DNA of 64,000 bases from Paragordius varius. Its lineage: Eukaryota; Animalia; Nematomorpha. Position numbers and translations under genes: made by a program. Shown one piece after another: positions 1 through 64,000 of this stretch. Location: assembly GCA_964247055.1 (NCBI GenBank), contig OZ176053.1:2108001-2172000 (forward strand), written 5' to 3'. Positions within the stretch are counted from its first letter, which is position 1; each line of letters starts with the position of its first letter. The notes beneath the pieces were generated by a model, which saw nothing but the letters and a program-made list of their open reading frames with translations, did no database searches and was not told the origin of the DNA.

Positions 1-2190
1 TAGTTAATGAACTACTTTTATTCTACAATTTTGAACCTAATATAGTAATACGAGGTTTATAGAAAACCGGTAAAAAATTATATATTATATTATGTTTGCA
101 AGATGGAACATATTCAGGCTATAAAAAAGACTTGGCCAAAAATGTATGTTACTGATGAGTAGGTAACACAAAAACTAGCATAAAATTTTTAGGTCGGCCC
201 GTTAACAAATCATGCCCCTATAAGTTTAACATAGCTTTAAGAATATTTGTTTGGATTTTAGTTTCGCAAGCAAATTTAAAGTTGTATTTATTAAAAAATG
301 TCCGGTCTATTTTTAAATATAATATTACCTAAAGGAAATCAGTCGCCCTTGACATATATATTTTGGACGATTTTATTTGGAATTTATATGGGGTGGCATT
401 GAAATATTGCTTTCACACCTAGTCACTTTTCCAACCGCTTCACATATTCGGGGTAAATTTATATCCAGCAATAAATTACAGTTTGAAAGTTATTGAGTTC
501 AAATTTAATTATCGAGCATTGTACCATGGATAGAAAATGCTTATATTTTTAGCAGTTGGTAACTTCTATCTCTTTTCATTCATCCTCAACTTTATCTTTA
601 GAAGTCATTTTTTGGGATGCTACAGCATACAATTTATTCAAAAAAAAACCTATTAACACTTATCACAAAAATTACAGATATTAAAAAATACGTTGGAATA
701 ATATTGTTTTATGAATTTTACGTTTGATCATCTCAAGAGTTTCAGTTTTTCCGTGGATCAAAGTGTTTCAATTTTATATATTTGTCTTTAGTTAGATTTT
801 GGGCGTGCATTACTTAGGAATTTATCAATCGATAAAGCATCTTTAAAAGTAATACTTGATCATTACACTAGACAGCATTTCCTGCCACTAAGTTTTTTTG
901 CATTTTTTAATATTTACCATCATTTTAACAGTGCTGAAATAAAAATTATATTTTCACCTAAGAATTTTCGATAATTTGATTTTTATGATTATGCCCCCTA
1001 TTTATCATTTTTTTAAAAAAAAGTTTTATTCAATAATATACAACAAATTCGTTGTAAAATATCATTCTAAAGAGTAAAAACTCTATAAAATGCATACAAA
1101 TATGTTTTACATCGATTGTTAATATATATTGGTCACAGGAAGCAACAAACGCGCGAAACTAGAGAGCTTTTCTTAACATACTTTTAAAACTAATGGATGA
1201 AAATAACTCAAACTTTGTGAGATGGCAATGAACGTCTAACACAAGAAAGTTTTTTTGATTTAAACACTTAATTATGGCTATGTCATTTAAAAGAGCCATT
1301 TTTAGTTTTAAAATATTAACATCATATCATTATTTATTATTTCTTTAAAAGGCTTATAATTTCAAACATTAAAAATATAGTTTGAGGTATATTTATTATT
1401 TTATAGCCATTATGTGATAAATTTATAGTTATAACTATGCATTTTAGTGTCAACTAGGTAAAATAATTATGATAATAATAATTTTTATTTATAAAAAAAC
1501 CAAAAGCTTATTCAAGGTTTTTTTAAAATTTTATACTAATGTAACCCTAACAATTGCAATAAAATAATTTATATGATTTTTAAATTAATTTGTCTGTGAA
1601 AATTTTTAATTAATTCAAGGGTCGAAAATTTTGACCATATAAAGCAAAATAACATTTACATCAGATTGAATTAAATGACTAACTACCATGCGAAAGATTC
1701 AGTCTTTCGCGCTCTATAAAAAATATATGGCACTATATCTAAACTTTTAATTATAAAAGTTTCGAGTTTAATGTCAAATCGGGGCCATAAATTTTCGATA
1801 AACCATAATAAACAACTTGAGTGTTTGACCATTTTTTTAGATATATAATGAAATAAGATTTAAATTTACAAGAATGACACTTAAATAATGAAATATTTGT
1901 TGTCTAGTGTTATCATACGTTTTAAATATTGTATTGTAAATAATCCACATTTTTTAGGTTTACTTTTGTGGTATTTATTTATGGGGAAATTAATTTAATA
2001 TCAATCAATATAAAACATTTTAATTTATATTAATCACAAGAAGAATATCCAGGTAGGTAATCTTAGTTTTTCTTTAGATTTGTGCAGCTTGATAGGGAGA
2101 TCTTTTCTTAAAAATTTACCGTATCAATGATTATTTAAATTATGATATGCTGAATAAATATAAATATGAGGAAAATTGCAAAAAAAAATA

Positions 2191-2293
2191 GGATTCCCAG
2201 GCGGTCACCCATCCAAGTACTAACCGGGCTCAACGTTGCTTAACTTCGGTGTTCGGAAGGGAACCGGTGCTTTCAACGTGATATGGTCGTAAC
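2191..2293 (-). rRNA. 5S rRNA gene copy, 3'-truncated (probable pseudogene)
   Basis: Minus strand reads GTTACGACCATATCACGTTGAAAGCACCGGTTCCCTTCCGAACACCGAAGTTAAGCAACGTTGAGCCCGGTTAGTACTTGGATGGGTGACCGCCTGGGAATCC, with recognisable eukaryotic 5S box A/box C segments. It stops about 16 nt short of the normal 3' end and runs into a T-tract. Confidence 0.9.
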
Positions 2294-2394
2294 ATATTAT
2301 GACTGCATCATTAAACTTATTATAAATTTGTTTTTAAAGTATAGTGACAGGCACTGCTTTTGAAGATATTTTAATCATCAAAAGAATATAAATT

Positions 2395-2950
2395 CAAGAA
2401 AGGAAAAAGTGTAGCTGACCGACATCGCTATTCTCCACAGAAGGTGCTGCCCTTATAACATTAGTATCAAGAAAAGGGTGTAGCAATAATGTGTCAGTGA
2501 CAGCCGCTTAGTTTAGGGGTAGGGAATTCTAGGCATCATATACAACTAGTGTTGTGCCCATTATTTAAGGACCTAGGGTCGTGACCTAGGTCAAAGGGGC
2601 TCAAAATCACAACCTATATTCAACACACAATATATATAGTCATATTTAATCAATTTTATTTGCTATAAATTAAATATTTTGATATAAAAATTATTCGCCC
2701 ATCCTAGGTAAGTGATATATTAGCCCAACGGGCGAGATAAGTTGGAAGATTAACCCTATATAAGTATATAACACTCGTACTCACCAAATTTTTTTGAAAG
2801 GGCCAAAAAAATGTTTCTTGTGTCAAGAAAAGTGTGTAGCAGACCCACGTCGCCGGCCACAAAAGACCTCCCTTACTGCCCTTCCATAGACCAGTCAATG
2901 GTGATTCAGTGACAGCCGCCTAGTTGCGTTGGAGGTCGGGTTGACTTCTA
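2395..2950. repeat. Local cluster of related GC-richer blocks of unknown class beside the 5S copy
   Basis: Motif CAAGAAA..GTGTAGC occurs at about 2395, 2468 and 2824. Motif CAGTGACAGCCGC(C/T)TAGTT occurs at about 2495 and 2907, and a partial AGTGACAG at about 2343. Confidence 0.6.
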
Positions 2951-4683
2951 GGGATATAAGGATAAGTTTTATATATCGGACATTTATAAAATAAAATGAA
3001 GAAATATTTGGTATAGAGACTGGTAAAACAAAATTTTATCGGCTCTAATCTATATATATATATAATATGTTATAATTTTATAGTATCTAATAACATTCTT
3101 TAAAATATTACGTATTAATTCAGCCGGATGCATATTTATCAGCCTGTTACAATATTTATTTTGTTTAATACCATTTTGTCAACTTAAGGGCCGTAAACCA
3201 CATAACCGATAAAAATATATAGCTGTTTGACACATAAGACCATGGGTTCTATGGCGAAAAAGTTTACGGATATGACCGCTCGAAAGAGTGATATTATAAA
3301 TCTAATTATTATTAATCCGTCTAGGCTCTTTTTTTAATAAACTTGTGTAACTTTTTGGTATATTTGTGCGTATTGCACTACACCGAGATCCATATGTTAT
3401 GGGGCAAATAATCAAACGTTTGAAAATTTTTAGGTTCAATAGCCCAACTCTTTCTAGGATTGCCATAGGCCTCCTAACCGTTAAAGATTAGCAGGATCAT
3501 TTTCAACCTTAGCATTCTGCGACGCAATCATAAATTTATACTTTTAAGATAGTTTTCCTGAGCAATTTAATATCGAAGATATCTTAAATGTTATTTAAGG
3601 GTCTAATCTAATATACAATACACATGTATTAATTATTATAATTCGGTTTAGTGAGACCTTCTGTCAATAAATTTTATTAACTACGTTTGATAAAATAAAT
3701 TAACCATTACATACATCCTTTAAGGTTTAAATAAAAATTATGTTTCCACTTAATTTGATATTAAGGAGTTAGCATACCCAGACCTGTTGAAATCAATATG
3801 AACTATTTCTAAAATCCTACCCCTATAACTACAAAATACCTAACTAAAAATTCCCAAAACGACATGTTACACTTTATATAACATAAAAGAAAGACAAAAA
3901 TTTAATCTAAAAGAAAAAATATTGTCAATTTACCCTTAGCTGTCTATTTTTTATATTAACTATTGATATATTAAAAATCAAAAATTTGCACAATGAAATC
4001 TTAAACAAAATAATCTATAAATTTATAAATTTAAAATAATCTCCTTAAGGTTAAATAAAGAATTTTTACTTAAACCTAAAATTATGTTGAATATTTTGCC
4101 TATTTAGAAACTTATTTCAATTTAAATAGAAGCATGAATAATTTAAAAAAATTGTAGTTTCGTTCCTTATAAATGTATAAAAGAAAGTGTTGGTCCGTTA
4201 ATAGATTTGAGTCTTTAAAACAAATTCATATGACATTTGAAATACAAATTTTTTAGATTCATCATCGCTATGTATAACTTAAAGTTTTAATGATCAAAAA
4301 AGTTGCTAAATTAAAACATTGCTATTATTTAAGCAAATAATTTTTTAAAAAATACTTTAAGTAAATAATTTTTAAATGGTTTAAGTAAAAACTCTTTTAA
4401 GCAGGAATTTCCAACACAAATGGCTTTGATAGCCGCATTTTCGACTTAAAAAATATAGTGGAACATATCAAAAAAGTATATGGTTACTAATATATTTGAA
4501 ATTATAAAATTGTAAAAATATGAACACAATATTAAAACTCATTTGTTTGACCGATGTTTGTTAGTTCATTGTGTCGAAATTCATAAAAACTTGTTCAAAA
4601 ATTGGCTAAAAACATTACTTTTTTATATTGATATTTTATCACGTAAATAACGATTATGCGAATTTTGGAATTTCCTATTGATT

Positions 4684-4952
4684 TAGTAAAAATTGAAAAT
4701 ATACGGACAAAACGTAAAAATATAAAGATAATTCTTTTAAAAGACAACCATACTTAAATCTTGATTAATTTAAATTCTCATTTTTTATTTCCAAAGTATA
4801 AAATTGAGATGTTTATTGATAACATAATCAATTATATATTTTAGGCTTGTTTAATGGTTTTACTAGGATGAAATTAAGTTTGAAAAAATATGGTTGTCTT
4901 TTAGAAATTTGTCTTTATATTTTTACGTTTTGACCGCATCTAATTTTTACTG
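4684..4952. mobile_element. MITE family A (CAGTA...TACTG termini, Tc1/mariner-like, TA target)
   Basis: About 80-bp imperfect TIRs (AGTAAAAATTGAAAATATACGGACAAAACGTAAAAA / TTTTTACGTTTTGACCG...TTTTTACTG); many copies in the window. Confidence 0.75.
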
Positions 4953-5697
4953 TAATTTTACAATTTTTCTCTACACAAAATATCTCGCAGAACCAGCTTG
5001 TTACAAGCCATCAATTAACATAATTCTTTATGTTTAGACCAAAACATAAGTAATTTATAAAAAATTAGAGTTTGATAATTATGGTTGCCTCTTTAAAAAA
5101 GATATGTGGTAACGTATTGTCAGGTTATTATTTTTACTGTATATTTGCGTAATTTTAAGATTTTACTTTATAAATCACTTTCTAAAATGGCAGGATCTTT
5201 TATCGAATCAAAAAATGATTGAAATGCTTTAGGAGGAATTTACAAGAAGTTTTTTATATAAAAACAAATTTAAAAGTTTCAGAAAAATGAATATCTAAAA
5301 AAACCACAAATATGTATATTCTCAATTTCGGTCTGTTACGAAATTTAATTTTGTATATATGTATATTGCGGTTTATTTAGTTTAATCCCTGGTTTAGTCT
5401 TGAAGCGGGTTTATGGGTATATTGCGATTCGGCCACTCCCGATAAATAGATATTAACACAAGGTCAAGTTTACTACTGGAGTTTAAGGTAATATTTTGCA
5501 ATGATTTTCAACTAGCCACCTTATTCGCTATTTTCTTGGCATTTCTTTATCATAAGGTTTATTGTATCATCAGAAAAACCTATATCTATTACAAAATTGA
5601 TAAAAAATTCATTATACTATTTTATAATTAAATTATGATAAGAAATTAATTAATTTTCATTTATAATTTGTTAATCAATTTTCATATAAATGCTTTA

Positions 5698-6846
5698 CAG
5701 TAAATGTTAATTTTTAATATCATGAATTTTTTTTTTAATCCATGTGGCATTTTTTTTATCCTTTTAAAAGTTGTTTTACAAGCATATAAAAAATAACACT
5801 TACATATATATTTAAATGTACTTACATGTCCCTTTTCGGTACACATATATGAGAGATATATTAACATTGCAATATGTTCCCTTTTTCGCTACATATCTCA
5901 TTATAGAAATGGTAACATTGCATATGTGTTGTGCCTACTTCATTAAATAATTTTTTAGGTTTTATATATAATTTTTTTTATAAAAAATTAAGTTTTTAAT
6001 AATTAATTAAAAAATATTTCAGAAAATAAAAAAATATATTTGAAATTAACATATAAATCGCTTATGTGCGTAATAAAACTTGTATTCAAATTTAAATATT
6101 AATTTGATTTTGCTGACTTTTTTTGAAAACACTACTAAGAAATGTCACGAAAAATGGTAAAATAATACCATTTATAATTAATTATTTTACAAGTGGTAAT
6201 TTATTGAATCAAATATTTTTGACTTTTTTTTGGTGTGCTCATAATACTTAAGAAAATGAATGAGCTGAATATTTTCAATTTGAGTTAAGTTTTCAATCAA
6301 TTCTTCCACGTTGAAATGGCATTTTTCCTGACTTTTTTTGATCTCTGGAGTCTGGGTTATTAATGTGCCATAGTTTGAATCTGTTGATGGCAAACTTTCA
6401 TCTATACTATCTTCTTCACAAAAACTATTTAATTCTAAATTTCTTTTTAAAAATAATAAAAACTTAATATTTTTTATAAAAAAAATTTATAAACTTATAA
6501 TTTAAAAATCAAAGTATGCACAACACATAACATACTGATTAATACCTAATTTTATAAAAAATGTTATATCAAACCTAAATGTTTATCAAAAATGTTATAT
6601 CAAACCTAAATATTTATCAAAGTAGGCAAAACACATATGCGATGTTACCATTTCTCAAATAAGAAATGTAGCGAGAAGAGGAACATATTGCAATGTTATA
6701 TGTGTACCGAAAAGGGACATGCAAGTACATTTTAATATATATGTAAGTGTTATTTTTTATATGCTTGTAAAACAACTTTTAAAAGGATAAAAAAATGCCA
6801 CATGGATTAAAAAAAAATTCATGATATTAATAATTAACATTTACTG
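5698..6846. mobile_element. 1.15-kb non-autonomous TIR element with about 270-bp inverted repeats
   Basis: 5698-~5965 is the near-perfect reverse complement of ~6610-6846. Termini are CAGTAAA/TTTACTG, flanked by TA on both sides. Confidence 0.8.
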
Positions 6847-7619
6847 TAATTTTCTCCACCAGAAATGTTAACATATATGCTGTCAATCATTTTTGTGGTT
6901 TTTTTTCAAATCCGATTTATAGAGTTAAAAAAGATATTTTTGTACAATACAGGAAACCACAATATATATATTTATATAATTTATTAAAATGTTGCAAAAT
7001 AACCTTTATATTTGCAATAATTATTTTGTTTTTTTGTAATTTGATTAATGTATAGATTTTCGCACACCCTTATATATTAAAAAATAAATAACCACTTGAA
7101 AATTATGTAAGGTTCCGTTGCCGCAATTAAAATTATTATACTTAGGGAAAAAAAATAATTAATTGAAACAAAAATATGTATTTGCAACAAAATATTACAA
7201 TGTTAAATGATATGTATGGGTAATATAGATATATATAATTACATAAAAGTTATTTCCGTTTATTTTCACCAATAAATATATTCTTAATAATATTTATATC
7301 AAAATAGTAAAAAATAAATAAAAAAATGATAAAATAATGAAATTTTTTTTATAATATAACAAACATTTATGGGATAATGACACGTTTCTACGAAATTTAG
7401 CACTAAGTTGGCAGGGAAAGAAATACTTTTTTCTCTGATCATAAAATTATTCCCAAAAAAAAATTTTTTTATTAAATATTAAAAGATGAATATATATATA
7501 TATATATTAATCTTATAAATTACCTTTTTAAATAAAAATATACCTATAATATTTTAGCCATAAAATAAATTTAATGTGGGAATATATATTTCAATTTTAC
7601 ATATGTAATGAAATAATTG

Positions 7620-7620
<1 letters not shown>

Positions 7621-7647
<27 letters not shown>
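7621..7647. repeat. (TA)n microsatellite
   Basis: Pure TA run seen directly. Confidence 0.9.
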
Positions 7648-7650
<3 letters not shown>

Positions 7651-8394
7651 CTTAAAAGTATAAAAGCTAAGCTAAAATCTCAATTTAGCCCAAACTTAAT
7701 TTTTTTTTGATATTTTCGATCACAAATAACTTTTGTTAATATACCTATCGGAAATAAAGATATACTTACTTCTCTTATGTAATTAAAGTTCCTTTTTCCA
7801 TAAAAACAAAATATCATTTTAATTGTTATATACCCCCCTAATATTTATTATAAAACAGATATTTATACAACAATATATAATATATATGATTCATGTTTTT
7901 TTATCATATATTCAAACGAAAAAATATACCGATTATTTCCTGCAATTACAAATACTAATATAATTTCAACAATAACAACATTATAGATATATATAAATAT
8001 CACACACTTGTTAATCTTTTGATTTTTCTATGATTTCTTCCAGATAACTTTTTTTCGCAACTTAATTAATTATCCGATCGACAGAAATAATTTGACTTTT
8101 TGATTTATATTTAATTCGATAAAAAAACTTTATTTAAATAATTTAACGAAAAATTCGATATTTACCATTCGTTTTTGAAAAATATTATTGAAAAAATTAT
8201 AGCATAAAAAGATTTTTTAATGAAACACACGGTTCCATATATGATATTCAAAGAAATTTATTATTACTTTTATTATATTTTACTAACCTATTCTTCGCCC
8301 AAAACAATCAAATCATTGTAATCGATACATATCTGTTTCAAAACATATTTTTCTTAGAAATTTTTCTTTATAAAAGTTTTTTTTGAAGGTTAAC

Positions 8395-9968
8395 ATGATT
8401 AAAAATTCGTTTAATTATAAGATAAATTTTTTCAAACAATTAACTAGAAATATCCTATTCCTGTATTTGTTCCACATCTCAAATTCCGGCATCTATTCGT
8501 ATTGGTGGTATACATATATTTTTTTATATTTTGGAAATTTATTTAAATTTTCAAGTTTTTTTTCATGTATAAATAATAAAATTTGACTTTTTACCTATAA
8601 TTTTTTGGAATACATAAAACTTTTAAAATAATTTTTTCATATCATTAACAGTCTCTAAAAAGTTTAAGGCATAGCAATATTAAAAGGCCAAGATTTTATT
8701 TAGAATGTTAACCATATTTCCTACACCTTGATTTATTATATAACCCATTGATTGTATTTTAAGGCGCGAAATCGGAAATAGACATATGAAATTGTCAACC
8801 CAAAAAAACAAGAATCAAAAAATATTGATACCAAAAAAATACATTAATTTTGTTTTAGTTGTTACTGTTGGCTTTATAATTTCAATTTTTATAATTCAAG
8901 GGTGTGTCCAACACAAATGCCTTTGCGGGTCGCATTTTAACTCCAAAAAGCCGACGGGCCCCATTTGAAATACCGGGCATAAATAGAGATATTTCATTTA
9001 ATTTCAAACATAAGAGACTGTATAGAATTAAAACATAATGTGACATTTTTTTTCTTTTTCGCTGCCAATTGGATAGATTTGATTTAATTGAGTGGGTAAC
9101 GACCAGGATTTGTAATGCAAAGGATGTGGAAATCATCGTAAAATAACGTGAAAATAAAATATAATTTATTGATACTCAAATTTTCGCCATAGGCATCATC
9201 AGGAGATTAGTTGTCCATTAACGGTTCTTTTGTGATTTTTTCCCATATAAGTAGTATCAATCATGATTTTTTTCTTTTTTTTAGCATTTAATTTTTAGTC
9301 TTATACTAGTGTAAATCTCGTGCTGCTACGCAGCCCGAAGAAGTCCTTCGGACTTCTAGGGGGGGGAAGGGGTTCGAAGTTTGAATTTGATTGGGTTCAC
9401 CGGTTTTCCGGAAACAGATCACAAAGTTAATGAAAAATCAGTTTTGCGGGTAGCTCCTTACCCAGCAGCTATCATCAAATAAACGGTAGACTAAATTTTT
9501 TGCCTTTTAACAGGGAATACGTGGAATCTTTATTGAATTTTTACGGTCTCATACCTAGGGCGAAAAATCGATGTAAAAAATTATTTTTGTGGACTTTGTT
9601 TTTTGAAAAAGGTGGCATTTCACGGGGGGAGCGGGTAAAAAGAGGGCCTAAATCAAAAAAGTAGCTCGGCTATGTTCAGCGCAATCGAAAATAAGTAAAC
9701 AAAAATCATATTTGAAATTGAATGGTCCAACACGTTCTCCGGAAAATTGTCTCAAAGATACGATTTTTGTGGACTTCTGTTTTCAAAAAAAACCCGTTTT
9801 TCATACGGGGTGGGCCCGAACTGGGGGCCTATTTCAAAAAAAGGGCGAAGCTATTGTCGGGACATTTATTAATGATTATATTTTTTCGATATTTGGATTT
9901 GATTGGGTCTACCGGTTTTCCTGTACCAGATCACAAAGCCAGCATTCTCCATTTTTATAAATATATAG

Positions 9969-10003
<35 letters not shown>

Positions 10004-13000
10004 TTACATAATCTTCTAATGATGCCTATGGTAAAAATTTAAGAATGGATAGACTTTTGTTAAGGAATAATATCAATTTTATACTGAGATTTTGTAAGCT
10101 TATATTTTTGAGAATTCTGGATTTTCAAATTTTTCACGGGGAACGTGTTGAACACCCTGTTATAAATATTCAACCATTTCACAATATTTTTTAACTCCAA
10201 AATATAGGAATATGGTTGACACCGATCTACCCCTAATCTCCTCCAATAATAATCACATTATAGTTAATACGAATGATAAGAATAATAATAATAATATCTT
10301 ACCATCTTCAAATATACCATTAAAACAAAATAATGAAATACAAGATGATAGAAACGTTTTACCCTCAACATATTATTTGGATCTTTTCATGCAACCGCTA
10401 ACAATGCGACAAAGACGTCTCGTAACTCAAAATGACGGAACACTCGATAGTATTGTAAGGGGTCTCAAAACCGCAGTAAGCGAATGCAAATTCCAATTCC
10501 GTCACGAGAAATGGAATTGCCCTACGTTTGATGCTAGGCATGGGAAACCACTGTTTGGCAAAATACTTAAGAAAGGTAATACAGATAAAACTATACGGAC
10601 CAAACGTTAAAATATAAGAACAAATATTGTTTTCTAAAAGACAACTATAATATTTAACACTTGCTTTTTATTTTTTAAATATAACTTAGTTTTAAAGTGC
10701 AAAGTATGGAAATGATATTTATAAATAGGTAACACACTCAATCATATTTTTACTTAATTAAATAATGAGAGTTGAAAGTATGATCTTTTAAACAAAATAT
10801 TGTTTTATATTTTTATTTTTTATCAGTATAGTTTCAATTTTTAGTATAAATATTTTACATATATTTAAACACTTTTAGGGAATAAATATATAGTATTCTG
10901 TGGGATATATATTGATAAAAAAAGTCAATAAAAAATTTATTTACATAAACGATAATTATGGTTTATATGTCTGTATTAGTGGTATAAAATTTTTAAAATA
11001 TCCTATCTGTCAATCATTTTTATAAAAATAGGCTAAAATTGTTCACAGTACGAAAATTATGTACTTAAAACAGGCTGGTATATATAAATAAATAAATATA
11101 TACATAATTTGTTAATACATTATTATACATAGGTACAGTATATAATGTATCAAATAATTTTAAAATATAACAACTTATTGCCATGATATTATTAAAGCAA
11201 ATTTATAATACAAAAATGTCATCTGAATTTATTTTAATTTACTTGATAATAAATAAGTTTTTTATATCTATCAAAGAAAATTATAACCAAAAATATTATT
11301 AGAAATAAAGAACATCCTTTATATTTGAAATTAGCTTGTAAAGAGACAGCCTTTATCTATGCTATAACCAGTGCTGGGGTCGCTCATGAAATCTCCCGCG
11401 CTTGCAGTAAAGGAACCATTTCAACTTGTGGATGTGATGCCCGATATCCTAATTATCAACAATCTCTAAAACAGGAACAAACCAATTCTCAAACCCAAAT
11501 TCATTCGAATGCCAATGCCTTAAATGATCACCACAATACAAATGATGGTAAGGAAGATAAATTATATAATCTGCATAACCGCTATTTATTTTATAAAATA
11601 TACCCCTTTTCCTGGTATAAATTGGTTTAAAATCAAAATATATATAATTTTATATTACGAATAAATTTTCTCTAATAAGGATAACATTGAAATTTTTGCC
11701 TCTTAGTTAATATAAATTTTTTGTTTTTGCAAAATCATTTTTCACCATTACACTTCACATTAAACTTTAAGGGCCGCCTATCATCATTTTCATACATGTT
11801 ATTTAGTTTCAAAAAAATGTGTTTATAACATAGAAATTATGCAAAAAAGTAATTCAATTGATCCCAACCTTTCGACTGGCACCTCATCAACAAATCCACA
11901 AAAACTGCCCTTGCTATCACCCGCTCTTTATTCGGCACAATATGGTTTAGTGTTTCGAAATGATATTGGATTAGGGAACCCTGAGAATTGGAAATGGGGC
12001 GGCTGTTCTGATAACGTGAGATTTGGGCGAAGATTTGCTAGAAAATTCATTGAAGCCGCAGAGAAAGGACATGATTTGAGATATTTGGTCAATTCACATA
12101 ATAACGCAGCTGGGAGATCGGTAAATTAGCAAATATAGCGAAATTTTCTTTAAAACCCTTTGTAGTCTTAGAACAGCATGCCCATATCCGTTTTTAAACA
12201 CTTTTTCTGATTCTTATGATTGATTTGGAATTTTGTTTTTTTTCAATAGTTGTATATATTCATATATTATTTGCCTCTAAATTTATTATCATTTCAATGT
12301 AATGATTTTATTTCTTCTTAATAATTACACAACCATAGATTGTAACAAAATCCATGACAAAGTTTTGCAAATGTCAAGGTTTGAGTGGGAGTTGTAACCT
12401 TAAAACATGTTGGATGCGTGTTACACCGTTTCGAAGTGTAGGAACGCAACTGCACAAAAAGTATGATAAAGCCGCAAAAGTTGTTTCCAATAACATTCCA
12501 ACAATCGATACTACTATGTTGGAACGTGAGGAAAAAATGCCATCTTTTTCAGGAGAGAAATCTAATCACCGTCATGAATTATATAGGGGGGAAAATGTTG
12601 AGAATTCTATCCTCCCTATGAATCATAATTTAGATAATAATGGTTTGGCTTTGGGTCGAGATAATCGTGAACTTTTATTGTTACACGGGAGTGATAGTAA
12701 CAGTCAACAAAATTACAATTATATCATACAACGCATAACGGGAAAGCGGTTTGATACCTCGTCAGTTTCCCACTACGGACCAAAAAATCAATATCAAAAC
12801 GTACGCCATAATACTGGTAATAATGAATATTATACCTTTGATACGAACACAATGTATGATGGTTCAGGCCGAAAGTCGTCAAAGCAAAAGAAGAAAAAAA
12901 TGTTAATTGAACGAGATGCAGCCTCGGGTATAGAGATGATGTTCAATAGTCTTCCGGCGGCATCTTACCCCACACTATATTCATCGGGACAACCGTTCAA

Positions 13001-14253
13001 TTCCGATCAGCTCTCACATGTTTCTTATAATCATAATGTAAGACCACATAACGATTTAACTAATGCGAATAATAAACTAAATCCAAATCGAAATCGAAAT
13101 GAGCATACAGTTGTGAAAAGTAAAAAACATCGGAAAAATAGGGTGCTCAAAACCAAAACTCACATGTTGCTACGCAAAGAACCTATTCAGATGGTGACAA
13201 CACACGCAAACACAATAGCAACAGTCATTCATCACAATACTACTGACCCATACTTTTTGGATATGAAACCACCGAAAAAAACAGAATTAGTTTATTACGA
13301 AGAATCACCCAATTTCTGTGATTTTGATCCCAAAGTCAGTTTCCGCGGTACGAGGAATAGACAATGTTTCCGACCTGACATAACAGCTAATTTACAAAGT
13401 TTACAGCTTGATGAGGTTGGAGACTCGAATTCGTCCCCAAATTCTGCTCAAAAAAACATTGGTATAACACTCATATATTTTACTTTAAATTGAAAGTCTT
13501 TGATAAATTTGATTTATATATATGATAGCTAAATACGACGCATTAGACTATTGTCATCTAATTTATTAATAATAATACCCATTGTTACAAATGATTTAAG
13601 ATTTAATGGAAATTAAAATTATTAATATTATAATAGAAATATTTGTCAAAAAAATAACACTTTTGCTAAAAAAAGCATATGGCAAGCATACATTCACTTT
13701 TGCTTATACCGTTTATGAAAACTTCATTTTCAGTTTGGAAATAATATACATTTACAGTTCAAATTCACCCTTAAACAATTTAAATTCACCCCGAAACAAT
13801 TCACATATATAGCATGTGTTTTCGGTTTAATATAACTTATTATAATTCGAAATATATTATGGCATAGATTAGTATTTTTTCATTATTATTTTAATTTTAA
13901 ACGAAATATCATTTCTTGAAAAGAAAATAATAGTTAATTTTTAATCTTAAAAAGCACATAATTTATTTTAGGGGAATTTGAATTGTTCAAGGGTGAATTT
14001 GAACTGTTAAAGGGCAAATTATTCAAGGGTGATTTAAACTGCAAATGATAGTCAAACATTTGTTTATAATTGACTATTTATAAAAAAATTTTTTTTTGAT
14101 TAAATAGGTTCATGTGATGCTATATGTTGTGATCGAGGGTATACCAGCAGATCAGTCCTTATCGTACAACGCTGTAATTGTACCTTTCAATGGTGTTGTC
14201 ATGTAACTTGTCAAGAGTGCGCTATACGTAAAATCATTTCAACTTGCCTATAA
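8395..14253 (+). CDS. wnt1: Wnt1/wingless-type ligand with large low-complexity insertions, 6 exons, 749 aa
   Basis: Exons 8395-8507, 10208-10575, 11335-11547, 11834-12120, 12339-13461, 14108-14253. All are GT-AG, phases are consistent and the total is 2250 nt. Hydrophobic N-terminus followed by the Wnt1-like WW motif. Motifs include [92 protein letters not shown] and [13 protein letters not shown]; 23 Cys in total. Confidence 0.93.
9306..9969 (-). mobile_element. Helitron-like non-autonomous element in wnt1 intron 1
   Basis: On the minus strand it starts A|TCTATATATT at 9969 and ends CTAG|T at 9306, with imperfect GC-rich hairpins near the 3' end. No TSD or TIR. Internal direct repeats: ~9381-9427 vs ~9893-9938 and ~9584-9662 vs ~9764-9842. 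Confidence 0.5.
9971..10002. repeat. (TA)n microsatellite
   Basis: Pure TA run; explains the YIYIYI tract in ORF 9722-10042. Confidence 0.9.
13749..14047. mobile_element. MITE family B (TIRs built from 21-bp TTCAAATTCACCCTTGAACAA units)
   Basis: CATTTACAGTTCAAATTCACCC at the left end and GGGTGAATTTGAACTG units at the right end; lies in wnt1 intron 5. Confidence 0.75.
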
Positions 14254-14991
14254 AATAAATACACTTAAAAGATGTATGGAACTTTCTGGAAATGTGCAAC
14301 ATTGTACAAACAAACAACAAAAATTATCTTAGTCTCTCGCACTTATTTTTTCGTATAAAATTGTTACCTACACCAAAGCATAATAATGTTAATCGATCTC
14401 AAAATCATAATGTTTTCCTTATATTATTATGGATATTTTTTATTATATGACTGATCTCTCCTGTGCCAATATTTATTTTCCAATAATTTATTATAATTTT
14501 TCTAATAATTAATTAATTGATTATTTGATCATTCCCATATTCGATATTTACACTGCACCAAGAAAAAGCATAATAATTATATTTATTCAAAACTCCTTAT
14601 TTATATTTCGCTTTAGAATTTTGTATTAAATGGCTTTTTGCTATAATTTTGACATATCAATATAATTAACATATCAATATAAATTTAACATATGTTCAAT
14701 CTGTGCTAATCCGGGGAGAACGGTGTGGACCTATTCAAATTAAATGAGTTTTTTTATTTTTTTACGAATGTGCCGAATATAGCGGATTACTTTTTAGAAT
14801 TAGCCCCAGTATTTAGTCGAATCCCCGTAAATACTTCTGGCAAAACAATAGCGCTTTTAGGTATTTTCAATATAAAATTAAAAATTTTAGTCTGTAAACT
14901 TTCTTTACATGAGGCGTGGGATCGAGACCCCATTCTCTGGATTATACACTGTCAACGTGCTCGTCAAGGAACGTTTCGGAAAACTCATAAG

Positions 14992-15045
14992 CAGTGGCGT
15001 AGCTAGGGAGGTGGAAAGGGGCTCTGATGCGCCGGGCGCCATAGT
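14992..15045 (+). mobile_element. 5' end of a hAT-type element (family F)
   Basis: CAGTGGCGTAGCTAGGGAGG... resembles the left end of the complete copy at 32613-32830. Confidence 0.55.
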
Positions 15046-15221
15046 TGAGTTATTTTCATGTTCACCCATTTATTAGGTGTCAAGACTTTGTTGATCAATA
15101 TTGTCCTTTAGTATTATTTATATACTAATCTAAACAACTGTTTCATATCCTTATTTAATATATCTCTTCACATTATCCTCAAGCGGCTATCTTTCTTAAC
15201 CACAGCCGGTTAATATCGTTT

Positions 15222-18200
15222 CCATACTTTCCAACAATCAGCCATACAAATCAACTAACCTCAAATTTTACTAATCGGCCATAAATTTCGAACAATCAAC
15301 CACACTTTCCAACAATCAACCTCACATTTCCAACAATCGACATCCCATTTCCAACAATCAACCTCATATTTCTAACAATCAACCATACTTTCCAACAATC
15401 AACCATAATTTCCAACAATCAACCATAATTTCCAACAATCAACCTCACATTTCCATCCATGAACCATACTTTCCAACAATCAGCCATACTTTTTAACAAT
15501 CAACCTCACATTTCCAACCATCAACCTCACATTTTCAACAATCAACCTCATATTTCTAACAATCAACCATACTTTCCAACAATCAGCCATAATTCCCAAC
15601 AATCACCCATACTTTCTCAACAATCAACCATACTTTCTCAACAATCAACCTCACATTTCCAACACCTCAAATTTCCAACCATTAACCTCACATTTACAAC
15701 AATTAGCCATACTTTCCAACAATCAGCCATAAATTTACAACAATCAGCCATACTTTCCAACAATCAACCTCACATATCCAACCATCAACCTCACATTTCC
15801 AACAATCAACCTCATATTTCTAACAATCAACCATACTTTCCAACAATCAGGCATACTTTTTAAGAATCAGCCATACTTTTCAACAATCAGCCATTCTTTC
15901 CAACTTTCAACCTCACATTTCCAACCATTAACCTCACATTGTCAACAACCAACCATACTTTCCAACAATCAACCTCATATTTCCAACAATCAACCTCACT
16001 TTTCCAACCATTAACCTCACATTTCCAACAATTAGCCATACATTTCGGACTATTAAGCTATCATTTCCAACAATCAACCATACTTTCCCAACAATCAGCC
16101 ATACTTTCCAACAATCATCCTCACATTTCTAACAATCAGCTATACATTTCCAACAATCAACCTCATATTTCCAACAATCAACCTCAAATTTCCAACAATC
16201 AGCCATTCTTTCCAACAATTAGCCATACTTTCCAACAATCACCCATACTTTCCCAACAATCAACAATACTTTCCCAACAATCATCCATACATTTCTAACA
16301 ATCAACCATACTTTCCAACAATCAGCCATACATTTCCAACAATCAACCATACTTTCCAACAATCAGCCACACATTTTCAACAAACCTCACATTTTAAACA
16401 ATCAGCCATACATTTACAACAATCACCCATACTTTCTCAACAATTAACCATACTTTCCCAACAATCAGCCATACCTTTTAACAATCAGCCATACTTTTCA
16501 ACAATCAGCCATTCTTTCCAACAATCACCCATACTTTCCCAACAATCAACAATACTTTCCCAACAATCATCCATACATTTCCAACAATCAACCATACTTT
16601 CCAACAATCAGCCATACATTTCCAACAATCAGCCATAATTTCCAACAATCAGCCATACATTTCCAACAATTAGCCATACTTTTTAAAAATCAGCCATTCT
16701 TTCCAACAATCCAGCCATACGTTTCCAACAATCAGCCATAATTTCCAACAATCAACCTCACATTTCCAACAATCAACGATACTTTCCAACTCAGCCATAC
16801 ATTTGCAACAAACCTCACATTTTTAACAATCACCCATACATTTACAACAATCAACCATACTTTCCAAAAATCAGTAATACATTTCCAACAATCAGCCATA
16901 CATTTCCAACAATCAACCATACTCTCCAACAATCAACCTCACATTTCCAACCATGAACCTCACATTTCCAACAATCAACCTCACATTTCCAACAATCAAC
17001 CTCAAATTTCCAACAATCAGCCATTCTTTCCAACAATTAGCCATACTTTCCAACAATCAGCCATACATTTTCAACAATCAACCTCACATTTCCAACAATC
17101 AGCCATAAGTTTACAAGAATCAACCTCACTTTTCCAACAATCAGCCATACTTTCCAACAATCAGCCATACATTTCCAACAATCAGCCATACTTTTAACAA
17201 TCAGCCATACTTTTCAACAATCAGCCATTCTTTCCAACAATCAGCCATAAATTTACAAGAATCAGCCATACTTTCCAACAATCAGTCATACTTTCCAACA
17301 ATCAGCCATACTTTTAACAATCAGCAATACATTTTCAACAATCAACCTCACATTTCCAACCATCAGCCATAAATTTACAAGAATTAACCTCACTTTTCCA
17401 ACAATCAGCCATACTTTCCAACAATCAGCCATACATTTCCAACAATCAGCCATACTTTTAACAATCAGCCATACTTTTCAACAATCAGCCATTCTTTCCA
17501 ACAATCAGCCATTCTTTCCAACAATCAGCCATACGTTTCCAACAATCAGCCATAATTTTCAACAATCAACCTCACATTTCCAACAATCAGCCATACATTT
17601 CCAACAATCAGCCATACTTTTAACAATCAGCCATACTTTTCAACAATCAGCCATTCTTTCCAACAATCAGCCATACGTTTCCAACAATCAGCCATAATTT
17701 CCAACAATCAACCTCACATTTCCAACCATCAACCTCACATTTCCAACAATCAGCCATACTTTTCAACAATCAGCCATTCTTTCCTACAATAACCCATACA
17801 TTTCCAATAATCAGCCATACATTTCCAACAATCAGCCATACATTTTCAACAATCAACCTCACATTTCCAACAATCAGCCATAAATTTACAAGAATCAACC
17901 TCACTTTTCCAACAATCAGCCATACATTTCCAACAATCAGCCATACTTTTAACAATCAGCCATTCTTTCCAACAATCAGCCATACTTTACAACAATCAAC
18001 CTCACATCTCCAACAATCAACCATACTTTCCAACTCAGCCATACATTTGCAACAAACCTCACATTTTTAACAATCACCCATACATTTACAACAATCAACC
18101 ATACTTTCCAAAAATCAGTAATACATTTCCAACAATCAGCCATACATTTCCAACAATCAACCATACTCTCCAACAATCAACCTCACATTTCCAACCATGA

Positions 18201-21200
18201 ACCTCACATTTCCAACAATCAACCATACTTTCCAACAATCAACCTCAAATTTCCAACAATCAACCTCAAATTTCCAACAATCAGCCATTCTTTCCAACAA
18301 TTAGCCATACTTTCCAACAATCAGCCATACATTTTCAACAATCAACCTCACATTTCCAACAATCAGCCATAAATTTACAAGAATCAACCTGACTTTTCCA
18401 ACAATCAGCCATACATTTCCAACAATCAGCCATACTTTTAACAATCAGCCATACTTTTAACAATCAGCCATACTTTTCAACAATCAGCCATTCTTTCCAA
18501 CAATCAGCCATAAATTTACAACAATCAGCCATATTTTCCAACAATCAACCTCACATCTCCAACCATCAACCTCACATTTCCAACAATCAACCATACTTTC
18601 CAACAATCAACCTCACATTTCCAAAAATCAGCCATACTTTCCAACAATCAGCCATACATTTCCAACAATCAGCCATACTTTTAACAATCAGCCATACTTT
18701 TCAACAATCAGCCATTCTTTCCAACAATCAGCCATAAATTTACAAGAATCAGCCATACTTTCCAACAATCAGTCATACTTTCCAACATTCAACCTCACAT
18801 TTCCAACAATTAGCCATACTTTCCAACAATCAGCTATACATTTCCAACAATCAGCCATACTTTTAACAATCAGCAATACATTTTCAACAATCAACCTCAC
18901 GTTTCCAACCATCAGCCATAAATTTACAAGAATTAACCTCACTTTTCCAACAATCAGCCATACTTTTAACAATCAGCCATACTTTTCAACAATCAGCCAT
19001 TCTTTCCAACAATCAGCCATAAATTTACAACAATCAGCCATATTTTCCAACAATCAACCTCACATCTCCAACCATCAACCTCACATTTCCAACAATCAAC
19101 CATACTTTCCAACAATCAACCTCACATTTCCAAAAATCAGCCATACTTTCCAACAATCAACCATACTTTCCAACAATCAACCTCACATTTCCAACAATCA
19201 GCCATACTTTCCAACAATCAGCCATACATTTCCAACAATTAGCCATACTTTTTAAAAATCAGCCATTCTTTCCAACAATCAGCCATACGTTTCCAACAAT
19301 CAGCCATAATTTTCAACAATCAACCTCAAATTTCCAACAATCAGCCATACATTTCCAACAATCAGCCATACTTTTAACAATCAGCCATACTTTTCAACAA
19401 TCAGCCATTCTTTCCAACAATCAGCCATACGTTTCCAACAATCAGCCATAATTTCCAACAATCAACCTCACATTTCCAACCATCAACCTCACATTTCCAA
19501 CAATCAGCCATACTTTTCAACAATCAGCCATTCTTTCCTACAATAACCCATACATTTCCAATAATCAGCCATACATTTCCAACAATCAGCCATACATTTT
19601 CAACAATCAACCTCACATTTCCAACAATCAGCCATAAATTTACAAGAATCAACATCACTTTTCCAACAATCAGCCATACATTTCCAACAATCAGCCATAC
19701 TTTTAACAATCAGCCATTCTTTCCAACAATCAGCCATACTTTACAACAATCAACCTCACATCTCCAACAATCAACCATACTTTCCAACTCAGCCATACAT
19801 TTGCAACAAACCTCACATTTTTAACAATCACCCATACATTTACAACAATCAACCATACTCTCCAACAATCAACCTCACATTTCCAACCATGAACCTCACA
19901 TTTCCAACAATCAACCATACTTTCCAACAATCAACCTCAAATTTCCAACAATCAACCTCAAATTTCCAACAATCAACCTCAAATTTCCAACAATCAGCCA
20001 TTCTTTCCAACAATTAGCCATACTTTCCAACAATCAGCCATACATTTTCAACAATCAACCTCACATTTCCAACAATCAGCCATAAATTTACAAGAATCAA
20101 CCTCACTTTTCCAACAATCAGCCATACATTTCCAAAAATCAGCCATACTTTTAACAATCAGCCATACTTTTCAACAATCAGTCATACTTTCCAACATTCA
20201 ACCTCACATTTCCAAAAATTAGCCATACTTTCCAACAATCAGCTATACATTTCCAACAATCAGCCATACTTTTAACAATCAGCAATACATTTTCAACAAT
20301 CAACCTCACATTTCCAACCATCAGCCATAAATTTACAAGAATTAACCTCACTTTTCCAACAATCAGCCATACTTTCCAACAATCAGCCATACATTTCCAA
20401 CAATCAGCCATACTTTTAACAATCAGCCATACTTTTCAACAATCAGCCATTCTTTCCAACAATCAGCCATTCTTTCCAACAATCAGCCATAAATTTACAA
20501 CAATCAGCCATACTTTCCAACAATCAACCTCACATCTCCAACCATCAACCTCACATTTACAACAATCAACCATACTTTCCAACAATCAACCTCACATTTC
20601 TAACAATCAGCCATACATTTCCAACAATCAGCCATACTTTAAACAATCAGCCATACTTTTCAACAATCAGCCATTCTTTCCAACAATCAGCCATACGTTT
20701 CCAACAATCAGCCATACTTTCCAACAATCAATTTCACATTTCCAACAATCAACCATACTTTCCAACAATCAACCTCACATTTCCAACAATCAGCCATACT
20801 TTCCAACAATCAGCCATACATTTCCAACAATTAGCCATACTTTTTAAAAATCAGCCATTCTTTCCAACAATCAGCCATTCTTTCCAACAATCAGCCATAA
20901 ATTTACAACAATCAGCCATACTTTCCCACAATCAACCTCACATCTCCAACCATCAACCTCACATTTCCAACAATCAACCATACTTTCCAACAATCAACCT
21001 CACATTTCCAACAATCAGCCATACTTTCCAACAATCAGCCATACATTTCCAACAATCAGTCATACTTTCCAACATTCAACCTAACATTTCCAACCATCAA
21101 CCTCACATTTCCAACAATCAGCCATTCTTTCCAACGCCATTCTTTCCAACAATCAGCCATAAATTTACAACAATCAGCCATACTTTCCCACAATCAACCT

Positions 21201-24200
21201 CACATCTCCAACCATCAACCTCACATTTCCAACAATCAACCATACTTTCCAACAATCAACCTCACATTTCCAACAATCAGCCATACTTTCCAACAATCAG
21301 CCATACATTTCCAACAATCAGCCATACGTTTCCAACAATCAACCTCACATTTCCAACCATCAACCTCAAATTTCCAACAATCAGCCATTCTTTCCAACAA
21401 TCAGCCATAAATTTACAACAATCAGCCATACTTTCCAACAATCAACCTCACATCTCCAACCATCAACCTCACATTTCCAACAATCAACCATACTTTCCAA
21501 CAATCAGCCATACCTTTCAACAATCAGCCATTCTTTCCAACAATCAGCCATACTTTCCAACAATCAACCTCACATTTCTAACAATCAACCATACTTTCCA
21601 ATCAGCCATACATTTACAACAATCAACCATACTTTCCAACAATCAACCTCACATTTCTAACAATCAGCCATACATTTCCAACAATCAGCCATACTTTAAA
21701 CAATCAGCCATACTTTTCAACAATCAGCCATTCTTTCCAACAATCAGCCATACGTTTCCAACAATCAGCCATAATTTCCAACAATCAACCTCACATTTCC
21801 AACCATCAACCTCACATTTCCAACAATCAGCCATACATTTCAACAATCAGCCATTCTTTCCTACAATACACCATACATTTCCAATAATCAGCCATACATT
21901 TCCAACAATCAGCCATACATTTTCAACAATCAACCTCACATTTCCAACAATCAGCCATAAATTTACAAGAATCAACCTCACTTTTCCAACAATCAGCCAT
22001 ACATTTCCAACAATCAACCTCACATTTCCAACAATCAGCCATAAATTTACAAGAATTAACCTCACTTTTCCAACAATCAGCCATACTTTCCAACAATCAG
22101 CCATACTTTTCAACAATCAGCCATTTTTTTCCTACAATAACCCATACTCAGCCATACATTTCCAACAATCAGCCATACATTTACGACAATCAGCCATACT
22201 TTCCAACAATCAACCTCACATCTCCAACCATCAACCTCACATTTCCAACAATCAACCTCACATTTCCAACAATCAGCCATACTTTCCAATCAGCCATACA
22301 TTTCCAACAATCAGCCATACTTTTCAACAATCAGCCATTCTTTCCTACAATCAGCCATACTTTTCAACAATCAACCTCCCATTTCCAACCATCCACCTCA
22401 CATTTCCAACAATCAACCATACTTTCCAACAATCAGATGTACATATCCAACAATCAGCCATACTTTTTAACAATCAGCCATACTTTCCAACAATCAACCT
22501 CACATTCCCAACAATCAGCCATACTTTTTAACAATCAACCTCACATTTCCAACAATCAACCTCACATTTCCAACAATCAACCATACTTTCCAACAATCAG
22601 ATGTACATTTCCAACAATCAGACATACTTTTTAACAATCAACCTCACATCTCCAACAATCAACCATACTTTCCAACTCAGCCATACATTTGCAACAAACC
22701 TCACATTTTTAACAATCACCCATACATTTACAACAATCAACCATACTCTCCAACAATCAACCTCACATTTCCAACCATGAACCTCACATTTCCAACAATC
22801 AACCATACTTTCCAACAATCAACCTCAAATTTCCAACAATCAACCTCAAATTTCCAACAATCAACCTCAAATTTCCAACAATCAGCCATTCTTTCCAACA
22901 ATTAGCCATACTTTCCAACAATCAGCCATACATTTTCAACAATCAACCTCACATTTCCAACAATCAGCCATAAATTTACAAGAATCAACCTCACTTTTCC
23001 AACAATCAGCCATACATTTCCAAAAATCAGCCATACTTTTAACAATCAGCCATACTTTTCAACAATCAGTCATACTTTCCAACATTCAACCTCACATTTC
23101 CAAAAATTAGCCATACTTTCCAACAATCAGCTATACATTTCCAACAATCAGCCATACTTTTAACAATCAGCAATACATTTTCAACAATCAACCTCACATT
23201 TCCAACCATCAGCCATAAATTTACAAGAATTAACCTCACTTTTCCAACAATCAGCCATACTTTCCAACAATCAGCCATACATTTCCAACAATCAGCCATA
23301 CTTTTAACAATCAGCCATACTTTTCAACAATCAGCCATTCTTTCCAACAATCAGCCATTCTTTCCAACAATCAGCCATAAATTTACAACAATCAGCCATA
23401 CTTTCCAACAATCAACCTCACATCTCCAACCATCAACCTCACATTTACAACAATCAACCATACTTTCCAACAATCAACCTCACATTTCTAACAATCAGCC
23501 ATACATTTCCAACAATCAGCCATACTTTAAACAATCAGCCATACTTTTCAACAATCAGCCATTCTTTCCAACAATCAGCCATACGTTTCCAACAATCAGC
23601 CATACTTTCCAACAATCAATTTCACATTTCCAACAATCAACCATACTTTCCAACAATCAACCTCACATTTCCAACAATCAGCCATACTTTCCAACAATCA
23701 GCCATACATTTCCAACAATTAGCCATACTTTTTAAAAATCAGCCATTCTTTCCAACAATCAGCCATTCTTTCCAACAATCAGCCATAAATTTACAACAAT
23801 CAGCCATACTTTCCCACAATCAACCTCACATCTCCAACCATCAACCTCACATTTCCAACAATCAACCATACTTTCCAACAATCAACCTCACATTTCCAAC
23901 AATCAGCCATACTTTCCAACAATCAGCCATACATTTCCAACAATCAGTCATACTTTCCAACATTCAACCTAACATTTTCAACCATCAACCTCACATTTCC
24001 AACAATCAGCCATTCTTTCCAACGCCATTCTTTCCAACAATCAGCCATAAATTTACAACAATCAGCCATACTTTCCCACAATCAACCTCACATCTCCAAC
24101 CATCAACCTCACATTTCCAACAATCAACCATACTTTCCAACAATCAACCTCACATTTCCAACAATCAGCCATACTTTCCAACAATCAGCCATACATTTCC

Positions 24201-25604
24201 AACAATCAGCCATACGTTTCCAACAATCAACCTCACATTTCCAACCATCAACCTCAAATTTCCAACAATCAGCCATTCTTTCCAACAATCAGCCATAAAT
24301 TTACAACAATCAGCCATACTTTCCAACAATCAACCTCACATCTCCAACCATCAACCTCACATTTCCAACAATCAACCATACTTTCCAACAATCAGCCATA
24401 CCTTTCAACAATCAGCCATTCTTTCCAACAATCAGCCATACTTTCCAACAATCAACCTCACATTTCTAACAATCAACCATACTTTCCAATCAGCCATACA
24501 TTTACAACAATCAACCATACTTTCCAACAATCATCCTCACATTTCTAACAATCAGCCATACATTTCCAACAATCAGCCATACTTTAAACAATCAGCCATA
24601 CTTTTCAACAATCAGCCATTCTTTCCAACAATCAGCCATACGTTTCCAACAATCAGCCATAATTTCCAACAATCAACCTCACATTTCCAACCATCAACCT
24701 CACATTTCCAACAATCAGCCATACATTTCAACAATCAGCCATTCTTTCCTACAATACACCATACATTTCCAATAATCAGCCATACATTTCCAACAATCAG
24801 CCATACATTTTCAACAATCAACCTCACATTTCCAACAATCAGCCATAAATTTACAAGAATCAACCTCACTTTTCCAACAATCAGCCATACATTTCCAACA
24901 ATCAACCTCACATTTCCAACAATCAGCCATAAATTTACAAGAATTAACCTCACTTTTCCAACAATCAGCCATACTTTCCAACAATCAGCCATACTTTTCA
25001 ACAATCAGCCATTTTTTTCCTACAATAACCCATACTCAGCCATACATTTCCAACAATCAGCCATACATTTACGACAATCAGCCATACTTTCCAACAATCA
25101 ACCTCACATCTCCAACCATCAACCTCACATTTCCAACAATCAACCTCACATTTCCAACAATCAGCCATACTTTCCAATCAGCCATACATTTCCAACAATC
25201 AGCCATACTTTTCAACAATCAGCCATTCTTTCCTACAATCAGCCATACTTTTCAACAATCAACCTCCCATTTCCAACCATCCACCTCACATTTCCAACAA
25301 TCAACCATACTTTCCAACAATCAGATGTACATATCCAACAATCAGCCATACTTTTTAACAATCAGCCATACTTTCCAACAATCAACCTCACATTCCCAAC
25401 AATCAGCCATACTTTTTAACAATCAACCTCACATTTCCAACAATCAACCTCACATTTCCAACAATCAACCATACTTTCCAACAATCAGATGTACATATCC
25501 AACAATCAGCCATACTTTTTAACAATCAGCCATACTTTCCAACAATCAACCTCACATTTCCAACAATCAACCATACTTTCCAACAATCAGTATCACATTT
25601 CCAA
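15222..25604. repeat. 10.4-kb minisatellite array of 20/21-bp monomers with higher-order duplication
   Basis: Monomers TTTCCAACAATCAGCCATAC, ATTTCCAACAATCAACCTCAC and variants. About 19745-22632 is repeated almost identically at about 22633-25500 (offset 2888, also seen as paired ORFs in the track). Older offsets of 1754 and 1244 bp are also visible. Confidence 0.97.
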
Positions 25605-26619
25605 ACTAAAATATTTGCTTTAAATCACCAAAGTGTCAGATATAAGGATAAGATCATTATTAATTTTATAATTATCTTTCAAAATTGCATATATATATAT
25701 ATATATTGCTTGCTCGATTCCACCCATTATGTTAAAATTCTTTAAATTGTGAATTGATATAATAAGAAGCCGAAATTCCAAAATACATATTGTTTTTCTT
25801 CCCCAATTTGGGATACATTTAAATATCAATATGATTAGTGAACTAGAGTTACGTTTAAACTGGTTAAACAATTACATTGTTTGTTTTCCTGGCCATTACG
25901 TAGCATCTGAAAAAGAAAAAATAGGATATTTGACCAAATATACTGGAACCGTTTTGGATTTAAAAGCTCTTCGTTAAAAAAATATTACAGAAACCGAAAT
26001 CAGAAAAAAATGACTTGGGACCTTAAAACGCGGGTTGAATTCCTGTTTTATACTATAAAGCTTCAATATTATAAATTTATTTTGATCAATAGTTTTCGTT
26101 CAGTAATATAATCTCGAAGAGAGGATAACAATAAGAAAAATCAGGAATGCTTAAAATTAGTTGAAGATATATATACTACCCTTTGTTGTATTACTATTTG
26201 GCAAAAATTAATAACTTTCTAGCAATATACCTTTACTAATACTGTATGTATATAATAAGCTATATTTATGGCAAGGGATGCAGTTTTAACGAAAATTTAT
26301 ATTTAACTTTTGTGACGATTTTTTCGATATTTTAATACCTAAGGATTTCCACTCTTTTTCGGACGCAAGCCATTTTCCAAAAATTTTATTCGGCCCACGC
26401 ATTCGAATGTAGTTTAATTCCTTTTATACAACATTTATATTTAAATAAAATAAACCTTTCGTGCAAAAACTAATATCATTATTTTTTGATTACTCATACA
26501 TTTGCTAAGCATGCCGTCATTTTCAAACGAATGTGCAAGTTTTTTTTTCAAAGGTGTTTCTGTTTATGACTGGGGTCACATTTTGTCCCGCTCGCTATTT
26601 GAATATTATTTTTTAAAGG

Positions 26620-26676
26620 AAAGGGGCGCGATCACGGATTCAGCACTGGGCGCCAGAAATACAAGCTATGCCTTTG
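26620..26676 (+). mobile_element. 3' end of a hAT-type element (family F)
   Basis: ...CACTGGGCGCCAGAAATACAAGCTATGCCTTTG matches the right end of the 32613-32830 copy (CACCGGGTGCCAGAAATGCAAGCTACGCCTCTG). Confidence 0.6.
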
Positions 26677-26756
26677 TTCATAGGTCCATATATAGTTTTA
26701 AATATATATTAGTCCTGATTTAGGCAACTACTCTTTGCATTACACCTCTAAACATA

Positions 26757-27013
26757 CAGTAAAAACTGAAATTATACGGACAAAACGTAAAATATAAACA
26801 CAAATATTTTTTTCTAAAATACAACCATCGTACTTTATTTATCCTTAATTTTTCTCATATATAGATTATATATTTACAATTTTCTAATATATAAGTGTCA
26901 CCAATATAGATATCAATTTTATAATATGCAATTCAATTTTAAAAAGTATGGTTTTCTTTTCAAAAAAAATTGTTTTTATATTTTAACGTTTTGTCCGTAT
27001 TCAGTTTTTACTG
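26757..27013. mobile_element. MITE family A
   Basis: CAGTAAAAACTGAAATTATACGGACAAAACG ... CGTTTTGTCCGTATTCAGTTTTTACTG. Confidence 0.8.
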
Positions 27014-27274
27014 TTAACCTCGTCTTCAGACTATTACTTTATTTTAGAAAACATTATCAATTCACAACAAGGATATTAACGATTTAGTTGTGAAGCGCAC
27101 GGAAAACAGCCATTTTATAGTTATTTTAAAATTTTGTTTAATTATATTTTAACTATATCATTTTATTTGCTTTTAGTTCATCCGTTTAAAAAGGTATTAC
27201 CAGGTATCGAAAATTTTAAATATAGTTCAATTTAATAAATTTTACCATAATTTATATTATTATTTTTATAAAAT

Positions 27275-27473
27275 TTCACCCTAAAAATAAATTATTAGTT
27301 TTCGGGCTAATATAACTTATCATTAAAGATACATTCTTATGGCATAGTTTTAATTTTAATAATTTCATTTTTTAAAATTATAAAATATAAGTAATTTTTA
27401 ATTTTAAAAAACACACAATTTATTTTTGGGTGAATTTGAATTGTTCAAGGGTGAATTTGAACTGTAAATGGTA
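27275..27473. mobile_element. MITE family B (left end eroded)
   Basis: Right end GGGTGAATTTGAATTGTTCAAGGGTGAATTTGAACTGTAAATGGTA. Confidence 0.7.
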
Positions 27474-27629
27474 TAATTTTTTAAGTGATGGGCAAACAGT
27501 GGTTTTGAAAAATAAGTTTAAACAAAATTAGCAATTTATTAGATATGGATTTGATTTATAGAATAATAAAAAATATTTGAGTATAATTTATTATTAAATA
27601 TATCCATTATATATTCCATCAAATGCAAT

Positions 27630-30380
27630 TCATAATTCAACCATTCTCACTAAAATTAATATTATTAAAACTAGGAGATGTTATACTTGATTCCTCCATA
27701 TAACCTTAAAATAAGTAGAAAAAAGTCATAAACTAAAAATATTTTACCAGTCAATACATTGATTCGTTCTTCGCATTTATAGTTATATGATATTAGCAAA
27801 GCAAAGTTTTAAACGCAATCTAAAATTCCTTACCCATTAAATGATCCCGAATGTCTATTGAATTTAAAAATAGTTATAAAAAAATTTAGAATTAATTTAA
27901 TTTTGTAATATATTTGCATTTTAATTCTTTTAAATAACCGTTTAAAATTTTGAAGTCATACTAACCAAGATAAATATCAAAAAACTTTACTTTACGAAAA
28001 AAGGGGCGTTCAGTTACAAATAACTGTACAAATAAATGTTTGACAGACGCTATATACAAATTTTTAATAACGATTTATAATTAAAAAAAACATTTGGAAA
28101 GGGCTAATTTTTTTCGTTTAATATCAAACCATTTTGGTATTTTAAATTTTTAAAATAAAATAATTGATTTAGTTTTTTATCAAGAAACTTATCTAAAAAA
28201 GTGTAATTAAACGTATTTGATTTAACAAAAAAGGGTCATATATTTAATTTGGTGAATGCATATTCCCTTATACCAAACAAATATTTATCAACAAAGTTTC
28301 GACGGTTAAGAATTTATTATTGAGACTCCCTTTCCCTTATAACGATAGCTAGCCTTAGAGTATGCACTTAAATGGTTGCTTATTTCACACAATAGTTGGG
28401 CAATTTACAATACACAATAATGTATGGAAAAAACAACAAAATGATGAATAACAATTATTTCCTTTCTTTTTTCCATACACTCTTGTATTGCAAAACACCC
28501 TACAATAGTGTGTGAAATAAGCAACCATTAAAATGCATACTGTATATTTAACTATGCTTAAAAGGATGATATTATCATACCGATAATAACGCACTATTCT
28601 ATTTATGAGGTTCTAATTAAATTAGCTACACATTTATATATGATTCTAGGTTGTAGGGGCCGATCATATGTAAAAAAAATTATTTTTTTCTAATTTTCAT
28701 TTAGATATGATATGATATTTTATGTAATATGAGTATTTAATGATAAAAAATTAATAATAATAATTGATAATCAATTAGAAATGTTCATTCTTTGGCAAAA
28801 GGTATTCACCAAAAAAATAATTTTTTTGTCCAAGGGCCGTTCAACATATATTTTTGTTAAAAATATAGCTTAGACGCATTAGCAGATATTTATACTTAAA
28901 ATAATTCCATCAAAAAATTAAGTAAATATTTCAGCGTTCCAAAGAAAGCATTTTTAGGGCCACGGTTTAAATACTACTGCTAGGTATGCTAAAATTGCAC
29001 GACGCTAAAATTTTGTAATTAGCAGACAAGGAATTTAAGTAAATTACCTATTAATTCGGTCTCTGGAGCTAAAAATAATTTATTAGATTAAATAATATAA
29101 CATTAATATTCAAAAGTAATAAAACCTACCGGTAGAATATGATGACATTTCTGTATAGATAAATAATTTTAAATTTAAAATCTTTTTTTTTGGATATTTC
29201 AAATTTATTTTCTGACTAAGTTCTGAAAGACACTTGTAAATATTGCTAATTACTATATCATAATCAAATTTAAGCTGTAAAATGTTTTTCTTTTCACTTT
29301 TACGTTCGATCTGAATAAATTAAATTCATGGAATTTACAAATCGTTTAAAGGGGCAAATTCACCTGCCAAATATAAGATTAAGATATAGTAAAAATTGTT
29401 ATTATACTGACAAAACGTAAAAATATAAAGAAATATTTTCTAAAATGAATGATTTTTTATAAATCTTGATTTAATCAACTGATTGTTTGAAACAAACTAT
29501 GAAATAGAGATGTATATTGGTACAATCAATTATTTATTTTACAATTGTAATAAAGGGAAAAATTAAGGGGTAAAAAGGGTGTTTGTCTTTAGAAAAAAAT
29601 ATTTATTTTTATTTTTTCTTTTTGTCCGTATACTTTCAATTTTTACTGTAATTAATAACTATATTTTAAATTTTCTTTATATTAAAGGTTTGTTTAAGGC
29701 TGTTTTTATATAAAACATTAAAAAGCATTAATTTATTATTATTAAAGGACCATAATATAAGATCTGCACCATTTTAAAAAACTTTTTTAAAAAAGCAAAA
29801 AATTAAATAACTTTAATGAAACCGATTGAAAGCGCAATGCTTACTCCTAAAACGGTTTCCAATAAGGCTAATATTTAAGACAAAAGCAGTTTTGATTCAG
29901 ATCTCTGGTATTATTTATTTAAACTAAAGATTTCACAAATTAAAACATTTTAACGCATGCTATTTAGTATGTCATAAAATTTTTTAAATACAAAATAAAT
30001 TACCATCTAAAGATTGCTCCAATTCTATATTTAATAAAAGATAATTTATAATTTTTTTATTTGGATTTGTAAAACAGATTGTTTAATCAAATTAACCACC
30101 TAATAGTAATGTCCAAAGTTAATTTATATTGCGCTAATTTTTACCGCTAAAATTTGCCCCAAAAATTTTATTAAATTAAAAGCCACATTTTTGGAATATG
30201 AAATTTATACCTTCGGTAAATTGATTAATTTCTATATTATAGTTAAATTTCAAGTATAAAATGTTAAAATTCCAATTCGTAAATAAACCTTCAGACATTC
30301 TTGATAATTCTAAATTTTATAAACTATATCATCAATAGAGCTACCTTGGAAAAAATCTAATTTTTTGGTTTAAATTAAGG

Positions 30381-30417
<37 letters not shown>

Positions 30418-33400
30418 AATTTTTAATTACTTCGTTCTATATATTCTGCACACATTTCTATGTAATTACAAATCTACCTTCATATATTGTTTGCAATTCT
30501 TAAAATGAAGAATCAGATATTTTTTGGCAATTATATGTAAAAACAAAGAACTCTAAAAACAGAGGTGTCCAACACGCGCCTCTTCGAAATATTCTGTCCG
30601 GCCTACGAAAAAATTGAAGATTTAGAATTTGAAATTTATACACACAAAATCTTAAAAAATGATATGTCTTACAACACTTTTTATAGTTTAGCTTCCAACT
30701 GGCAGCCAACTAGAAAAAAGTCTTATATTCTATTTGTAAAATCTTTTGTTTAAAATTTAATAAAATATTTATGAATGCCCATATATATATATATATTTAG
30801 TAAAAACTGAAATTATACGAAAACGTTAAAATATAACTAAAAAAACCATACTTTTTTAATCCTTAGTTTTTCGCTCATAAATTATATATTTACAATTTTA
30901 AAATACATAATTTATTGTGTCACCAATATAGATATCAATTCTATAGTATGCAATTTGAAACAATGGGTTCTATTTATAAATGAAGCTTGCAAAAGTATGG
31001 ATGTCTTTTGAAAAAAATTGTGATTATATTTTAACGTTTTGTCCTTTTCAGTTTTTACTGTATATCAAATGCGGCCTGTAAAGCCATTTGTGTTGGACAC
31101 CACTGTCATTAAAAGATATATATTACCATTAAAAAGCCCTTCGCCTATATTTACCCCCCAAAAAATTTTATATTTTCTGCAATCAATTGATCAATACCAT
31201 ATTTTCAAAAAAATACCTGGACCGATAATCACTATTAATCAAATAATGGGAGGTTTTTTTATAAAAAATTTTTCTTTGAATGAGCATTTAGAATGTTTTA
31301 TAAAATACTTTGACTTATGGCGATAAATCGATCTTGGATTGCATTCACATCTAAACATAGGTTTAAAAATAGTACTATAATTTGAAGCAATCAATTTTTT
31401 AAAAAAATTTTACAGTAAAAATTGAAGCATAAAAACTAGAAGGCAAATATTTTTTTAAGTCAAATATCATAAACTATTTAATCATCCTCCTATTAAATTA
31501 TATATTTGTGTGTATAACTAATATATACTTTGCAAATTACAATGAGTTCTATTTTAAAAAACAGCCTGTTTACAAAATAATGGTTGTCTTTTAAAAAAAT
31601 AATATTTGTCTTTTCATTTTTACGTTTTGTCCGTATAATTTGACATTTTACTGTATATTTTTAAATTTATAGTATACAAGTAATTTAATTAACAATTGAA
31701 TTTTTAATAAAAAACTAGACATATCATAACAATTTTCTTATACAAATATATACCATTTACACTTTAAATTCACTCTTAAACAATTCAAATTCACCCTTGA
31801 AAAATTCATATTCCCCCTAAAAATAAATTATGTTTTTTTAAGATTAAAATTACCTTATTTTTTAAAAATAAAATTTTGTTTAAAATTAAAATTATACTTA
31901 AATATTAATTAACTAAGCCTTAAAGATATAATATATTAATAATGAATTATATTAGCTCGAAAACACATAATTTTTTTTAATTGTTCAAGAGTGAATTAGG
32001 ATTGTTCCAGGGTGAATTTGAATTGTTCAAGGGTAAATATAACCTTTTATAAAAATTTAGAGTCCTAATGTAAAATGCGGTATTGACAATTTTAAGTTTA
32101 CTAGAAAATATGGCACTATAAACAGTAAAAATCAAAATTGTACGGACAAAATCTGAAAATAACAGAGATAATAAACAATCATTCTTTTTAAATCTTGAAT
32201 TTTTTATTGTTTTAAATTGCAAAATATAATATGGATATGTGAAATGGTAAGACAATCAATGATGTATTTTACGATTGTAATAAATGATTTTTATAGGTAA
32301 ATCAATGTATAAAAAATATAATTGACTTAAAATTTTTTTTTATATTTTCACGTTTTGCCCGTACTTTTTACTGTAAGTATGAATACATTGCGCACCCCAA
32401 ATGGTTTATAATAAAAATTATGTTATAAAAAACTTACACCATCCACCAATGTAATTGCCTATTGTCATATATCCACATTTTATTTGTCATAATTTGCATA
32501 ATATAAATAAATATCCAAATTTAAAATTAAACTGCATTATAAAAAACTAGAAATAGAAAAGTCAATGCTATATATTGAGAAGTTTAATCTCAATATAAAA
32601 AATCACCTGTTTCAGAGGCGTAGCTAATGGAGGGAGGGGGGCTGACTGGAAGCATTAGTTAAAGGGACGCCGGATTTCAAAAAAAATTAAACTCTATTTA
32701 AAGAAAAATAGGTAGTTAAAAGTTATTATTTTAAATAATACATCAAAAATCACACCCATTTATAAGTACGTTGTTTGAATTTTATCATATTTTTAAACAC
32801 CGGGTGCCAGAAATGCAAGCTACGCCTCTGACCAGTCATTGAGACAAATGTGATTACTTAATCGTTCAACGATTCTTCTTTGATTGATAATGGCTAAAAA
32901 AAGAATGAAACATTATTATTATGTTTTTATCAATATTTTTAGCGCTGGCTTTATAATATTTTTTACTGTAAAAAAGGAAATTTATTAATTTATATACTAC
33001 CCTGAGATATAATTGGTTGAGTTGGTGAAGTTTCTGAAGCAATAGATATGGAGTTTTGTCTAGAGACTTTAAAAAGTAGTTAAAATTTAGTTTTGATAAT
33101 ATGAGATTAAGTTAAAATCAATTAATAATTATTTAATCAGACCTGACGACTCCGTTGGATAATGCCTAGTGAAACTTCTGCCTACACTGCTAGAATCTAA
33201 AAATTAAATGTTCTTAATTCTTTTAGACCTACAAATGTGAAAACATTTTATATAAGATACTTATTAAACAAGGTTTAGACATAATATTACAATTAATCTT
33301 ATGGGAATTGTATATTTAAAGTCAAGCTCAATTCAAAATGACAGAATTGTGTTGTAACTATCGGGTTTGCCTGAGCAAACGCAAAATCTTAGGTGCAATA

Positions 33401-36400
33401 TAATTTTTTTCAAATTTAAGGGATTTAGAAATTTTTAATTGTAATGTTTATATAATTTGGAAAAAATCAGCCCTAGAGAAATGCAATAAAATAATTTTTG
33501 CGAGTTAAGACAAATATTTACCTGAATTCGAAGTGGACGTTGAAGAAAAATCCGAAATAGTGTTAATTGAATCAGAAGCTATATATATTAATATTGAATC
33601 AGAAGCTATATATATTAATATTGTATGGTATTATTTTTTCATAACAATTTATCAATATATTAAACACCATAGATTGTTTAAAAAGGATCACCATGAAATG
33701 TTCAAGAATGCCTTGAGGTTTAAAGTATTAATTAAACAATATGCTACATAGATTTTAAGTATTTAAAGTATATGCACATTTACATTAATATCAATTGACA
33801 TTATATTTTCGGTCTATTGAAAATACAGTAGCATATGAATGCCCTATCTTACATCTACAATATTATTTAATTATGGAAATTCGTTTTATATCATATGTTA
33901 CTGTATTTTAACAATTCAAGATTTATGTGCATATTGTATTTCGATTAAAAATTGTTATTGAAAAGTATTTTGAAACCGGAAAAGTTATTAAAACTATAGG
34001 CGCTTAAAAAATTTAAACATAATTAATTGTCACATGTCATTATGATACAGGTCCTTATGTTTGTCGACACATGTTTAAGAATATTTTGTGCATTTTTTGA
34101 GACAAATTAATCAAAAATAAGATATAATTTAATTGGTGTAAATATGACTAATATGTATATACACTGTGTGAAAAAAGGGGTTAATTTTTTTTAATAAAAA
34201 AGTATTTTTTAATGAGATAGCTTATAACCAGCAAATCCATTTGACGCAAAATTTTTATTGTTGGCGACTTAATTTTTGAAATATTAAGAGAAAATTAAAA
34301 TTGGGCAAAAGTGAAGATTAAGGATAATTCAAAAAATAATGATAAAAATGAGATATTATGGTTTATTATCCTTTAAAAGATACTTTCAACATATAAATAG
34401 CCTAAACCCATATAGTTAGGGTTTGCATAAAATCTCATTAAAAGCTGCGTTATTCTTTTAACATAATAAAAAGAAAATTTTTTATGAAACTTAATTAAAA
34501 TAATTTATTAATTATTTACTAGTTAAACTCACTATTTAAATCTTAACACTCATATTTTATTCAGAAAAAAAACTTATACATCAAAAGAAAATTAAAAATT
34601 ATTGTTTTTTGTTTTTACATTTTTTTGTCATCTGATTTATGAGTGTACAAAAAATTTATACTGTTTCATTTTGGAATCTTACATGGAGAATCATAAAGTA
34701 TATAATTTAGAAAAATAAGATTTAAAAGTAGTGGCATATCAACCAACATTCCTTACAAATACGTGTAACATGTAACACAAATTAATATTTTTACTGGAAT
34801 ATGTACGGATTTTTGATTAATTTACCACTACTTGTAAATCCTATTTTATATTAATTTATATACTTTATAATAGCCGCTCATGTAAGATTCCAAAATAAAA
34901 CAGCAGTAAATTTTTTGTACACTCTAAACCAGATGACAAAAAATGAAAAAATTAAAAACAATATTTTAGTTTTTATTTGAAATAGCCGCTCATGTACGAT
35001 TCCAAAATAAAACAGCAGTAAATTTTTTGTACACTCTAAACCAGATGACAAAAAATGAAAAAATAAAAAACAATATTTTAGTTTTTATTAGAAAAATAAA
35101 TTTTTTTTACTAAAAATATAAATTTAAGATTTTAATAGTGAGAATAATTAAAAATATTTATTTTAATATAGTTTGATAAAAAATTTTTTGTCTTTTAAGA
35201 TGTTAAAGGAAAAACGCCATCTTTTGAAATGACATTTTATATAAACCCAACTATATGATTTTAGGCTATTAATATGTTGAAAGTATCTTCTAAAATGATA
35301 ATAAACCATAATATTTCAAATTTTATTATTTTTGAATACCCTTAATTAGCTTTAGTTTTTACTTTTTGCCCGATATTGATTTTTTCTCAATATTTTAAAA
35401 CTAGGTCGTTAAATAAAAATTTTACGGCAATCGAATTGGCTGGTCATAAGCTATCTCATGAAAAAAATTTATTTTGTTTAAAAAAATTGATATAAAAACA
35501 AAAAATATTTGTATTTTTACGTTTTACCTGAATAATTACAAATTTTATCATATTATTAAATAAAAATATAATTAATTACCAGAACTGGTAAATACCGACA
35601 TTGGTATAGAATTAGCCACAACTAAATAATATATGTTAAGATTTTATTAAACCTGTCGCACTAAGACTGCTGGCCGATGTTAAGACGGGTGATATTGTAG
35701 TTATCAAAATATTTCCCGCCACGATTCCAGATACTTTTTTTGAGAAATAAAAAGATATTTATAAGAAAAAAGGGAAGAATAAACCTGCCACAGTTCCTGT
35801 AAAATTTAAATTTTTTATAGATAATTTGTTATGTTGATATGGTATAATAATATTATTTACCTATAGTTAAACCTATATATATAGTTAATTTGTATTTTTA
35901 TAACATGAAATTTTTTACCCAACTCTATATCTAAAAAAATTAATAATTAGTTTAAAATATTTTCCCGTAATATAATAAAGATTTGGTCTACTGTCAAGAA
36001 TGGAGGTAGAATCGTGTGGATTATTGGAACTAATGCTAAATTATGCGAAAAAGCCATTTACAATAAGGAATAATAACGAAATTGGCTTCTAATAAAAAAT
36101 AAAAATATTTTTTCGATTGGTGAATTATTTAACAGCTCCTTTATAAAGGACCTAAAAACACCTCTTTATTGATAATTTGTGAATTAAGGATAAGATTGTA
36201 AAACCTATTTAAAATCATTCGAAAAATCCTAATTCTCAAAAATATCATAAATACATTACCAAATAATTAACATTATAACTACAAATATATCGCTAATTTT
36301 TGATAAAATATTGTCAGATACCATTTACAGTAAAAAGACAATTATTATTGGTTAACATAAGGAAATGTGCTGAATTTTGTTCTCTTTTTACTGTAACTTC

Positions 36401-38444
36401 CATCTGGCATTATTCAAAGTGTTTATCTGGCTACGCAATTTTACTCAAACTTTATGTTAAATAAATACTCAAAATTGTTAAATAAATACTGAACATTCAA
36501 ATAATGTTACTTGTTTAGCCTGATAATAGTAAACATTCTTTGATCAATCTGATGTTGGGGCCCTTCAAATAATCGATTGGATGATTGAGAAACTGTTTGA
36601 TTATATTTATCCACCAGCTTTAATATAATGTTGGTTATGTTCGTTTCTAAATTACATATATTCATATTTAAAAGATGCAAAAATATTGCGGTTATTGATT
36701 AAATTAAACATTACATTTTTGGCTTAATTCATATAATTGATAAATAAATGATTTTTAGATTTTCGGTGTGACCAGAGATGGTTATGGCTTCAACCGATTC
36801 CAAATAAATACCTGTAGTTTTTTACGGTTATTAGTTAATCTTGACAGATGTGTTTGATATATAAAAACAATTCAAACTATAGAAATCGCATAATGTTATT
36901 TTTACGCCATTAAATCCAAAATTAATTGAAAATATAAAATCGCTCACATATTTTTATGAAAAACTGCAATAATATATTTTTGTTAATATCACATGAAATG
37001 TTCAATTTTTTATCTCCTTATTTTAACGGAAAATATTTATAACTAACCGTTAGTATGGTATAATCGATTTGATAAAACTCTTTTAAGTTCTATAAATAGA
37101 TGTATTAAATTTAAGTTTACTTGAAAGAGTAGGAGGAGCTTTAAGCGATGTTTCGTCTTCTACATTTTTGAGTTAAGATGTAAATATATTTTTTAAAAAC
37201 TTAATCTGATTAAATTATTAACAATAAAAATTAAAATTATACAGACAAAACTTAACATAAGGGTAAATATTTTTTTAAAAGGTATTTTTAAGCCTTAATT
37301 TTCCACGAGTCATGATAAAAAAATTAGGCTTGAAAAAATACAGCTGTCCTTAGAAAAAATACTTATTTTAACTTTTTGTCCGTATAATTTTAGTTTTTAC
37401 TGTATATGATAGAAAATTTACTAAATTTTTCAGTCTGGACAACTTCCATAATTTTATTAGATTTTATATCACCCAAAACAATTTTATTGTTATAGACTTT
37501 TTCGTAATTCATAGGTTGCATATTGTTTGGTATATCATTGGTTTCATTATTGTAATATTCCAAAAAGTGATTTAAACCTAAAATATTTGATTAGAAAATA
37601 AAACTAGGGAAAATACCATTAAAATATTTAAAATTAAAAAATATTTTAGTAGGCAATCAATTTTATTTTGTAATAAGTGTGTTGAACTTTACTTTCGATA
37701 AATTTATATTTTTGTTTAGATTTGATCAGGTGATTTATCAAATATAATGATCTATCCTTTATTTATGAAAATTTTTTTTACGTTGGTATAAATATTTGGT
37801 AAAGAATGGAAAAAACAAGAGCTCTATGGTAGATCTCATACTTTTTTGATGAATATGATATTGTTAATACCATAGAGCTCTTGTTTTTTCGATTCTTTAA
37901 CAAATATTTATACAAACTTAACGAAAGAAAATAAATTTTGAATAAAATAAAGGATACATGACTGTATATCGTTTCCGTAATTACAGTAAAAATTAACATT
38001 ATACGGAGAAAACGTAATTTTTATTTTCAAAAAACCGCTGTACTTTTTTAAACTTGATTTTTTTCAATATAACTCATTCTTTTTAAGTGCTAATTAAGAA
38101 ATATGAAATTTTGTAAATAAAAATTATATAATTATATGGCAAAAATCAAGGATTGAAAAGTATGGTTGTCTTTAAAAAAAATTTTGTCTATATATTTTTA
38201 CGTTTTGTCCGTATAATTTCAATTTTTACTGTAATTTTTTTAATACCAAAAAATTGATAGCATATTTAAAAGCATGCTTCAAAATTCAATCAAATTTAAA
38301 AAAATTCAAAAGTTTTAAATTTAAAATTTATATTTAGTCGCATCAATTAAAATTAATTTGGAGTTTCTTAGATAAGGCACAAATTTATTATTTACCTGGC
38401 TGAATTATGATATGGATAAATAGTAAAAGTTTAGACGCATCCAT
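27630..38444 (-). CDS. Putative micro-exon gene (MEG-like), about 40 exons, about 467 aa, secreted or membrane protein of no recognised family
   Basis: Hand-built model, all GT-AG, frame open throughout. Exons 5'->3': 38444-38396, 37577-37473, 37442-37422, 37159-37121, 37089-37048, 36811-36773, 36646-36511, 36430-36392, 36292-36260, 36228-36205, 36151-36134, 36088-36062, 36035-35992, 35930-35919, 35872-35861, 35796-35785, 35733-35653, 35621-35580, 33578-33522, 33196-33143, 33066-33001, 32893-32858, 32458-32438, 31350-31309, 31231-31217, 31144-31127, 30498-30478, 30457-30431, 30356-30345, 30309-30289, 30231-30211, 30024-30004, 29867-29823, 29150-29130, 29068-29048, 29004-28975, 27854-27834, 27768-27748, 27704-27687, 27649-27630. 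Exon 1 encodes MDASKLLLFIHIIIQP(G), and an AATAAA lies about 40 nt after the stop. Individual exons, especially 36811-35992 and 29867-29823, are uncertain. Confidence 0.65.
28358..28542. mobile_element. MITE family E (CAGTATGC...GCATACTG, TA target)
   Basis: TIR AGTATGCACTTAAATGGTTGCTTATTTCACAC / GTGTGAAATAAGCAACCATTAAAATGCATACTG. Confidence 0.8.
29387..29648. mobile_element. MITE family A
   Basis: Family A TIRs at both ends. Confidence 0.75.
30385..30415. repeat. (TA)n microsatellite
   Basis: Pure TA run. Confidence 0.9.
30560..31105. mobile_element. hAT-type MITE (family G) with a nested family A MITE
   Basis: TIR CAGAGGTGTCCAACAC / GTGTTGGACACCACTG (15/16 match); a family A copy lies inside it. 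Confidence 0.65.
30798..31060. mobile_element. MITE family A
   Basis: Family A TIRs; nested in 30560-31105. Confidence 0.75.
31413..31653. mobile_element. MITE family A
   Basis: CAGTAAAAATTGAAG ... CGTTTTGTCCGTATAATTTGACATTTTACTG with TA flanks. Confidence 0.7.
31751..32035. mobile_element. MITE family B
   Basis: TACCATTTACAC...TTCAAATTCACCC units at the left, GGGTGAATTTGAATTGTTCAA units at the right. Confidence 0.75.
32123..32373. mobile_element. MITE family A
   Basis: Family A TIRs. Confidence 0.7.
32613..32830. mobile_element. hAT-type MITE (family F), complete
   Basis: Perfect 13-bp TIR CAGAGGCGTAGCT / AGCTACGCCTCTG; 8-bp flanks ACCTGTTT / ACCAGTCA match at 5 of 8 positions. Confidence 0.75.
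33568..33621. repeat. 27-bp tandem duplication covering a minus-strand splice acceptor
   Basis: TGAATCAGAAGCTATATATATTAATAT is present twice. Confidence 0.85.
34205..35467. mobile_element. Foldback-type palindromic element (family C), copy 1
   Basis: The left half is an imperfect reverse complement of the right half (TGAGATAGCTTAT.../...ATAAGCTATCTCA; ATAGCCTAAA.CCATATAGT/ACTATATGATTTTAGGCTAT). It contains a 112-bp tandem duplication at 34869-35092. Confidence 0.75.
36328..36393. mobile_element. 66-bp mini-MITE with CAGTAAAAAGA/TCTTTTTACTG termini
   Basis: 11-bp TIR flanked by TA on both sides. Confidence 0.65.
37222..37402. mobile_element. MITE family A (internally deleted)
   Basis: Family A TIRs with a short interior. 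Confidence 0.65.
37776..37975 (+). repeat. Hairpin-containing interspersed repeat (family D), copy 1
   Basis: About 43-bp stem, 37789-37831 pairing with 37868-37910, followed by a shared tail ending AAAGGATACATGA; homologues at about 50025 and 59545. Confidence 0.8.
37984..38231. mobile_element. MITE family A
   Basis: CAGTAAAAATT...TTTCAATTTTTACTG with TA flanks. Confidence 0.8.
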
Positions 38445-38849
38445 TTTACTTATATACTATGTAAATTTGAAAACATAATATATGGCTAACGCAAGAATAA
38501 AATATAGTTATAAATTAGGTGCAAATATAATAAACAGTATTTTGAGGGCATTTTGGCTATGAACTTTTAATACTCTGTTAATTGATATCGGGAAAAAACA
38601 AAAATATTTTTGTTTTGATATCAAACGTACGCACTCTATATTTAGAGTTCGATCGCAATATCAAATGTCCATGTAAAATTTTTAATCAACCTTTGAAAAA
38701 AAACACATCGAAACAAAAAAATTATTTTTTGTATCATTTCAGGGTGCAAGTCAAGTTCTTGATTTTTAGATACAAAAAAAATCATGCTAATAATATTGAC
38801 TGGGTCTTTTTACATTATATAAAGACTGTGTGCAAAATTTTTTTTACTG

Positions 38850-40070
38850 ATGACCACCAATTCATTTGCCGCAAAAATGTTTATTCGTTGACGACCTAAT
38901 TTTTTAAATATTGAGAGAAAATCGAAATTGGGCAAAAAGTTAAAATTTAAGGATAATAAAAAAAATAATGATAAAACCTGAGATATTAAGGTTTATTATC
39001 ATTTTATCAGTATTTACAATTTATAAATAGCCTAAAATCATATAGTAAAGGTGTTTTTAAACGAATCGAAAATTGTGTTTTTCCCTTTAACATAATTTAT
39101 ACACAAATTGTTTTTGTGAAACTATTTTAAAATATTTATGTTTTATACAGTAAATAAAAGATATATACCAAAATAAAATTAATAAAAATATTTTTATTTT
39201 TGTCATCTGGTTTATGAGTGTATAATAAACTTACTGTTTTATTTTATATAATTGATTTTTGGGAAAGTTGAAGGAAAGGAAAAAGGAAGACCGATGTGAA
39301 GATGGCTGGACACTGTAAAAAAGGAACCCGGGAGATGTAAAAGTGAATTGAAGGAAATAGCATGAAAGAGATTAATGGAGAAAACTAATCATTTTATTTT
39401 CCAGGGGTTGAATTCGACCAGAGGAAATATTACCTTAGCGGGAATTATAAAGTATACAAATTTATACAAAATAGCATTTACAAGTAATGGAATATCTACC
39501 AAAAATCCGTACGAATCCCAGAAAAAAAATTTGTGTTAAAACTAATTTGTTACCGGAATTTGTACGGATTTTTGGTTGATATTCCACTGTTTTGTAATCC
39601 TTTGTATAAATTTGTATATTTTAAAACTCCCGCTCATGTATAATAATAAAATAGTAAATTTATTGTACTCTCATAAACGACATGACAAAAAATGAAAAAA
39701 TAAAAAACAATATTTTTTAGTTTTATATTGATATATAAGTTTTTTTATTGTGTAAATATGAATGTTTAGATTTTAATAGTGAAAAAATTATTTTAACAAA
39801 GTTCCATAAATATTTTGTTTATTATGTATGTTAAAGAAAAAACACAATATCTGAGTGTTAAAAACCCTAACTATATGATTTTAGGCTATTTATAAATTGT
39901 AAATATCCGATTAAAAATCTTAATATCTCAAGTTTTATCATTATTTTGTTTCACGAATAATCCTTAATTTTCATTTTTGCTCAATTTCGTTTTTCTCTCA
40001 ATATTTAAAAAATTAGTCTGTCAACAAATAGTGGCAAATGAATTCGCTTATAAGCTATCTCAAGATAAAA
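38850..40070. mobile_element. Foldback-type palindromic element (family C), copy 2
   Basis: Homologous to 34205-35467; palindrome centre near 39540; the left arm is interrupted by a LINE fragment. Confidence 0.75.
39258..39390 (+). mobile_element. 5'-truncated RTE-clade LINE fragment (ORF2 C-terminus, in-frame stop)
   Basis: Translates FGKVEGKEKGRPM*RWLDTVKKE, matching the GK(I/V)EG.R.RGR...RWLD motif at the C-terminus of RTE/BovB-type reverse transcriptase ORFs. Confidence 0.7.
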
Positions 40071-42909
40071 AAATTTTCTCAAAAAAAATTTACCCTCTTT
40101 TGGCACACAGAGAAATATTATAGTAAGTTTATTAATTTACCTATATTCATAATAATTTTTATTACATTAAAATGGCTACCAATTTTTCACGTTTAATTTT
40201 ATATAATTGGATATAGTTAAATATGGCTGCAAAATTATAAAATATTATTACCTAAAAAAACTTGTTTTAAAACTTCTACAGTGAAAAATTTTAAGCTAAT
40301 TTTAAATAATTTTAGGGTAAGGGTTGACATTTTATTTTAATATATTGCAAAACAGAGGTGTAGAAAATTATTTAAAGGTTTCCTTTAATGTTATATTAAT
40401 AATATTTTATTAAATATTTTGATTAATATAGCTTGTGACATTTATCAAACTTGTTCTATAGAGTTGCATTTCTCATGAAATTATTTGAAATGACTTAGTT
40501 TTAACCAAAAAGTATCGTGTGTTAATTTGCATTATCATTTTTTTCTGGTTCCAAAGATTTTTCGAATGTAAATATTAAATTTTAAAAAGATATGAACTTG
40601 TACTTTGGATTCAATTATTATTTTTGTAAATCTGCGGAAAACGCGAACAGTGACTACAGTGATTACTAAACAATTTAAATTAAATAAAAAAGGATTATAA
40701 AATTTCAAAAATGAAACAATAAAATTCCAATTTATGAAACAAAAACTAGTGTGGTTTCAAAAATGGAGATGAAATAGGTTTATAGAGAATTCAAATGGTT
40801 TCGGAACGAGTAATAAAATACATTCACAAAATCGGGATGCTGGTGAAATATATATTTTCTGATTAAAAAATGCATTAAGATTTTCATGGTTCGGTTTTGC
40901 ACCTTACGAGAGATTTAAGATAATATTTTCACTTTTGTAATTGCTCCATTTTGAAAAATGACAAAACTAGTGCACATTATATATTTTTTTGTGAAAGCTA
41001 AATGCCATTTTTTAAAAATATCGTTGATATTATCATATATAATGTTTTTATAAAATTTTATTTTTTAGAGTAGGCTCCGAAAGTATCAAATTTTTGACCC
41101 CTAGGCTAGTATAAGCGCAATATGTAGTATAGTAATTCCCTTTTTTGATGAATCCCTCCGAATTAAAAATAAAAAGTCTAGCGCCCCAGATAATGTATAA
41201 TTTATTAAAATGTTATGAAAATCCAAAATAATGAAACCCTGTATCTTCAAATTTGAAATATTTATTCCATATCTGTTAGAAATCTTGATAATTTGCATCT
41301 GAGATCCTAATAAATCTTTAATTTGCTTAGAGTTTAATATTTTAATAAATCTCCAAATCTTTCGCGCCTACGCCTAGATTTTTCTACGCCCCTTGGGAGG
41401 TGTTGCCCCATCCACCCCCCTCCCCCTATTGAGAACTTCTGATGTAGTAAATTATGAAAATTTTATTATTGATAAAATGCATACTAGTTTAATAAGTTAT
41501 TTTTAGCAAAATATTTGATAAATCGTATTTTATGGTTTAAACAATTTTCGATCATTACTCCTAAGGGCCAAAACCAAAAGCACCATGACAATCTTGATAC
41601 ATTTTTCTCTCAGAGTATATATATTTCATTAATTGCGGACACTGTGTTTATGGATAAGATGTAAAATTATTTTAGAAAGTTTAAAATTACATTTTAGCAG
41701 CAAATTTTTATTGATTTGAAAATCAGCTCTTTGTTTACTGGTGTTAAAGCTATAATGTTGACTCTATAATTTCTAAATAAATTTCATTAATATGGAACAT
41801 ACTTTTAAATTTCAGCCAAAACAACGAATATCTCCCTACTTTTTTGCATAAAGGTCTAGCTAGAGCAGTGGTACTGAAACCGTGGGCTACGAGCTTTAGG
41901 GTGCCCTAAAAGTGCTTTCTTATGGGCCTGAATTTGCACTTATTTTAATTATAAATATCTGTAAACGATAGGCTTTTCGGTATTATTGGTGCACGGCCCT
42001 TGAGGCAAAATGTATATTTTTTAGTGATAAGCACTGCTTAAAAGTCTAAAACGGTAAAAAAAGCTTTTTATTTAGATAAACATACATAATACTTCATTAC
42101 ATTTTTTTTGTCTACAATGACATTGGGCAGTTTTCTAATTTAATTAAAGTAGTAAACAAAATATAATGGCTCTATAAATTAATTATTAACTTCTCCTGAA
42201 AACTTAGAGTTTTTAAAGTTTTAAAGTCTAGAATTTATATTAGCTCAAAGCACGATTGAAACAAACAGTAAATGTTAAAAAAAAATATTTGCTGGTAAAT
42301 TGCAATTTGAAAATTTTCCAAAATTAATTATTTAATTTTTGTAACCATAAAAGCTTTTGCATATTGTATTTACAATTTAAAAAAATAAAATGTAAATTTT
42401 TTAACACTACATGACCTTTTGGGGTAATATTATTTCCCAGGGCCATTTAAAATATAAATATCATAAAAAATATTTTTATTATTCCAAATTCAAATATATA
42501 TTTTTAGGCTTTTTCAGGACATGGTATTTTTGTATAGAATGTAAATTTAAAAAATCATCTTTAATTTTTTCGCAGCCATTTTCCTTAAAATTTAATTTAT
42601 TCGTGAATAAAACATATAATCAAGCGTATATTCTGATTGAAAAATATACATAATGAACTTAAAAAGCTTTAAATTTGTAATTTCTCAGCAAATTTTTAAT
42701 AATTATTATATGAATCAGATGTTTATTTCAATCGTATTTTGGATTTATCTGAATTTGGGACTAGAACCACTAAAAATTTCATGTTTTTGGGGTTTAACAA
42801 ATACATTTTAACCAAAGAACTTTAAAAACTGTAGTTTGTTTTTTACTTAAAGCATTGAGGACAAAAACATACCCCAAAATGTATAGGTGAAAAAAATATT
42901 AAAATTTTA

Positions 42910-43844
42910 CACTTCGATTCAAATTAAGGTTTCTAAATACCCCTGACTAAATTCAAGTTATGATTTTTAAAAAGCTAATAAAGGAAACGGTTCCAATTTA
43001 AATTTATACTTATATTCTAATAAAAATTATAAAAATATGCCAAAATATCTAAATACAATTTTGTTTTGAAATAAAGTTCCTTATCAAACAATTTGGACGC
43101 CATTTTTATTTTACAACATTTTTGCAATATATCGTGATTATTTGAATACCAAAAATTAGTTTACTTTTTATAAAATCACATATAACCTTGATATAAAGAA
43201 AAAATGTGGTATATTTTGCATTATTTTTACATTTAGCTTATGACATGAAATGTTGGGTAAATTTTTACTTTTGTGTTTTGCCTCTGACTAATTAATATGA
43301 AGTATTTTTTAAAATATTTTTCCGATATGAATGTTGTATAAGTGCAAACTTTTGCCATATACGATTTACAGTTCAAACTCACCCTTAAACAATTCAAATT
43401 CACCCTTAAACAATTCAAATTCACCCTTGAACAATTCAATCTCACCCTCGAACAATTCAAATTCACCCTCAAATAAATAACATGTTTTTTAAGATTAAAA
43501 ATTACCTTTATTTTAATATATTTTTATAAATAAAATTTTGTTTTATATTAAAATAATACTGAAAAAAATAATTAATTATGCCATAAAGATATATATTATA
43601 TTAATAATGAGTTATATTAGTTCGAAAACAGATAATTTATTTTTAGGGTGAATTCGAATTGTTCGAGGGTGAATTTGAATTGTTCAAGGGTGAATTTGAA
43701 TTGTTCGAGGGTGAATTTGAATTGTACAAGGGGGAATTTGAACTGTAAATGGTATAGTTTCAATTTATTCCAATTTTTTTAAAATATTTAATTATAAACA
43801 AGCCTGGAGTATCTAACTACCGCAATTCAAAAGACTGAAATGAA
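42910..43844 (+). repeat. Interspersed repeat (family I), copy interrupted by a family B MITE
   Basis: Colinear with 62808-63315 (CACTTCGATTC..., AAACGGTTCCAA, TTGGACGCCATTTT, AAACAAGC.TGG). Confidence 0.75.
43360..43754. mobile_element. MITE family B, complete, five 21-bp units per arm
   Basis: TA[CGATTTACAG...CTGTAAATGG]TA; five TTCAAATTCACCC(T)TGAACAA-type units in each arm. Confidence 0.85.
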
Positions 43845-44147
43845 GGCGTTTTCTTGAAGTGAAAGTGTTAAAATTAGGAAAAATGGCTGCGAAGTTGGAA
43901 TTGATGTTTTTTATATAATTTTACATTTAAATATTTATTTCATGCGCCTAAAAGGCTAAAGATAGCATATTACTAATTTCCAAAGTGAAAAATGTTTAAG
44001 ATATTTATATTTTAAACACCTTGATGTATTACACTACACCAGAAGGGCTATAAAGTGTTAAAATAATAGATTGAAACCTGCATGGGTACATAATTAATTG
44101 TGAAAACAGATAAATTACCATTTTATGTAAGTACCTACGCATTGATC

Positions 44148-45466
44148 ATGCCAGTCGCAAGTAGTATTTTTCAGGTTAGTTTAAATTTTGTATGTTTTAG
44201 CCACCCTCTTTATACATTATAAAAGCCATAATAATTTTGGATAATGACGGGAAAAGACTTTTATCTAAGGTATTTTTATAAACCATATTAGTATTACGAC
44301 GAAAATCTTGCAGGAACTAAGGAACAAGATAAATTTGAGAAAAACCTATTTACGAAAACCTATCGTGCAAATTGTATCCACTAAAATATATATGTATTTT
44401 AGCTGAAATTATTATGTTGGATAAATATATATGTCTATATAAGAGCAATGTTGACGTGTATTTTTATGTTATTGGTGACCAAAACGAAAATCCAGTTTTT
44501 ATTTTAATTTTTTATATCATCCTATCAGATTTTGTTACTTAATGTATTAAACACCGTGTATGACACTATAAATATGATTTTACGGAAAAATTTGGAGAAA
44601 AAATATTTCTTAGAAAATTTAGATATGATGTTTCTTGCCATTGATGAAATTTGTGATAGGGGGTATTTTTTGGCTATAATCAATTATTCTTAGAATATTT
44701 ATGGCTTCGTCAGCAGGAGCCGTTGCTCAGCAAGTTATGTTGAGGTCAGAAGATGTTCCCTTAACCGAACAGACTATGGCTCAGGTAAATTTTTCATATT
44801 TTAGAGGGGTTTTTAAAGTCAAATTTCTGCTTATAATTTATTTGGTAAATAAATACCAATAGTTTTATCATTTATTTATCATCTTTTAAATTATTTTTGT
44901 CAATGTAATTAGCTTAATTAAACGGCATTAAATTTATTATGTTTAATTGCTCTCTATTTTAGTGTTAAAAGTCGTTTATTAAAACATAAAAAAAATAGCC
45001 CGAATAAGCTGATACTGTTATAATTGAAATTTACAGACAAAATAATATAAAAACATAAATCAAATATTTTTTTCTAAAGAGTACCTAAAATCTGATTTTA
45101 TTAAATATTACTCCTAATTTAGATAGCAGTTAATGGATTATAAATGTGATAAATTTGAATTTAAATAAATAATTTGATTTAAAATTAAAAAAAGTATGGG
45201 TTTATTTAAAAAAACATTTGTCTTTATGTTTTGACGTTTAATCTCTTTGTACGATTTTGATTTTTACTTTAAAATACCTAGGATTTGTTAATTAACGCTT
45301 TAAGTGAAAAAACTGGTTGACTGTAAATTTAATTATTCTTTTGACTGTAAGGTTAAATGCAATATATCTAATTAACAGTTTCAATTAAAATGATAGTTTT
45401 AAATTTTTTATTTTTTAGGTGTTTCAAGCTGCTAAAGATCAACTTAAATACCATCTTATGAAGTGA
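44148..45466 (+). CDS. COPZ1: Coatomer subunit zeta, 7 exons, 180 aa
   Basis: Exons 44148-44174, 44201-44269, 44292-44373, 44403-44494, 44529-44662, 44694-44784, 45419-45466 (543 nt). Protein includes [65 protein letters not shown] and DVPLTEQTMAQVFQAAKDQLK, matching zeta-COP. Confidence 0.95.
45011..45269. mobile_element. MITE family A (diverged) in the last COPZ intron
   Basis: Degenerate family A TIRs. Confidence 0.55.
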
Positions 45467-46540
45467 TGTAGTTGTAAAATGCATATTTTCCACCACAAAA
45501 AATTAATAATTTATTTTTTCATACTACTATCCAATAATAAATTATTATTTTGAGCTGATATATAATAATGGGATAAACAAATTTTAATTTTTGGTTCGAT
45601 TTCACCGCTATTCACTTCAATGTAAGGTTTACCATCTAAACTGACCTTACACATGGCACAACAAAAGCAATGCGGATGATAAAATTTGGAATGTTGTAAT
45701 TCAATAATCTAAAATAAATTAAATAATGAAAGTTTAAATTGTTTAAGGATCTTACACAAAAATCTTTTTTTGGAAAAAATTTGTGGTTCTCTTGTTTTAT
45801 TGCAAAAATAATAGTCACTATTTTGTGTTAAACAAAAATAATTTATTCTTTTTATAAAAAAATAGGATCACCCAAAAATCGGTAAATGAATAATAATTGA
45901 GTAAGTGAAAAGAAATAGCGTATAAAAATTAAATTTTTTTGGATCACAGTATAAAACTATTTATTTGCGATATTCGAAAACTATTTACCATAACAAAAAA
46001 ATTGGTTATAAATAATTCGCCTAATTTACAAGCAAAAAATAAAAAAAAACATACTTTGTCCAAAATAAGGTTATGACAAGCATCACATTCGTGTAAACCT
46101 TCTTTAAACCCAATAAACTATTGGTAATGAATTATCATTCAAAAAAACATACTAAATAATCGATTTCACAATAATTTTTTCCATTAACAGTGTAATAAGA
46201 CATATCTTTCAACGGTTTTTGGCATATAACACAGGTAAAACAGAGATCATGGTAATATTTTTCACCGGCATAAATTCCGGAATCAATTAGGTTAGTACCA
46301 CATTTGTCACATGTTTCTTTATTCGCCTAATGAGATGTAAAAATACCAAATCTCAATGGATTCTCCGCAAAAAGCTTTTTCTCAACCTCTTCACTGAGTT
46401 GAGAAACCTTTTTTTCAATTTCAGATATTTGATTATGGTTTACGATTTGACTAGAAAATATCATGACTTTTTGAAAATAATGTGGAAATTCTCAGATGAC
46501 AATCCGAATGAATTGTTTTCAAAAAATTTAAATTTAGTAG

Positions 46541-49500
46541 ATGGATAACGATGAAATTTTAAAAATTCTTGTAGCCTCTGACATTCATTTGGGTTATGCA
46601 GAAAAAGATCCTTTAAGACATGATGATAGTTTCAATACTTTTGAAGAAATTTTGCAGATTGCTCAAAAGTTTTATTTATATTATATGATAGAAACAATGT
46701 AGATTTTTTGTTGTTGGGTGGTGATTTGTTTCATGAAAATAAACCATCACGATCTTGCTTAAATAAATGTATCAAACTTTTACGCTCATATTGTCTTAAT
46801 TACAGTGAACGAGAACCACCTTGTGCGCAATTACGGATAATATCTGATAACCAAATGTAATTTTTTCCTGTATAATTTACATGGAGAATGTTTAATTTTA
46901 CAATTTACCGTTAACTCTTTTTCTTCTATTTAGTATTTGGGTATAAACCAAATTTTTTTGTATAAATTTAGCCGCATTCTTACAGCCTAGCTATTTATAT
47001 GTAAAAAAATTTATGTTAGAATACTAAAATGAACAATTATAAAATTTAAAGCGAGTGCAATTATTTTGAGTTATGCCGAATGTACAATAAATTATTGTTG
47101 AGATACGATAAATTAATAATTTACCAAAGTATTAGATATACTTAATTTTATATTACGTTTTAAATTTACCATAAAATAATTATGTTTTGGGGCCAATATA
47201 ATTATCATTTATATGAAATATATATTTATGGCAGAGCTAATTATTTTTTTCTGTGTTATCTGTAAATTTTAAACGAAATTTTAATTTATATAAAAATATA
47301 GGTACTTTTTGTTTGATACTTAATTACATACAATTCAGATTTAAATTTTTTTAATTGTTCAAGGGTGAATCATAGTTTTTTTCTGTATAATTAAATCATT
47401 GTGCTATTATAAAATTTATTCAATTTTATTTTCATTGTTTTTATCGTATAGCTTTGGAGCCAATTACCATGCGAGTGTGTTTGAGAATAACACTATATCA
47501 CATTACAATTATTTAGATCCCAATCTAAATATCACACTTCCCGTTTTTAGTGTTCATGGGAATCATGATGATCCCTCAGGCCGGGATAATTTATCCGCCA
47601 TCGATTTATTGGCATCGGCTGGTTTGATAAATCATTTCGGTAGTATCTATGAATCGGCACATTATAAATTCCTTAATGCCAACATTGCTACCAACACTGA
47701 AAAAAATGGAAATGGAAGGCAAATAACGACCCAGGCCCCGACTCAACTATCAAATTTGGAGAAGATTGTTATAAGACCGCTGTTTTTTCAGAAAGGTTTG
47801 TTTTGTTTTTTATGAAAAAAAGAGATTATAGTATAGTAAAAATTAAAATTTATTGTTAATTTATTGAATATTGCTATGAAAAAGCAATTTATTTGCCTAA
47901 AGATAACAATACAATATAGGTTGAATTTAAATTTATTACTAATTCAGTGAATAATGTTTTATCGGATAATAGTAAATAAAAAGGGAAAATAGTATTCGGG
48001 TTAATACTAGCAATGCTACTTATACTGTATTTAATGAATACAGTAAATGGCTAACATTATAAGGACAAAACATAAGTTGCATTATTAACTTGTTAAACTT
48101 TGATCTAAATAAACCCCCAATTTTTTCCATATAACATATTGATATGGATAATTGGCAAATAAGGTATTGAGTTATGTAAATTGGTTACACACGTTCAATA
48201 TTAAATTTCACAATGAGTATAATCATAGTGGTTAGATAGAAAATCATAGATTTTTTTTATAAAATAGATTTTTTATAAAAAAACAGATTGTTCGTTTACT
48301 TTATTTGGTTTGCTTTTATGATTTATAATAAAAAAGTTTTCTTTTTGTAAAAAATTTTATAAAAAACTCAACTTTTTTCGCAATAGTAGCAATTCAAAAT
48401 GTGTAATTTATGTTTTATACTCTTTTAAAGTTTTTAAGTAATGAATGAATATGACTTATTATATTACCTTAAATAAAGTATTACACTGTAAAGATTTTTT
48501 ATTTTGCCAAACCTATATTTTAGGGAATACCAAAGTTGCACTTTACGGTTTAGGATCCATAAGAGATGAACGGCTACACAGGTAAGTTTTATATTACACT
48601 GCGATCACCGAAATTATAATGATTAAATTAAAATCTATCCTTATGTTACACGCCCCTTATAATATATATATATATATATATATACATACATATACGTCGT
48701 AGATTGTTCCTTAATAAAAACGTCACATTTTTAAAACCGCCACCATCATTAAACGAAAATAATATCGAAAATATAAATGGACCAAAAGAAAATGAAAATG
48801 GGCTGGTTGATAATACCCTAAATCACACTCATAACCTTGCTGATAATGATAATATAAATGATTCTGAATATTTCAATCTTTTCGTGATCCATCAAAATAG
48901 GGTAAAACATGGCCCCACCAATTATATCCCCGAATACTTTTTAGACGAATTTTTGGATCTTGTTATATGGGGCCACGAACATGAGGTTTTTCATCACATA
49001 ACTTGATATAGTAAATTGTAAATTAAACATAAAAGAAAGACAAAATAACGTTAAAACCAATGAGTGCACTATCATTTATTTTTTTAACAAAAAATCCATG
49101 TTTTTTCCCATTATTCTTTTATTTTGGGTTGAAAAATAGGGAATTGAGAGAGATGTACAGTATGAGTAAGTGTATATCTTTCTAGAAAGTTATTAATTCT
49201 TGTCGAATAGCATATGCAGCAAGGAAAATTATTATTGGCTAATAATAGTAAAAAGTGAAAAAAATAATTATAAGCCAATAATATTGCCCTTTGTTGTACA
49301 TGGCTATTTGGCAATAATTAATATTTTTCTAGCAATGTATACTTACTCATACTGTAAATTGGAACACCACACTCAATTATATTATCCATAATTGTAATTG
49401 TTTAGGTAGGTTATAGATAAATGATTTAAAGTTAATATTGGCTATTTTTTCACAATAAATTGTTTTTATTTTTTTTACACTTTTTGTCTTTGTTTTTACT

Positions 49501-50836
49501 GCAAGTATGCTAATTTGTGTTAACAATTAATTTTTTACATTTATGATAAATTTATTGTGTGACTATGGAAAATTTTAAAGTATGTATAATTACCTTAAAC
49601 TTTTACTCTATTTGTTTTTTAATATATATATATATATATATCCATGGAAACAATAATTAATTACATGTTTTAAAAGAAAATATTACTTTTGAATATAATT
49701 AATGGAAGGTTAGAGTTTATTATATATATATCTAATAAATTTTCAAAACATATTTAATACATATGCTGCTTTATGCCAAATTTGCTCTAAATACTAACCT
49801 AGGTTTCCATTTTCACATATTTATTTCTTTTTATTTTAATTTGTGCTCAACAAAAGTGCCTCATTGATCCCGAATGGAATGCAGAAAAGGGATTTTTCGT
49901 TTCTCAACCGGGCAGTTCTGTAGCCACTTCCTTGAGTGTGGGGGAGGCTGTACCCAAACATGTCGGATTGCTACAAATTAAACAAAAGTATATCAGTCAC
50001 CCTTTATTTTATAAAAAAAAATTTTTCGTTAAATAAGTGGTTATAAATATTTGGTAAAATAATGGAAAAACAGAGCTCTATGGTAATTCTTATACTTTTT
50101 ATGATGAGAATATGATATTGTTAATACCATAGAGCTCTTGTTTTTTCCATTTTTTAACAAATATTATTTATGCCTATTTAACGAAAGAAAATAAATTTTT
50201 GATAAAATAAAGGGTACATGAAAAGCGATATAAATTTTTGTTAGTATATTACATAGTTAAAACATAATTTGAAATTATATATACAGTATGCATTTTAATG
50301 GTTGCTTATTTCACACTGTAGGGCAATTCGCAATTCAAGATTGTATTATCGAAAAAAAGAAGGGAAATAATTGATTATTTAACATTTTGTTTTTTCTATA
50401 CATTACTGTGTTGTGCAAATTGTCCTACTATAGTGTGAAATAAGCAATTATTAGAATGCATAATATGAAAATAATGGTAGCAAAAGGCAACCATATATAA
50501 GGGATAGATAAAAACGAAAATTGACTTGGAAAAAGTTTTCTAAAATTTGTTGTAAATTGGGGGTTAAATATGAGCGTTTATAAAAAACTACTAGTTAAAA
50601 CACTTTCAAAAAAATGACCATTCATTTAAGTAAAACTGAAATATAATATAATATGAAATGGTAATTTTTATCAGCATTAATTAACTTAAGTTACTTTGGT
50701 TTATTATAAATTATATTTCACATCTGTGATAGGGATTTCTGCCTAATACTGCTTTCATCTGTGGTCAGATTGGTGTTTTATAAACTTTAAAAGCCAATAA
50801 ATTGAACCCAAGACTCTATCTTTATTTCATAAATAC

Positions 50837-50887
<51 letters not shown>

Positions 50888-53800
50888 AAATACAATACAT
50901 TTGTTTGATAAAATCAAATATTTAACTAAACTAATTTATCAATTATAAATTGTTAATGTATTCATACAAACAAGGTGATATTTTACCACCTCGATGAAAT
51001 TAACTAAGGTTTATTTATAATTTTAGTGAAGATAATTTATTGTTATAAGTTTATTCGTGTACAACAAAAATTCAACCAATAATTTTTAGCATAAAGTATG
51101 GCTTTAATTCTTTTTTCGATATTTAAAACGATATAAATCAATAACATAACATTTACATATCAAATTCACCCGTCGAACAATTCATTCAGCCTAAAAATAT
51201 ATTATGTGTGTTTGGGCTTTTATAACTCATCATTAAAATCTATGAAGCTTTATGACATAGCTTATTATTTTTTATTTATTTATATTTTAATTTTAGACAA
51301 AATTTCATTTTTTAATATATATATATATTGGTAATTTATAACCGCAAACACATGATATATTTTTAGGGGGAAATTTAATTGTTCAAAGTAATTTTGTATT
51401 ATTTTGATTTTGGTAGGAGCTTTAAAATGACCAAAATCCCTTTACTAACGGTCAGACCTTTTGTTTTGTTGGACTTAGACTTAAAAAACGATGCTAAACA
51501 CATATTTGATCGAATACCTCACACAAGCAAAAATTTTTCAAAAGCCATCATAAACTATTTGAATGACAAGGTATGAATAAATTAGAAAATTAAAAATTAT
51601 ACGGACAAAACATAACATTGTAAAGACAATTTTTTCTAAAAAGACAACCATTCGAGTTACATTGTTTAAAATTTTAAAGTGTGCAATAGAGATAAATATT
51701 GATTTTTAACACAATCAATTATGTATACATATTTTATAGTGAAAAATAAATAATTTATATGGGAAAAATTTGGATTTAAAAAGTATGGTTGTCTCTTAGA
51801 AAAAAATATTTGTCTTTATATTTTTATGTTTTGTTCGTATAAAATCTAAAAATTAACTAATAAATTTGTTATGTAAGTTATGCATATTTGTTGTTCCAAC
51901 TTTATATGTAAAAAATGTTATATAAGAAAATATTTTACTGTTATTTTGAATATGTTGAAAAGGGTTTTTAATTTTTTTTTCACCTAATAATGCTATTCTA
52001 TGTATGCTTAATTTACTGGTATTCGCTTTTAAAACTACACTTTTATGTAAACTTTAGGTTTGTTCCATGATAGAAAAAGATGTTACCCAACAAATTAGAG
52101 ATCATATTAATCAGCCTCATAAACCATTGATTCGCATACGTATTGAATATGATGAAAAGTATATTTATTATTGCAAATAATGAATACCATTTACAATTCA
52201 AATTCACCCTTGAACAATTCATTGCCCTTGAACAATTTAAATTTACCCTAAAATAAATTATGTGTTTTTAACTCATTATAATGAAATATATTTTTACGGC
52301 ATAGTTTATTATTTTTTCAGCATTATATCAATTTTAAACAGAATTTCATATCTAAAAAATATTATGAGATAAAGGTAATTTTTAACTTTGAAAAACATAT
52401 AATTTACTTTAAGGTGAATTTGGATTGTTTAAGGTTGAATTTGTATTGTCCAAGGATGAATTTGAACTGTAAATGGTATATAATTTTTAAAAATTTAGAT
52501 ATCTTTTACTGAGTATGTTCACTATTTTTTTAGACTTGAATTTTTGAATCCTATCAAATTTGGTCAATCGTTTGTTGATACGGTTGCTAATCCCAAAGAT
52601 ATTATTCATTTCTACAAAAAACCCAGTATATACATATATATATATATATCATTTACAATTCAAATTCGCCCTCAAACAACTCAAATTAACCCTTCTAAAA
52701 TTACCCTTGAACAATTCAAATTCACCCTCAAATAAATTATATGTTTTTTAAGATTAAAAATTACCTCTATTTTTATATATTTTTAAAAAATAATTTTGAT
52801 TCAAATTAGAATAATACTAAAAAAATAATAAAGTATGCCATAAAGATATATTTCATATTAATAATGAGTTATGTTAGTTCGAAAACACACAATTTATTTT
52901 TAGGGTGAATTTGAATCGGACGGTGAATTTGAATTGTTCAAGGGTGAATTTGAACTGTAAATGGTATATATATATATTACTCTCTTTATATTAACAAAAA
53001 AATTACTTGCCTATTACACGTTGACTCAGGGATGTCCAACATAAATGACATCGCGGGATGCATTGGCAAAATATTTTATTAAACATAATCTAATTTATTT
53101 TTAACATTTTTACTAATGTTCATTGCTGGAAGTTCTGAATATTACCAATTTTTTTTAAATAATTAATTTTTACCTGTGTAAATTTAAGAAATTTTTGCAT
53201 GTGAAATTTCTCGCAAACTACAAAAATATTTTAGTTTGCTGCATGTTGGACAGCCCTGGGTTAATAGCTATGATGCAATTGTAATTTTATAATAATTTGA
53301 ATTGATTAAAATAATTTTTAAATAAATTGTATGTAAATAATTGCTGTAATGCATTTAATTTTTAAGGCACTAAATTGAATTTGATCTACTTTTTATAGAG
53401 TTTTTTTCCTATTAAAAAACAATTTTTTTTTCCGGCAAGTTAAGGTAGTTTTAGTAAATTCTATTCTTAACTTATTTTATACCTTTAATCTTTTTTAGGT
53501 GAAAATGAATCCCTTAAGGAGGAAAAATATGCACTAAAAAAGTTTTTGAGCCACACAAATCCAATGTTATTGGCAAATGGAACAAGTTTAGAAACTGATG
53601 CTATTATAACCGTTTCTGGCGTAGAGGAATTAGTTAAAAATTTCCTTGAAAAGGCCGATAACATTAATCAACTCTCTATCCTTTCTGGTAATTTTTGTCT
53701 TCAAACAAGCAATTATCTGGCTGAAATATTAGTTTATTTGTTTTCACAAAACATAGAAGAAATTGTAAAATGTAAACGCAATATAACAATTTTTTATAGT

Positions 53801-56800
53801 TCTTGACAATCGGATCAACTTATTTATAATGAAATTGTTTGTGATAAGAAAAATCAATTTTTAGAATACTTTTGAAAATTATGAATTTCAAATTTTTACG
53901 ATTGCGGGCCGCGTGTTGGATACACCCCTGCTATAAACCTTTAAAAATTTAGTGTAGTTGGTAGTGTTTTAATGCATTATGTATATTATATACTAAATTT
54001 TTATATAAATTTGCATTTTTACTACAAATGTTTTAACAAACAAAACTAAAGTAATTATACAAATCGGTGAAAATTATTTATCATATTTGTTATGTTTGAA
54101 AAATAGGTATTTGTATTTTTTGTGTAAAATTTATATTTTGTTGCCGAAATAATTAATTAATAATTATATTTCCAAGCGTACATTTCCTATACATCATAAT
54201 CTTCTTTGTAATCCAAAATTAGCCAAATTTTATGTATAGTAAGTTAAAATATTTACCCATTCTTTAACGTATGGTAATGAGTAAAAAATAGTTGAAATTT
54301 AATGAATTTTTTCTTAGTTTTGAACTTTATTTTGAGTAATCCAAAAAAGTAAGGAATTACGCATTTGTAAATCGAGTTAGAGTAAATGGCAAAAGTATAA
54401 ATGGTTTTTACATAATAAATGGTTAATTTATTTAATAAACATCTAATTTTGGTTATATTTGTATAACTTTTTGGATAAAAAAACGAAATTTAAAATAACC
54501 GAATATTAGATATTTATTAAATAATAAATTAACTAATTATTTTTTAAAAATCATTTATACGCGTTTTTGCCATTGACTTTAACTTTAATTTGTTTGTAAA
54601 CATATACTTGGATATTTATACCATATACTTACATATTTAATCAATTTTAATTTTTTGGAAGTGTTTATAATATTGTTTTTTATTTTCCACTTGCTAGAAA
54701 AGGGATTAGGTTTAGCCATTCGACAATACATCGATAAACAAGAAAATGACGCGATCGGCGAATTGGTTAATTATCAACTAAATCGCATTCAATCCGATTT
54801 AGAAAATAAGGAAACCGTTAAAGACGAAGACACAGTTGATCAGGAGATTGTTAAGTTTGTTTTATATTTTAGTTTTATTAATAAAAGTTTAGCGTTTGTT
54901 ATGTTTTTATTACAAATCAAGGTGTTTTCGTCCTATCATACTTTTTTATTTAAAAAATTAGCGATTTGGGTTTAATAGTATTGATTTATATCATTTTTGG
55001 GTAATTACAAGGTAATTATAATTATTTTGATACAAGTTAATGTTGGTCAATTGTTAAAACAGTAACGTATGATATTAAACGAATTTTGTTTTCATAATTT
55101 AATAAATTTTAATGGTGTAAGAAAATTTTTTTTACTTTTAACCATTTTTTGTTTTCACCCATAATTTGTTATACTGTAGTGGCAATTGGCAAAAAATAAT
55201 GTGAGTTGACCGACATTAATGTGTGCATACTGGAACTAAATTTAGCGAAATAAATGTGTGTTTATATTTCAAATATATCAGAAAAAAATTTAGTAGATTA
55301 GGGTCATCATATCGTTTGAATTTGAAAAAAGCGCGAATTTTCAAATCTATTATATAGGTTAAACCCACGATTTGGGTTTTTTAAACAGTTGTAAAATTTT
55401 TTTGATTTTTAAAACTGTTACAAAAGAATATTGATAAAATTGTCCTGAAAACACGGTTTTATTCATTTTTTCATTATTTTGTTTAAAAATATTGATTATT
55501 ATACATTAAAGATAACAAGCATTTTTGTACAAATGTTGTACTTTTTTTACAATTAATATATTTTTAACAGTGCATGCATAATTTTTTTATTTTGCATATC
55601 GAATTTTATATAAAAATATATTTTAATAAAAATTAAAACTGAAGTTCGGGCATTAGCTATTTTATGAAACCATTTTTAAACAAAAAATATATATTAAATA
55701 TTTAACCTTATTTTGAGTACATTACGATTTTAAAACATAAATTAATCTTTTCATGCGGGAATTGAAACCAGAATTGAAAATTTATTTTGAATTGATACGA
55801 TTTTAAGCTTACCTGATTTTTTAAAAATTAAATATTAGAGAAAATTAAACTAAAAGACACAACGCACAAAACACATTTTTATCCAAATGACAACTTTTTA
55901 TATTTTAAACGTATCGTTTAGGGTTTGTCGAATAAGGATTAAAGTAGTAAACAGTTAATAACCCCAAACAATTGTATCACTTAGGATAATATGTTAACTT
56001 AAGATTTAAAATCTGTGGCTGATTAAAATATTTGCTATTAATGTGTTTAATATAATCTTAATTTTTCTTATATTCAAATGGTCATGAAACATATAATGAC
56101 CCTAAATTTTCTGACAATCTGGTTTTTTTAGGAATTTGAGGTCCATAGTTTTTAAATGGGGACAAAAAGAGTTGAAAATAAGTATCAAGATACAGTATGC
56201 ATTTTATTTTTAAGCATAATTTTCACCTATAGTTGGGCGATTTGCAACACAGTAGTGTATGGGAAAAAGAAAGGAAATTGTTTATTCAACATTTTGTTGT
56301 TTTCCCATACGCTATTGTTTTGCAAATTGGCCAAAGTGTGAAATAAGCAACCATTTTAATGCATATTGTAAATGGTTTTACATTTTATTTTTAAGTATAA
56401 TTTTGACTTTGTTTTGTCATTGTCCGTTAGATTTAAAGAGAATCGCTTGATTAAACAATTAACACAAGAGGAAAGAGGGAAAATGATCAAACCCTTATTA
56501 AATTTAGTATCGCAATCAACTTTATCTACAACTACGTCTCCTGGCCCAAAATTTGGCACAAAACCCAACAAAAAACCCAATAAAAAATCAAATAAGCCAG
56601 TAAATATTTTATTTAAAAGAATTAACGAAAAAAGGAGTTATTTTTTTGATAACAGACAACATAGTTTTTATCATAATTTTTTTATAAAACTTCATGATTA
56701 TATTTGTAATATGCCTAAAACTTGTTAAATTACGCAAAAAACCAAGGTTTTTAAATTATCATTGTCGTGTTTTCAAAATATATGTGTATCATTTATGTTT

Positions 56801-59139
56801 TGTCATTATATATACAGTAAAAGTGAAATTATACGGGAAAAACGTTAAATTACGGCAAATATTTTTTTTCGAAAAGATAACCATACTTTGTAAATCTTGA
56901 TTTTTAAAATAACTCATTGTTTTAAACTGGAAGTAATAAATAGATATATATATATATATATATTGCTAAATCAATTATCTATTTCACAATTGTAATTAAA
57001 TGATTGTATAGAATAAATTAAGGTTTAAAAAAGTATATATGTCTTTCAAAAAAATTTTTTTTTGTCTTCTTTAAATTTTTACGTTTTATCCGTTTAATTC
57101 CAATTTTTACTCACTCTATAATGTTTAAGGATGAATTATTTGAGAGTGAACATAACGCAGAATTGCAAAATGATTTTTTGCTTGATGACCCAAGACAACT
57201 ACCCAATGAAATAGATGATGACGAAGCTTTAAATGATATAGGTTAGATTTTAAATTTCAATCTTAGCAATATATATGATTAAACTCCGATTTTTTCTCTG
57301 CCCATTATTTTTGTGCTTTAATTCACATTTACGCTTTCTTTTTTAATTATTTTTTATTATACATTTTGCTGTTCAATGTTATTAGCGAGCATAAATAATG
57401 TTTTTGGAGTATTATGGACACTCATATTACAATAATTTGTCGAAGTATTTTTTTATTGCATTTTTATGCTACACATTGATAGGTAATCTAATTATACATA
57501 ATTTAAACCTTTTGTAGTTTGAATGTTCCTGCTTACCTTAAATAATATTGTCTCTTAGGTCATAGTAATAAGATATTACAAATTTATTTGTAACTATTAG
57601 CGCTCTTAAATTGGTGGTTAAGTATCGTTTAAAGCACAGCTCAAAAATATTAAATAGAGATATAAATTTTATCATCATTATTGTTTTTCTTATACAGTTT
57701 TAGAGAAAGAAAATCAAAGACCTAATCATGATATTATAAGCAAACCAAACCCTGTAGCAAACAACAATACTAATCGTTCTAAACGAAATTTGCCCGACCC
57801 AAAAATGGATTTATTTAACAATGTTCCTTCACGCCAACAGAAGCAATCAAATATGACAAATTTTTTAAGCCATTCACCATCGAATGAGCGTATTGACCAT
57901 AATGTCAAATTAAACACGGAAGAAATAAATGCGACGGATTTCACATTAAAAACTACGACAAATCAAAGCAATATGAGTCCTTCATCCAGTTCTCTATTTT
58001 CTGAAACTTTGTCGCCCAAGCATACAGGTTAATTACTTAGAAAGATAGGTTCCTGTGAATAAACACCACACCTAACCACTAACATATACCCTTTAACAAT
58101 TTGTGTTTTTGGTTAAATATAATTCATCATTAATATAAAATAATTTACGACATTTATTGTTTTTTTAGCATAGTATTTTAAACAGAATCTTATATCTAAA
58201 AATATTAAAAAGGTAATTTTTATCTTAGAAAAACACAATTTATTTTAGGGTGAATTTGAATTGTAAATGGTATACTAGAATTTTTGTTGAAGAGAATCCA
58301 TAGTTTTTACCATAATATTGTCTTCATAACTTAAATTATCAAAATTTGAAGTATATAATAATGTATGTTACCGATCTAAATTACTATAAACTGTCGAAAT
58401 ATTTTATATATATGTAATAAAATACTTTAGTAATTTTTATGTGTTAAATAAATTAGCTCATATATTCTTAAAAGGGATATGAAAAGTTATATTTAAGCTT
58501 AAATAAAAAGGTAATGTTTTATACATTTTTCATGAAAATAAGAACGAAAACTCTAACTATTTTTCAAAGGATTATATGGTGTTTCAGTCTGAAATCTCAC
58601 AATTCCCATTCAATGTGCTTAATGTTATATCATAAGACAATTTTTTCTGTTTGGGTTTGACAATAATTTAGTTATGTTAGATTTGAACTTTTTTAAGAAA
58701 ACAAGGTTTTTATCTGACATACATCACTTTTCTACTTTTCATCCTAAGATCAAATATAAAATTATCGGTATATAATATCTCAAGCCTATTGATATAGTAT
58801 AGATATTTGATTTTTTTATATCATTAAACAAAAAAGTATAATTTTTATTTTACAGACGCTAATAAAAATAAAACCCAAGCAGTACCCATTTACGATACAA
58901 GTGATGACTTAGTTAGCACATCCGAAGAAGATGAAGAGCTTTTACCTAAGCGACCAGTAAGAAAGGTATATTTTTTTAATAGTTTAGAATTTTTTTCGGT
59001 GATATTCTATTCCTTATTTATTTTTATAAATTTACCGTTTTTTGATAAACAAATAAGGTAGATTATTTATACCCCATTTTCTTTTTGGAAAATATTTTAC
59101 GAATCCACATCTTTAATCAAATATTAATTGTGTTTTAAA

Positions 59140-59198
<59 letters not shown>

Positions 59199-60033
59199 CT
59201 GTTTACATAAATGCTTAAAATATATACATACAGTAAAAATTGAAATTATGCGGACAATACGTAAAAATATAAACATAAATATTATTTTGAAGACAACCAT
59301 ACTTTTCAAATCTCGATTTTTTAAATTATATCATTCTTTAAAATTGCAATGTATGAAGTATTTATGTAAATGGTAATCACCTATACAATTGTAATTTAAT
59401 AATTTATATGAAAATTAAAAAAGTATGGTTGAATGTTTATAAAAATTAGTATCTATATTTTTACGCTTTGTCCGTATAATTTTAATTTTACTATACATCT
59501 ATTAATATATATACAGTCATCTATCCATTATTTTATCAAACTATTTTTTTTCGTTAAATGTGTATAAATATTTGGTAAAAAATGGAAAAAACAAGAACTA
59601 TGGTATTACTTATACTTGATGAATATGATATTGTTAATACCATAAAGCTCTTGTTTCCATTCTTTACCAAATATTAATACCCATTAAAAAATAAATTTTT
59701 GATAAAATAAAGGATACATGACTCTGTATATACTCTCCAAAAAATTTTTTAAATTAATTTATAATATAGATATCATCAAAACCAGCTGTTCCTTCTAAAT
59801 TGGGAAATAATGAAAAGGGACGTAAAAAGAAAACGGTTTTAACTTCAAATACCACAAATAAAAATCTTAACAGTTCTTCTCAGCAACTATCATTTATATC
59901 CAATGGTGCCCCAAAGCAAAAAAAACCCAAAATTTATCAAGGGAACCAAACTTCCACACGTTCAAAACAAGGCAACTTAACTACCGAAAGTTATAAAATT
60001 AAGCCACCTCAAAAGAAAAAATTTAAAATTTGA
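46541..60033 (+). CDS. MRE11: Double-strand break repair nuclease MRE11, 16 exons, 928 aa
   Basis: Exons 46541-46668, 46692-46856, 47452-47795, 48524-48581, 48703-48985, 49857-49987, 51417-51570, 52058-52158, 52534-52625, 53499-53687, 54698-54854, 56431-56599, 57130-57241, 57698-58027, 58856-58965, 59770-60033 (2787 nt, phases consistent). All five phosphoesterase motifs are intact ([30 protein letters not shown]), plus [21 protein letters not shown] and [10 protein letters not shown]. Exons 12-16 are low-complexity and less certain. Confidence 0.93.
50025..50225 (+). repeat. Hairpin repeat family D, copy 2
   Basis: Same GAGCTCTATGGTA/TACCATAGAGCTC stem and tail as the copy at 37776. Confidence 0.8.
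50284..50465. mobile_element. MITE family E
   Basis: CAGTATGCATTTTAATGGTTGCTTATTTCACAC ... GTGTGAAATAAGCAA. Confidence 0.8.
50841..50884. repeat. (TA)n microsatellite
   Basis: Pure TA run. Confidence 0.9.
51583..51846. mobile_element. MITE family A
   Basis: Family A TIRs. Confidence 0.7.
52185..52478. mobile_element. MITE family B
   Basis: TACCATTTACAATTCAAATTCACCC ... GAATTTGAACTGTAAATGGTA. Confidence 0.8.
52648..52966. mobile_element. MITE family B
   Basis: CATTTACAATTCAAATTC ... GGGTGAATTTGAACTGTAAATGGTA. Confidence 0.8.
53027..53258. mobile_element. hAT-type MITE (family G)
   Basis: TIR CAGGGATGTCCAACAT / ATGTTGGACAGCCCTG. Confidence 0.7.
56193..56368. mobile_element. MITE family E
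   Basis: CAGTATGCATTT ... GTGTGAAATAAGCAACCATTTTAATGCATATTG. Confidence 0.75.
56815..57111. mobile_element. MITE family A
   Basis: Family A TIRs. Confidence 0.7.
58087..58272. mobile_element. MITE family B (eroded)
   Basis: Family B interior and the right end GGGTGAATTTGAATTGTAAATGGTA. Confidence 0.65.
59150..59195. repeat. (TA)n microsatellite
   Basis: Pure TA run. Confidence 0.9.
59231..59493. mobile_element. MITE family A
   Basis: CAGTAAAAATTGAAATTATGCGGACAATACG ... CGCTTTGTCCGTATAATTTT. Confidence 0.8.
59545..59730 (+). repeat. Hairpin repeat family D, copy 3
   Basis: Diverged copy of the same stem-loop and tail. Confidence 0.75.
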
Positions 60034-60186
60034 TATATAACCGATATATATACAATATTATAGCTATTCAATTAATAAATACTATATAAATCTAGAAGTA
60101 GCGATATGGTAAGTTGGGTTTTTAAACGGTTAATATATTTAATTTATGTATTTGGAAATTTTTGGAAAATTGGTAGAATGTTATAT

Positions 60187-60455
60187 ACCGTTTTACGGAC
60201 AAAACGTAAATGTAAAGACAAATATTTTTTTTAAAAGCCAACCATACTTTTTTAATTATAATTTTTCTTATATAAGATATTTACAATTGTAAAATGTATA
60301 ATTAATTGTGTTACCAATAAACATCTCTATTTCATATTTTGCAATTTTAAACAATGTAAATTTAATAAATCGAAACTGAACAAATATGGTTGTCTTAAAA
60401 AAAATATTTGTCTTCATCTTTTTACTTTTTGTCCGTATCACTTCAATTTTTACTG
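60187..60455. mobile_element. MITE family A
   Basis: Family A TIRs, left tip eroded. Confidence 0.7.
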
Positions 60456-60736
60456 TATTTTAAAAAGAGTTAAATATTTATCGATTTCCTAGGATAAATT
60501 TTACATAATATTCAATAAATATTTATCCATATAATTTTTGGCTATTTTATATATTATGGCTGAGAAATATAGATGACGGCAAAATCATAAAATTAATTGA
60601 TAAATAAGGTCACTTTATATCAAAATAAATATTCGCCTAAATGTTTGTATATTGCACTTGTTTAAAAATCTACTTGAAAATTGTATAAAAATTAATATAA
60701 ATAGTTTGAAAAAAAGTTACTGTATATCAAATTTAG

Positions 60737-61024
60737 GTAGAAAGATTGATAATTATACAAACATAACGTAAAAATCTAAAGATTATTTTTTTTAAAAAAC
60801 AACCATACTTTTTTAACCTTAATTTTTCACAAATAAATTTATAATTACGATTACAATAGATGTATATTTGTTTGTGTTACCAATATACATATATAATTCT
60901 TTGCAATTTTAAAGAGTGGTTATTAGCAAAAAAATAAGATTTAAAAAGTAATAGTTGTCTTTTAGAAAAAAATATTTGTTTTATATGTTTACTTTGTGTC
61001 CGTATAATTCTAAATTTTTACTCT
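60737..61024. mobile_element. MITE family A
   Basis: Family A TIRs. Confidence 0.7.
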
Positions 61025-61048
61025 AAGTAAATTAATAATTATTACACA

Positions 61049-64000
61049 TTAAAAATGGTAGGGTGGACTCTTTAAGGTATACCACCGTGGTAAAACATCA
61101 CCAAAATTATAATCTTTGAGTGGGATAATTACATCACCTATCGTACTATTTTTACCGAACATTTCACGATTAAGTACACTAATTTGGAGGGAGTAAGTTC
61201 TTAATTCTTCACTATATATGGGTTTATACTCCAACATTTCATTGAAGATGGGGTGAGCCGTTTTAAATTTCGTTTTAGTTTTTCGTTTCGCTAATCGAGA
61301 CCGAACAGGTAACAAATACATTTTAACGTACGGATTTGGGACATGGAAGGCGCCATGATGTTGTCTGTATGTTGTTTGAGGTGAATCGTGTTTCTGTGTT
61401 GAGCTTGTTAGAGACGATGAGGTAAACGATGATGAACCTTTTTTTTCATATATGTAAAAAAATGATTATACAGGCACGCACATTTATGTTGGATGGCTTA
61501 TTCACTATATTTTTCGTCAGTTAATACAACCATATACTAAAAAAAGACACAAAAAATAAATAATTAATGGACAACAACTTTGAGTGGAAAACAAAAGAGT
61601 CCATATGGGATCAATCATCAAGAATGACTTTCCATATATCACTCATCTTTTGTCCCTCCTCTCGGTTAAAGTTGTTTCCTTTGAGAATCTCTAATGATTC
61701 CCGCGTAAGCCTTTGAATTTTATTGAAAATTGTAATGCAACTGACATTGTCAAAGGAAACATTATGATTTTCCTTCCAACAATGTTCCGCAATACAACTC
61801 TTAAAATGTCTATTCTTTATGTTATACTTGTGTTCATTCAGGCGGTTGCATTACAATTTTCAATAATAATCAAAGGCTTACGCGGGAATCATTAGAGATT
61901 CTCAAAGGAAACAACTTTAACCGAGAGGAGGGACAAAAGATGAGTGATATATGGAAAGTCATTCTTGATGATTGATCTATGGACCCTTTTGTTTTCCACT
62001 CAAAGTTGTTGTCCATTATTTATTTATTTTTTGTGTCTTTTTTTTAGTATATGGTTGTAAATTAATTAAATTGTGTTCGACATGGTTTAAACCACTCTCA
62101 ATGACAAATGGTTTTAACTTATCATTTGTTAAGAAAAAAACAACAATAAACGTTTTTAAAAAATTGTATATAAAGAACCATTTTATCCATACTCATTTAT
62201 ATAATTTTTTTTACGCTGAGGACGGACACACGTTAAAATGTCCGAAACCGTTCGAATTTTATTTATTCTATGACACGTTTTAAATATTCCATATTTTTAT
62301 ACTATTCACGTGTCGAAAATAATTTATATTGTTCAGTTAATACAATAGCATTTGTTATAAAAACAAATTCATAATATAAAAAGCAATGTTGTTTAAGTTC
62401 AACATTTTGTTGTTTTTTTCCAAAACCTACTGTGTTGCCAATTAACCAACTTTAATGTGAATAAACCAGTCTAATTATATATACTGTAAAAGTTGTTTTT
62501 TAAAGTAAAAATTAAAATTATACAGAGACAAAACGGTTTAAAATTAAAAAGCCATTCTGGTTTTGGTAGAGACATGTTGGTATATATATTTATAATATAA
62601 CTTAAATTTGTTTTATAGTTTATGTGGTAACAGATCAAGGTTGAAAAAGTATGGTTGTATTTTTGAATAGCTGTCTTTAAATTTCTGCGTTTTGCCTGTA
62701 TAATTTCTATTTTTACTTTATAGTTATTATCAATGATTATAGGAATATTACTACAACAATTATATATTTAAAAATTATGGATTTGAAAGTGTTGGAACTA
62801 AAATTATCACTTCGATTCGAATTGAGGTATCTAAATACCCTACATAATATTATGTTGATATTTAAAAAAACTACTGAAAAAAACGGTTCCAACTTATATT
62901 TATGCTTCTATCCTAATAAAAATGATATAAATAGTCAAAATATCTAAAAAAAAAGTTTTGGAAAAAAAGTTCCGTATCAAACTACTTGGACGCCATTTTT
63001 TAACAACGTTATTGCAAAATATCGTGTTATTCAATTCTAAGCCAAATCTACTTTTTTTATTAACATATTTAGCATTGATCAGAAAAAGTGGTATATTTTT
63101 TATATTTTGCCTACAGATGTCATCTTTGCTAAATTTTTACCTTTAGGTTTAACATAATAAGTATCAAGTATTTTTGAATAATTTTTTTTTATTATATTTC
63201 GGTTTATTAATTTTATATAAGTGGTTTCAATTTAATATATATTTTTTAAAATATTTAATTTTAAACAAGCTTGGGGAATTTAACAACCCAAATTGAATCG
63301 AAGGACAGAAATGAATGAGCTGTATATCAGCTAATCATGCAATTTTCATATGTGCTTACATTAATCCGTCAAAACTAAAGTATACGGTTAGGCATAAAAT
63401 AATTGTTGTAGGATATCTTACGAAAAACGAATATTGCTTCAATTTTTACATAACAAAAGTTTTAACAATATAAACACATCTTTATTGGACGTAGACATAT
63501 ATTCAAATTATATGATTACTATTTTAGTCAATAAATTGATAACATTACGTTTAGCTATGTTAAAATAATAATTTGAATTCTCTTATCAACTTATTTGTTA
63601 ATTATATTATATCTTAAGTCCCCCAAAAAAATTGTTTGTTCTAACCTTTAGATTTTAACTTGGTTTTCTTAGTTTCGTGTGATGCAGCAGACCCCTCATC
63701 TCCCACTGTCAATTTATTTGAATCAGGGATATTTTTGTTTTGAGCAACAGTAGTTAGTATACACTCGTTCGGAGCCAATTCAACATATTCATCAGTAATG
63801 TCGATGGATTGAATGGTAGGGAATATGGTTTTTGCACTGGCCCCCATTTTAGGTTGTTTTCGGGTGGATAAAAGAGGTGAGGGTAACTTTCCTACTCGTC
63901 CTGTATGGCCACCAGAAGGGAGGAAATGGCTAAAGAATGATGATGTACTTGAACTTTTGTGTGATTTATTTAACAACAACGGCGAATTGTTTGAGCACGG
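61049..64000 (-). CDS. PIK3C2A: Class II phosphatidylinositol 3-kinase (PI3K-C2), 3' end with the C-terminal C2 domain; partial
   Basis: Terminal exon 61437-61049 encodes PNPYVKMYLLP..SRLAKRKTK...PIFNEMLEY...EELR...LQISVLN......IGDVIIPLKDYN......WYTL and then a stop. This matches the PNPYVKTYLLP / KRKTK / PTFNEMLVY / LPLKDFN / WYQL pattern of the terminal C2 domain of class II PI3K better than synaptotagmin-like proteins. The upstream exon (>64000-63646) is open to the window edge and joins in phase 1. Confidence 0.75.
61527..62057. mobile_element. Young foldback/MITE with about 215-bp near-perfect inverted arms
   Basis: 61525-61741 pairs with 61845-62059 around a 103-bp spacer; TA[CAACC...GGTTG]TA. 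Confidence 0.85.
62503..62718. mobile_element. MITE family A (diverged)
   Basis: Degenerate family A TIRs. Confidence 0.6.
62808..63315 (+). repeat. Interspersed repeat family I, uninterrupted copy
   Basis: Colinear with 42910-43844 but lacking the family B insertion. Confidence 0.75.

Follow-up and report, generated by a model that had tools for sequence, protein, structure and literature searches.

A probable gene of many small, symmetric exons in transposon-filled, seemingly gene-free DNA of a parasitic worm

Can a gene be built from exons so small that the DNA carrying them looks empty? The region 27630-38444 of the 64,000-nucleotide stretch analysed here (the window) is AT-rich parasitic-worm DNA, filled with transposons and gene-free at first sight, on whose minus strand the initial annotation had picked out by eye a long chain of micro-exons. 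At 24% GC, with an AG and a GT about every 25 nt, it is always possible to draw an open chain of tiny exons, and the one proposed might be a forking-paths artefact with no gene behind it. From the statistics described below, we consider it probable that the locus, from an ATG at 38444 to a stop at about 27630, is a genuine protein-coding gene of at least 25, perhaps about 40, small exons, almost all symmetric in phase 1.

We used an exon-chain search that scores nothing but GT/AG, openness of the frame and codon log-odds, the last from a model trained on a small set of 1,117 codons from the Wnt, COPZ, MRE11 and C2 exons of the window, genes whose identities were confirmed. Limited to symmetric exons (lengths a multiple of three), the search yielded 99.6 bits for phase 1 of the minus strand, with 39 exons from the ATG at 38444 to a stop at about 27637. 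With this one window as the natural control DNA, minus phases 0 and 2 scored 51 and 58 bits, the plus strand 33-51 and the reversed sequence 34-61; local shuffles gave 46±8.5 (maximum 66), and none of 150 attained the observed value. When all repeats were masked, 80.1 bits remained, against 25-44 for the controls and 31±7.6 (maximum 63) for the shuffles. The minus phase 1 chain is about twice every control and 5-7 standard deviations above shuffles, with repeats in or out. It tops the six strand and phase classes in six of seven sub-windows, and nothing phase-specific is gained by extending the search to the flanks (25.7-27.5 kb and 38.6-44.1 kb). The strand and shuffle comparison that the initial annotation had proposed thus came out in favour of its symmetric exon chain, and the pattern is not an artefact of choice by eye, because an independent search rebuilt the model unaided. 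Without the symmetry constraint the chain score lies only about 2 standard deviations above shuffles; 14 of 20 or 20 of 36 exons in such chains are symmetric, a share reached by 1 shuffle in 250 and by none in 150, respectively.

What speaks for a mere artefact is that ORF length alone gives no signal, the two strands having 89 and 87 open segments of 28 codons or more, that either strand in any of its phases, and shuffled sequence too, will yield a chain, and that the splice sites of this genome carry little information. Sampled words of 32800-38500 and 36500-37600 were also absent from the RNA-labelled runs that bear the same species label (small, of unknown stages and without a positive control), and these runs gave no real match on 30000-35990 or 32700-38600. 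With exon 2, the longest, as query, we found no homologue among 1.84 billion representatives and no Pfam family. Apart from its phase 1 excess, the chain has two properties that an artefact would not readily account for. One is splice context, which was left out of scoring: the donor position -1 is G in 25 of 38 chain exons (23% in shuffle chains, maximum 53%), the donor reads GTA in 22 of 38 (background 36%, p=0.004) and the acceptor YAG in 25 of 38 (53%). The enriched context, G/GTA, agrees with the genuine COPZ and MRE11 donors. The other is an over-represented length class of 21 nt. There are 28 AG/N21/GT units on the minus and 10 on the plus strand, and the 28-32 kb bin has 17, compared with about six elsewhere; at least 10 of those on the minus strand are open in phase 1, in line with the ten 21-nt exons of the initial annotation, and the chain search takes nine (shuffles: mean 1.3, maximum 6). 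The exon chain and its splice-site signature are statistically established, and we regard the absence of any gene as quite unlikely.

The 21-nt exons do not appear to derive from a neighbouring 21-nt satellite, the best rotation of which matches 9-11 of 21 positions (null mean 10.5). The mutual similarity claimed for the exons at large holds weakly for four heptad exons, whose bodies share 53% identity, compared with 36-39% in the flanking sequence and a null of 32%, and fails for the remaining ones.

Table 1. Exons of the candidate gene in 5' to 3' order (slash, splice boundary in nucleotide motifs)
Feature	Position	Strand	Length (nt)	Phase	Remarks
Exon 1	38396..38444	-	49	ends in 1	ATG; MDASKLLLFIHIIIQP; CCAG/gtaaat; signal-peptide-like; start picked unaided by the symmetric-only search
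Exon 2	37422..37577	-	156	1-1	Asn-rich, 52 aa; free and constrained chains
Exon 3	37121..37159	-	39	1-1	DETSLKAPPTLS; free and constrained chains
Exon 4	36773..36811	-	39	1-1	IYLESVEAITIS; free and constrained chains
Optional exon	36535..36646	-	112	1 to 2	unconstrained chain only; opens the short phase 2 detour of the initial annotation, along with 36430-36398 and 36029-35992
Three exons	35930-35919, 35872-35861, 35796-35785	-	12 each		introns of 46 and 64 nt between; strong AG/GT context
Exon	35653..35733	-	81	1-1	SGIVAGNILITTISPVLTSASSLSAT; free and constrained chains
Exon	35580..35621	-	42	1-1	preceded by a 31-nt intron; in chains
Exon	33522..33578	-	57	1-1	SDSINTISDFSSTSTSNS; in chains
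Exon	33143..33196	-	54	1-1	SSSVGRSFTRHYPTESS; in chains
Exon	33001..33066	-	66	1-1	SRQNSISIASETSPTQPIISQ; in chains
Three exons	31350-31309, 31231-31217, 31144-31127	-	42, 15, 18		symmetric chains; weak support for 15 and 18 nt
GC-rich exon	30561..30602	-	42	1-1	RTEYFEEARVGHL; codon score +9.4 bits; in all chains
Heptad exons	30498-30478, 30309-30289, 30231-30211, 30024-30004	-	21 each		each E-L/I-x-x-x-x-E/D
Exon within heptad cluster	30356-30345	-	12		symmetric chains
Exon	29823..29867	-	45	1-1	LLETVLGVSIALSI; symmetric chains
Two exons	29150-29130, 29068-29048	-	21 each		61 nt apart; free and constrained chains
Two exons	27854-27834, 27768-27748	-	21 each		65 nt apart; symmetric chains
Last coding exon(s) and stop	27630..27704	-			27704-27637 through to TGA, or 27704-27687 and 27649-27630 (initial annotation)

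How far can the smallest exons be trusted? Individually, exons of 12-21 nt score less than 3 bits each and are not verifiable singly. It is conceivable that only the larger exons (156, 81, 66, 57, 54, 45, 42 and 39 nt) are real, that they make up one or two genes of an ordinary small-exon kind whose protein is extracellular and Ser/Thr-rich, and that the exons of 12-21 nt placed between them are over-fitting. Consistently, exons of at least 39 nt contribute the bulk of the codon score (exon 2 scores +9.5 bits in its frame, but -11 and -0.4 in the other two), a raised intron penalty keeps mainly these exons, and phase 1-1 is, by Patthy's exon-shuffling rule, the usual exon class in metazoan extracellular proteins; the initial annotation had itself allowed for two genes. 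Such a design would, however, leave the 21-nt class unexplained, which is enriched independently in raw AG/N21/GT counts and in the chain, and likewise the micro-exon-rich 3' third (27.5-31.5 kb), which has a phase 1 excess on its own. It would also dismiss the three consecutive 12-nt exons, whose splice contexts surpass all others at the locus. All three AG/N12/GT units are present with strong sites, as the initial annotation had it, and two are retained by the chain search; the trio reads IEL/G-LTI/G-TVA and extends in frame the hydrophobic segment of the 81-nt exon into which it runs. We therefore judge a gene or genes of the larger exons alone unlikely, and tentatively favour a single gene between 38444 and 27630 over the two genes already envisaged, because the excess sits in the same phase along the whole locus.

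Both ends of this favoured single gene agree with the initial annotation: the ATG at 38444 leads to a phase 1 donor, G/GTAAAT, and the stop at 27632-27630 is followed just beyond by an AATAAA at about 27595. A conservative model comprises 28 exons, 1077 coding nt and 358 aa, the fuller chain about 480 aa. Exons of at most 36 nt are 14 of the 28 in the conservative model and account for 240 of its 1077 coding nt (22%); the commonest length is 21 nt. Internal exons would range from 12 to 156 nt, nearly all of them multiples of three with phase 1 introns on both sides. Their introns would be of two kinds, short ones of 31-77 nt and MITE-swollen ones of 150-2000 nt, each of which is also present in proven genes of the same genome. 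The tiny, COPZ-like introns noted at the outset are borne out in that 12 of 27 introns of the conservative model measure 31-77 nt, the proven COPZ introns being 22-34 nt long.

Might the locus be a relic, an ancestral exon chain that decayed or fell silent after heavy MITE invasion? Repeat copies that occur elsewhere in the window make up 31% of it, a high-copy hairpin element lies at 32610-32830, and, as described, transcripts were not seen in the RNA-labelled runs, a small sample lacking a control. Yet the frame is open in every exon, about 27-38 junctions retain intact splice dinucleotides, and the introns of the proven MRE11 gene harbour the same MITE families; a decayed or silent relic seems to us very improbable. 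Several chain-compatible exons, namely 37894-37871, 36381-36322, 34840-34229, 32825-32607 and 32363-32352, fall within MITE copies and are probably false. The long introns of MRE11 are likewise swollen by MITE insertions. A perfect 27-nt duplication at 33566-33623 repeats the acceptor of the 57-nt exon 33522..33578. In favour of a coding gene, the only allelic cluster seen comprises a synonymous third-position CCA>CCC change at 35602, in exon 35580..35621, and three nearby intronic variants.

What might such a gene encode? The predicted product would be rich in Ser, Thr and Ile, of low complexity and free of Cys and Trp, with a signal-peptide-like hydrophobic N-terminus, a single Gly/Val/Ile segment of TM-like character, a tract rich in Ser and Thr and, at the C-terminal end, an acidic part, which seven-residue (21-nt) exons would encode. 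Exon 1 translates into MDASK, LLLFIHIII and QPG, a plausible hydrophobic core, but with Gln at -3. The sole TM-like segment is formed by the 81-nt and 12-nt exons (model residues 98-125; 19-residue Kyte-Doolittle peak 1.8). A signal peptide and a secreted or surface location may be supposed on these grounds, and exon skipping may occur as well: since the internal exons are all symmetric and of the same phase, any one of them could be skipped, duplicated or lost with the frame kept. We envision that frame-neutral exons would turn the gene into a modular array of cassettes that is easily remodelled and encodes a protein destined for secretion or the surface.

How does this architecture compare with known systems? 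For Schistosoma micro-exon genes (MEGs), there is documented evidence of exon skipping, of expression in glands and of secretion. These genes are said to have been described by Berriman in 2009 and DeMarco in 2010, the latter reportedly placing at least 75% of MEG coding sequence in micro-exons. A MEG comprises 10-20 exons, which span 6-81 bp but are mostly 15 bp long, and its protein does not exceed about 190 aa; the class is defined by a coding sequence mostly in micro-exons of at most 36 nt, a typical exon being of about 15 nt (PMC10526429). The present locus resembles them in its hydrophobic leader in the first exon, its long run of very short exons in multiples of three, its introns that are long relative to exons and contain transposon copies, its lack of detectable homology to other proteins (with exon 2 as query) and its setting in a parasite genome. 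Exon symmetry is likewise MEG-like, the all-symmetric phase 1 chain of 27-39 exons lying far above every control. In contrast to MEGs, it has 28-40 exons of up to 156 nt and a product of about 360-480 aa, two to three times longer (PMC10526429), and exons of at most 36 nt hold just the 22% given above, outside the strict definition. The label MEG-like thus stands for exon symmetry and the hydrophobic first exon, and does not extend to coding share or product size. Nor did the exon 2 search reveal a sequence relationship to MEGs, and the lineage is apparently Nematomorpha rather than Platyhelminthes: the conserved blocks of the adjacent Wnt1 are nearly identical to Wnt1 of the horsehair worm Gordionus, with the same long linker, which suggests that the initial annotation was right to assume a lineage other than that of Schistosoma. 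MEG-like genes of tapeworms, such as Hymenolepis microstoma, reportedly show micro-exon architecture in another parasitic lineage, with introns of a very short and a long class (bioRxiv 10.1101/2020.04.08.031872). Those are still flatworms, apparently unlike the source of the present locus.

Metazoan extracellular and mucin-like genes of the exon-shuffling class also have a signal-peptide exon ending in phase 1 and later exons that are symmetric 1-1. The candidate shares with them its phase 1 leader, symmetric 1-1 exons and predicted Ser/Thr-rich low-complexity product, whereas their exons usually correspond to a folded module or full repeat of at least 100-150 nt and those found here go down to 12 nt, to single heptads or four residues. 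Among 51 animals, ultra-short introns were found in myxobolid myxozoans and Dicyema only, with splice sites that are low in information (PMC13644364). The proven 22-34-nt COPZ introns and a 5' splice signal cut to about G/GTa are similar, although the present genome looks nematomorph and the description of those lineages contains no micro-exon genes (PMC13644364). Ultra-short introns and a reduced 5' signal make very small exon and intron units plausible, and hard for annotation pipelines to find.

More tentatively, and with the balance of probability against it, a horsehair-worm-like parasite may have evolved, independently of flatworms, a whole MEG-like gene class in which a signal-peptide exon would be followed by dozens of symmetric phase 1 micro-exons, and whose skipping, duplication and MITE-driven remodelling would produce variant secreted or surface proteins against an arthropod host. 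If the gene is true, it would represent a MEG-type exon design outside the flatworms.

Because the initial annotation had picked the roughly 40 exons of its minus-strand gene model with the reading frame in mind, an independent search was written: a dynamic programme whose only inputs are GT and AG, an open frame, a per-intron penalty and codon log-odds, the last taken from 1,117 codons of confirmed genes against non-coding trinucleotides outside the locus. The plain score obtained without a symmetry constraint is not decisive, the minus-strand chain reaching 87 against 65±10.5 for local shuffles, about 2 sd above them. Within this unconstrained chain, 20 of the 36 exons are symmetric (a multiple of 3 nt long and of the same phase on both sides), which none of 150 shuffles attained, and a higher penalty gave 14 symmetric exons in 20, which 1 of 250 shuffles attained. 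When only symmetric exons were admitted, phase 1 of the minus strand scored 99.6 bits, well above phases 0 and 2 of that strand (51 and 58), the plus strand (33-51), reversed sequences (34-61) and shuffles (46±8.5), the natural controls being drawn from this one 64-kb window. The excess of symmetric exons over the other strand and over shuffled sequence, proposed earlier as a check of the model, is thus present. Moreover, the symmetric-only search set its own start at ATG 38444 and its stop at about 27637, and with 39 exons it essentially rebuilt the whole earlier model without guidance; the first exon, the three 12-nt units, at least ten 21-nt units open in phase 1 and the stop at 27630, followed by AATAAA, are all in the sequence as described.

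The signal does not depend on repeats, since masking of all self-BLAST repeats and of two hairpin elements left a score of 80, with controls at 25-44 and shuffles at 31±7.6. It is also spread along the locus, minus-strand phase 1 being best in six of seven sub-windows, and extension into the flanks gains no phase-specific score, which bounds the gene. Some chain-fitting exons lie inside MITEs and are probably false, and the score per single micro-exon is too small for individual calls. Raw counts agree in strand and length: AG-N21-GT has 28 occurrences on the minus strand but 10 on the plus strand, and the 28-32 kb bin contains 17, whereas other 4-kb stretches (satellite excluded) contain about 6 each, so the excess is specific to both. 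The length of open reading frames was dropped as evidence for a gene, the two strands holding 89 and 87 open segments.

Features never seen by the chain programme point the same way. In the phase-1 chain, the donor has G at -1 in 25 of 38 cases (23% in shuffle chains, maximum 53%) and A at +3 (GTA) in 22 of 38 (background 36%, p=0.004), and the acceptor reads YAG in 25 of 38 (background 53%); these enrichments are absent from chains of the other phases and of the other strand. The splice context of the phase-1 chain behaves like that of real splice sites. Nine of its exons are exactly 21 nt long, where shuffles average 1.3 and never exceed 6. One conceivable source of such exons is the 21-nt satellite that sits between Wnt1 and the candidate gene; it was ruled out because the units are unrelated. 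The mutual similarity claimed for the exons holds weakly, and only for four neighbouring 21-nt exons, whose bodies are 53% alike and their flanks 36-39%, each coding a heptad E-L/I-x-x-x-x-E/D. A perfect 27-nt tandem duplication has copied a 3' splice site together with the first 13 nt of a 57-nt exon. Either of the two resulting acceptors, which lie 27 nt from one another, keeps the frame; the change is recent and frame-neutral, just what a cassette gene tolerates. Anecdotally, in a cluster of allelic changes at about half depth in one of the DNA runs, only the change at 35602 is exonic, and it is synonymous; the three others are intronic.

Features of the locus and its surroundings (window positions)
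Feature	Position	Remark
Wnt gene	10212-13490 (10.2-13.5 kb)	Pfam wnt
Satellite	15273-25604	10.3 kb; about 505 copies of the 21-nt unit AATCAGCCATACATTTCCAAC; GC skew about -0.8
Shared MITE copies	28335-28565 and 50290-50470
Shared MITE copies	37773-37926 and 50040-50200
Shared MITE copies	29385-29660, 31600-31660, 37363-37411, 37979-38236, about 48040
GC-rich hairpin element	32610-32830	one copy in window
27-nt tandem duplication	33566-33623	perfect
Allelic cluster	35574, 35602, after 35628, 35635	A>T, T>G, TGC insertion, G>T
Exon-2 peptide	37423-37575	minus strand
COPZ	44148-44784 (44.1-44.8 kb)	match to solved coatomer zeta
MRE11	from 47.4 kb	identity confirmed
C2-domain exon	61 kb	identity confirmed
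DNA of other-label run	32190-32607, 33123-33286, 35479-35649	identical to window, 3-6x

How would such a gene fit its genome? The window is AT-rich animal DNA (GC 22-27%, satellite excluded) with four confirmed genes: Wnt, COPZ, MRE11 and the C2-domain exon. The spliceosomal introns of COPZ measure 26, 22, 29, 34 and 31 nt, as the comparison with tiny COPZ introns in the initial annotation required, and those of MRE11 measure 120-870 nt and contain MITE copies, of families that also sit in the introns of the candidate gene; both kinds of intron in the candidate are therefore normal for this genome. The donors of proven genes follow roughly G/GT[AT] and the acceptors [TC]AG, a loose pattern that leaves little information in the splice sites. 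Introns of 22-34 nt recall myxobolid myxozoans or dicyemids (PMC13644364, PMC4986447, PMC6736024), and among animals introns below 30 nt are reported only from myxobolid myxozoans and dicyemids (Dicyema; PMC13644364); if the genome is nematomorph, COPZ would make it the third such lineage. The Wnt exon matches 'Wnt-1-like' of the horsehair worm Gordionus sp. in two conserved blocks (identities 41/47 and 21/27), and the Asn/Lys-rich linker that separates the blocks, about 250 aa long, has equal position and length there, which makes it an old insertion common to the lineage. The Gordionus genome has 26.9% GC and 64% repeats, chiefly DNA transposons. Taken together, the Wnt1 match and these statistics indicate that the lineage is most likely nematomorph, not flatworm, and they displaced the myxobolid or dicyemid affinity to which the short introns had pointed.

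Four sequencing runs contain the locus, and all four are genomic: coverage is flat, with pile-ups at repeats; the GC-rich hairpin element is very high-copy in DNA runs. A further run, labelled as another organism, holds unique DNA identical to the window. It was dropped as a relative for cross-species conservation, because identical DNA means the same organism within the other's run, which suggests a host-parasite sample or contamination. Locus words were absent from the runs marked as RNA under the same species label, and reads from these runs aligned to the locus in spurious 37-42-nt matches only; as the runs are small, of unspecified stage and without a COPZ/MRE11 control, this is weak negative evidence. 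Exon 2 found no homologue in a protein search and no Pfam family, in collections that include no proteins of this organism, which weakens every negative protein search. Its peptide weakly resembles one FG-GAP/VCBS repeat (pattern Y.N...QPM...V..LGDI), with two weak matches to bacterial/archaeal-type repeat proteins. Kinship was rejected, as Pfam gave no support and the E-value of 6e-7 arises only from summing four target repeats and is inflated; we treat the apparent likeness as chance.

What might the locus encode? A conservative model, confined to unique DNA plus the middle 12-nt exon, has 28 exons and 1077 coding nt for 358 aa, with 14.5% Ser and neither Cys nor Trp. Its N-terminus is hydrophobic, and the hydrophobic segment, Ser/Thr-rich region and acidic region predicted at the outset are all retained: one TM-like segment (residues 98-125, Kyte-Doolittle 1.8) spans the three 12-nt exons and an 81-nt exon, the middle is Ser/Thr-rich, and the C-terminal part is acidic and heptad-coded. 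The predicted product may be read as a low-complexity protein, secreted or membrane-anchored. We envision the candidate gene as a cassette array: with all exons symmetric and of one phase, skipping or duplication of any exon would keep the frame. All in all, a real gene with micro-exon architecture probably lies at this locus; that such a gene also belongs to a class generating variants in the manner of micro-exon genes (MEGs) we consider rather doubtful.

The likeness to schistosome MEGs comprises a putative leader exon, symmetric tiny exons, introns laden with transposons, no homologue found and a parasitic setting (PMC10526429). However, the strict MEG definition is missed on two points: exons of 36 nt or less make up only 22% of the coding sequence, and the product has two to three times the length that it should. 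Unlike MEGs, moreover, the candidate is not from a flatworm. The earlier description as MEG-like thus stands for the putative leader and the symmetric tiny exons, but not for coding share, product length or origin: the gene is MEG-like on paper, not a member of the MEG family, and would at best be a convergent variant.

MEGs have so far been, to our knowledge, a flatworm speciality, and in flatworms they are tied to proteins that are secreted, evolve fast and stand at the interface with the host. A statistically supported gene built in this way, in a genome resembling that of a nematomorph, would show repeated origin of the architecture in parasites. It would also offer a second system for asking how spliceosomes define exons of 12-21 nt, in a genome that also has proven introns of 22-34 nt and hardly any splice-site consensus. 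About 10,000 genes have been reported for the relative Gordionus; standard annotation may miss a gene class hidden in 'empty' transposon-rich DNA, and the phase-specific chain test is usable genome-wide.
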